A stretch of 43,303 nt of DNA from contig JANNQJ010000425.1 of the NCBI GenBank assembly GCA_031400675.1, positions 1 through 43,303 of the forward strand. The letters are read 5' to 3'. Numbering within the stretch: the first letter of the stretch is position 1; each line of letters opens with the position of its first letter. The notes under the pieces were generated by a model. It was not told the DNA's origin. It saw only the letters and a program-made list of their open reading frames with translations, and ran no database searches. Shown in pieces: positions 1 through 43,303 of the stretch. Made by a program: the position numbers and the translations under genes. Source of the DNA: Cyclobacteriaceae bacterium. GTDB lineage: Bacteria > Bacteroidota > Bacteroidia > Cytophagales > Cyclobacteriaceae.

Positions 1-929
1 CTTCTGACCCACAGTATAATTTAGGAAGAACAACCACACATGAACTGGCACATTTTTTTGGTTTGAGGCATATCTGGGGAGATACCGATAATTGTTTCGG
101 TACAGATTATGTAGAGGATACACCCAATCAAGCTGTTGAAACTTATGAATGTGATCTTTTAACACATCCGGTCGCTGATGGTTGCACTTCCATGAAAATG
201 TTTCAAAACTACATGGACTACACCGATGACATTTGCATGAATCTATTCACACAAAATCAGGTAGACCGAATGTCACTAATTCTGGAAGATACAGAAGTAC
301 CCAGAAGAAATAGCCTGCTCACCTCGCTTGGCCTTGAAGAACCAATCCCTGGCACAATCGATTTACAAATCAACAATGTCACAAATCCAGGCCCCGCAAC
401 ATGTGATGATACACCACTCCTGAAACTAAACGTTTCTAATCTGAGCGAAGAAATTATAACAGACCTCAGAGTAAAAATTACTGTAAACTCTTCGACCTCC
501 GAAACAATAACGCTCACCGGATTAATGATTAATGGGTCAGCGGAAATTTCAGTGCCTTTTAATGCGCTTATGATTGGAGAAAATGTTTTATCGGTTGACA
601 TTACCCGAATTAATGGTGCAACCGACCCCGAGCCTGACAATAATAAAATTGACATCCCAGTCACACGTGTCTATCCCACCTGTGAGCCCTTTGCCATTTA
701 TGGAAATATAGAAGGTGAAACCCGGATTACATTTGACTTGCCTGAAAGTCAACCGGTTGTGCTTACCATGGTAGATATGATGGGTCGTGAAATTTTACGC
801 AGGCAGTTTCCTGAAATAATCAATCAAACCATTACGGTACCTGTAGACGGCATTTCAACTGGTCTGTACATTATCAGACTTCAAATAGGCAAAAAGTATT
901 ACGCTACAAAAGTCTATCTTTCTCCTTAG
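1..929 (+). CDS. Secreted M43 (pappalysin/ulilysin-like) zinc metalloprotease with a T9SS type-A C-terminal sorting domain; 5' end cut by the window edge
   Basis: The frame is open from nt 3. Translation reads ...GRTTTHELAHFFGLRHIWGDTDNCFGTDYVEDTP, which contains the HExxHxxGxxH zincin motif. The last ~80 aa (YGNIEGETRITFDL...GLYIIRLQIGKKYYATKVYLSP) resemble a Por/T9SS secretion tail. Confidence 0.75.
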   Translation, partial: SDPQYNLGRTTTHELAHFFGLRHIWGDTDNCFGTDYVEDTPNQAVETYECDLLTHPVADGCTSMKMFQNYMDYTDDICMNLFTQNQVDRMSLILEDTEVPRRNSLLTSLGLEEPIPGTIDLQINNVTNPGPATCDDTPLLKLNVSNLSEEIITDLRVKITVNSSTSETITLTGLMINGSAEISVPFNALMIGENVLSVDITRINGATDPEPDNNKIDIPVTRVYPTCEPFAIYGNIEGETRITFDLPESQPVVLTMVDMMGREILRRQFPEIINQTITVPVDGISTGLYIIRLQIGKKYYATKVYLSP

Positions 930-937
930 CTGGTAGA

Positions 938-1065
938 AAGGGTATAAGGTGTAGGGGTATATTTTACAGGGAGATACAACATATATTTTAATTACCTGTT
1001 ATTTCATTTATCCATACCATATACCTTATACCATTATACCATATACCTTTTATACCTTTATCCCC
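938..1065. repeat. Array of ATACC pentamers: 6 direct copies at 1011-1065, plus 2 inverted GGTAT copies and a 10-bp inverted repeat partner at 941-960
   Basis: Read directly: TCC-ATACC-AT-ATACC-TT-ATACC-ATT-ATACC-AT-ATACC-TTTT-ATACC-TTTATCCCC. GGTATAAGGT (941-950) is the exact reverse complement of ACCTTATACC (1023-1032). Confidence 0.6.
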
Positions 1066-1078
1066 TAAATAATCTTGA

Positions 1079-2164
1079 ATGATATCGAAGAAAAAAGTGG
1101 CGATCCTGTACGGTGGCCGTTCCGTAGAGCATGGTGTCTCCGTCAATTCAGCAAAAAACATTTTTGAATTTATTGATAAAGAACAATTTGAACCCCTAGC
1201 CATTGGCATCAGCAAAAATGGTCAATGGTTTCTTACCAAAAGCGTAGATAAAGATATTGAACAGGGCCAGGCATTGGGTCTTATACTGGATCCCGACAAG
1301 CAGGGATTTATTTTACTCGCCAGCAGTGACCGCATTAAAGTAGATATCATCTTTCCTGTGCTTCACGGTACCGATGGTGAGGATGGCAGCATCCAGGGAC
1401 TTATTAAATCACTCAATATACCAATGGTAGGCACGGGCGTGTTGGGCTCTTCTGTTGCAATGAACAAAATTGTGGCCAAGCGCTTATTGAAAGATGCTGG
1501 AATACCGGTCACCAAATTTCTTGCCTTTGATTTTAATGATCAAAAGAAAATTAAGTTTGAAGCAATAGAGAAACAATTGGGTCTTCCGTTCATGGTCAAA
1601 TCTGCCAGCTTGGGGTCATCGGTTGGTGTAACCAAAGTGAGTAAGAAAAGTGATTTCAAAAAAGCTATCGAGGAAGCGTTTCGGTACGACCACGAAGTAA
1701 TCATTGAAGAATTTATTGTTGGCCGTGAAATTGAGTGTGCGATCCTGGGCAACACACCCGCAGAAGCGTCAAATCCTGGAGAAATAGTGATCAGCAAGGA
1801 GTATGAGTTTTATACATTCGATGCCAAGTATGTTGATGCAAATGCTGTGGAGATAAAAGTACCAGCAGAATTGACTAAAGAAGTTATTAAAAAAATTCGT
1901 GAAGCTTCCTTGAAGGCATTCCAAGCTCTTCACTGTGAGGATTTTTCGCGTGTTGACCTTTTCTTAACTAAAAAAGGAAAAGTGTACGTGAATGAAATCA
2001 ATACCATACCGGGCTTTACTAACTCCAGCATGTATCCAATGATGTGGAAAGAACGTGGCATTTCTTTCACAGACCTCATTACCAAACTGATTAACCTGGC
2101 GTATGAGCGGCACAACGCCAATAAGCGCCTGCAACACGATTTCCAATCATCATTAAAATTCTGA
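1079..2164 (+). CDS. ddl: D-alanine--D-alanine ligase
   Basis: The 361-aa ORF has an N-terminus KKKVAILYGGRSVEHGVSVNSA, an ATP-grasp core (PVLHGTDGEDGSIQGL, FMVKSASLGSSVGV) and VNEINTIPGFTNSSMYP. These are typical Ddl blocks. Confidence 0.95.
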   Translation: MISKKKVAILYGGRSVEHGVSVNSAKNIFEFIDKEQFEPLAIGISKNGQWFLTKSVDKDIEQGQALGLILDPDKQGFILLASSDRIKVDIIFPVLHGTDGEDGSIQGLIKSLNIPMVGTGVLGSSVAMNKIVAKRLLKDAGIPVTKFLAFDFNDQKKIKFEAIEKQLGLPFMVKSASLGSSVGVTKVSKKSDFKKAIEEAFRYDHEVIIEEFIVGREIECAILGNTPAEASNPGEIVISKEYEFYTFDAKYVDANAVEIKVPAELTKEVIKKIREASLKAFQALHCEDFSRVDLFLTKKGKVYVNEINTIPGFTNSSMYPMMWKERGISFTDLITKLINLAYERHNANKRLQHDFQSSLKF

Positions 2165-2197
2165 TACTCGTATATTTACTCGAATTAATTATCCTAC

Positions 2198-2995
2198 ATG
2201 CGTTTTACCCTGAAGAAATATACCTCTACGCTGGGCGGACTGTTACTGAGCATACTCTTAACCTCAGGCACGGTGCTGCTTTTCATGGTCATTTACTTTT
2301 ACGTGTATTTACCAGCCATTACAAATCATGGTGAAACCATTACCGTTCCCAATATAGAGGGTATGAACATGGAAGAACTTGAGGATTTTTTAGTCAAGCG
2401 TAACCTCCGATACGAAGTTAACGACTCTTCTTATTCTGATGCGCATGCACCTCTCACCGTGTTAAAACAATATCCGGCCGCAGGTGCAAAAGTAAAAGAG
2501 AATAGAGTAATTTATCTATCTGTCAATCGGGTTACCCCGCCTACGGTACCCCTGCCCAATCTGGTAGACGGCTCTCTTATAAATGCGGAAGTACAATTAA
2601 AGAGTAACGAGTTAAGGCGAGGCCGAATCCAATTAATCCCCGGCCCATTTTTACATGTGGTGAAAGAGATGAAGTATCAAGGGAACACGGTCGAGCCTGG
2701 AACCCGGGTCACAAAAGGTTCAATTATTGATCTGGTGGTGTACGATGGAGGAAGTAATTCTCTCATCTCCCCGGACGTGGTCGGAGCTCTACTTGAAGAT
2801 GCCAAGTTTACAATCTTTGGCTCTAACCTGAACATCGATATTATGGTTGTGGGCGATACCCTTGGTGTAGAAGTTATTGTGCTTAAACAAAAGCCGGAGT
2901 CTAATGAAAATATTAAAGTGGGTGACATCGTTAAAGTATGGGTTGGTAAGGCCGGCACTCCCATACCGGACGAGGAGGAAATACCGGAAGAATAG
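2198..2995 (+). CDS. Membrane-anchored PASTA-repeat protein
   Basis: There is one N-terminal TM helix (LGGLLLSILLTSGTVLLFMVIYFYVYL). It is followed by about three PASTA-like repeats (TVPNIEGMNMEELEDFL..., TVPLPNLVDGSLINAEVQL..., SPDVVGALLEDAKFTI...). The position directly after ddl is common in Bacteroidota. Confidence 0.75.
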   Translation: MRFTLKKYTSTLGGLLLSILLTSGTVLLFMVIYFYVYLPAITNHGETITVPNIEGMNMEELEDFLVKRNLRYEVNDSSYSDAHAPLTVLKQYPAAGAKVKENRVIYLSVNRVTPPTVPLPNLVDGSLINAEVQLKSNELRRGRIQLIPGPFLHVVKEMKYQGNTVEPGTRVTKGSIIDLVVYDGGSNSLISPDVVGALLEDAKFTIFGSNLNIDIMVVGDTLGVEVIVLKQKPESNENIKVGDIVKVWVGKAGTPIPDEEEIPEE

Positions 2996-3005
2996 AATTA
3001 ATAGC

Positions 3006-4892
3006 GTGCTAAAGATCAAACTACCTTATATTTTTCTATTGATCATGTTACCCTCGACAACCTGGGGGCAGCTAACCGTATATCCGCTTGAGAAAAAGCC
3101 AACCGCTAAAAAAAATACTGCTGCCAGAACCAAGGCTGCTCCTATATCACTTCCTTTTTGGGATGATTTTTCATTTATCCCTGACACAACCAATCACGCG
3201 GTAGATTCACTTTGGATAAATAACAATAAAGTATTGGTTAGCAGCGGACAGGCGATTGACCCACCGACCATTAACGTTGCCACCTTTGACGGATTGAACG
3301 AATTTGGGGTGCCTTATAATCCAAGTGATCCTCTCGATTTTGGTTACCGTGATACATTGGAGTCGCAACCTATTAAAATGACGGAAGTAAGTCTGCCGTT
3401 CCGCAACGATGTCTTTTTGACTTTTTTCTATCAAGCTGGAGGTAACGGTGAGCCACCGGACCCACAGGATTTCTTACGATTAGAATTTAAGAATGAAGAG
3501 GAAGTTTGGAATGAAATCCTGACACTAACCTCAGAAGAAGCTACAAACCCTGAACTTTTTTACGATACGATCGTTCGGATAAACCAGGATGAATATTATC
3601 ACGATGAATTCCGGTTTCGGTTTGTTTCATTCGGACGAAAATCCGGAAAGTACGATACGTGGCATATCGATTATGTGTATCTGAATGTGCGCAATTCATT
3701 TGACATGAATACGTCAATCTCTGATCGCGCCATGACAAAACCCTTTACTTCTGTTTTAGGTGATTATTTTTCCATACCCTATTCACATTTTATCTCTGAC
3801 CCATCCGATAATTTTTCAAAACCATTTATTGAACTCAACAACCTGAAAGACACAACCTTTGCCCAGGTGACTAACTATACGTCTTATTTTACGATTACCA
3901 ACTTTACCGGAGCCACAGGCAATATTTCTTACGATGGCGTTCTGGATTTTGAGGAAGGTTTGGGCGCATTGCCCAGTCTTGAAAGATCCACCTATCAACT
4001 AGTGAACTTGCCTGATGTTTCAAATTTTGATCCAAGTGCTGACAGTGCCAGCATTTTTGTTAAAATCGGATTTAACAGCGGTGATAATGATGAAGATTAT
4101 TACGACAGGTACAACCCAATTAATTTCCTGTTAAACGACACCCTTGCGCATACGTTTAAACTAACTGACTTCTATGCGTATGATGATGGCGAAGCCGAGT
4201 ACGCAGCCGGATTAACTACTAACGGAAATCAATTAGCTTATCAGTTTGATATGAAAACCCCTGAGCAGGACACAATCAGTGATTTACGTATTTACTTCCC
4301 ATACTTTGCCGGAGCCAGCGCCACCAGCTTACAACTTTTAATTATGGATAATGAAAACGGTGTGCCCGGAGATATCTTATACGAAGAAACGATTACTGTA
4401 TCACAGACTGCCAACAATGAGTTTGTGAACATTGACCTATTTGAGAAGGGGGTTATTGTAAAAGATACATTTTACATTGGATACCAGGAGCCTGCCTCTG
4501 GGAGCGTCCGCATTGGACTGGATAAGAGTAGCAACGATAGAGATCGCCTGTATTTTAGACAAAATTCAAATGCTACCTGGAGCAATGACTGGATAACAGG
4601 AAGTTTGATGATCAGGCCACGTTTTGGTGAGAGCGAGATTGTGACAGGCATTCCGGAGGTACCTAACCCTGTTTCATTTTATCCAAACCCGAATGCGGGT
4701 GAGTTTTATGTGAAGGGTAAAGTAGAACAATTGCAGCTCTTTACGATTACGGGTCAGCCTGTTGGTTTTTCTGTTGAGGATTTCAATGAAGAAAAACGAA
4801 TAAACATTACTACCGGATCAGAAGGGCTTTACATCGTCCGGTACCAGTCAGGCGGTAGAATTTTTACTGAAAAAATCGTGATCGCCCGGTAG
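3006..4892 (+). CDS. Secreted protein of unknown function with a T9SS type-A C-terminal sorting domain
   Basis: The ORF-track ORF begins at 2877 inside the PASTA gene. The in-frame GTG at 3006 gives a plausible signal peptide (VLKIKLPYIFLLIMLPSTTWGQ). The C-terminus (VSFYPNPNAGEFYVKG...GLYIVRYQSGGRIFTEKIVIAR) is a Por secretion tail. The start codon is uncertain; ATG 3045 is an alternative. Confidence 0.6.
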   Translation: MLKIKLPYIFLLIMLPSTTWGQLTVYPLEKKPTAKKNTAARTKAAPISLPFWDDFSFIPDTTNHAVDSLWINNNKVLVSSGQAIDPPTINVATFDGLNEFGVPYNPSDPLDFGYRDTLESQPIKMTEVSLPFRNDVFLTFFYQAGGNGEPPDPQDFLRLEFKNEEEVWNEILTLTSEEATNPELFYDTIVRINQDEYYHDEFRFRFVSFGRKSGKYDTWHIDYVYLNVRNSFDMNTSISDRAMTKPFTSVLGDYFSIPYSHFISDPSDNFSKPFIELNNLKDTTFAQVTNYTSYFTITNFTGATGNISYDGVLDFEEGLGALPSLERSTYQLVNLPDVSNFDPSADSASIFVKIGFNSGDNDEDYYDRYNPINFLLNDTLAHTFKLTDFYAYDDGEAEYAAGLTTNGNQLAYQFDMKTPEQDTISDLRIYFPYFAGASATSLQLLIMDNENGVPGDILYEETITVSQTANNEFVNIDLFEKGVIVKDTFYIGYQEPASGSVRIGLDKSSNDRDRLYFRQNSNATWSNDWITGSLMIRPRFGESEIVTGIPEVPNPVSFYPNPNAGEFYVKGKVEQLQLFTITGQPVGFSVEDFNEEKRINITTGSEGLYIVRYQSGGRIFTEKIVIAR

Positions 4893-4921
4893 ACATCCAA
4901 AAATTTTGCGTCCCCACAAAA

Positions 4922-6040
4922 TTATTTCAATTCAATCGGGTTGGGTGTAAAGCAAAGGATAAAAATCAAGATAGCAATCCATCCTACTATTTTCCGCGTA
5001 TCATCTAACGGCTCCTCAATCTCTGATGGAGGGTGTTGAATTCCCAAAAACCTTCCCAATATAAATCCAAACATCAGCCAACCGGAATAGCCGACAACCT
5101 GTGGGTATACGACCGATACGATAAATTGCAGCGCAAAAAAGATTAATGTGTACATAATAGTATCGCGCATGGGCAATGCAAGTCCCTTAAAGCAGAGGTA
5201 TAGAAACAATAGATACAAAGGAACATATAACATTAAATCCTCTACTGGACGCGAAGGGTGTATATACTCAAACCCTAACCCTGCATAAAACATAAAGGCG
5301 ACAAAAAATACCGAAGCCACCACCCGGTGCATTTTATATCCCACCAATCCGTACAACACATGACCCCCGTCCAGTTGCCCGATGGGCATTAAATTCAAGC
5401 AGGTAAACACAAGTGCCAGAAACCCTGCGAACAAATATGGGTAATGCATGATCTCGTGAATATTCGGCATGCGAGAGGGATCAGCCAAGGTGTGTTCAAA
5501 AAATAAGAACAATAAATTTTTACCAACAGTAACATCAATAACACCTTCTTGCGGTTGATACACATGCTCAGCATAGTTCAATCCATATTGTTCGTATTCC
5601 GGATGAATCTGAAAAATATATTCGGCTGGTGGAAGATTCGTAAATCCATACACCAACACGAGTAAGGCCATTACAAATCCTGCCAGCGGACCGGCTATTC
5701 CAATATCAAAGTTTTGTTTTTTTGAATACACTTTACTGCGGAGGCGAATCACTGCTCCCATCGTGCCGATCGACAATGGCAGGGGCGGAATAGGAATGTA
5801 ATAGGGCAACGATGATTTTACTTTGTGGTACACCGCAGCAAAATAATGCCCAAATTCATGTACGGTTAAGATCAACAGAAACGGAATCGAAAAGTGCATT
5901 CCGCTTACAAAGTCAGCCCACTCAAATTCACCATAAACGGATTTACCGTAAGTCCACTCTGCACCCGCCAGCGTGGTTGTAACGAATGTAGTTGCAAAGA
6001 GAAATACCTGGAGAATAACAATTCGTTTTTCTTTACTCAT
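4922..6040 (-). CDS. Peptidase M50 / site-2 protease family membrane metalloprotease
   Basis: HEFGHYFAA (HExxH) sits in a TM segment, a later NLMPIGQLDGGH motif is present, and the protein is polytopic and hydrophobic throughout. Confidence 0.85.
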   Translation of the reverse strand: MSKEKRIVILQVFLFATTFVTTTLAGAEWTYGKSVYGEFEWADFVSGMHFSIPFLLILTVHEFGHYFAAVYHKVKSSLPYYIPIPPLPLSIGTMGAVIRLRSKVYSKKQNFDIGIAGPLAGFVMALLVLVYGFTNLPPAEYIFQIHPEYEQYGLNYAEHVYQPQEGVIDVTVGKNLLFLFFEHTLADPSRMPNIHEIMHYPYLFAGFLALVFTCLNLMPIGQLDGGHVLYGLVGYKMHRVVASVFFVAFMFYAGLGFEYIHPSRPVEDLMLYVPLYLLFLYLCFKGLALPMRDTIMYTLIFFALQFIVSVVYPQVVGYSGWLMFGFILGRFLGIQHPPSEIEEPLDDTRKIVGWIAILIFILCFTPNPIELK

Positions 6041-6209
6041 AGTTTCTAAATAGATCGATTACTTGGTCAGGATACGTTATATGAATGGTGTGAATGCCTA
6101 CTGATTTGCTGGTAGAAAATGCCAAAACAGTGCGTTCCGGTAACACATCGATGATGACACCGCCCAAATCAAAAACAAGTGACTTAATACCTGCAGGAAG
6201 AGAGGTCAT
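6033..6209 (-). pseudogene. 58-codon in-frame remnant of a HAD (subfamily IA, YihX-like) phosphatase with its central core deleted
   Basis: Hand translation of the minus strand gives MTSLPAGIKSLVFDLGGVIIDVLPERTVLAFSTSKSVGIHTIHITYPDQVIDLFRNYE*. The first part is N-terminal HAD motif I-like (FDLGGVIIDV). The last part looks like the extreme C-terminus of the same family. The stop overlaps the M50 ATG (TATGAGTAA). Confidence 0.55.
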
Positions 6210-6319
6210 AGAAAAACTGATTTGATTTGAAACGCTTCATCATTCGTGCAATATTAATTATTCCAGTTTAGTAAATTAGCAACCAGCGAAACGATTCACC
6301 TATAATTAAAATCAGGAAC

Positions 6320-7687
6320 ATGTTAAAACGGCTTTTTACCTTTGCCATTGGGATCATCATTTTTTCAGGGTGTCAGCAACCTCAAGCCTCGGAAAAAATA
6401 TCTTCCATTTTCCTCGACTCCTTGTCAAGAAAAACATTTAACTATTTCTGGGACCTGGCAGAATCAGAAAACGGTCAGGTGCCGGATCGCTGGCCATCGG
6501 AAAGTTTCTCAAGTATCGCGGCCACAGGATTTGGCTTATCTTGTTACCTTGTGGGTGTAGAGCGGGGTTACATTACGCGCGAACAAGCTGCTGAGCGAAC
6601 TTTAAAAACCCTTAAATTTTTTATTGACGCTCCAAAAGGTGACAGCGTTGCGGGAACCACCGGGTACAAAGGATTCTTCTATCATTTCATCGATATGAAA
6701 ACCGGCCTTCGGTTTCAGCAAGTTGAACTCTCCACCATCGACACCGGTTTATTAATTGCCGGCATTCTTTCCTCTCAGGTTTACTTTAATGAGGATAATA
6801 CAACCGAAAATCAAATCCGTGTTTTTGCAGACTCATTGTACCGTGCTGTGGAATGGGATTGGGCCATGAACGGTGAGCTAACCATGAGCATGGGCTGGCA
6901 TCCAGAAAAAGGATTCATTGAGGCACGATGGAAAGGGTATAATGAGGCCATGATATTATACATAATGGCGCTTGGCTCTCCCACGCATGCCATTCCTGTC
7001 GAAAGTTGGAAAGCCTGGACCGATACCTACCAGTACGCAACGTATTATGGACAAGAACATGTCAACTTTGGTCCTCTGTTCGGTCATCAGTATTCTCACC
7101 TGTTCATCGATTTCCGGAATATATATGATCCCTACATGAAAGAGAAAGGTTTCGATTATTTCGAAAACTCGCGAAGGGCAACGTATGCGAACCGCGCCTA
7201 TTGCATTTCAAATCCTGGAGCGTACACCGAATATTCTGAAAACATTTGGGGACTTACCGCATGCGATGGCCCCGGGAACTCCAACAAAATAAATCCGAAT
7301 ATTGTACTCATGGGATACACCGCCCGAGGAGCTGCCCAATTTTATCTTTCAGACGATGGTACCCTTGCTCCTACTGCGGCCGGAGGTTCAATCCCATTTG
7401 CTCCTGAAATTTGTATTCCTGCATTAGAAGAAATGTACGAGGAATATGGTAACAAAATTTACAATCGGTATGGTTTTAAAGATGCTTTTAACTGGAGCAT
7501 AGTCAATAAAGACAGTACGGTGGGTTGGGTGGATCCAGACTATATTGGAATTGATCAGGGTCCGATTGTAATACAAATTGAAAATTACAAAACAGGTCTA
7601 ATCTGGAATCTCATGAGGAAAAGCCCGTATATAAAAAATGGATTAGTTAAAGCAGGATTTTCAGGCGGTTGGCTTGAGGAGAAATAA
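6320..7687 (+). CDS. GH144-like ('putative glucoamylase' fold) glycoside hydrolase lipoprotein; predicted endo-beta-1,2-glucanase, probably periplasmic
   Basis: A lipobox is present (IIIFSGC) with no acidic cluster after the Cys (CQQPQASEK). Sequence blocks FFYHFIDMKTG, STIDTGLLIAG and YIGIDQGPIVIQIENYKTGLIWNLM match what I recall for the Glycoamylase/DUF3131 (GH144) family. A paralogue lies at 17573. Confidence 0.6.
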   Translation: MLKRLFTFAIGIIIFSGCQQPQASEKISSIFLDSLSRKTFNYFWDLAESENGQVPDRWPSESFSSIAATGFGLSCYLVGVERGYITREQAAERTLKTLKFFIDAPKGDSVAGTTGYKGFFYHFIDMKTGLRFQQVELSTIDTGLLIAGILSSQVYFNEDNTTENQIRVFADSLYRAVEWDWAMNGELTMSMGWHPEKGFIEARWKGYNEAMILYIMALGSPTHAIPVESWKAWTDTYQYATYYGQEHVNFGPLFGHQYSHLFIDFRNIYDPYMKEKGFDYFENSRRATYANRAYCISNPGAYTEYSENIWGLTACDGPGNSNKINPNIVLMGYTARGAAQFYLSDDGTLAPTAAGGSIPFAPEICIPALEEMYEEYGNKIYNRYGFKDAFNWSIVNKDSTVGWVDPDYIGIDQGPIVIQIENYKTGLIWNLMRKSPYIKNGLVKAGFSGGWLEEK

Positions 7688-7716
7688 GTATTTCATTATT
7701 CATAACTAAAATCGTC

Positions 7717-9465
7717 ATGAAACAAACAATCACATTGCTGGGTTTTATTTTTATAATAGTGAACTGCTTTTCCCAGGGGTTACATCAAAAAACATATTGT
7801 AACCCAATGGACATTAACTACCGGTACAATTTCGAACAGTTGAATGAAAAAATTTCATATCGGTCAGGTGCTGATCCGGTTGTGATCAATCACAAGGGAG
7901 AATATTTTCTGTTTGTTACAATCTCCGGAGGATGGTGGCATTCAAAGGATTTATTACACTGGAATTATGTGGTGCCTGATAAGTGGCCGATGGAAGACAT
8001 GTGTGCGCCTGCGGCCTTATCTGTGAGGGACACCTTATACTTGTTTCAGTCAACCTTTGAGAAACGTCCTATTTTTTACAGTACAGAACCAGAGAAAGGA
8101 AAATTAAAATTCTTTAACCGCTTACTTCCACAATTGCCAAAAGATATTGGGCCATGGGACCCCGGTCTTTTTTATGACGAAGAAAAAGATAAATGGTACA
8201 TGTATTGGGGCTCCTCAAATGTTTACCCAATTTACGGAGCGGAATTGGACAAGAAACGTCAACTGACCTATGCAACCCCATATAAAGGATTAATCTCACT
8301 TCATCCCGATCTACACGGATGGGAGCGCTTTGGTTTAAACCATACCGATACGATCCGACCTTTTATTGAAGGAGCCTGGATGACCAAATACAACAAAAAA
8401 TATTATTTGCAATATGGAGCCCCGGGTACGGAGTACAACGTGTATGGCAATGGAACCTATATTGGCGATGATCCGCTCGGGCCTTTCACATACGCTGCTT
8501 ACAACCCGATTTCATACAAGCCGGGCGGATTTATGACAGGCGCTGGTCACGGCAGCACTTTTCAAGACAACTACGGTAATTGGTGGAATACCGGAACACC
8601 CTGGATTGCTGTAAACTGGAATTTTGAACGCAGAATAGCCATGTTTCCTGGAGGCTTTGATCAAAATGACCAAATGTATTTTAACACACGGTTTGGAGAT
8701 TTCCCACATTACTTGCCAACCGGAAAGATGACAAACAAAGACGCGTTATTTACAGGATGGATGCTGCTATCCTATAAAAAACAGGTTCAGTCTTCGTCAC
8801 AAAAAGAAAATTTCAGTCCAGAGAAATTAACAGATGAAAACCCACGTACCTTTTGGGTGGCTGGCACCTCAAAAAAAGGTGAGTGGGCAACCATTGATCT
8901 GGGAAAGGTTCAAAATGTAAAGGCTTTTCAACTCAACTATACCGATTATAAATCCGATATTTTTGATAACGATTCCTCCGTATATATTCAATTCAGGATG
9001 TACGCGTCCAAGGACGGGAGTGTTTGGGAATTAATGCACGACCAGTCGAAGGTAAAGGAAGATCGTCCGAACGCTTTTATTGAACTGCCTGCACCTGTAA
9101 AAGCACGCCACATTAAGTTTGAGAATGTGTACGTGCCTACGCCCAATCTGGCGATAAGCGACATCCGTATTTTTGGAAATGGAGATGATAAACTGCCAAA
9201 AACCCCAACCAAACTGAAAGCCACCCGTAAGCAGGACAAACGTAATACGAACATCAGTTGGAAGCCGGTGCCCGGTGCCGTGGGATATAACATTCTTTGG
9301 GGAATTGATAAAGACAAATTGTATCAAACCTACCAGGTATGGGCCGATGCAGGTTCTATCCTGGAAATACGAGCCCTTACAGTTGATCAATCATACTTTT
9401 TTGCAATTGAAACATTCAATGAAAATGGGGTTTCTGTAGTGAGTCAGGTTGTTGAGTGTCCGTAG
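7717..9465 (+). CDS. GH43-family five-bladed propeller hydrolase fused to an F5/8 type C (CBM32-like) domain and a C-terminal FN3 domain
   Basis: The signal peptide is MKQTITLLGFIFIIVNCFSQG. GADPVVINHKGEYFLF is the Asp-base block and IEGAWMTKYNKKYYLQYGAPG is the Glu-acid block. TDENPRTFWVAG...GEWATIDLGK...FQLNYTDY is discoidin-like. PTKLKATRKQDKRNTNISWKPVPGAVGYNILWG is FN3-like. Confidence 0.7.
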   Translation: MKQTITLLGFIFIIVNCFSQGLHQKTYCNPMDINYRYNFEQLNEKISYRSGADPVVINHKGEYFLFVTISGGWWHSKDLLHWNYVVPDKWPMEDMCAPAALSVRDTLYLFQSTFEKRPIFYSTEPEKGKLKFFNRLLPQLPKDIGPWDPGLFYDEEKDKWYMYWGSSNVYPIYGAELDKKRQLTYATPYKGLISLHPDLHGWERFGLNHTDTIRPFIEGAWMTKYNKKYYLQYGAPGTEYNVYGNGTYIGDDPLGPFTYAAYNPISYKPGGFMTGAGHGSTFQDNYGNWWNTGTPWIAVNWNFERRIAMFPGGFDQNDQMYFNTRFGDFPHYLPTGKMTNKDALFTGWMLLSYKKQVQSSSQKENFSPEKLTDENPRTFWVAGTSKKGEWATIDLGKVQNVKAFQLNYTDYKSDIFDNDSSVYIQFRMYASKDGSVWELMHDQSKVKEDRPNAFIELPAPVKARHIKFENVYVPTPNLAISDIRIFGNGDDKLPKTPTKLKATRKQDKRNTNISWKPVPGAVGYNILWGIDKDKLYQTYQVWADAGSILEIRALTVDQSYFFAIETFNENGVSVVSQVVECP

Positions 9466-9473
9466 CCGTGCGC

Positions 9474-11375
9474 ATGAAAAATTTGCTCTTTTTAATTTCT
9501 GTTTTTTTTATCAGCTCGGCAACTGCACAGGCAATTGTTGATGATGCGGATGACGAACATATTTTTATATTGAATGACCTCACTTATTTTATCGATCCAT
9601 TCGATACGCTTACAATAGAAACAGCCTCTTCGGCTTCATTTGTAAAAAATTACCTCCGACATAGCTCCTATCACAACACCGATTTCCAATCGGGTGCAGC
9701 CTATTGGATACGCATGCCCGTTCAATCCAATTCACGATCAAAAAAGAATTGGATTTTTGAATTCTACGATCAAACAATCGATCACCTGGAGGTCTTTATA
9801 CCTCAACCCGAAGGGGTATTTCAACAATCCATAACAGGCGACCAGTATAAATTTGAACAACGAACGTTCCCGCATAAAAATTTTGAAATACAAGTACCTA
9901 GCCACGGTGATACAACGGTATATTACTATTTCAAAATCCGGTCGCATGATTTTGCCGATATCCGCATTGTCTTTCGCTCCATCGATCGGTTCATTTACTA
10001 CACCTTGAATGAATATTTTCTGTACGGCACGTTTTATGGAATGATCTTTATTATTATTCTGTACAACTTCCTGGTATACCTGGCGATACGTGAAATCAAA
10101 CACATCTTCTATATTTTTTACATTTTAAGTGTGGCGTTTTATGCTATGAGCGTGGATGGAATCGGCTTTCAATATATCTGGCCTGATTATCCTCAATGGA
10201 ATAAAGTTGCTGTTGGGGTTTCTCTTTACTCACTCATTCTTTGGGCACTTATTTTTACCAGGCGGTTCCTCAGCACGGAAGCGAATGCACCGAGATTGGA
10301 TAAAGTATTAAGATGGGCTATCTTCGGACGTACTGCTTTGTTTCTCATTACCTTATTATTTTATCCACAACTTTTCTCGTATCGCAATATAGAGATCATT
10401 CCGCTGTCGCTGATTTTATATACAGGAATTGTAGTTTGGTACGAAGGTTACCGGCCTGCACGCTTTTTTGTAATTGCCTACGGATTATTATTCTCGGGCT
10501 TTTTTATCCGGATGCTGGTGTACTTAAATGTATTACCGTTCACAATTATCTCGCACTATAGTCTTCACCTCAGTTTTGGATTGGAAATGCTATTCCTCAC
10601 GTTTGCACTGGGTGACCGAATTCGAATATTAAAAGACAATCGCGATCGGGCCTTGAAACGAATCATTCACCAGCACGAATTTAACATGCAGTTACAAGAC
10701 AAAGTAAATCGTGAATTGGAGGAAAAAGTTAAAGAGCGCACAGTGGAACTGGATACAAAAAATCACCTGCTGGAAGAGAGTAATCAAAAACTGGAACAAC
10801 AGGCCATTGAAATCAATCAGATTAATTCGATGCTGGATCTTGACAATTGGAAACTAAAAAACAGAATTAAAGAAGTATTAAGTGAACGGTTGTTGGAGAA
10901 AACGATGGATTACACTGAATTCACAACCCTCTATCCGGATAACCTCGCGTGCTACCGATCGTTGGAAAATCTCAAATGGGAACATGGCTTTCACTGTCGT
11001 AAGTGCGATAACGAGAAGTATTTCGAAGGTGCATTAAAATTCGCTCGCAGGTGTACGCGCTGCGGATACAACGAGTCCATCACTGCATTCACCATCTTCC
11101 ACAGCATCAAATTCCCGATTGAAAAAGCATTTTACATAGCCTACCTGGCCGTAAGCGGCAAAAAGGAAAGCACCCTAGGAGTTCTGGCAAGGAAGCTGGG
11201 ACTTGGATTAAATACCGTTTGGGGTTTTCGAAGTAAGGTAATTGAACGAGTAAGAGAGCTTGAAAAGGGCGGAAGAAAGCCTACCAACGCTCGCTGGGAG
11301 GAAGTAATCATAGAAAACCCTAAAATCAATTCAAAATCTAAGGTTGCTATCACCACCGGTGTTCGACAAGACTAA
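9474..11375 (+). CDS. 7TMR-DISM-type membrane sensor (DISMED2 ectodomain + 7TM) with a coiled-coil linker and a C-terminal IS1595-transposase-type zinc-ribbon/HTH DNA-binding domain; candidate PUL regulator
   Basis: ATG 9474 gives the signal peptide MKNLLFLISVFFISSATAQA, followed by an ~160-aa ectodomain, seven hydrophobic helices and a heptad-rich linker. Then comes LENLKWEHGFHCRKC-x15-CTRCGY...FTIFHSIKFPIEKAFYIAYLAVSGKKESTLGVLARKLGLGLNTVWGFRSKV. No DDE domain follows. Confidence 0.7.
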   Translation: MKNLLFLISVFFISSATAQAIVDDADDEHIFILNDLTYFIDPFDTLTIETASSASFVKNYLRHSSYHNTDFQSGAAYWIRMPVQSNSRSKKNWIFEFYDQTIDHLEVFIPQPEGVFQQSITGDQYKFEQRTFPHKNFEIQVPSHGDTTVYYYFKIRSHDFADIRIVFRSIDRFIYYTLNEYFLYGTFYGMIFIIILYNFLVYLAIREIKHIFYIFYILSVAFYAMSVDGIGFQYIWPDYPQWNKVAVGVSLYSLILWALIFTRRFLSTEANAPRLDKVLRWAIFGRTALFLITLLFYPQLFSYRNIEIIPLSLILYTGIVVWYEGYRPARFFVIAYGLLFSGFFIRMLVYLNVLPFTIISHYSLHLSFGLEMLFLTFALGDRIRILKDNRDRALKRIIHQHEFNMQLQDKVNRELEEKVKERTVELDTKNHLLEESNQKLEQQAIEINQINSMLDLDNWKLKNRIKEVLSERLLEKTMDYTEFTTLYPDNLACYRSLENLKWEHGFHCRKCDNEKYFEGALKFARRCTRCGYNESITAFTIFHSIKFPIEKAFYIAYLAVSGKKESTLGVLARKLGLGLNTVWGFRSKVIERVRELEKGGRKPTNARWEEVIIENPKINSKSKVAITTGVRQD

Positions 11376-11553
11376 ATTGCAATCGTTTCCGGCTCTATGT
11401 TTTTTTTAAATGAAAAACTTAAGAAAAAGTTGTTTTTTCTAACTGTAATCGATTGAAATCGATGTTTTTATTGAATTAAAAAGTTTAGTAAAAAATGACC
11501 AAGAACTTCTGAAAAAATCAATTAAAACGAAAAAAACTATTTAATGTGCTTGC

Positions 11554-11610
11554 TTTTGCCAAACTTGAATAGCGCCAAAATATGATTTCACCCAATACAA
11601 TTTGGCAAAA
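11554..11610 (+). promoter_or_regulatory. Perfect 10-bp inverted repeat TTTTGCCAAA-N37-TTTGGCAAAA ending 2 nt before the susC ATG; operator or 5'-leader hairpin, function unknown
   Basis: Read directly: 11554-11563 and 11601-11610 are exact reverse complements. A third half-copy, GCCAAAA, lies at 11574-11580. Confidence 0.5.
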
Positions 11611-11612
11611 CA

Positions 11613-14600
11613 ATGATGAAATTTTTACTTTTTACGTGCCTTTTACTGTTTTCGATAACAAACGCAATAGCTCAACCACGTACTATCAGGGGTAAGGTAA
11701 TCTCTTCCGAGGACAGCCAGCCAATACCAGGTGTAAATGTAATTATACAGGGAACTACGAAAGGCGCAGCCACGGATGCTGAAGGTGCATATTCTCTCGA
11801 ATTGGCAGCAGGAGAAAATACGCTATCATTCACTTTTGTTGGGTATAAAACTCAGACTATAGAGATCGGGCAGCGTGAAGTTATTGACATTGTTCTAGAA
11901 GTAGATGCAACAGAATTAGAAGAAGTAGTTGTGATTGGTTACGGAACGCAGCGCAAAAGGGATGTTACGGGTTCAATTGTATCCATTAAGGGAAGTGAAG
12001 TTTCAAACAAGCCAAATGCAAACCCGCTAAATTCTATACAAGGTAAAGTTTCCGGGGTAACAGTGACTAATAGTGGCGTTGCGGGAGCATCCCCTACAAT
12101 TCGGATCAGAGGGGTGGGTTCAATTTCTAACACCAATCCGCTCTATGTAGTGGATGGAATCTTTACCGACAACATTGACTTTGTGAATCCAAATGACATA
12201 GAGTCTATGGAAATTCTTAAAGATGCTTCATCACTTGCTATTTATGGGGTGCAGGGAGCTAATGGTGTTATAATAATAATTACAAAAAGAGCTAAAAAAG
12301 ATGAGACCAACATTAACTTTAGTTCGTACGCTGGTTTTCAACAAGTGACCAATCCAATAGAGGTTACAAACGCAGCCGAATTTAAGCTTCTCTATGATGA
12401 GGACTTATCAAATCAAGGCGAAGCACCTTTTGATTTTAGCAATTACACCGCTGATACTGATTGGCAAGATCAAATCCTAAGAAGTGCTGTTATCATGAAC
12501 TACAGCTTAAGTATCAATTCTGCCAGCGAAAAAAACCTGACAAGCTTTAGCCTGAATTACTTTAAGCAGGATGGGGTGGTTAAATACGATTCATACTCCC
12601 GGTACACCGCCCATCTAAAGGACGAGTTTACTATTAACAATCACATAAAAGTGGGTGGAGACATTACACTTTTCCACTGGACGCGTGAACCCCAAACAGC
12701 ACAATTAAACAATGCCATCTGGGCTGCTCCTGTTTACGCACCTAAAGCTGAAAATGGGCTCTATAACTCCAGTCCATCTTTTCAACGTGCACAGGTAGGC
12801 AATCCTGTCGCAACTACTGAAATCTTGAAAGATAAAACTATCAGCGAAGGATACAGGGTAGTGGGTTCAGGTTTTGTGGAACTAAATATTTTGAAAAACA
12901 TCACGTGGAAATCTGTTTTTTATACTGATCTCGGTTTTAATAAATCAAGAGGTTACACGCCTAAATACTCCATTGGAGCAAACACGGATCCTGATGATCC
13001 AAACTTCGATCTTATACAAGTTACCGACAGAACTTCCGTGCGCCAATCTGCTGATAACTACACCGCATGGCAAATGGACCACACATTTACTTACAGTAAA
13101 AACATAAACGAAATTCATAATTTCACACTGTTAGGCGGCATTACACAACGATACAGTGGTTACGATGGCTTAGAGGGGAGCAGGCAAGGCAAGGACCCTC
13201 TCCCTATTCCTGATGATCCAGATTTTTGGTATTTGGGGATTGGTGACAATGATCCAACCCGCACGAATGGTGGTGGGGCTTCAGAGGAAGTATTCTTATC
13301 TTTCTTAGCCAGAGCAAACTATGCATTCAAAGACAAATATTTGTTAAACGTTTCGTACCGCAGAGACGGAACATCAAAATTTAATCCCTTCAATCGTTGG
13401 GGGGATTTTGGATCTGTTGGTGCCGGTTGGGTTCTTACCGAAGAATCATTCTTCGATTTCGAACCCGTAAATTTCTTGAAACTAAAAGCCTCATGGGGCA
13501 GGTTGGGAAATGATAAAATCGGAAATTATTTGTATTACCCTTTGCTAAATACAGGTGTAGCGGGGGTATTTGGGGAAAATGTTTATCCGGCTGCTATACC
13601 CTCATTTATACCGAACCCCAACATACGGTGGGAAATTGTACAAGGGACCGATATTGGTTTTGAAACAATATTTCTTGAAAGTAAACTAACGGCTGAATTT
13701 TCATATTACAATCGGGAAACAAAAGACATCCTCGTAAACATAGAAATTCCTGCTTCCGTTGGAACAGGAATATCACAGATTAATGCCGGAACAATTGTGA
13801 ACAGAGGTATTGAACTTTCATTAGGATGGAATGACGAATTTTTTACTGACTGGCGCTACTCTGTTAGTGGTAATGTTACTACAACTCATAACGAAGTAGT
13901 TTCAATAGGAGATAATGAAGGCTACAACATAATATCAGGCCCATCAAGGACAGAACTCGGACATCCTATCGGTGCTTTTTATGGATATGTTCAGGAAGGC
14001 GTTTTCCAATCGCAAGAAGAAGTTGATGCCTCATCACAGGCAGGAACCGGTGCTAAACCTGGCGACATTCGGTATAAAGATGTAGATGGCAATGGCGAAT
14101 TTGATGATAATGATAGAACATTTATAGGTTCTCCGATTCCTGACATTACATACGGTCTATCGCTAGGTCTGTCCTATAAGTATTTTGAATTCGGAATAGA
14201 CTTTCAAGGTGCCGGAGGAAATGACATCTACAGACAACGATCTACACAAACTTTTGCTCCGCTTAATTATGAATCCAATCGTTTGGATAGATGGGTGGGC
14301 CCGGGTTCGTCAAACAAAGAGCCAATAATGGACAGTAGTCGACCTAATAATTATCTGGTTTCTACTTATTTTCTTGATGCTGCTGATTACTTCCGAATCA
14401 GAAACATTTCATTGGGGTATAATTTCCCGTTTGAGTTATTAGAAAAAATAAAACTCAAGAATGCTAAAGTCTACATAAACGCACAAAACGTCTTCACCTT
14501 TACCAAAGCGACTGGCTATTCACCTGAGGTTGGCGGAAGTCCAATCAGTTTTGGTGTAGACAATGGGGTCTATCCAATCCCTGCTACTTATACTGCTGGC

Positions 14601-14618
14601 ATTAACCTGAACTTTTAA
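11613..14618 (+). CDS. susC: SusC/RagA-family TonB-dependent outer-membrane transporter (no STN domain)
   Basis: The signal peptide is followed by a carboxypeptidase-D-regulatory-like domain (IRGKVISSEDSQPIPGVNVIIQGTTKGAATDAEGAYSL), then a plug (VVIGYGTQRKRDVTGSI), a ~1000-aa barrel, and a C-terminus ending in NLNF. A SusD gene follows 5 nt later. Confidence 0.95.
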   Translation: MMKFLLFTCLLLFSITNAIAQPRTIRGKVISSEDSQPIPGVNVIIQGTTKGAATDAEGAYSLELAAGENTLSFTFVGYKTQTIEIGQREVIDIVLEVDATELEEVVVIGYGTQRKRDVTGSIVSIKGSEVSNKPNANPLNSIQGKVSGVTVTNSGVAGASPTIRIRGVGSISNTNPLYVVDGIFTDNIDFVNPNDIESMEILKDASSLAIYGVQGANGVIIIITKRAKKDETNINFSSYAGFQQVTNPIEVTNAAEFKLLYDEDLSNQGEAPFDFSNYTADTDWQDQILRSAVIMNYSLSINSASEKNLTSFSLNYFKQDGVVKYDSYSRYTAHLKDEFTINNHIKVGGDITLFHWTREPQTAQLNNAIWAAPVYAPKAENGLYNSSPSFQRAQVGNPVATTEILKDKTISEGYRVVGSGFVELNILKNITWKSVFYTDLGFNKSRGYTPKYSIGANTDPDDPNFDLIQVTDRTSVRQSADNYTAWQMDHTFTYSKNINEIHNFTLLGGITQRYSGYDGLEGSRQGKDPLPIPDDPDFWYLGIGDNDPTRTNGGGASEEVFLSFLARANYAFKDKYLLNVSYRRDGTSKFNPFNRWGDFGSVGAGWVLTEESFFDFEPVNFLKLKASWGRLGNDKIGNYLYYPLLNTGVAGVFGENVYPAAIPSFIPNPNIRWEIVQGTDIGFETIFLESKLTAEFSYYNRETKDILVNIEIPASVGTGISQINAGTIVNRGIELSLGWNDEFFTDWRYSVSGNVTTTHNEVVSIGDNEGYNIISGPSRTELGHPIGAFYGYVQEGVFQSQEEVDASSQAGTGAKPGDIRYKDVDGNGEFDDNDRTFIGSPIPDITYGLSLGLSYKYFEFGIDFQGAGGNDIYRQRSTQTFAPLNYESNRLDRWVGPGSSNKEPIMDSSRPNNYLVSTYFLDAADYFRIRNISLGYNFPFELLEKIKLKNAKVYINAQNVFTFTKATGYSPEVGGSPISFGVDNGVYPIPATYTAGINLNF

Positions 14619-14623
14619 ATCGT

Positions 14624-16111
14624 ATGAGAAATAATAATATAGCCAAATTTTTTCTCGCATTATCTATCTTGATTTTTTCAGGGTGCGAAGATTTTCTGGA
14701 TAGAAAGCCCTTGGGACGCTACACTACAGAAACTTATCCAACAGGTGGGCTTGCGCAGTATGTTTATGGTATGTATTCCGACCTTCGATTGTATGGCGCA
14801 CATGCGTGGCCATTCGTTGGTGTAACCAGTATCCGGTCAGATGATGCAGCTAAAGGAAGCACACCAACAGATGGAGCACAAGCACAGGGGGTTTATGATG
14901 AATTTACATTATTGTCAAATCATGAATTAACAAAAACATTTTATGTTGACACGTATGCTGCTATTAATAAATGCAACGTGGTTCTTCAGCAATCTGATTC
15001 TTTAAGAAGCGAGATAAGTGAAGAGGACTACGAGATCTCACGTGCTGAAGCAAAATTTGTTCGTGGTTATTTGTACTTCAATTTAGTGCGGGGTTTTGGC
15101 GGAGTTCCAAAAATAGATGCACTGGTCACAGATTTATCTTCTTTTAATAGTCCGCGTGCATCGGCAGAAGAGATTTATGCCTTTATAGAAAGTGACTTAC
15201 TTGAAGCCGAACAATTTCTTCCCACATTCTGGGGAGATGAGTTCGCTGGACGACCCACTAAAAGTGCAGCGCAAGGGATGCTCGCAAAAGTTTATTTGTA
15301 TCAAGATCGATGGGCTGAATCATTAGCTCTTTCTGAAAGCATTATTAATTCGGGTCTGTTTGACTTAACCACACCATACAATGTGATCTTTACTGAGGCT
15401 GGTGAAAACAGCAAGGAGTCTCTTTTTGAAGTTCAATGTATTGTCAACGAAAGCTACAATTTTGGGTGCGAATACGCTCTTGGGCAGGGAATACGAGGCA
15501 CTGGCCAAATGGACTTAGGGTGGGGGTTTAATTCTCCTTCGCAACAATTGTTGGATGCCTATGAACTAAATGACCCCAGAAAGGAAGCCACTATTTTATT
15601 TCAAGGGGAGGTAACCACATATGGAGAAATAGTACCGGGTATTTCGGGAGTTACCAATGCTCGCTTCAATCAAAAAGTTTACACAAACCCAAGCTTTAGA
15701 ACCGCTGCCAACAGTCGTTTTGGCCAGTGGATGAACGTGAGGATTTTGCGCTATGCAGACATTGTGTTAATGGCTGCTGAAGCTGCAAATGAATTAGGGC
15801 AAACTTCTGATGCGCTAGAATACCTGGAGATGGTGCGAGCCCGGGCACGCGGGACTAATCCCTCTGTATTACCAGAAATTACAGAAACCGACCAGGACTT
15901 ATTGCGGGATCTTATTCGCCACGAAAGAAGAATTGAACTGGCCATGGAACACGAACGCTTTTTCGATTTAGTGCGGTGGGGAATTGCATCAGAAGTTTTA
16001 CAGGCAGCGGGTAAAACAAATTTTGTGGCTGGAAAGCATGAACTTCTTCCTATACCACAAGATGAAATTGACAAATCCGATGGTGTCCTAATTCAAAATC
16101 CAGGATACTAA
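14624..16111 (+). CDS. susD: SusD/RagB-family outer-membrane glycan-binding lipoprotein
   Basis: The lipobox and SusD N-terminus read ILIFSGCEDFLDRKPLG. TPR-like helical blocks are present (RAEAKFVRGYLYFNLVRGFGGVP, RILRYADIVLMAAEA, IRHERRIELAMEHERFFDLVRWG). Confidence 0.9.
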   Translation: MRNNNIAKFFLALSILIFSGCEDFLDRKPLGRYTTETYPTGGLAQYVYGMYSDLRLYGAHAWPFVGVTSIRSDDAAKGSTPTDGAQAQGVYDEFTLLSNHELTKTFYVDTYAAINKCNVVLQQSDSLRSEISEEDYEISRAEAKFVRGYLYFNLVRGFGGVPKIDALVTDLSSFNSPRASAEEIYAFIESDLLEAEQFLPTFWGDEFAGRPTKSAAQGMLAKVYLYQDRWAESLALSESIINSGLFDLTTPYNVIFTEAGENSKESLFEVQCIVNESYNFGCEYALGQGIRGTGQMDLGWGFNSPSQQLLDAYELNDPRKEATILFQGEVTTYGEIVPGISGVTNARFNQKVYTNPSFRTAANSRFGQWMNVRILRYADIVLMAAEAANELGQTSDALEYLEMVRARARGTNPSVLPEITETDQDLLRDLIRHERRIELAMEHERFFDLVRWGIASEVLQAAGKTNFVAGKHELLPIPQDEIDKSDGVLIQNPGY

Positions 16112-16185
16112 TTACAATTAACAACGGATATTCTTAAACAATATCGTATATGTACCAGAGTGTTAACTAAACAAAATTTAAAATT

Positions 16186-17484
16186 ATGAGAACAACAAAA
16201 TTTTTATTGGGAATGTTTTTCATCACAGCATTAGTCTTTTTTGCTGCATGTGATGAAGACGACAATGGTGATGTGGATCCAGGGCCGCTTAACTTAACGA
16301 GTGTTACCGCTGTAGGTACTGACATTAATAGCGGAGAGCCTGTTACAAAAACATTAGCTTCGGGTAGCACAACAGCTAATGTTCCGATTGACGGTGTGAT
16401 TACAATTGTCTTTGCTAAAGATGTGGATGCTGCTACTGCAAACTCTACAAACATAACGTTAACGCAGGGCAGTACTGCGGTTGCTACAACAGTAGTAGCA
16501 GCGGGGTCTGTAGTTACGCTAACTCCAACAGCTGATTTAGCACAAGATACAGACTACACACTTACGTTAACTTCGGCTATTGCAGGCGATGACGGTGGTC
16601 TTTTCACACAAACTACAAGAGCCTTTAGTACAGAAACCGAAGAGGAGCTTGAAGAAGGCTTAATAGCACATTGGAAATTTGAAGACAATGCAGACGATCT
16701 GACTGGTGATTTCAACGGAAGCAATGTTATTGCAATCACGTATGTGGCAGGTCGTTCAGGGACTGCTGGAAAAGCAGCTTCATTCAATGGAACTACTAGT
16801 ATTATTGACGTTCCAAATGGTGTTGACTTAGTTACTACTGAAGATTTTACATTAGCTTTCTGGATAAAAGTCAATTCCGATAACAAAAAAGTGGATGGCA
16901 CTACTCCAAAAGGTTACTTCATAATGGGCTTCAATGGTTTCAGGGGGTTTCAGGTAGAAATGCCTGATAATCGGGCCAATACTAAAATGGTTGCTCAATA
17001 TGTTCGAGCAGATGATTCAAAAGGATCAGAAGATTTGTGGTTGGATGCAACTGGCAATTTGGGATGGCAAGGTTGGACATTCTCTGAGGACCTAACAGAT
17101 GACGGAGGATTGCCAGCATTTGTAGACGATGAGTGGGCGCATTTTGTTTACGTGTATGACAGTGAGTCAAAAGTTGGTTCCATTTATCTAAATGGTGAGC
17201 TTAGAAAAAGTCAGGATTTCAACCTCTGGCCAGATGATAGTCCTGTGAAAACAGTAACGGGGTTAACATTTAATGACCAAGATGCAGGCGTTACTGTTCC
17301 TGGATTAGGTACTGAATTTGCCCTTGGCTTTTTTTGTAGTTCTACAACAACTGCATTCGATTTTGCAACATATTCGAACGTAGATCATAATCACTTTAAA
17401 GGTGAGTTGGATGATGTGAGAATTTATCACATCGCTAAAACAGAAGCAGAGGTTTTAGCGCAGTATGATGCTGAAAAACCTTAA
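16186..17484 (+). CDS. Surface lipoprotein with an N-terminal Ig-like domain and a C-terminal LamG/concanavalin-A-like lectin domain; candidate surface glycan-binding protein
   Basis: The lipobox plus acidic export signal read FFAACDEDDNGD. An Ig-like segment follows (PIDGVITIVFAKDVDAATANSTNITL...TLTPTADL...DYTLTLT). LamG_3-like hallmarks are present (LIAHWKFEDNADDLTG...ASFNGTTSIIDVPN...FTLAFWIK...GELDDVRIYHIAKTEAEV). Confidence 0.65.
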   Translation: MRTTKFLLGMFFITALVFFAACDEDDNGDVDPGPLNLTSVTAVGTDINSGEPVTKTLASGSTTANVPIDGVITIVFAKDVDAATANSTNITLTQGSTAVATTVVAAGSVVTLTPTADLAQDTDYTLTLTSAIAGDDGGLFTQTTRAFSTETEEELEEGLIAHWKFEDNADDLTGDFNGSNVIAITYVAGRSGTAGKAASFNGTTSIIDVPNGVDLVTTEDFTLAFWIKVNSDNKKVDGTTPKGYFIMGFNGFRGFQVEMPDNRANTKMVAQYVRADDSKGSEDLWLDATGNLGWQGWTFSEDLTDDGGLPAFVDDEWAHFVYVYDSESKVGSIYLNGELRKSQDFNLWPDDSPVKTVTGLTFNDQDAGVTVPGLGTEFALGFFCSSTTTAFDFATYSNVDHNHFKGELDDVRIYHIAKTEAEVLAQYDAEKP

Positions 17485-17505
17485 TCTATAATACTAATAG
17501 CATTA

Positions 17506-17538
17506 TTAAGGGGGTTCCGTAAGGGCCCCCTTAATTTT
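17506..17538 (+). terminator. Rho-independent terminator-like hairpin inside the PUL
   Basis: TTAAGGGGG (17506-17514) and CCCCCTTAA (17526-17534) form a 9-bp GC-rich stem followed by TTTT. Confidence 0.7.
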
Positions 17539-17572
17539 AAATATTGTTTTCTCTAAACACTTCACTCCTTCG

Positions 17573-19576
17573 ATGCGAAAAAGATTTTTTATAGCTTCAC
17601 TGCCCTTTCTTCTTTTATGGGCGTGCTCGGAGGATGATAAAAAACCAATACCCGATGCCTTGCAACTTACTTCCATTGAAGTAGGAAGTGAAAGTTTAAA
17701 CCTTACTGATTTCTCTCAAAATACAGAAATACCCTTTGATCAACCCATCACGCTTAACTTTGTAGTTCCGGTAGATATGCGGACAGTTACAGCCATTTCA
17801 ATAACAGATGCCTCAGAGTCACGCTCATTTGACCATGAATTTTTAAATGAAAACAAAACCTTATTACTCACACCAGATGCTCCCCTACCCGCCAATGAAG
17901 TAATTACACTTGGTATCTCTGATGAACTGGCGGGAGCTGCAGGGGAAACTTTTCCAGGCATTGAAGTTGAATTCACAACCTTACAGAGCAGTTTTGCAGT
18001 AGCCTCTGTTATTATTGATGGACAAACCGCCACCAGTTCAAACCGCGTGAAAGATATTGACCGTAACCCGGTTGTTGAAATTACATTTCCTGTACCCATA
18101 GACCCCACCACGGTTACGAACACCACCGTAAAATTTCTGGGCAATACCATCGTGCCAACGCTTGCGTTTCAATTTTCAGAGGCCAATACAAAAATTACCA
18201 TCACGTCCGACCAAACGCTTAAACATTTGTGGCGATATACCTTAACTCTTACCACAGGAATTCAAGGCGAGGAAGGTGAATTTTTTACGGCCTATACAAA
18301 ATATTTTTACACCGAAGTTGACCCAACACCCAAGCTTCCTCCCCTACCCAATGACGAGGACAGCGACACCGATAATACGAACGACCTCCTGTCTGTTGTA
18401 CAGCAGCAAACCTTCAAATACTTCTACGACTTTGCGCACCCGACCAGCGGCATGGCGAGAGAAAGAAATACTTCAGGCAACACCGTGACAAGCGGTGGTT
18501 CCGGTTTTGGCATCATGGCCTTAATCGTAGGCATGGAAAGAAATTTTATAACACGCCAACAGGGAATTGACCGAATGGATAGGATTCTTGATTTTCTGGA
18601 AACAGCAGATCGCTTTCATGGCGTATGGCCACACTGGATGGATGGCAATAACGGAGATGTCATTCCCTTCAGTCCGAATGACAACGGTGGAGATTTAGTA
18701 GAAACTTCATTCCTGGTGCAGGGCTTACTCACGTTCCGTCAATATTTAGACCCGCTCGCACTCGAAGAAAGTAACTTGATTGATCGCATCAACGTACTCT
18801 GGGAAGAAGTAGAATGGGATTGGTACAGGCGATGTGAACCAACTTGCCAAAATGTTTTATACTGGCACTGGTCACAGGATAAAGGTTGGATCATGAACTT
18901 CGCGCTGTCGGGATATTTTGAGCAGCAGATCACCTACTTTCTTGCAGCAGCCTCGCCCACTCACAGCATTCCTGAAATTGTGTACACGAATGGCTTTACG
19001 CAAAACGGAAACTTTGTTAGAAATGATACCTACTATGGCCATTCGTTAAAGCTTGGAGGATTATTCCCCTTATTCTGGGTGCAGTACTCTTACTTAGGCC
19101 TCGACCCACATTTCTCAGATGACTATGCCGACTACTGGCAACAAGGTGTCAATGCTTCTTTGATCAATCACGATTACTGTGTAGCCAACCCCAGAAATTT
19201 TGTAGGCTATAGCGATGCATGTTGGGGCCTTACCGCAAGTGATAATCAATCAGATTACAATGCGCATTCTCCGGGAAACGATTTGGGCGTCATCACTCCT
19301 ACAGCTGCACTGTCGTCATTTCCATACACGCCTGTAGAATCAATGAAAGCATTAAAATTTTTCTATTACACACTGGGCGACAGACTTTGGGGAACGTATG
19401 GGTTTTACGATGCATTCAATCCAACAGAAAATTGGTACGCGTCTTCTTACCTGGCCATTGACCAGGGACCTATTGTCGTGATGATTGAGAATTACAGGAC
19501 AGGATTACTGTGGGAGTTGTTCATGTCGGCACCGGAAGTACAGGTAGCCAAGGACGAACTCGATTTTGTTTTTTAA
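17573..19576 (+). CDS. Surface lipoprotein with about three N-terminal Ig-like (SbsA/Big_5-type) domains fused to a GH144-like catalytic domain; predicted cell-surface endo-beta-1,2-glucanase
   Basis: The lipobox plus acidic export signal read LLLWACSEDDKKP. Ig-like units repeat (PITLNFVVPVDMRTV..., PVVEITFPVPIDPTTV...). The C-terminal ~400 aa are paralogous to 6320..7687 (FKYFYDFAHPTSGMARE, VETSFLVQGLL, YLAIDQGPIVVMIENYRTGLLWELF). Confidence 0.6.
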   Translation: MRKRFFIASLPFLLLWACSEDDKKPIPDALQLTSIEVGSESLNLTDFSQNTEIPFDQPITLNFVVPVDMRTVTAISITDASESRSFDHEFLNENKTLLLTPDAPLPANEVITLGISDELAGAAGETFPGIEVEFTTLQSSFAVASVIIDGQTATSSNRVKDIDRNPVVEITFPVPIDPTTVTNTTVKFLGNTIVPTLAFQFSEANTKITITSDQTLKHLWRYTLTLTTGIQGEEGEFFTAYTKYFYTEVDPTPKLPPLPNDEDSDTDNTNDLLSVVQQQTFKYFYDFAHPTSGMARERNTSGNTVTSGGSGFGIMALIVGMERNFITRQQGIDRMDRILDFLETADRFHGVWPHWMDGNNGDVIPFSPNDNGGDLVETSFLVQGLLTFRQYLDPLALEESNLIDRINVLWEEVEWDWYRRCEPTCQNVLYWHWSQDKGWIMNFALSGYFEQQITYFLAAASPTHSIPEIVYTNGFTQNGNFVRNDTYYGHSLKLGGLFPLFWVQYSYLGLDPHFSDDYADYWQQGVNASLINHDYCVANPRNFVGYSDACWGLTASDNQSDYNAHSPGNDLGVITPTAALSSFPYTPVESMKALKFFYYTLGDRLWGTYGFYDAFNPTENWYASSYLAIDQGPIVVMIENYRTGLLWELFMSAPEVQVAKDELDFVF

Positions 19577-19601
19577 TTAATCATTAAAAACCATTCAAAA
19601 C

Positions 19602-21896
19602 ATGAGATCACTACTCTTTATCACACTTGGAATTATTCTGTTTGCAGCCTGCAGCACTCCTACAACCAATATAGAACAATCGTCAGACAAAATTAACAGA
19701 CAGGTTGACTCCGTGTTAAGCCTGATGACGATGGAAGAAAAAATCGGGCAGCTTAACCTACCCTCTGCTGGGGAATTCACAACCGGTGAAGCTCAAAATT
19801 CAGATATCGCTAAAAAAATTGAGAAAGGAATGGTGGGCGGTCTCTTTAATATTAAGTCAGTTGCACGAATCAAGGACGTGCAACGAATTGCAGTCGAAAA
19901 AAGCCGGATGAAAATTCCCTTGATCTTTGGTATGGATGTGATTCACGGCTATGAGACTGTATTTCCAATTCCACTTGGCTTAAGCTGCAGTTGGGATATG
20001 ACATTGGTGGAACGCAGTGCTCGCATCGCAGCACAAGAAGCAAGTGCTGACGGCATCTGCTGGACTTTCTCACCCATGGTTGACCTTGCCCGCGATCCGC
20101 GGTGGGGTCGTATTGCTGAAGGAAGTGGTGAGGACCCTTACCTCGGTTCTGAAATTGCGAAAGCCATGGTAAGGGGGTATCAGGAAAATGACTTAGCTGC
20201 GAATAATACCATCATGGCGTGCGTCAAACACTATGCCTTATACGGTGCAGCCGAAGCCGGCCGCGATTATAACACAACAGATATGAGTCGTCATCGAATG
20301 TATAATGAATACTTTCCTCCATACAAAGCAGCTGTAGAGGCAGGAGCCGGGAGCGTTATGGCTTCCTTTAATGAGGTGGATGGCATACCTGCTACTGCCA
20401 ACAAGTGGTTGCTTACCGATGTGCTTCGCGACCAGTGGGGTTTCAATGGTTTTGTTGTTTCAGACTTTACCGGAATAACAGAAATGATAGACCACGGATA
20501 TGGTGAAGATTTAAAAGCTGTATCATACAAAGCCTTAGCCGCAGGTCTTGATATGGATATGGTGGCGGAAGGATTTCTGACCACGCTTGCGCAATCCCTG
20601 AAAGAAGGAACAATAACAGAGCAACAAATTGATGAAGCCTGCAGAAGAGTACTCAGGGCTAAATTTCAGCTTGGTCTTTTTGACGATCCTTACAAATACT
20701 GTGATGAGAACAGGGCAAAGACTGAAATATTTACCACGGTAAATCGCACTGAGGCCCGCAGCATTGCAGCCCAGAGCTTTGTGTTGCTAAAGAATGAAAG
20801 CAACGTACTTCCCATTAAGAAGTCAGGAACAATTGCATTGATTGGCCCACTTGCCAATGCAAAAGAGAACATGACCGGTACGTGGAGTGTAGCAGCCAGA
20901 TTTTCTGAATCCATTTCACTGCTAACCGGTTTACAGAAGGCAGTCGGAACAGATGCTAAAATTGTTTACGCCAAGGGATCGAACCTCGATGAAGATGAAG
21001 CCTTTGAAGACAGGGCCGCCATGTTTGGCAAATCGCTCGACCGCGAAAAGCGATCGGCTGAAGTTTTACGCGCTGAAGCTGTGCGGATCGCTAAAAGTGC
21101 TGATGTGATTATTGCGGCAATAGGAGAATCAGCCGAGATGAGCGGAGAATCTTCAAGTCGCACCAACATCGAAATACCTGAAACACAGAAAGAGCTTCTG
21201 AAAGCATTGTTAAAAACCGGAAAGCCAGTTGTTCTGGTGTTGTTCACAGGTCGACCCTTGGTATTGAAATGGGAAGAAGAAAATGTTCCTGCCATTTTAA
21301 ACGTTTGGTTTGGTGGAAGTGAAGCGGGCGATGCCATCGCGGATGTATTGTTTGGTGACGTAAATCCGTCTGGAAAATTGACCACTACATTTCCGCAACA
21401 TGTAGGACAGGTTCCACTTTATTATGCGCACAAGAATACAGGCCGACCGTTACCGGAGGGAAAGTGGTTTCAAAAATTCCGTTCTAATTACTTAGATGTG
21501 TCAAACGATCCCCTCTATCCATTTGGTTTCGGGTTGAGTTACACACAGTTTCAATATGGAGAAGTGAAGCTTGATAAAACAGAAATGACTGCTTCTGATT
21601 CACTTCAGGCTTCAATTGAGGTTTCCAATATGGGTTCCCGCGCAGGCAGTGAAGTAGTGCAGCTTTACATTCGCGATCTGGTTGGATCTGTAACACGACC
21701 CGTAAAAGAACTAAAAGCATTCAGCAAAATCTCACTGAAAGCCGGTGAGAAAAGAACTATAGCGTTTAAGCTTACTAAAAAAGAGCTTTCATTTTATAAC
21801 AACAACTTAGATTTTGTTTGCGAGCCCGGTAAGTTCCAGGTGTTTGTTGGAGGAAATTCGCGCGATGTGAAGCAAGGTGAGTTTGAACTGAAATAG
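19602..21896 (+). CDS. GH3 beta-glucosidase (BglX-like), lipoprotein without a surface-export signal, so probably periplasmic
   Basis: The lipobox is ILFAACSTPTT. GH3 blocks are present: IPLIFGMDVIHGY, SPMVDLARDPRWGRIAEG, KHYALYG, GFNGFVVSDFTGI (nucleophile Asp region), and a C-terminal FnIII-like domain (VVQLYIRDLVGSVTRPVKELKAF). Confidence 0.9.
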   Translation: MRSLLFITLGIILFAACSTPTTNIEQSSDKINRQVDSVLSLMTMEEKIGQLNLPSAGEFTTGEAQNSDIAKKIEKGMVGGLFNIKSVARIKDVQRIAVEKSRMKIPLIFGMDVIHGYETVFPIPLGLSCSWDMTLVERSARIAAQEASADGICWTFSPMVDLARDPRWGRIAEGSGEDPYLGSEIAKAMVRGYQENDLAANNTIMACVKHYALYGAAEAGRDYNTTDMSRHRMYNEYFPPYKAAVEAGAGSVMASFNEVDGIPATANKWLLTDVLRDQWGFNGFVVSDFTGITEMIDHGYGEDLKAVSYKALAAGLDMDMVAEGFLTTLAQSLKEGTITEQQIDEACRRVLRAKFQLGLFDDPYKYCDENRAKTEIFTTVNRTEARSIAAQSFVLLKNESNVLPIKKSGTIALIGPLANAKENMTGTWSVAARFSESISLLTGLQKAVGTDAKIVYAKGSNLDEDEAFEDRAAMFGKSLDREKRSAEVLRAEAVRIAKSADVIIAAIGESAEMSGESSSRTNIEIPETQKELLKALLKTGKPVVLVLFTGRPLVLKWEEENVPAILNVWFGGSEAGDAIADVLFGDVNPSGKLTTTFPQHVGQVPLYYAHKNTGRPLPEGKWFQKFRSNYLDVSNDPLYPFGFGLSYTQFQYGEVKLDKTEMTASDSLQASIEVSNMGSRAGSEVVQLYIRDLVGSVTRPVKELKAFSKISLKAGEKRTIAFKLTKKELSFYNNNLDFVCEPGKFQVFVGGNSRDVKQGEFELK

Positions 21897-21904
21897 TATT
21901 GAAT

Positions 21905-22109
21905 GCCGAGAAAGAACTCAAAATGATTTGAGAAAATTTTGATTCAGTAAAGTGAGAGTCGTGAATTAAAATTTGTATTGAGTACAAATGACCTTGCTTT
22001 TTACAGAAAAGATATGACCTTTGGAACGGAGCCAGGGGAATTTGTGGTGTTTGTAGGTGGAAATTCAAGAGATGTTAAAGAAGAGAGATTCATTGAAGTA
22101 AACTTATAA
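21905..22109 (+). pseudogene. Decayed relic of the C-terminal ~65 codons of a second, divergent GH3 beta-glucosidase
   Basis: Frame 21951-22109 translates to SESRELKFVLSTNDLAFYRKDMTFGTEPGEFVVFVGGNSRDVKEERFIEVNL*. This aligns with the intact GH3 end GEKRTIAFKLTKKELSFYNNNLDFVCEPGKFQVFVGGNSRDVKQGEFELK*; the run VFVGGNSRDVK is identical. Upstream, EKELKMI*ENFDSVK* in a different frame still resembles VKELKAFSKISLKA, so stops and a frameshift have accumulated. Confidence 0.7.
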
Positions 22110-22126
22110 CTTAATAATCAATAGCC

Positions 22127-23812
22127 ATGAAAGGTCTTCACCTTACCGATTACATCGTTTTTCTTTTCTACTTTCTGATTGTTAGTATTTACGGATACTG
22201 GGTATACAATCGCAAAAAGAAACTTCAGGCTGATTCAAAAGATTTTTTTCTGGCTGAGGGATCGCTCACCTGGTGGGCTATTGGTGCTTCGTTGATCGCA
22301 TCGAATATCTCGGCAGAACAAATGATTGGCATGAGCGGTTCAGGCTTCAAACTCGGGCTAGCCATATCAGCTTACGAATGGATGGCTGCCGCTACACTCC
22401 TCATTGTTGCCATCTTTTTTATGCCGGTGTATTTGAAGAACAAGATTTTTACTATGCCGCAGTTTTTGAGTCAGCGCTACAACGAACGCGTTGCTATGAT
22501 CATGGCGGTATTCTGGCTGATGTTATATGTGGTGGTTAACCTGATGTCAATCCTCTATCTGGGTGCATTGGCCATTAGCGGAATATCAGGATTGAGTGTT
22601 GTGTTCTGCATACTGGCTTTAGCCCTCTTTGCCATTTTTATTACACTGGGTGGTATGAAGGTTATTGGATATACGGATGTTATACAGGTATTCTTTTTAG
22701 TTCTGGGTGGATTGGTAGCCTCCTACATCGCACTGAATATGATCTCCGGTAATGATGGTATCGTAAAAGGCTTCAATATTTTAACCAAAGAGGCATCCGG
22801 ACATTTTGATCTCATCTTTCAAAAGGATAATCCAAACTATATGGATCTTCCAGGAATAAGTGTTCTCATTGGTGGTATGTGGATTGCCAATTTAAGTTAC
22901 TGGGGCTGTAACCAATATATTACACAACGCGCACTGGGCGCCTCGCTTCCTGTTGCCAGAGCAGGACTTTTATTTGCTGCATTTTTAAAGATGCTCATGC
23001 CGGTAATTGTAGTGATACCCGGTATCGCAGTATATTTTATAATCAGAGAACAAATACCAGGCATCAGCGCCAGCGACATGCTCACCTCTTCAGGAGTTGA
23101 GGATCCGAATAAAGCATACCCGGCTTTACTGGGGTTGCTCCCTATAGGCTTAAAAGGTTTAGCATTTGCTGCGCTGACTGCAGCCATCGTTGCTTCACTG
23201 GCGGGTAAAGCAAATAGTATTGCTACCATTTTTACACTTGACATTTATAAAAAGGCATTTAACAAAAATGCCAATGAGCAGAATCTGGTTAATGTGGGCA
23301 AGGTAACTGTAATTGTGGCGATGTTGATGGCTGTTCTGTTATCGATGCTTGTTGGCGAAGCGTTAATGGGTGAAGGAAAACAAGGATTTCAATACATACA
23401 AGAATATACGGGATTTGTTTCACCCGGAATTTTCTCCATGTTCATTTTAGGTTTCTTCTGGAAAAAAACCACTTCAAACGCTGCGCTCTTTGCTACGATT
23501 GGCGGGTTTATTGTTTCGGTAATCCTGAAATTCTTACCACAGTGGATTGATCTCTCGCCTCTTTATACGTTCGGATGGGCTGTCTCAAACTCAACGGGCG
23601 TATACGAAATTCCATTCCTGGATAGAATGGTTATCGTGTTTGCCGTGTGCATTCTTGGCATGTATATCATCAGTATATACGAAAATAAAAAAGGGGTCAT
23701 TCCAAAAGGATTAGAAGTAGACAGAAGTATGTTTAAGGTTTCTACTTCGTTTGCGATAGGCGCACTTATTATTTTTGCAATGTTGGTTGCCGTTTACTCA
23801 GTTTATTGGTAA
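22127..23812 (+). CDS. Sodium:solute symporter (SSS/SGLT family), predicted Na+/glucose(-oligosaccharide) inner-membrane importer
   Basis: The protein is 561 aa and polytopic. FFLAEGSLTWWAIGASLIASNISAEQMIGMSGSGF and NQYITQRALGA are typical of SGLT-type transporters. Confidence 0.85.
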   Translation: MKGLHLTDYIVFLFYFLIVSIYGYWVYNRKKKLQADSKDFFLAEGSLTWWAIGASLIASNISAEQMIGMSGSGFKLGLAISAYEWMAAATLLIVAIFFMPVYLKNKIFTMPQFLSQRYNERVAMIMAVFWLMLYVVVNLMSILYLGALAISGISGLSVVFCILALALFAIFITLGGMKVIGYTDVIQVFFLVLGGLVASYIALNMISGNDGIVKGFNILTKEASGHFDLIFQKDNPNYMDLPGISVLIGGMWIANLSYWGCNQYITQRALGASLPVARAGLLFAAFLKMLMPVIVVIPGIAVYFIIREQIPGISASDMLTSSGVEDPNKAYPALLGLLPIGLKGLAFAALTAAIVASLAGKANSIATIFTLDIYKKAFNKNANEQNLVNVGKVTVIVAMLMAVLLSMLVGEALMGEGKQGFQYIQEYTGFVSPGIFSMFILGFFWKKTTSNAALFATIGGFIVSVILKFLPQWIDLSPLYTFGWAVSNSTGVYEIPFLDRMVIVFAVCILGMYIISIYENKKGVIPKGLEVDRSMFKVSTSFAIGALIIFAMLVAVYSVYW

Positions 23813-23858
23813 GCCAAACGAAAAGTAGAATGAAGTTGCATACCCGAATTGATCGGTG

Positions 23859-23932
23859 TGGGCCCAGCTGGGCACGATCCAGCGACCCCCTGATTATGAG
23901 TCAGGTGCTCTAACCAGCTGAGCTATGGGCCC
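23859..23932 (-). tRNA. tRNA with anticodon CAT; either elongator Met or lysidine-modified Ile2, not an initiator. CCA is not encoded.
   Basis: The minus-strand sequence is GGGCCCA-TA-GCTC-AGCTGGTTA-GAGC-A-CCTGA-CTCATAA-TCAGG-GGGTC-GCTGG-ATCGTGC-CCAGC-TGGGCCC-A. It folds into a canonical 74-nt cloverleaf. Positions 1:72 are a G:C pair, so it is not an initiator. Confidence 0.85.
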
Positions 23933-23995
23933 TTTTAAAATTTAATAAAAGAGGTTGCAATGTTAATGAGAAGATTTATAATTCACAATGGGTGA

Positions 23996-26900
23996 TTACT
24001 TAATCACATGTACCCAGTTCTTACAAACAGCATAGTCCCCAATCGTTACCTGGTAATAGTAAATTCCGGTGTCCACGTTATCAGCCGTCCAATCATATTG
24101 ATAGTCATTTGACTCAAAAACTTGTGTACCCCACCGATTTACTACGGTAATGCCAACTTTTAATCCTGCATGTGCAGGGGTTCTGTTAACATCTCCATAC
24201 TGAATCATGAATTGATCGTTGTACCCCCCTGTAATGCCTGGAGTTATCACATTTGGTACCAGGATGGTAAAAAAAGGCAACTCAATACTTTGCTCGTACA
24301 CGCAAAATTCCTTTACGCCAATCAGTCTTATTACGTATTCCCCGTCCTGTTCATAATAATGGGTTACTTGCTGACCATCGGAGGTAAATCCATCACCAAA
24401 ATCAAAAATAAAAGTTTCATCCGGATTTGAGTCCGTTTTATTTCGCATCAATACCGAAGGTCTTGAAAAACAATCGGTAATCAGGTCATACTCAAGTTTC
24501 AATTCGATTTCCGGCACAACATTTAATTGAACTGTATCACGCATAATACAGCCATTACTGTCGGTGATCGTTACAAAATAGTATGTGGTATCCTCAGGGG
24601 TTACCGTGTTTGATGGAAGTATTCCGTCTGCTTCTGTTGACCAAACATAGGATGTTCCACCCGTTGCGGAGAGCGCATAGGTTGTTCCAAAACAAATATC
24701 ATCATCATCCTGGGCCAGAGCCGTGATCTCAAACACCGTTACTACTTTCGCAGTCGAATCAATTCCAATGCACGTATTTTGATCGATGGCTTTTAACTTC
24801 ACCAGGTAGTTACCTTCTTCCTGGTATTGATGCACGAAGGAGGTGGTATCTAATTTTGTGAACCTGGTACCATCGCCTAAATCCCATTCGAAAAATTCTC
24901 CACCCGTACTGAAATTTTGAAACCGAATAGAATCGGGAAAACATATTTCATCAATACCCGGAGCATCAAAAGCCACTGAGTTTGTTTGGAGTCGAGCTCG
25001 CAAGGAGGATAGATCGAACTTAAAGGCCGCGTTGTTGCAGTTCCCACTGTTATTTGTGTTTGACCATGCACCTGGTGTGGTGGGGAAATCATCAAAACCT
25101 CCTCCACATCCTGCGCATACTGCATGATACACAATGCCGCTTTTATCGAACCGACTGGTTCCTCCATCTACATGCGTCCAGGATTGATTTCCACCCAGAT
25201 ATGTAGCATACAATAATTCCGTGGCATCATCGGTAAGTACGATAAAATAAAAATCGTTGCCGAGGGTTGTTCGTTGTAGTGCATCGGGAGTGGTTGGCAT
25301 ACCCACCGTAGTGCTTTGCCAATAGTTACGGGTTATATTAATGTTTCCACCCCATCCGGACATGTACAGGTTGTTGCAATCATTTACCAGAAAAGCGGTA
25401 GGTGAAATATTCGGAATACCGATCCCTGAACCAAAAACTGTGGAAAATATCAGTGCGTTAAGTTCGGCAGAAAACTTCTGCACAAACTGGCCGCTATTTG
25501 GATTATTGTAGGTTCCGGGAGTAACAGGCATACTTCCACTCGTCTGGCCATACACATAGACTTCTCCTGCTGAATTCAAATCGACAAAATATACCTGATC
25601 GAATGCGTTGGTTCCGGTGAAGGTGGATTGCAATAACGAATCTCCCTCTTCTTCAAAATGCGCAATCCAGCCATCGGCATCACCAGAGAGCGCACCCTGA
25701 TATACCCCTGCCGTTATCGGGAAATCAGCACTGCTTGTTCCTCCAGCTGCATAAATATTTCCAACGCCATCAAACTTAAGCGTATGCGATGCATCGTAAC
25801 CAGAACCTCCAATGAATGCACCCCATAGAATTTCTGAAAGATCTGCTTTAACTTTTACGAGAACGGCATCGGTTCCACCGCCCTTATACACCAGGCTAAA
25901 ACTATTTGCGGCAGGGAAATCTGCGGATGACGTAACAGAGCTGATGAAGGCATTACCCTCCTTATCGGTAATAATATCTCCGCGCATATCATCACCGTAG
26001 TTTCTGACTAACGGGCCGGCTGGGTTAAGCCCATCGTTTGCTGTTCCGCCTAAAAAAGTAGAATGCAATAGCTCATCTCCATGCTGACTAATTCTGGAAA
26101 GCGTGATATCAGAACCAAATGGAAAGCTGATGACAAACGTGTTCAACGTTGTGCCTCCATTAAAACTCTGATCCAACGCATTGGTGGTGGTTGGGAAATT
26201 AGCTGAACTTGTTGTTCCTAATACAAGTAATTCCTTTGTTGCACTATCCATGACCAGACTATGCGGAGTTTCGTTGCTGCTTCCTCCCAAGTAACTGGCA
26301 TAAAGCATTTGACTACCCGCTGAATCATATTTTAAGATGGCGATATCATAATTTCCACCATACGTTGTTTGAAAGGCTCCCGGAGTGGCAGGAAAAGTTC
26401 CCCCCACATTGATATGATTCGTTATTCCTGAAGAATACAAAGTTCCATTTTCCCCAGGGGTTGCAGTACTCCCCCAATTATCAGCTGTGGAGCCTGAGTA
26501 TGTTGAAAAAATCAATAATGGATCAATCAGCAATTCATAACAAGGATCATATCCTTCGGGAAAATAGAACGTAACAATATTGCCGGCTAACTTATATTCA
26601 GTTTTGATTTCTCTTTTTACTCCATCGATGAGTTGATAAGAATAAGGTTTCCTTTCTATTATGTTACCCCGCGAAGTTCCGATCGAAATACTTCCGTCCG
26701 CCAGTGTTAGCGCATCGGCACCACAATATTCGATTTGAATTTGAGCTGCATCTGCTTCAGCCTTTACTACAAAATCATATTTGAGATTATCGTGAATAGA
26801 ACTGATTTTTAAATCAATACCTTCATAAAGTGAAGGGTAAATTAATTCTGAATAGGCGTACACATTTGAAGCCCATTTTGAAGAATCATTTCCTGTAAAA

Positions 26901-27286
26901 TAATTATAATATTCCGTTGAGCGGTTGAACGCCTGAGGTTGTGAAGTAAGATTGGCGTTTAAAAAATCAATCTGAAGAAGATGGCCGTTAATTGCATCAT
27001 CTGGCATTACGTTTCCATCTGATTCATTTACCAATCTATGTTTGTGAAGATGATCATCCTCCAGCTTTTTCTGGTCGAATAAATAAACTGAGAATTGTGC
27101 CGGAGATAAAAATAATCTTCCTCCTGGAATACGCGCAGCATAATCAACTTCTTGAGCCCACTGGTTTTTGTTTTCGATAAATTTAAGGGATGATCCAACC
27201 TGGGCTAAGCCTGAAAATGGAATAAACAGCAGTGCCAGGCTGATGCTTACAATGAGTGTGTGTCTTTCCGTTCTCATACCAGTCAT
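23996..27286 (-). CDS. Large secreted beta-propeller-repeat (SBBP-like) / PKD-domain protein with a T9SS type-B (gliding-motility-associated, CHU_C-type) C-terminal domain
   Basis: A signal peptide is present. Many repeats have the form ...YLGG...D.G..I..D..GN.Y..G.T.S.DFP.T.GA. There are two PKD-like units (FEWDLGDGTRF...GNYLVKLKAID and FIFDFGDGFTSDGQ...GEYVIRLIG). The C-terminus VPNVITPGITGGYNDQFMIQ...YYYQVTIGDYAVCKNWVHVIK resembles the type-B CTD. Confidence 0.7.
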   Translation of the reverse strand: MTGMRTERHTLIVSISLALLFIPFSGLAQVGSSLKFIENKNQWAQEVDYAARIPGGRLFLSPAQFSVYLFDQKKLEDDHLHKHRLVNESDGNVMPDDAINGHLLQIDFLNANLTSQPQAFNRSTEYYNYFTGNDSSKWASNVYAYSELIYPSLYEGIDLKISSIHDNLKYDFVVKAEADAAQIQIEYCGADALTLADGSISIGTSRGNIIERKPYSYQLIDGVKREIKTEYKLAGNIVTFYFPEGYDPCYELLIDPLLIFSTYSGSTADNWGSTATPGENGTLYSSGITNHINVGGTFPATPGAFQTTYGGNYDIAILKYDSAGSQMLYASYLGGSSNETPHSLVMDSATKELLVLGTTSSANFPTTTNALDQSFNGGTTLNTFVISFPFGSDITLSRISQHGDELLHSTFLGGTANDGLNPAGPLVRNYGDDMRGDIITDKEGNAFISSVTSSADFPAANSFSLVYKGGGTDAVLVKVKADLSEILWGAFIGGSGYDASHTLKFDGVGNIYAAGGTSSADFPITAGVYQGALSGDADGWIAHFEEEGDSLLQSTFTGTNAFDQVYFVDLNSAGEVYVYGQTSGSMPVTPGTYNNPNSGQFVQKFSAELNALIFSTVFGSGIGIPNISPTAFLVNDCNNLYMSGWGGNINITRNYWQSTTVGMPTTPDALQRTTLGNDFYFIVLTDDATELLYATYLGGNQSWTHVDGGTSRFDKSGIVYHAVCAGCGGGFDDFPTTPGAWSNTNNSGNCNNAAFKFDLSSLRARLQTNSVAFDAPGIDEICFPDSIRFQNFSTGGEFFEWDLGDGTRFTKLDTTSFVHQYQEEGNYLVKLKAIDQNTCIGIDSTAKVVTVFEITALAQDDDDICFGTTYALSATGGTSYVWSTEADGILPSNTVTPEDTTYYFVTITDSNGCIMRDTVQLNVVPEIELKLEYDLITDCFSRPSVLMRNKTDSNPDETFIFDFGDGFTSDGQQVTHYYEQDGEYVIRLIGVKEFCVYEQSIELPFFTILVPNVITPGITGGYNDQFMIQYGDVNRTPAHAGLKVGITVVNRWGTQVFESNDYQYDWTADNVDTGIYYYQVTIGDYAVCKNWVHVIK

Positions 27287-27318
27287 CTACCTCTAAAATA
27301 CTGAAAACATCAGAAAGG

Positions 27319-29886
27319 TCACCCTTCTTTTCTGAGTACCTGCAACGGAGGGGTGTCAATCACTTCTCGTGAATTCCACCATCCAATGAATACGGTTAAA
27401 AACACAACACCTGTGGCAATGGTGAGTAATTCTACCCAGTCGAAAGCAAATGTAATCTTGAAGAAAAACATGGCGAGCAGCCAGCCCCCTCCCAATGAGA
27501 GGATCATGCCGGTAAGTGCAGAGAACAACCCGAGATAGGCATATTCAATCAACGTAATTTTTGTAATGAGACTGGTGCGGGCACCCATGGTACGCAGCAA
27601 AACATTTTCTTTCATCCGTACAAATTTGCTGTTGATCACGGCTCCAGCCAATACCACCAGCCCCGTAACGATACAGAACAGCGCCAGGAACCGAACCACA
27701 AGTCCCAGTTTGTTGAACAACTCATTTACGGTACTCAAAATAAGTCTTAAGTCAATCAACGACACATTCGGATATTGCATGATCAACTGCTGTTGAAAAC
27801 GGTTGGCTGCCTGCTGGTCGTCAATGCGTGTGGTGGTCACAAAAATTTGAGGTGCATTTTCGAGCACGCCTTTCGGAAATACAAAAATAAAATTCGGTGG
27901 GTCTTTGGACCAGTCTACTTTTCGGATACCACTGAGGTGAACTTTTACAGGGACGCCCTGAATATCAAACACCAACGAGTCACCAATTTCAACCTCCAGT
28001 TCCTCCTGCATGCCTTCCGAGATTGTTACCCAAACTGAATCACGTGTAGTTTTCAAGTGATGCATATCTCCTTCAATTAATTCTTCTGCGTGGTGGAGGC
28101 TGTCGCGATAGGTAACACGATACTCCCGGGTTAATGCCCAGTTTTGAATTTGATCGGTGCTGTCCTTTTGTATGGCCTCGATACTCTTACCTCTTACTTC
28201 ACTTAAGCGGCACGTAATAATGGGCACGACTTGCTTCACTGGCAGATTGTTTTCCTCCATCAGCTTCAATACACCATCTTTCTGCGATCCTTGAATATCA
28301 AACAAAATGGTATTGGATTGATTTTCTTGTTCCGTAAATTCTACCTGCCCCAGTAAACTTTTCTCTACAATGTTCAGCGTGGCAATAATGAAAGTACCAA
28401 GCCCTATGGCTACCATCAACACCCGCGTTTGATTATTTGGGCGGAACAAATTGGAAAGGGAATGCCTCCAGATAAAAGAAGCGTTCGTTGGAAAAAATTT
28501 TCTTACCAGAAACAATAATGCTATCGCTACCAAGGCCAGGCACCCGAGCGCAACCAATAATCCCAAAAAGAACAGACCACCTGTTACGAGACTTTTTGTT
28601 TGAATGGCAGCAAAAGCAATTGGGAATAACGCAATGAGAATGATTGCCACAAGTTTTGTCTTTGAGAAAATTTTACTGGGCTCAAAATCGGCACGCAATA
28701 CGGTGAGAGGTGGAACAAACCGCACTGATATAAGCGGAAGCACCGAGAACAATACCGAAACAACCGCACCCAGTGCAACTCCCTGCAATACCGACATCCA
28801 CGAAATAGAGAAACCAACTTCTACCGGAAGTAAATCTTTAAACACAAGTGGAATGAGTTGTTGAATTACCACACCCAGAAATGCTCCTACTACGCTACCG
28901 ATGATGCCCAATAAAAAAATCTGAATAAAATAAATATTAAATGCCTGCCAGCCGGTTGATCCTATGCAACGCAATACAGCTACTTCATCACGCTTTTCGC
29001 GTGCATAAATATGAACGGAACTTGCTACACCTATGCACCCCAGGATCAGCGCCACAAAGGCGAGTAGTGAGAAAAATCGGTATATCGCCTGGAAAGTCTC
29101 TCCCAACTCTTCCTTGCGTTCTTGCACATCATCGTACCCATGGCCAAACTTTATCACCTTTGGCTGCAGCCACTTGCCGAGTTCATCTGCTTGTGCTTCA
29201 GTGTCTGTTTTAAAGTATCTTCGGTAATTCACTCTACTTCCAAACTGCACAAGCTTTGTAGAATCCAGCTCAGACATCGCAATATAAACTGTTGGGGTAA
29301 ATGTAGATTGAAGTCCACCCCCTCCCGGGATTTTAGTGACTACACCAGACACTGTAAGTGTTGAATTTCCAATTTTAATCGAGTCGCCTGAACTTACCTC
29401 ATACTGACTGGCCAAAGATTCATCGAGCATCGCATAAGTTCCCCCCTTCATGAGCTCATATGCATTGGCTGGCTGTGTCACTAACTCGCCATAAAATGGA
29501 AAAGGTCCTTCGAGGGCCACTAATCTGATTAGTCGCGATTGTCCATTATGAAGAAACAATACCATCGAAGCCATGTCTGCTTCTTCTGACTGCGCATACT
29601 TGATGGAATCAAAAAGTATTCGCAGATCAGGCTCAAATTTTTTGTTACCATTCACCACCAGGTCTGCACCTAACAATTCTTTCGCATTGCGGTTGATGTC
29701 CTCTTGCAAAGAAGTGTTCATCGAATCCAACGACACCACTGCGGCAATGCCAGTGATGAGGGAGGCAGTAAAAAGGAAGAGCCTGGAAAAATTATGTCGT
29801 GCATCGCGCCAAGCCATTTTCCAAACCCAGGCATCGCGGAAGATGCCGCGTGTTTTTCGTTTCAGTCGGATGATGTATTCGATCAT
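27319..29886 (-). CDS. YbbP-like ABC transporter permease with two FtsX domains (about 10 TM)
   Basis: The N-terminus is ...MAWRDARHNFSRLFLF. Two FtsX-type 4-TM modules are separated by large extracytoplasmic domains. The gene lies downstream of a YbbA-like ATPase and opposite a tesA-like gene, as in E. coli. The start is uncertain: ATG 29886 or GTG 29910. Confidence 0.75.
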   Translation of the reverse strand: MIEYIIRLKRKTRGIFRDAWVWKMAWRDARHNFSRLFLFTASLITGIAAVVSLDSMNTSLQEDINRNAKELLGADLVVNGNKKFEPDLRILFDSIKYAQSEEADMASMVLFLHNGQSRLIRLVALEGPFPFYGELVTQPANAYELMKGGTYAMLDESLASQYEVSSGDSIKIGNSTLTVSGVVTKIPGGGGLQSTFTPTVYIAMSELDSTKLVQFGSRVNYRRYFKTDTEAQADELGKWLQPKVIKFGHGYDDVQERKEELGETFQAIYRFFSLLAFVALILGCIGVASSVHIYAREKRDEVAVLRCIGSTGWQAFNIYFIQIFLLGIIGSVVGAFLGVVIQQLIPLVFKDLLPVEVGFSISWMSVLQGVALGAVVSVLFSVLPLISVRFVPPLTVLRADFEPSKIFSKTKLVAIILIALFPIAFAAIQTKSLVTGGLFFLGLLVALGCLALVAIALLFLVRKFFPTNASFIWRHSLSNLFRPNNQTRVLMVAIGLGTFIIATLNIVEKSLLGQVEFTEQENQSNTILFDIQGSQKDGVLKLMEENNLPVKQVVPIITCRLSEVRGKSIEAIQKDSTDQIQNWALTREYRVTYRDSLHHAEELIEGDMHHLKTTRDSVWVTISEGMQEELEVEIGDSLVFDIQGVPVKVHLSGIRKVDWSKDPPNFIFVFPKGVLENAPQIFVTTTRIDDQQAANRFQQQLIMQYPNVSLIDLRLILSTVNELFNKLGLVVRFLALFCIVTGLVVLAGAVINSKFVRMKENVLLRTMGARTSLITKITLIEYAYLGLFSALTGMILSLGGGWLLAMFFFKITFAFDWVELLTIATGVVFLTVFIGWWNSREVIDTPPLQVLRKEG

Positions 29887-30009
29887 AATCTTATAGTCAT
29901 TCCGAGGCACGAGGAATCTTCTAACATCAAGTAGACTAAACTATGTAAGAAGATGTCTCGCCATGCAGCTTCATTTTTCATAGTATAGATTAGCGGGCTC
30001 AATGACAGG

Positions 30010-30705
30010 TTACTTATTTAGTTGAACGGTTAGCTCTTCAACAAGTCTACCTCCACGCATACTCAAAATTCGTTCTGTTTTTTGCGCAAGCTCCAAGTTA
30101 TGGGTGACCAACACCAACGTGGTCTGCTGCTCTTTATTCAACCCGAAAAGCAGATCGGTAATATGATGAGAATTTTCTTCATCAAGATTACCTGTAGGCT
30201 CATCGGCAAATAATATTTTGGGCTCTGTGATAAATGCTCTTGCCATGGCTACGCGCTGTTGCTCCCCTCCCGATAGTTGCGTAGGGTAATGTTCCATCCG
30301 GTCGGCAAGCCCAACACGTGAAAGCCATTCTTTTGCGTTGGGTGCCACATTTTTTTCTCCACGCAACTCCAACGGCACCATTACATTTTCAAGCGCAGTG
30401 AGGGTAGAAAGCAACTGAAAATTTTGAAACACAAAGCCTACATACTGATTGCGGATATACGCTCGGTCATCTTCACTCATTGCATTCAATTTAAATCCCA
30501 TCAATGAAATAATTCCCTGGCTGGGCACGTCTAACCCTGCACACAAGCCAAGCAAGGTTGTTTTGCCACTTCCTGATGGCCCGATAATGGCAAGTGTATC
30601 GCCTTGACTGACAGAAAAACTCACTTGGTCAAGCACCGTGAGGGAATTGGCACCGGATCGGTAGGTTTTGGTAAGCGATTCGGCCTGGAGTACGATTTGT
30701 GACAT
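30010..30705 (-). CDS. ABC transporter ATP-binding protein, YbbA/LolD/MacB-NBD type
   Basis: Walker A is GPSGSGKTT, the signature motif is [14 protein letters not shown], and Walker B is [12 protein letters not shown]. The protein is 231 aa. Confidence 0.85.
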
Positions 30706-30726
30706 ATAAATTATTCAATGTTGTAC

Positions 30727-30782
30727 GTTTCAAGTTCCACGTTAGAATGTTTAAAGCTAACTTGAAACCTTTAACTTGGAAC
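30727..30782. promoter_or_regulatory. Four copies of a 10-bp motif (GTTYCAMGTT / AACTTGRAAC) arranged as nested inverted repeats in the divergent ybbA-like / tesA-like promoter region
   Basis: GTTTCAAGTT (30727-36) is the exact reverse complement of AACTTGAAAC (30759-68). GTTCCACGTT (30734-43) matches the reverse complement of AACTTGGAAC (30773-82) with one mismatch. Confidence 0.45.
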
Positions 30783-30795
30783 TCTCAGTAACGCT

Positions 30796-31404
30796 ATGGT
30801 CGGTAAGTTTGTTTGGATTATTGTATGTACACTCCTTTTTCAAGGCACTGCAACCTTGAAAACGATTCTTTTTTTTGGCGATAGTCTCACGGCAGGTTAC
30901 GGACTTTCACCAGAAGAAGCCTTTCCAGCCCTGGTAGAAAAGCAATTCAACAAAAACGGCAAGCCATGTAAAGTGGTGAATGCCGGATTAAGCGGAGAAA
31001 CTTCAGCAGGAGGCCTATCCCGCATTGATTGGATCTTGCGTCAGCCCATAGATGTATTTGTATTAGAATTGGGAGGCAATGATGGTTTGCGTGGGCTGCC
31101 ATTGGAGGAGACAAAAAAAAATCTTCAGGCTATTATTGATAAGGTGAGAATAAAAAATCCAAAAGCAAAAATTGTTGTAATGGGAATGATGGTTCCGCCT
31201 AACATGGGAGGCAATTATACCACCGAGTTCAAAGCAATTTTTCCGGCACTTGCAAAGAAGAACAATGCCACACTGATGCCATTCTTGCTTGAGGGCGTGG
31301 CAGGAAATGAAAAATTAAATTTGCCCGATGGAATTCACCCGAATATGGCGGGGCATAAAATTGTTGCAGATAATGTCGCAAAGGTATTGAATCCCTTACT
31401 TTAA
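30796..31404 (+). CDS. SGNH/GDSL hydrolase, TesA-like arylesterase / acyl-CoA thioesterase I / lysophospholipase
   Basis: A signal peptide is present. Block I is ILFFGDSLTAGYG, block III is ELGGNDGLRG, and block V is PDGIHPN. The gene is divergent from the ybbA/ybbP-like genes. Confidence 0.8.
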   Translation: MVGKFVWIIVCTLLFQGTATLKTILFFGDSLTAGYGLSPEEAFPALVEKQFNKNGKPCKVVNAGLSGETSAGGLSRIDWILRQPIDVFVLELGGNDGLRGLPLEETKKNLQAIIDKVRIKNPKAKIVVMGMMVPPNMGGNYTTEFKAIFPALAKKNNATLMPFLLEGVAGNEKLNLPDGIHPNMAGHKIVADNVAKVLNPLL

Positions 31405-32301
31405 TCAACGTGTTGGGTTAACAGTCAAGTAATGCTTTTCTAGCAGAAACCGTAACACATCTTCCGTAGTTTTATCTTTTTCTTCTCCTAACTCTTTGCT
31501 GATGGTTAAATGGGTCTTCTTCTGGTAGAAGAAAACTTTGTTCTCAACCTGTGCTTCTGTTAATTTCTTTGACAAGATTTTTGCTTCCACCTCAGATGCC
31601 TCGCGCTCACCAGCAAACGCGATCATAAAGGCAGGGATTTTTTTCCCTGGTTTTACAAAATAAACAGGAGACGCCTCCTCCCATTCCTTTTTCGTATTGC
31701 CGAAAGCCTGGGTATACCATTCTCTCAACCGCGATTTTGCATCGTTCATGAGTACTGGGATGTCATATCCCGCCCCATCTAACAATACAACACCTTGAAT
31801 TATGCTTAGCTCGCCTCCAGATTTCTTAATATAGGTTTCATTGGTGCTCACCAGCGCAGCTAAGTGGGCGCCTGCAGAATGACCCATTAAAAAAATCTTG
31901 TTGGCATCGGCACTATAATGCACAGCATTTTTATGAACCCACATGATGGCATCCGCCACATCCTGCACGTGTGCAGGATGCACCACTTTAGGAGATAATC
32001 GATAGTTAATAGAAATGAAGACGTATCCTTTCTTTGTAAAATATTCAGCTTTCTCCTGCACGTATTCTTTTTCTCCGTATGCCAACGCTCCACCATGAAT
32101 CCAAATTAATACCGGTGAGTTACTTCCCTTCTTGGGCAAGTACACGTCCAGCAAATTAAGCTTAGGGTCTGAATTAGGATGAGAGGCGTATTTAATGTCA
32201 GCTACACGGATGTATGAATTTAAATCCTTTTTCTGCGCCCATGACCAATAACAGGTAGTCATTGATATGATGGTAAAAAGAAGCAAAATTTTCCTTCGCA
32301 T
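31405..32301 (-). CDS. Secreted alpha/beta-hydrolase fold esterase/lipase
   Basis: A signal peptide is present. The oxyanion motif is VLIWIHGGALAYG and the nucleophile elbow is LMGHSAGAHLA (GxSxG). Its stop codon (31405-07) directly abuts the tesA-like stop (31402-04). Confidence 0.75.
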   Translation of the reverse strand: MRRKILLLFTIISMTTCYWSWAQKKDLNSYIRVADIKYASHPNSDPKLNLLDVYLPKKGSNSPVLIWIHGGALAYGEKEYVQEKAEYFTKKGYVFISINYRLSPKVVHPAHVQDVADAIMWVHKNAVHYSADANKIFLMGHSAGAHLAALVSTNETYIKKSGGELSIIQGVVLLDGAGYDIPVLMNDAKSRLREWYTQAFGNTKKEWEEASPVYFVKPGKKIPAFMIAFAGEREASEVEAKILSKKLTEAQVENKVFFYQKKTHLTISKELGEEKDKTTEDVLRFLLEKHYLTVNPTR

Positions 32302-32473
32302 AGACTAGAATATCAACATCAACTAATTTAACGGCTTAAATTATCAATTATTTTACCTTAAAAAAAGGTTCTGAGGCTGCTCTTTCTTCAGCTTAGTTAA
32401 ACAACTCTCCTCATGTTGTCAATGTTGATCGATTATACAATCAAAACTCTCCTCTCAGAGAGCCAATTTAAGA

Positions 32474-33709
32474 TTATTCAAATCTAAGTGACTCAATTGG
32501 GTCAAGCTTCGAGGCTTTATGTGCCGGATAATATCCTGAAATCAATCCAACCGCTATGCAAACAATCAACCCCATGCTCATCCACATCCAGGGGATAACA
32601 AAAATTTCGATACCCATTAATCTGGAAATACCATTGCCAATTAAAATGCCAAAAATTATTCCGGCAATGCCGCCTAATAAGCATACCACAATTGCTTCAA
32701 TCACAAATTGTTGACGGATGCGCAAAGGCGTTGCCCCGAGTGCTTTTCTCACACCTACTTCGCGCGTGCGTTCCGTAACGGATACCAGCATAATGTTCAT
32801 CAATGCGATAGAAGCTCCCAGCAACGTAATAAAGCCAACTCCAAAACCACCCATGCGCAACCCAGAAGTAATGCTTTCCATTTCCTGGGCAAGGGTTTCG
32901 CTCCGCTCCAAATCAAAAGAATTTGCATGACCTACTTCATCGCGCCTGATGGATCGCATAAGACCTGTAGCTTCACCCATGGCATACTCAATTTTTGCTG
33001 CATCGGTAATTCCAACAGTCAACTCATAAAAAAGACCGTTGCCTTTCGCCATTTGATTGGCAAGCCTGATAGGTATGATCACCATGTTGTCATAATTATC
33101 CTCCGCAAGCTGTCCCTTCTCTTCAATCACGCCTATCACTTTAAACTGAGTTCCCAAAATTGTAATCTTGCTATTGACTGGTTCTTCGTTCCCTTTATAT
33201 AACGTCTTATAAATCTTGTGGCCGATAATGGCCACGTTGGTTCCATAACCTGCTTCGATCTTCGATAAGCCTCTTCCTTTTTGCAACTCAAGCCCTTTAA
33301 TGGCTAGATAGTCCTCATTCACTCCCTGCACCATTACATTAGGATTCGTTTTAGCTGACCTGTGTTTGATCTCAGCATTCCACGAGAGGTTGGCCGATAA
33401 ACTCACGGAAGAGGGCACGTTATATTGTTCTATGAACCGGAAGGCTTCGCTTAATGTTAGCGGTGGGTACACTTTTTGTGCTACTCCCTGAGAACTTCCT
33501 CCACGATTTTCAATGGAATTTATATCAAAGGTATTCGCACCCAAACCAGCAAGGCTGTCATTCACCGAACGCTCAATCCCGTCAATGGCGGTAAGGATCC
33601 CCACCAGAGAAGTAATACCAACAGCTACAATAAGGGCCGTTAACACCGAACGAAGCATATTGGCCTGTATCGACCTCATACCTTCCTTCATATTTTCGAT
33701 TAAATCCAT
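32474..33709 (-). CDS. MacB-like ABC transporter permease (MacB periplasmic core domain + FtsX 4-TM) with no adjacent ATPase
   Basis: The N-terminus is MREGMRSIQANMLRSVLTALIVAVGITSLV. A ~230-aa periplasmic domain is followed by a C-terminal FtsX module (ERTREVGVRKALGATPLRIRQQF...YPAHKASKLDPIESLRFE). Confidence 0.8.
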   Translation of the reverse strand: MDLIENMKEGMRSIQANMLRSVLTALIVAVGITSLVGILTAIDGIERSVNDSLAGLGANTFDINSIENRGGSSQGVAQKVYPPLTLSEAFRFIEQYNVPSSVSLSANLSWNAEIKHRSAKTNPNVMVQGVNEDYLAIKGLELQKGRGLSKIEAGYGTNVAIIGHKIYKTLYKGNEEPVNSKITILGTQFKVIGVIEEKGQLAEDNYDNMVIIPIRLANQMAKGNGLFYELTVGITDAAKIEYAMGEATGLMRSIRRDEVGHANSFDLERSETLAQEMESITSGLRMGGFGVGFITLLGASIALMNIMLVSVTERTREVGVRKALGATPLRIRQQFVIEAIVVCLLGGIAGIIFGILIGNGISRLMGIEIFVIPWMWMSMGLIVCIAVGLISGYYPAHKASKLDPIESLRFE

Positions 33710-33864
33710 TGAATTTGTAACGAAGTTTGTACCACAATACGTTGACTTACATACTCGAAATGTTACACATAAACGATGAATTATTTAGGACGCAGGTTAG
33801 TCGACTAAATATGGATAAGTGGAACACGAATGGTAAATTTAAGTAAATCTTAACAGTGCGTACG

Positions 33865-35121
33865 ATGAGGGGTCTTCTTTTGTTTTGTTTTCTGATTGTT
33901 TTTAAGGTTGCAACGTCCAACTCCATTTTTATACCGATGGATGATAAACAAGCCAACCACTTAAAAGCCTATGGAATAGCCTACTGGATTCTTAAAACAG
34001 ATACAGAAGTAGACTGGCTTTTAAACTATCGTGGTGGGAGTTTTATGTGCACCTTTCATCCGGCCATTCAAAACGAGTTAGTAGTAAGGGGTGTAAGTTT
34101 TGAAGTGATCTCGGATGCGCAGACTAATCAGATCATTTCTGAAATTGCAAGCCCCGCTGTTAACTACGACATCATGAAACTGGAGAAGTATCCGCGTATT
34201 GCAGTATACTCTCCAAAGACTGCACAGCCCTGGGACGATGCCGTTACCTTGGTACTCACGTATGCGGAAATACCATACGACATTATTTTTGATGATGAGG
34301 TTTTGGATGGTACGTTACCGAAATACGATTGGATTCATCTGCACCACGAAGACTTCACAGGCCAATATGGAAAATTTTATGCCTCCTTCTCCAACATGGG
34401 CTGGTACATCGAACAACAAAAAGAAGCGGAAGACGTGGCACGAAAACATGGCTTTCATAAAGTGTCGCAACTGAAACTGGCAGTCGTAAAAAGGATCAAG
34501 GAATTTATAGCAGGTGGTGGTTTTCTGTTCGCCATGTGTTCTGCTACCGATAGCTTTGATATTGCGTTAGCTGCCGAGGGTATTGATATTTGCGAACGGA
34601 TGTTTGATGGCGATCCATCAGATCCATTGGCACAGGATAAACTTGATTTCGAAAAAACCCTTGCCTTTACAGATTTCAGGTTAGTGCGTGATCCGTACCA
34701 ATATGAATTTTCCTCCATTGATAATCCGCCTAATGAACGGGGTCTGCGACAGGACAATGATTATTTCAATCTCTTTGAATTTTCAGCGAAATGGGATCCC
34801 ATCCCAACCATGTTAACTCAAAATCACACGAAAGTTATCAGCGGCTTTTTCGGACAAACAACAGGGTTTAAAAGCAGTCTGATTAAACCTGATGTGGTAG
34901 TGTTGGGAGAAAACAAAGAGATTAATGAAGCAAAATATGTTCATGGTGTATTAAGCAAAGGCTTCTGGACGTTTTATGGAGGCCACGATCCGGAAGATTA
35001 TCAGCATCAGGTGGGTGAAGAGCATACAGATCTCAATCAACACCCTAATTCAGCAGGATACAGACTTATTTTAAATAATATTCTTTTTCCTGCAGCAAAA
35101 AAGAAAAAGCAAAAAACCTGA
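33865..35121 (+). CDS. Conserved secreted protein of unknown function (a Bacteroidota family that I recall is often labelled 'asparagine synthetase B' without support)
   Basis: ATG 33865 gives the signal peptide MRGLLLFCFLIVFKVATSNS. Conserved-looking blocks are HLKAYGIAYWILK, DWLLNYRGGSFM and GGGFLFAMCSATDSFDIALAAEG. The C-terminus is Lys-rich (AAKKKKQKT). I cannot assign a function. Confidence 0.5.
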   Translation: MRGLLLFCFLIVFKVATSNSIFIPMDDKQANHLKAYGIAYWILKTDTEVDWLLNYRGGSFMCTFHPAIQNELVVRGVSFEVISDAQTNQIISEIASPAVNYDIMKLEKYPRIAVYSPKTAQPWDDAVTLVLTYAEIPYDIIFDDEVLDGTLPKYDWIHLHHEDFTGQYGKFYASFSNMGWYIEQQKEAEDVARKHGFHKVSQLKLAVVKRIKEFIAGGGFLFAMCSATDSFDIALAAEGIDICERMFDGDPSDPLAQDKLDFEKTLAFTDFRLVRDPYQYEFSSIDNPPNERGLRQDNDYFNLFEFSAKWDPIPTMLTQNHTKVISGFFGQTTGFKSSLIKPDVVVLGENKEINEAKYVHGVLSKGFWTFYGGHDPEDYQHQVGEEHTDLNQHPNSAGYRLILNNILFPAAKKKKQKT

Positions 35122-35137
35122 TCAGTTGTTTCCAAAC

Positions 35138-37063
35138 TCAGTCATAAAATGACCAGTCAAATCCAAAGTCAAGTAAATTGCGAATACCCGGATAATAGGG
35201 GGTTGGTATGTTTCCGTAACTGCTGAACAACATCAGCACATTGTTATATTTAACAAATATTCTGGCGCGCCTGATCTTAGCATTCAGAAAAACATCGATA
35301 ACCGGAAATGATGGCACTAGAAATTCCTGCTGTGTATAATATTGCTGAATCACAGGATCGTAAGCGGGTGCATAATAGGCCGACTTCCAGTGTAAATCAA
35401 TGCCTGCTTGGAAATCAAGGTTGCCTTTAAACCATATATTTGAATAGGATAACTGACCGTTTACAAACAGTTCAGGAACCCGAATCGCATCTTCCGAGTT
35501 TTCTAACACCTCCGTATAAATCCCCTGAGCAATCAGGTTGATATGTTTGGCAAGCGTGACAGAAAGATTTAATTCTGGTGAAACCCAGGTCTGATATCCG
35601 CTGGATTGCAGGGGCAAAACTTTCTGCCCGCTGCTGGCAGGGTTTTCTTTAAAAAATATGTAATTCCTAAATGTGGAGAACCGAACTCCTGGATAAACGC
35701 CAAAAACTTTTGATTGGTAAATCAAATTACCTTTTACTTCAGTGGCCTCCACATTTGTAAAACTATTCAACCACACATCATGACTGCCCCGGTATGCCTG
35801 TTGTAAAAAGGTTGGGGTCGATACCGATCTGCTTGCGGATGCTTCAAACCATTTTGTTCGAATCGATCCTTGAATCTGGTACCGGTCGTCTAGCATCCAC
35901 TCGGTCCATCCTTTTACAGCAATTATGGAATCAATTTGTAGCGCAATTTTTCCCCCCACATAAAATTCATCATCTGATGTGTCGAGGTAAAAATTATCTT
36001 CATAGAAATACCTATAATCCATTGAATACTTTCTCCAAGCTGCATACCCGTTGTAAAAAAGTTTAAACAAACTTCCTTTCGCACCCACTTCGTTCCGGAA
36101 AGTCCTATATTCAACCTGGTCACGGCTTGTTGCACTGTCGACTACAATGACATCGTAAAAAGTATTTTCAGGTTGACCATCAATAAACCTGTTTCGTTGT
36201 TTATACAGATCGCTTTTGTGATAAAGTTGCAATGCTGACCCTACTTTGTACTGGTGAAACAAATGGTACGCGCTGCGGGTATCATTACTTTCCGCTTCGG
36301 TTAGTGAGGGTTGCGCGCTATCGTCTCCAGTCAAGAAAAATTCACTATATGTAAAATCACCACCTACCAATACACCTCCACTTTCATCGGCCTGGTGCGC
36401 ATTCTTTCGATAGTTTAGAAATATACTGTAGGTGCTATCTTTTGTGTGATAGACGCTGTACAGGTCATAGTAGGTACTCCGTACATTGCGATCTCCTTTT
36501 CCTTGTCGCGCAATCTGCTTATCAATAAGCAAGGCACGATAGTTAAAGCCAAAATTCCAGCGTGGTGTAATATTGCGACTGAAAGTTACACGCGTAACCG
36601 ACCTGCCTTTCCCACCTAAGATTACTTTCATATTGGAATAGGGCGACTTGGTATCGTAATACCGAATGGTTTCGTTGTTCCAATACAAATCATATGTATC
36701 AAAACCTGAGCTTGTTCCAATATTTTCAGAAACCTGATTATACACAGGACGGATCGCTGTACCAATGTTCCCTAAATCCTGATAAAAATTATCAAACCGC
36801 TGCACGTAGTTAAACCGGTGAAAGTTCCAACTGGTGGTATCAATGGGGTGAAGGGCGTTACGATTGAAGAAAAAATCTTCTTCGTAATAGTAACGTGACG
36901 TGTTAGGCCCATAGATATGTTTCGTGCTGTCATCTATGATTTGTGAACCTGTTCGTGGATTAGGCACTTCTTCCTGAGCAATAGATGGAAATGCAAGAAC
37001 AAGGCACGATGCTATTAAAACAAACCGGATACGCACACGCAAAGATAATGGCTGACTACTCAC
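35138..37063 (-). CDS. Outer-membrane beta-barrel protein ('putative porin' family)
   Basis: A signal peptide is present (LIASCLVLAFPSIAQ). The protein is 641 aa with an alternating aromatic/polar beta-strand pattern throughout and is rich in Y/F/N/S. It overlaps the lpxK stop by 8 nt, so the two genes are probably co-transcribed. Confidence 0.55.
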   Translation of the reverse strand: MSSQPLSLRVRIRFVLIASCLVLAFPSIAQEEVPNPRTGSQIIDDSTKHIYGPNTSRYYYEEDFFFNRNALHPIDTTSWNFHRFNYVQRFDNFYQDLGNIGTAIRPVYNQVSENIGTSSGFDTYDLYWNNETIRYYDTKSPYSNMKVILGGKGRSVTRVTFSRNITPRWNFGFNYRALLIDKQIARQGKGDRNVRSTYYDLYSVYHTKDSTYSIFLNYRKNAHQADESGGVLVGGDFTYSEFFLTGDDSAQPSLTEAESNDTRSAYHLFHQYKVGSALQLYHKSDLYKQRNRFIDGQPENTFYDVIVVDSATSRDQVEYRTFRNEVGAKGSLFKLFYNGYAAWRKYSMDYRYFYEDNFYLDTSDDEFYVGGKIALQIDSIIAVKGWTEWMLDDRYQIQGSIRTKWFEASASRSVSTPTFLQQAYRGSHDVWLNSFTNVEATEVKGNLIYQSKVFGVYPGVRFSTFRNYIFFKENPASSGQKVLPLQSSGYQTWVSPELNLSVTLAKHINLIAQGIYTEVLENSEDAIRVPELFVNGQLSYSNIWFKGNLDFQAGIDLHWKSAYYAPAYDPVIQQYYTQQEFLVPSFPVIDVFLNAKIRRARIFVKYNNVLMLFSSYGNIPTPYYPGIRNLLDFGFDWSFYD

Positions 37064-38105
37064 CTTTAAAACTATTCATAAAAGACGTGACCATGGCATC
37101 AAAATCCTTACCATTTCTTAAAAATTCGGCCTCTATTGGTAAATAAAAAATTGGCAAGCGCGATGTGTATGCCTTTAGTTCATCTCTTTCAAGTTTCACT
37201 TTATCTTTTTCCGTTGTTAAAATGCTGATCTGCTCTCCCGCTGTCTTGTGGAGTATGTGTTCCACATCCTGTAAATCGGAAGCACTAAAAACGTAATGAT
37301 CCCGAAAGGAAAAGTGTTTCACCAATATGAAGTGCTTTTTCACGTACTCTTCTAAAATATGGGCATTGGCTATGCCTGTCATTAGAATAACATGGGACGA
37401 GAATTTTTTAGTTGGATTACCAAAGGGAATCGGTTCGCCATACCTGATCTTGGAAAAGAAAATTGGTTTCATCGAGTACTTTCGAATGGCATGCTCCACG
37501 CTCATCATTTCCTCTTCTTCCAAATGACCAGGGCATTTCGTTACCACTATGGCATCCGCCCGATTTGCTCCCTCAGGCCCCTCCCTCAATCTGCCATAAG
37601 GCAACACATGATCATTAAAAAATGGCCGATGATACTCTGTAAGCAAAATACTCAAACCCGGTATCACGCTGCGGTGTTGAAACGCATCGTCCATGACAAC
37701 AACTTCTGACTTTTCAAGCTCTTGTAATATGGTGGGGATTGCCAAGGCTCGCTCTTCACCAACCGTAACATCAATAGCAGGGAAAAATTTTTTATATATC
37801 TGGAACGGCTCATCGCCAACGGTGGAGGCACTATCATGTTCACCGGCTATCCTGAATCCTTTTGTTTTTCTACCATAGCCACGACTAAGCGTAACTACTT
37901 TGTACTTTGGAGAGAGAAGTCGAATTAAATACTCCGTCATAGGGGTTTTTCCGGTACCCCCCACTGCCAGATTACCAACACCAATGACAGGGATATCAAA
38001 AGATGTAGAGGGCTTCAGCTTCATATCGTAAAGCCGGTTGCGAATATTCATTACCACATCGTACAACATGGCAAAAGGCAACAGCAAAAACTTGAGAACT
38101 GACAT
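37056..38105 (-). CDS. lpxK: Tetraacyldisaccharide 4'-kinase (lipid A biosynthesis)
   Basis: The protein has an N-terminal membrane helix and the P-loop VIGVGNLAVGGTGKTPMTEYL, followed by LSRGYGRKTKG. It is 349 aa. Confidence 0.9.
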   Translation of the reverse strand: MSVLKFLLLPFAMLYDVVMNIRNRLYDMKLKPSTSFDIPVIGVGNLAVGGTGKTPMTEYLIRLLSPKYKVVTLSRGYGRKTKGFRIAGEHDSASTVGDEPFQIYKKFFPAIDVTVGEERALAIPTILQELEKSEVVVMDDAFQHRSVIPGLSILLTEYHRPFFNDHVLPYGRLREGPEGANRADAIVVTKCPGHLEEEEMMSVEHAIRKYSMKPIFFSKIRYGEPIPFGNPTKKFSSHVILMTGIANAHILEEYVKKHFILVKHFSFRDHYVFSASDLQDVEHILHKTAGEQISILTTEKDKVKLERDELKAYTSRLPIFYLPIEAEFLRNGKDFDAMVTSFMNSFKGE

Positions 38106-38115
38106 GAATAAAAGT

Positions 38116-38123
38116 GTAGTTTT
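38116..38123 (+). promoter_or_regulatory. Candidate Bacteroidota sigma-A -7 box (TAGTTTTG, matching the TAnnTTTG consensus) upstream of the NIF3 gene
   Basis: The sequence matches the published -7 consensus exactly and lies 57 nt upstream of ATG 38180. This is a single short motif and weak evidence on its own. Confidence 0.3.
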
Positions 38124-38179
38124 GCTAACGGGTTCCTACAAAAATACAACTAACCGGTGAGTATTAATCAATCCGAGAA

Positions 38180-39274
38180 ATGAAAGTAAAAGACATCACG
38201 AATCACCTCGAGTCGTTAGCCCCGCGTGCGTACCAGGAATCGTATGACAACTCCGGTTTATTAACTGGTGAGCCCTCACTGGAAATTACCGGGGTACTGG
38301 TCACATTGGATTGTACGGAAGAAGTAGTACAGGAAGCAATTGATCGAGGTGTGAATATGATTGTTGCTCATCATCCCATCATCTTCAAAGGATTAAAAAA
38401 ATTAACAGGTAGCAACTATGTAGAGCGTACTGTATTAAAGGCTATTCGCAATAACATCACGCTGTACGCTATTCATACCAATCTGGATAATGTTCATACG
38501 GGAGTTAATAGAAAGATTAGCGAAAAAATAGGACTGACAAACCTGAGGATCCTGCTTCCCAAAAAAGATACCTTATCCAAACTAGTCACGTTCATTCCTC
38601 ATCAACATGCAGAAGCAGTCATGAAGGCTCTTCATGAAGCAGGTGCAGGTCAAATCGGGAATTATAAAAATTGCAGTTTCAGGGTGGAGGGAATGGGGAC
38701 CTTCATGCCGAATGATGAGGCTAGACCTCATATTGGTCGGGCTAACCAACAGGAATCTGTAAAGGAAATCAGGGTAGAAATGATATTCTCTTCCTATCTG
38801 GAGGGCAGAATTATTGGCGCTTTACGAAAAGTCCATCCCTACGAAGAAGTTGCTTATTATTTGACCCATTTAAATAATGAGAATCAAGAGGCTGGCTCTG
38901 GGATGATTGGCTCGTTGGAGCAGCCTATGGAACCAATCGAGTTTTTAAGGCGTTTAAAAAGCAGCATGAATTTAAATATCATCCGGCATACCCGTTTGCT
39001 GGATAAAAAGGTGGCAAAAGTGGCTATTTGTGGTGGATCAGGCAGTTTTCTGCGTCACCAGGCTATCTCCTCCGGAGCCGATTTCTTTGTAACGGCCGAC
39101 TTCAAATACCACGAATTCTTTGATGCAGATGGCAAAATCACCATTGCCGACATTGGCCACTACGAAAGCGAGGCTTTTACGAAAGAGCTGATAGTAGAGA
39201 TTTTGAAAGAAAAATTTCCTACTTTTGCGCTCAATTTTTCTACTACAGACACGAATCCCATACGATATCTCTAA
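38180..39274 (+). CDS. Nif3-like dinuclear metal centre protein (YbgI / GTP cyclohydrolase 1 type 2 family) with an inserted PII-like domain
   Basis: The sequence reads ESYDNSGLLTG, NMIVAHHPIIFKGLKKL, LYAIHTNLDN and a C-terminal ITIADIGHYESE. The protein is 364 aa. Confidence 0.85.
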   Translation: MKVKDITNHLESLAPRAYQESYDNSGLLTGEPSLEITGVLVTLDCTEEVVQEAIDRGVNMIVAHHPIIFKGLKKLTGSNYVERTVLKAIRNNITLYAIHTNLDNVHTGVNRKISEKIGLTNLRILLPKKDTLSKLVTFIPHQHAEAVMKALHEAGAGQIGNYKNCSFRVEGMGTFMPNDEARPHIGRANQQESVKEIRVEMIFSSYLEGRIIGALRKVHPYEEVAYYLTHLNNENQEAGSGMIGSLEQPMEPIEFLRRLKSSMNLNIIRHTRLLDKKVAKVAICGGSGSFLRHQAISSGADFFVTADFKYHEFFDADGKITIADIGHYESEAFTKELIVEILKEKFPTFALNFSTTDTNPIRYL

Positions 39275-39280
39275 AAATTA

Positions 39281-40087
39281 ATGGAAACTCAAACAGTAGC
39301 ACAAAAACTCGAAGCGCTTGTAAAACTACAAACCATCGACACCAAACTAGACGAACTGAAGAAATTAAGAGGTGACCTTCCAGATGAGGTTCAGGATCTG
39401 GAAGATGAAATGATCGGATACAACACCCGGCTCGCGCGCCACCAGACAGAATTGAAGGAAATCGAGGAGAGCATTAAGAAAAGCAAAGAAGGGGCTAAAG
39501 AATCTGAAAAGCTCATCAAAAAATACGCAGAACAACAAAAGAACGTACGCAACAACCGCGAATTCGATGCCATCACGAAGGAACAAGAATTACAGGAACT
39601 TGAAATCCAGATCTGTGAGAAGAAAGTAAAAGAAGGCAAAGAACTTACTGCATCCAAGAAAGCAGAGATCGAGAAAACGGAAGCCCTCATTGAAGAGCGT
39701 ACCTCGCACCTCGACAACAAGAAGAAAGAATTAGATGATATCCTGCAAGAGAGCCAGGAAGAGGAAAAACGCTTGATGGTTGAACGAGATAAGGCTGTTA
39801 AGAAAATTGAAGATAAAAACCTCCTCAAGCATTACGACAGATTACGCAGCAGTCTATCCAATGGGTTAGCCGTTGTACGCGTGGTTCGTGGTGCAGCAGA
39901 AGGATGCAACATTGTTATCCCTCCTCAAAAAATTGCAGAAATCCGTGAGAAAAAGAAAATAGTAATTGACGAACATTCCGGTCGTATCTTAGCAGACGTA
40001 GATATGGAGTCGCTGGATGAGAGCGACAAACCTAAAAAGGCAGGTGCTGCTCCTACCACTACCAGACGAAGAAAAACAGTTGAATAG
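39281..40087 (+). CDS. DUF164-family coiled-coil protein (the usual NIF3 neighbour) with a degenerate C-terminal zinc ribbon
   Basis: The N-terminus is LEALVKLQTIDTKLDEL, followed by a long coiled coil and NNREFDAITKE. The C-terminus reads VVRGAAEGCNIVIPPQKIAEIREKKKIVIDEHSGRIL; relatives, as I recall, carry CxxC...CxxC at these positions. Confidence 0.7.
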   Translation: METQTVAQKLEALVKLQTIDTKLDELKKLRGDLPDEVQDLEDEMIGYNTRLARHQTELKEIEESIKKSKEGAKESEKLIKKYAEQQKNVRNNREFDAITKEQELQELEIQICEKKVKEGKELTASKKAEIEKTEALIEERTSHLDNKKKELDDILQESQEEEKRLMVERDKAVKKIEDKNLLKHYDRLRSSLSNGLAVVRVVRGAAEGCNIVIPPQKIAEIREKKKIVIDEHSGRILADVDMESLDESDKPKKAGAAPTTTRRRKTVE

Positions 40088-41570
40088 ACTTACAACGATA
40101 CAACATCTAAAAAGGGCAGGCTTAATCTCCTGCCTTTTTTTATGCTCGATAATTTGTCAAGCTCAGCAAAAAGAATGGTTGAGCGATAAGCGCTTGTTTG
40201 AATCGTATACACTTGCACTTAATTTAAAAATAGAAGAAGCCCAGAAGCAACTCAACGATATAAAAACACCGGAACAAATTTATGTTGCTTCCCTTACCGA
40301 TGCATTTGAACTGCTGGTAACAGAAGATGAAATCAAATTTGAGAAGTATGAAGATGCTCTTGAAGACAGGCTCGGTCGGCTGGAAGAAATAGATCCTGCC
40401 ACAGCCGAATCACTATTTGCAACTGCTGAACTCAGACTTCAGTGGGGGTTCATTTATTTAAAATTTGGTCATGAGTTAGATGCCGCATGGAATATCCGTC
40501 AGTCTTACCTGATTGTGCAAGAATGCAAAAAGAAGTATCCATCCTTTTTACCAATCAAGAAGACATCCGGTCTGTTAGAAATTATGCTGGGCTCTGTTCC
40601 AGAAAAATACCAGTGGGTCATGAGCCTGCTGAATATGGAAGGTTCTGTTGATTTAGGGCTAAAAGAACTGGAGCAGGTAAAAAACCAAAGCCCATCATTG
40701 AACTTAGAGACAACCTTGCTTTACTATTTATTCCAAGGGTTTATTTTACAACAGACAGAATCGGCTATGTTGGGGTTTGACGAAACAATCAAAATATACC
40801 ATGGAAACCGTTTAGCACTTTTTCTGGGAGCCTCTATTGCCATTAAAAATTCACAGAGTGAAAAGGCACTGGTATATCTTAAAAAAGTAAATGAGGATAC
40901 AAAAGGACTGGCCATTCCTTATTCTTACTACCAGTTGGGAGAAGTTTATTTGCACAAGAGTGAGTATGAGTCATCGGCTCACGCATACCAGAATTTTCTT
41001 GCTAGATATCGTGGGCAGAATTATATAAAAGATGCTCATTACAAAATCGGAATCTGCTATTGGATGATGGGCAATCGTTCAGAATCAGAAAAGTATTTTG
41101 ATAAAGCGAAAGAAGAAGGAAAAGAATCTGCTGAAGCAGATAAATACGCTGCGCGAAGTTTGGCTGAAAACATAAATCCTAACATCAAGCTCTCAAAAAT
41201 ACGATACGCTACCGATGGCGGTTATTATGAGAATGCGAAGAAAATTGTAAGTAGTGTAAATGATAATGATCTGCTCTCTTTCAAAGAAAAAATTGAATTT
41301 ACCTATCGCAAAGGCAGGCTTCACCATAAAAGTGGTTCACTCGCAGAGGCACAGAAAGAATACCTTGAAACAATCGAAAAGCAACGAGAAGAGAATTGGT
41401 ACTTCGCTCCAAATGCTTGTTTACAACTTGGCTATTTATTCGTGGATCAAAAGCAACCTAAGGAAGCTCAAAAGTATTTTGAAAAGGCACTCAGTTACAA
41501 AAAACACGAATACAAAAACAGTATTGATAGCAAGGCTAAGTCTGCCTTAGCGCAGTTAAGGAAAAAATAA
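40080..41570 (+). CDS. Secreted TPR-repeat protein
   Basis: TPR-like helical pairs run throughout (YYQLGEVYLHKSEYESSAHAYQNFL, AHYKIGICYWMMGNRSESEKYFDKA, LQLGYLFVDQKQPKEAQKYFEKAL). The start is uncertain. TTG 40080 gives a signal-peptide-like N-terminus (NRLTTIQHLKRAGLISCLFLCSIICQAQQ). The next in-frame start is TTG 40179. There is no in-frame ATG until far downstream. Confidence 0.6.
   Translation: MNRLTTIQHLKRAGLISCLFLCSIICQAQQKEWLSDKRLFESYTLALNLKIEEAQKQLNDIKTPEQIYVASLTDAFELLVTEDEIKFEKYEDALEDRLGRLEEIDPATAESLFATAELRLQWGFIYLKFGHELDAAWNIRQSYLIVQECKKKYPSFLPIKKTSGLLEIMLGSVPEKYQWVMSLLNMEGSVDLGLKELEQVKNQSPSLNLETTLLYYLFQGFILQQTESAMLGFDETIKIYHGNRLALFLGASIAIKNSQSEKALVYLKKVNEDTKGLAIPYSYYQLGEVYLHKSEYESSAHAYQNFLARYRGQNYIKDAHYKIGICYWMMGNRSESEKYFDKAKEEGKESAEADKYAARSLAENINPNIKLSKIRYATDGGYYENAKKIVSSVNDNDLLSFKEKIEFTYRKGRLHHKSGSLAEAQKEYLETIEKQREENWYFAPNACLQLGYLFVDQKQPKEAQKYFEKALSYKKHEYKNSIDSKAKSALAQLRKK
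40109..40141 (+). terminator. Rho-independent terminator hairpin after the DUF164 gene
   Basis: The sequence is AAAAAGGGCAGG-CTTAATCT-CCTGCCTTTTTTT. It has a 6-bp GC stem extendable through the A/T arms, followed by a T7 tract, and lies 22 nt after the stop at 40087. Confidence 0.6.
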
Positions 41571-41624
41571 GTAACCAACTTCGCGACCTTGTGCCGCGAT
41601 CCCCCAATGTTACGCTACAATGGG

Positions 41625-41645
41625 ATGCCGGAACATGTCCGGCAT
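41625..41645. terminator. Stem-loop between convergent genes (ATGCCGGA-ACATG-TCCGGCAT); possible bidirectional terminator without a clear U-tract
   Basis: An 8-bp perfect stem was read directly. It sits between the TPR gene stop (41570) and the histidine-phosphatase stop (41648). No T-tract is present on either strand. Confidence 0.35.
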
Positions 41646-41647
41646 TA

Positions 41648-42289
41648 TTAAGCTTTTACCGACTGCGTCTTCAAACTCTCTAAATGAGCTACATTATTAT
41701 ACAGCTCCACATTAAACATTGAACCAGTATAATTTACAATGTACAGGCATGAGTTCTCGTGCTCAAACATGTCCATACTTTTCAACGGATAGTTCATCAG
41801 GTAACAAAGCAGTATGCGAATGGCTCGACCATGCATGCAAATGAGAATTGTCTTTTCGTTCTCCTTGCTCAGAATATGATCCACAGCCGGCTTCATCCTA
41901 ACAACAACTTCATCCGGACTTTCTCCTCCCTCAATTCGTAAGGATGTGTTACCCTTCTGCCACTGATCAAGCATATGGTGATAATACTTATCCTCTTCAG
42001 CGGTAATGGGCTGTCCTTCCTTCTTCCCCCAGCTAATCTCGTTTAACCCTTTTAGCGCTTCGGTAGGAATACCAAGTTTTATAAATTTCTCGACAGACTC
42101 CTGACTTCTTTTTAATACCGAGGTATATACTTTATCGAAAGGAATATGCTTATACGCATCAAAGAATGCGGATGCCTGAGCCCGTCCCGTATCATTCAGA
42201 CTGCTATCCACACCACTACCCTGAACAATACCTCTCAGGTTCAAATCAGTCTGCCCGTGCCGAACGATGTATATTTTTTTGGTGTTCAA
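41648..42289 (-). CDS. Histidine phosphatase superfamily protein (phosphoglycerate mutase-like, branch 1)
   Basis: The catalytic RHG motif is in IYIVRHGQTDLN. LKRSQES follows, and a second His is in ILICMHGRAIR. The protein is 213 aa. Confidence 0.8.
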   Translation of the reverse strand: MNTKKIYIVRHGQTDLNLRGIVQGSGVDSSLNDTGRAQASAFFDAYKHIPFDKVYTSVLKRSQESVEKFIKLGIPTEALKGLNEISWGKKEGQPITAEEDKYYHHMLDQWQKGNTSLRIEGGESPDEVVVRMKPAVDHILSKENEKTILICMHGRAIRILLCYLMNYPLKSMDMFEHENSCLYIVNYTGSMFNVELYNNVAHLESLKTQSVKA

Positions 42290-42331
42290 TTTTCAGCTAT
42301 TTTGGCCGCAAAAATAGGGAAATAAACCACA

Positions 42332-42757
42332 ATGCCGCTTTTCAATCCCAACCTCACGTTAGCAATGCTTAACAATATGTCTGCCAATACTATGGTGGCG
42401 CATATTGGTATTGAGTTTACCCGCATGGGCGATGATTTTATTGAGGCCAGGATGCCTGTAGATCACCGAACGCATCAACCGCTGGGATTATTACATGGTG
42501 GAGCTTCCGTGGCGTTGGCCGAAACGCTGGGAAGCATAGCGGCAACGTGTTGCATTGACATGACGAAGCAGTACTGCGTGGGATTAGATATAAATGCCAA
42601 CCATATCAAAAGTATGCGTGAAGGTTTTGTAACCGGTATCACTAAACCCATTCATATAGGCAAGAAAACGCATGTGTGGGAAATACGCATTACTAATGAC
42701 CAACAAGAGCTGGTTTGCATAAGCCGAATTACAATGGCTGTAATCGATCGAAAATAA
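42332..42757 (+). CDS. Hotdog-fold PaaI/YdiI-type thioesterase, probably 1,4-dihydroxy-2-naphthoyl-CoA hydrolase (MenI-like)
   Basis: The protein aligns along its whole length with my recollection of E. coli YdiI/EntH (IGIEFTRMGDDFIEARMPVDHRTHQPLGLLHGGASVALAETLGS...GLDINANHIKS...VWEIRI). It lies directly upstream of a menF-like gene. Confidence 0.8.
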   Translation: MPLFNPNLTLAMLNNMSANTMVAHIGIEFTRMGDDFIEARMPVDHRTHQPLGLLHGGASVALAETLGSIAATCCIDMTKQYCVGLDINANHIKSMREGFVTGITKPIHIGKKTHVWEIRITNDQQELVCISRITMAVIDRK

Positions 42758-42758
42758 A

Positions 42759-43303
42759 ATGGCTGTAGATGTAAAAATATCAGCATCAAAAATACCTGCA
42801 CAACGTGAGGAAAGACTTTTTCATATTCTTCTTAATCACGTTCGTGAACACAATTATTCATTTGCCTTGTGGCGATTGCCCAATACTCAAACAAAAAATC
42901 TGATCATTTCTTTTACTTCCACTCCCCCATCAAATATCACGCTAGAGGAATTACCAGAAGGTTTCATTTTTCATCCTTTTGATAATCAAAAACAAAGTCA
43001 TTTCCTTAAAGCTGACCTGTCTTTTTCATTTTTGAATGGCTCGCTAACCAAGCCTAGAACTCCAACAGAAATATCATCCCAAAACTGGCTTCAGGAAGTA
43101 GTATCAAAAACAGTTGCAGAAAGGGCTAAGCCAAACTTTACTAAAAAAAATAATGCAGATAATTCAGTTGATAGGGACAAGTTTGAACAATTGGTACAGA
43201 CTAGTATACAGCAAATAGAGGCTGGTACTTTCGAAAAAATTGTACCATCCCGTTCAAAAACTATTAACCTTCCAGATTCATTTGATGTAATAGAAGCTTT
43301 TCA
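42759..43303 (+). CDS. menF: Isochorismate synthase (menaquinone pathway), N-terminal part; 3' end cut by the window edge
   Basis: The ORF is open from ATG 42759 to the window end and is absent from the ORF track because no stop is reached. It reads MAVDVKISASKIPAQREERLF...FALWRLPNTQ...KFEQLVQTSIQQIEAGTFEKIVPSRSKTINLP. The G-x-x-x-K-I/V-V-x-SR block is typical of chorismate-utilising enzymes. Context with the MenI-like gene supports the call. Confidence 0.65.
   Translation, partial: MAVDVKISASKIPAQREERLFHILLNHVREHNYSFALWRLPNTQTKNLIISFTSTPPSNITLEELPEGFIFHPFDNQKQSHFLKADLSFSFLNGSLTKPRTPTEISSQNWLQEVVSKTVAERAKPNFTKKNNADNSVDRDKFEQLVQTSIQQIEAGTFEKIVPSRSKTINLPDSFDVIEAF

What the first reader, a model, noticed from the sequence alone, without database searches (positions are those of the whole stretch)
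9474..11375. PUL-embedded 7TM glycan sensor ending in a domesticated IS1595-transposase zinc-ribbon/HTH: candidate new class of membrane-tethered one-component PUL regulator
Seen: one uninterrupted 633-aa ORF from ATG 9474. It has a signal peptide (MKNLLFLISVFFISSATAQA), an ~160-aa extracytoplasmic domain, and seven hydrophobic helices (from FLYGTFYGMIFIIILYNFLVYLAI to LSFGLEMLFLTFALGDRIR). A heptad-rich linker follows (QLQDKVNRELEEKVKERTVELDTKNHLLEESNQKLEQQAIEINQ...). Next comes KWEHGFHCRKC-x15-CTRCGY, then FTIFHSIKFPIEKAFYIAYLAVSGKKESTLGVLARKLGLGLNTVWGFRSKV. The ORF stops about 45 aa later. Established knowledge: the N-terminal two-thirds has the 7TMR-DISM architecture (DISMED2 + 7TM), a carbohydrate-sensor module normally wired to histidine-kinase, GGDEF or phosphatase outputs. 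The C-terminal segment matches the N-terminal zinc-ribbon plus HTH DNA-binding module of IS1595/ISXO2-type transposases (Pfam Zn_Tnp_IS1595). The DDE catalytic domain is absent. Inference: this is the only regulator-like gene in the locus. There is no HTCS, SusR, LacI/AraC/GntR or ECF-sigma/anti-sigma gene, and SusC lacks an STN domain. The gene sits immediately upstream of susC/susD. I therefore propose a ToxR/CadC-like mechanism in which periplasmic glycan sensing is transmitted through the 7TM bundle and coiled coil to a transposase-derived DNA-binding head that controls the PUL promoters. I do not know of an experimentally characterised member of this architecture.
Basis: partly seen in the sequence, partly recalled or inferred. 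Interest (0 to 1): 0.8.

Follow-up and report, generated by a model that had tools for sequence, protein, structure and literature searches.

The report
Membrane sugar sensor that binds DNA
This gene encodes a seven-helix membrane sensor whose inner end is a DNA-binding head borrowed from a jumping-gene enzyme; it most likely switches on the neighbouring beta-1,2-glucan uptake genes directly, with no relay proteins, and no member of this regulator type has been studied.

Summary
ORF 9474-11375 encodes 633 aa: signal peptide, 7TMR-DISMED2, 7TMR-DISM 7TM, a coiled-coil signalling helix with the ERT signature, then Zn_ribbon_IS1595 plus a helix-turn-helix (HTH). There is no DDE domain.

- **Not an assembly fusion.** More than 1,000 full-length homologues exist, in 234 species genomes.
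- **Transposase origin.** The C-terminal module is 43% identical over 124 aa to the N-terminus of a real IS1595-type transposase.
- **Modular output.** The same module also ends HTCS/BguR-type sensors (beta-propellers + Y_Y_Y).
- **Conserved position.** In 73 of 80 fetched Cytophagales loci the gene sits directly upstream of susC/susD and GH144 genes. Six others end too soon; one has an insertion.
- **Most conserved gene.** Median identity is 65%, against 37% for SusC.
- **Candidate operator.** A two-box direct repeat lies about 150-170 nt before susC. It occurs once in the 43-kb window and almost nowhere else in 2.4 Mb.
- **Only regulator.** No other regulator gene is in the window.

Best reading: a phosphorelay-free, membrane-embedded one-component regulator, probably an activator, of the beta-1,2-glucan PUL. 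It is a functional analogue of SusR and of BguR (2026 preprint) but unrelated in architecture. I found no characterised member. DNA binding and ligand are inferred, not shown.

The parts
9474..11375 (+). Regulator gene, 633 aa plus stop. [quoted passage not shown]
   Evidence: ORF and translation. Full-length homologues in 234 species genomes.
9474..9533 (+). Signal peptide, aa 1-20.
   Evidence: Hydrophobic segment at aa 4-22. It is the least conserved part of the protein, 23% identity.
9576..9968 (+). 7TMR-DISMED2 periplasmic sensor domain, aa 35-165.
   Evidence: Pfam PF07696, E 1.8e-24. Predicted as a beta-sandwich in the AF2 model.
10011..10619 (+). 7TMR-DISM seven-helix membrane domain, aa 180-382.
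   Evidence: Pfam PF07695 matched over 1-205/205, E 7.5e-45. Hydropathy and K/R distribution in the loops.
10620..10883 (+). Cytoplasmic coiled-coil linker, aa 383-470. It contains a signalling helix with the ERT signature at aa 421-423 (10734-10742).
   Evidence: Sequence KVKERTVEL. One continuous helix over aa 358-454 in the model. ERT is the S-helix hallmark (PMC1592074). 82% mean identity among homologues.
10947..11069 (+). Four-cysteine zinc ribbon of IS1595-transposase type, aa 492-532. The ligands are C508, C511, C527 and C530.
   Evidence: PF12760. The four Cys are invariant in 139 family sequences. Beta-hairpins in the confident AF2 model.
11079..11273 (+). Tri-helical helix-turn-helix, aa 536-600. 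The putative recognition helix is NTVWGFRSKV.
   Evidence: NF033547 positions 3-52. Helices at 549-561, 568-575 and 579-598 in the AF2 model. T581, W583, F585 and K588 are near-invariant. 43% identity to transposase P0340 across ribbon plus HTH.
11381..11417 (+). Distal operator-like box, AATCGTTTCCGGCTCTATGTTTTTTTTAAATGAAAAA. It starts 6 nt after the regulator stop codon.
   Evidence: The conserved aTGTTTTTTTT.cG..AAAa box lies 66 bp upstream of the proximal box across loci. A 35-nt direct repeat with 65-nt spacing is present in the window.
11443..11484 (+). Proximal operator-like box, CTGTAATCGATTGAAATCGATGTTTTTATTGAATTAAAAA, 129-170 nt before the susC ATG. It contains two ATC half-sites 10 bp apart.
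   Evidence: PWM score 41.2. It is the only site in the 43-kb window; the next best scores 6.9. It is present directly after the regulator in 59 of 80 loci at score >=15, and in weaker form in others.
11613..23812 (+). Presumed target operon: SusC (11613-14618), SusD (14624-16111), a Big_5/LamG surface-glycan-binding-like protein (16186-17484), Big_5+GH144 (17573-19576), GH3 (19602-21896) and an SSF symporter (22127-23812).
   Evidence: Pfam. The order regulator-SusC-SusD-...-GH144(-GH3) is conserved in L001-L080.
6320..9465 (+). Upstream GH144-like gene (6320-7687) and GH43+F5/8C gene (7717-9465). They are packed against the regulator with gaps of 29 and 8 nt, so they are probably co-transcribed with it.
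   Evidence: ORF coordinates and Pfam. This upstream pair is present in only some related loci.

Best explanation
The gene encodes a membrane-embedded, phosphorelay-independent one-component transcription regulator of the adjacent beta-1,2-glucan utilisation locus.

Shown:
- The protein has a signal peptide, a periplasmic DISMED2 domain, seven membrane helices and a dimer-type signalling helix (ERT motif).
- It ends in a cytoplasmic zinc-ribbon plus helix-turn-helix module that is homologous to the N-terminal region of IS1595-family transposases (presumed to bind DNA) and lacks the catalytic DDE domain.
- The gene is fixed directly upstream of susC/susD/GH144 across Cytophagales.
- A conserved two-box direct repeat lies in the regulator-susC intergenic region.

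Inferred:
- DISMED2 senses beta-1,2-gluco-oligosaccharides released in the periplasm.
- The signal passes through the 7TM bundle and the parallel coiled coil and re-orients the two C-terminal heads of a dimer.
- The heads bind the ATC-N-TG half-sites / ATGTTTTT boxes at 11381-11484 while the protein stays in the membrane.
- Binding activates transcription of susC-susD-GH144-GH3-transporter. Activation is favoured by analogy with SusR and BguR.
For: Architecture:
- Pfam and NCBIfam domain calls and N-out/C-in topology.
- ERT S-helix (with PMC1592074).
- Confident AF2 model of the C-terminal 169 aa (pLDDT 88.7, pTM 0.81) showing beta-hairpins of the zinc ribbon followed by three helices.

Transposase origin:
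- 43% identity over 124 ungapped residues, E 3e-37, to P0340, which carries Zn_ribbon_IS1595 plus DDE_Tnp_IS1595.

Output-domain behaviour:
- The C-terminal profile finds 344 clusters at E<=1e-30.
- Most of the top 150 are about 600-aa proteins with divergent 7TMR-DISM sensors, 17-55% identical to this one.
- Nine are about 1,000-aa proteins with Reg_prop propellers + Y_Y_Y + the same module. Two of these lie at the 3' end of other PULs.

Genetic linkage:
- 73 of 80 fetched loci show regulator then SusC-SusD-...-GH144 on the same strand. Of the other seven, six contigs end within 1.5 kb and one has an insertion.
- More distant relatives P0221 and P0210 also abut GH144/SusCD clusters.
- The regulator is the best-conserved gene of the locus: median 65% identity against 37% for SusC, 39% for SusD and 56% for GH144.
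- The linker and ribbon are its most conserved parts.

Cis-element:
- A 31-nt PWM scores 41.2 once in the window; the next best is 6.9.
- There are 59 sites directly after the regulator and 3 elsewhere in 1.42 Mb of related loci.
- There is one weak hit in 1.03 Mb of unrelated Bacteroidota loci.
- The distance to the susC ATG is near-constant, and a second box lies 66 bp upstream.
- In L033 a 4.3-kb insertion separates the regulator from both boxes, and the boxes stay on the downstream side.

No competitor:
- No other regulator in the window.
- No HTCS/BguR-type sensor in the window or in the 80 loci.

Precedent:
- BguR, an unrelated membrane-spanning one-component activator, occupies the same position in laminarin and GH144 PULs of Flavobacteriia.
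Against: - Nothing here is experimental. DNA binding by this module is inferred from homology to a transposase region whose own DNA binding, to my knowledge, has not been structurally characterised.
- Foldseek found no significant PDB match (best E 0.31). The weak hits are mostly HTH transcription factors and zinc ribbons, which is only suggestive.
- The link between the regulator and the conserved DNA boxes is co-occurrence. The boxes could be a promoter element or the site of another factor. I could not scan whole genomes for further copies.
- The ligand is inferred from gene neighbourhood. Characterised DISMED2 domains are reported with varied signals; for example, the library holds a preprint linking mucin glycans to RetS.
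- Very divergent family members are not in PULs, so the family is not intrinsically a PUL regulator family.
- The full-length AF2 model was poor (pLDDT 59), so no inference about the dimer or about signal transmission is structural.
Confidence: 0.7

Rival explanations
1. Same protein and same DNA target, but it works as a repressor. The membrane-tethered heads occupy the boxes without ligand and let go when glycan is sensed.
For: The sign of regulation cannot be read from sequence. The boxes lie between the regulator gene and susC, and I could not locate the promoter. If the promoter lies within or downstream of the boxes, binding there could block transcription.
Against: The characterised membrane-bound PUL regulator BguR is an activator, and so are SusR, ToxR, CadC and ChiS by general knowledge. 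The boxes lie about 130-235 nt upstream of the ATG in a direct-repeat array, which fits activator sites better.
Confidence: 0.15
2. The protein is a tethered pro-form. On signal it is cut inside or near the membrane, for example by the neighbouring M50 site-2-type protease at 4922-6040, and the free coiled-coil/zinc-ribbon/HTH fragment diffuses to the DNA.
For: An M50 peptidase gene lies close upstream on the opposite strand in the window and in the closest relatives L001-L007.
Against: The M50 gene is absent from the 10-kb flanks of the other 73 loci. In L001-L007 the whole upstream block (Ddl, PASTA, T9SS protein, M50) is syntenic, as expected from recent common descent. The conserved S-helix argues for conformational signalling.
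Confidence: 0.07
3. The C-terminal module does not bind DNA in this context. It binds a protein or RNA partner, or is a structural zinc domain. The conserved intergenic boxes belong to the promoter or to a different factor encoded elsewhere.
For: There is no significant structural match to any solved DNA-binding protein. The link between regulator and boxes is only co-occurrence. The ATGTTTTT-type boxes are AT-rich and could be promoter or UP-like elements.
Against: Homology to the transposase N-terminal region is strong. The putative recognition-helix residues are near-invariant across 139 divergent sequences. The module replaces HK or GerE outputs on two sensor chassis. No other regulator is in the locus.
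Confidence: 0.1
4. Artefact: an assembly or frameshift fusion of a sensor gene with an IS1595 fragment, or a decaying IS remnant.
For: NCBI names several orthologues 'transposase'. The Pfam ribbon hit is only just above threshold in this protein.
Against: The same fusion recurs at full length in more than 1,000 proteins and 234 species genomes, from many independent assemblies including isolates. Identity is 72-84% across ribbon and HTH. The gene sits in a fixed syntenic position. There is no DDE domain. Inverted repeats and copy number were not examined.
Confidence: 0.01

Closest known systems
BguR, the beta-glucan utilisation regulator of Formosa agariphila (bioRxiv 10.64898/2026.01.10.698779)
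   Same: Both are membrane-spanning proteins with a periplasmic sensor joined by a helical linker to a cytoplasmic C-terminal HTH, with no phosphorelay domains. Both genes lie directly upstream of susC/susD in beta-glucan PULs, including GH144 (beta-1,2-glucan) PULs. Both have a conserved motif in the regulator-susC intergenic region.
   Different: BguR has tandem beta-propellers + Y_Y_Y, a single TM helix and a GerE/LuxR HTH, is 940 aa, and occurs in Flavobacteriia. This protein has DISMED2 + 7 TM + S-helix + an IS1595-type zinc ribbon/HTH, is 633 aa, and occurs in Cytophagales. The two share no homologous domain. This looks like non-orthologous replacement at the same position.
SusR, the starch utilisation regulator of Bacteroides thetaiotaomicron
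   Same: It is a membrane-associated one-component activator of a PUL without phosphorelay domains, as summarised in the BguR preprint.
   Different: The sensor and DNA-binding domains differ. No SusR sequence was compared here.
7TMR-DISM receptors such as RetS and LadS (Anantharaman and Aravind 2003)
   Same: The N-terminal two-thirds is the same: signal peptide, DISMED2, 7TMR-DISM_7TM, then an S-helix.
   Different: By general knowledge, known outputs are histidine kinase, GGDEF/EAL, PP2C phosphatase or cyclase. Here the output is a DNA-binding-type module, so signalling would be direct.
IS1595-family (ISXO2-like) transposases
   Same: The zinc ribbon (PF12760) and the following HTH are homologous: 43% identity over 124 aa to P0340.
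   Different: There is no DDE catalytic domain. The module is at the C-terminus of a membrane receptor. The gene sits at one conserved syntenic position in each fetched locus and is not mobile.
Hybrid two-component systems (HTCS) of Bacteroides PULs
   Same: Both are PUL-linked inner-membrane glycan sensors that carry their own DNA-binding output. Sister proteins (P0341, P0297 and others) combine the HTCS-type Reg_prop/Y_Y_Y sensor with this same zinc-ribbon/HTH module.
   Different: This protein has no HisKA, HATPase, receiver or AraC domains.
ToxR, CadC and TcpP, and Vibrio ChiS: membrane-bound transcription factors that bind DNA from the membrane
   Same: The principle is the same: one polypeptide spans the inner membrane and couples periplasmic sensing to promoter binding.
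   Different: ToxR and CadC have an N-terminal cytoplasmic OmpR-type winged helix, one TM helix and a C-terminal periplasmic sensor. That is the opposite topology, with an unrelated DNA-binding fold. ChiS is a hybrid kinase with a cryptic HTH (listed).

Membership tests
7TMR-DISM receptors | Extracytoplasmic DISMED1 or DISMED2 domain after a signal peptide | tested here: met
   PF07696 at aa 35-165, E 1.8e-24. Signal peptide at aa 1-20.
7TMR-DISM receptors | Seven-helix 7TMR-DISM_7TM membrane domain | tested here: met
   PF07695 at aa 180-382, covering the whole 205-position model, E 7.5e-45.
7TMR-DISM receptors | Cytoplasmic enzymatic signalling output (histidine kinase, GGDEF/EAL, PP2C or cyclase) | tested here: not met
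   No such domain was found in Pfam or NCBIfam. The output is a zinc ribbon plus HTH. It is a member by its sensor and membrane modules, with a non-canonical output.
IS1595-family transposases | N-terminal zinc ribbon (PF12760) followed by an HTH | tested here: met
   PF12760 in 19 of 19 family sequences. NF033547 positions 3-52 in 17 of 19. 43% identity to P0340.
IS1595-family transposases | DDE catalytic domain (PF12762, DDE_Tnp_IS1595) | tested here: not met
   It is absent. The protein ends about 35 aa after the HTH. It is therefore not a transposase; 'transposase' annotations of orthologues are misleading.
IS1595-family transposases | Mobile element: terminal inverted repeats, multiple copies, variable locations | tested here: not met
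   The position is syntenic in 80 genomes, always next to susC. Inverted repeats were not specifically searched for.
BguR-type one-component PUL regulators | Tandem beta-propeller + Y_Y_Y periplasmic sensor, one TM helix, C-terminal GerE HTH | tested here: not met
   None of PF07494, PF07495 or PF00196 was found.
BguR-type one-component PUL regulators | Gene directly upstream of susCD in beta-glucan PULs, with a conserved intergenic motif | tested here: met
   This shows a functional analogy only.
Hybrid two-component systems | HisKA + HATPase_c + receiver + AraC HTH in one polypeptide | tested here: not met
   No such domains were found.
ToxR/CadC-like membrane-bound regulators | N-terminal cytoplasmic OmpR-type winged-helix domain, a single TM helix, C-terminal periplasmic sensor | tested here: not met
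   The topology is the opposite and there are seven TM helices. There is no Trans_reg_C hit. The analogy is mechanistic only.
Signalling-helix (S-helix) proteins | About 40-residue coiled-coil segment between sensor and output, with a central ERT signature | tested here: met
   The sequence is KVKERTVELDTKN, with E421, R422 and T423. R422 is invariant and T423 near-invariant. The signature is defined in PMC1592074. No S-helix profile was run.
Transcription regulator of the adjacent PUL (functional class) | Sequence-specific binding to the PUL promoter region and an effect on PUL transcription | not testable with these tools
   Only indirect evidence is available: a conserved operator-like repeat and strict gene linkage.

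The most novel reading that the evidence does not exclude
The zinc-ribbon/HTH head of IS1595 transposases was exapted, together with a signalling-helix linker, as a portable DNA-binding output. It has been plugged onto at least two unrelated periplasmic sensor chassis in Bacteroidota: 7TMR-DISM and HTCS-type beta-propeller/Y_Y_Y. The result is a large, unrecognised superfamily of ATP-independent membrane-embedded transcription factors, hundreds of clusters at 50% identity. It would include what I believe to be the first bacterial seven-transmembrane receptors that bind DNA directly. One clade is the dedicated regulator of beta-1,2-glucan PULs in Cytophagales.
Probability: 0.6. Interest if true: 0.8.

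Novelty: new variant of a known kind. Interest (0 to 1): 0.7.

Why it matters
- **PUL regulation outside gut Bacteroides is poorly mapped.** The 2026 BguR preprint states that, before it, only SusR had a comparable membrane-bound one-component design. This protein would be a third, independently evolved solution.
- **Convergent use of direct sensing.** It sits at the same genomic position in the same kind of PUL (GH144, beta-1,2-glucan) in a different order of Bacteroidota.
- **A new output for a well-known sensor.** 7TMR-DISM would gain an output type (direct DNA binding).
- **A clean case of transposase domestication.** A transposase DNA-binding domain has become a regulator.
- **An annotation fix.** Hundreds of proteins now labelled 'transposase', 'LadS histidine kinase' or 'hypothetical' could be re-annotated. 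This also matters for pipelines that count PF12760 as a mobile-element marker.
- **Testable and reusable.** Cultured hosts exist and a defined candidate operator is in hand. The module could serve as a compact, phosphorelay-free glycan biosensor.

Tried and rejected
1. **Second operator copy upstream of GH144a.** By eye, about 6208-6230 (reverse strand) resembled the motif. The PWM scan gave nothing above 6.9 anywhere else in the window, so I rejected it.
2. **Locus-specific co-variation of the two T-rich boxes.** Within-locus similarity was 9.5 of 12 and between-locus 9.2 of 12. This is not meaningful; both boxes are copies of one consensus.
3. **Full-length AF2 model from 14 sequences.** pLDDT was 59 and the C-terminus was below 50, so it is unusable for the output domain. 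I re-ran the C-terminal 169 aa with a 139-sequence alignment.
4. **Sequence search of the PDB with the C-terminus.** It returned only spurious WD-repeat-like and zinc-ribbon noise. The Foldseek PDB search gave no significant hit.
5. **Word-index search with the C-terminus alone.** It returned mostly fragments of orthologues from short contigs. These were useful only as alignment rows.
6. **Metagenome scan with the Reg_prop-type alignment.** The patterns fell in the Y_Y_Y region, so it fetched generic HTCS-like sensors. Only L090 carried the zinc ribbon, and it added little.
7. **Operator PWM near distant family members (L081-L090, L170-L172).** No hits. ATGTTTTT-type boxes are visible by eye in L170 and L171, but I did not test this statistically.
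8. **Rfam on the intergenic region.** Nothing near threshold.
9. **Sigma-70-type promoter and terminator scan.** No enrichment over shuffles, and it is not informative for Bacteroidota.
10. **M50 protease as a conserved partner.** Rejected, because it is present only in the closest relatives.
Full report
**1. The observation**

Pfam gives three domains:

- 7TMR-DISMED2 at aa 35-165, E 1.8e-24.
- 7TMR-DISM_7TM at aa 180-382, covering the whole model, E 7.5e-45.
- Zn_ribbon_IS1595 at aa 492-532, E 7.8e-6, just above the gathering score.

No DDE domain is present. The segment after the ribbon (aa 546-594) matches the start of the NCBIfam IS1595-transposase model. That match is weak in one sequence but recurs in 17 of 19 family members, and all 19 match the ribbon.

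Hydropathy and the distribution of Lys/Arg in the loops place the N-terminal domain outside and the C-terminus inside the cell.

The linker holds KVKERTVEL. ERT is the hallmark of the signalling helix that joins sensors to outputs in dimeric receptors (PMC1592074).

**2. Surroundings**

The gene lies in a PUL. In order, the genes are:

| Coordinates | Product |
|---|---|
| 6320-7687 | GH144-like |
| 7717-9465 | GH43+F5/8C |
| 9474-11375 | the regulator |
| 11613-14618 | SusC (CarbopepD_reg + Plug, no STN) |
| 14624-16111 | SusD |
| 16186-17484 | Big_5/LamG protein |
| 17573-19576 | Big_5+GH144 |
| 19602-21896 | GH3 |
| 22127-23812 | SSF symporter |

GH144 is the endo-beta-1,2-glucanase family (established knowledge; also stated). 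No other ORF of 100 aa or more in the 43-kb window has a regulator domain.

**3. Not an artefact**

A protein search found 1,186 homologues at E<=1e-5. Nearly all of the 120 listed are full length (a few are shorter), 63-82% identical, and carry the same domains. A scan of one genome per species found relatives in 234 genomes. The best 80 are all Cytophagales (Cyclobacteriaceae, Chryseolinea, Ohtaekwangia, Fulvivirgaceae and similar) and include cultured isolates.

The four ribbon cysteines and the block RRCTRCGYNES.T..TIFH..KFPIEKAF are invariant among the aligned homologues. Sources call these proteins 'transposase', 'LadS' or 'hypothetical'.

**4. Origin and modularity of the C-terminal module**

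I searched a profile of the C-terminal 160 residues against 1.84 billion cluster representatives. It found 344 clusters at E<=1e-30, 1,276 at E<=1e-10 and 5,892 at E<=1e-3. The top 150 fall into three groups:

- About 100 proteins of about 600 aa carry the module at the extreme C-terminus. Their 7TMR-DISM sensors are only 17-55% identical to this one.
- Nine proteins of about 1,000 aa combine Reg_prop beta-propellers + Y_Y_Y, the HTCS/BguR-type sensor, with the same module.
- One, P0340 (298 aa), is an IS1595-type transposase with both the ribbon and DDE_Tnp_IS1595.

This protein's module is 43% identical to P0340 over 124 ungapped residues, E 3e-37. So the transposase origin is well supported. 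The module, together with its coiled-coil linker, behaves as a swappable output on two different sensor chassis.

An AF2 model of the C-terminal 169 aa, built from a 139-sequence alignment, is confident (pLDDT 88.7, pTM 0.81). It shows three short helices, beta-hairpins and then a three-helix bundle. Foldseek found no significant PDB match. The sub-significant hits are mainly HTH transcription factors and zinc ribbons.

Residues of the third helix (T581, W583, F585, K588) are near-invariant across the 139 sequences.

**5. Gene linkage**

In 73 of 80 fetched loci the regulator is followed on the same strand by SusC, SusD and GH144, often with GH3. Of the other seven, six contigs end within 1.5 kb and one has an insertion.

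The regulator is the most conserved gene of the locus. Median identities are 65% for the regulator, 37% for SusC, 39% for SusD and 56% for GH144. Within the regulator, the linker (82%) and ribbon (84%) are the most conserved parts. DISMED2 is at 58% and the C-terminal tail at 37%.

Contexts of more distant family members vary with distance:

| Protein | Type and sensor identity to this protein | Context |
|---|---|---|
| P0221 | 7TM type, 44% | Next to SusC-SusD-SGBP-GH144-GH3 |
| P0210 | 7TM type, 36% | Between GH3/GH31/sulfatase and GH144/GH2/SusD/SusC |
| P0203 | 7TM type, 40% | Precedes unknown genes and a GH3 |
| P0204 | 7TM type, 29% | Precedes a TonB-dependent receptor |
| P0341, P0297 | Propeller type | At the 3' end of other PULs |
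| P0231, P0291, P0223 | 7TM type, 17-25% | Not in PULs |

The clade containing this gene is therefore a dedicated GH144-PUL component. The superfamily is broader than PULs.

**6. A candidate operator**

The regulator-susC intergenic regions are otherwise unalignable, but they share a box GAAAtCGTTTGAAATCAATGTTTTTTTT..G..AAAA, usually about 150-170 nt before the susC ATG (range 147-276).

- A 31-nt PWM scores 41.2 at 11443-11473. Nothing else in the window exceeds 6.9.
- In 1.42 Mb of related loci, 59 of 62 sites scoring >=15 lie directly after the regulator.
- In 1.03 Mb of unrelated Bacteroidota loci there is one hit scoring >=10.
- A second, more degenerate copy lies 66 bp upstream, right after the regulator stop: (AAACGTTTCCGG)...aTGTTTTTTTT.cG..AAAa. 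In the window this appears as a 35-nt direct repeat with 65-nt spacing.
- The proximal box holds two ATC...TG half-sites 10 bp apart, on one face of the helix.
- In L033 a 4.3-kb insertion (a TonB receptor and an oxidoreductase) separates the regulator from both boxes. The boxes stay with the downstream side. So they belong to the downstream (presumed susC) control region and not to the regulator's terminator.
- Rfam finds no RNA family there.

**7. Mechanism**

Best-supported model (confidence 0.7): periplasmic DISMED2 senses beta-1,2-gluco-oligosaccharides. The 7TM bundle and the parallel S-helix coiled coil transmit the signal. The two zinc-ribbon/HTH heads of the membrane-held dimer then bind the direct-repeat boxes and activate the susC operon.

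- Shown: architecture, homology, topology by sequence rules, linkage and the cis-element.
- Inferred: ligand, DNA binding, dimer state and activation.

Rivals are a repressor mode (0.15), a non-DNA-binding role for the module (0.1), proteolytic release by the neighbouring M50 protease (0.07) and artefact (0.01). The M50 rival is weak because that gene is conserved only in the closest relatives.

**8. Comparison with what is known**

The closest functional analogue is BguR, described in a 2026 preprint. [quoted passage not shown] BguR is built from beta-propellers + Y_Y_Y + one TM helix + GerE. None of these is present here. No such sensor occurs in the window or in the 80 loci.

The protein is a 7TMR-DISM receptor by its sensor and membrane parts. 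It is not a transposase, because the DDE domain was tested and is absent. It is not an HTCS and not a ToxR/CadC-family member, because topology and fold differ.

Nine literature searches found no description of this architecture. The library covers only open-access papers and bioRxiv.

**9. Verdict**

The concept of a membrane-bound one-component PUL regulator is already known. The architecture (a 7TM receptor with a domesticated transposase head), its reuse on HTCS-type sensors, and the size of the family are new as far as I can tell. I rate it a new variant of a known kind, with interest 0.7.

Noticed in passing
window 4922-6040 (-): An M50 (site-2-protease family) peptidase gene lies upstream on the opposite strand. 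It is separated from the regulator by GH144a and GH43 in the window and lies directly adjacent in L001 and L003-L007. It is absent from the flanks of the other 73 loci. It is probably inherited synteny, but it is worth a thought for proteolytic release of a membrane-tethered factor.
   Followed up: partly
P0341, P0297, P0270, P0314, P0322, P0331, P0342, P0344, P0345; loci L081, L087, L090: There is a second architecture: Reg_prop beta-propellers + Y_Y_Y (the HTCS/BguR-type sensor) + coiled coil + the same IS1595-type zinc-ribbon/HTH, about 1,000 aa. Two of these proteins sit at the 3' end of PULs (SusC, SusD, CBM9, GH78-like; and SusC, SusD, FG-GAP/ASPIC, GH43).
   Followed up: partly
L001-L080 compared with window 9474-16111: The regulator is far better conserved across species than the SusC/SusD pair it precedes: median 65% against 37% and 39%. 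A few loci (L008, L023, L041) keep about 65-75% SusC (and about 75% SusD in L008 and L023). This suggests that the transporter pair has been replaced or has diverged fast while the regulator and operator were kept.
   Followed up: partly
L033 3726-8060: A 4.3-kb insertion encoding a non-SusC TonB-dependent receptor and an NADP oxidoreductase separates the regulator from the two operator-like boxes. The boxes remain next to the downstream side.
   Followed up: yes
window 11398-11480: Three copies of TGTTTTTT.TAA.TG.AA lie 32-33 bp apart, about three helical turns. They overlap the distal and proximal boxes. This may be an array of weak sites or phased A/T tracts (DNA bending).
   Followed up: no
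window 11554-11563 and 11601-11610: A perfect 10-nt inverted repeat, TTTTGCCAAA / TTTGGCAAAA, has 37 nt between its arms and ends 2 nt before the susC start codon (11613). It could form a leader hairpin over the translation start. I did not check its conservation in other loci.
   Followed up: no
window 6320-9473: GH144-like and GH43+F5/8C genes are packed directly in front of the regulator, with gaps of 29 and 8 nt, and no operator box precedes them. They may be co-transcribed with the regulator as 'sentinel' enzymes that generate the inducer. This upstream pair is present in only some related loci.
   Followed up: partly
names; PMC13639185: Public annotations call orthologues 'transposase' (NCBI) or 'sensor histidine kinase LadS' (JGI). 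Pipelines that use PF12760 as a transposase marker will miscount these regulators as mobile elements.
   Followed up: partly
P0340 (298 aa): A short IS1595-type transposase (ribbon + DDE) is unusually close to the regulator module, 43% identical. It may mark the transposase lineage from which the module was taken. Its copy number and host were not examined.
   Followed up: no
L170 3391-3610; L171 9803-10000: ATGTTTTTT...G..AAAA-like boxes are visible by eye next to more distant family members. In L171 they point toward the divergent susC. The PWM does not score them, so the T-rich box may be the part of the site shared across the subfamily.
   Followed up: no
window 33856-35121 (+): A 421-aa ORF with no Pfam family at E<=0.01.
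   Followed up: no
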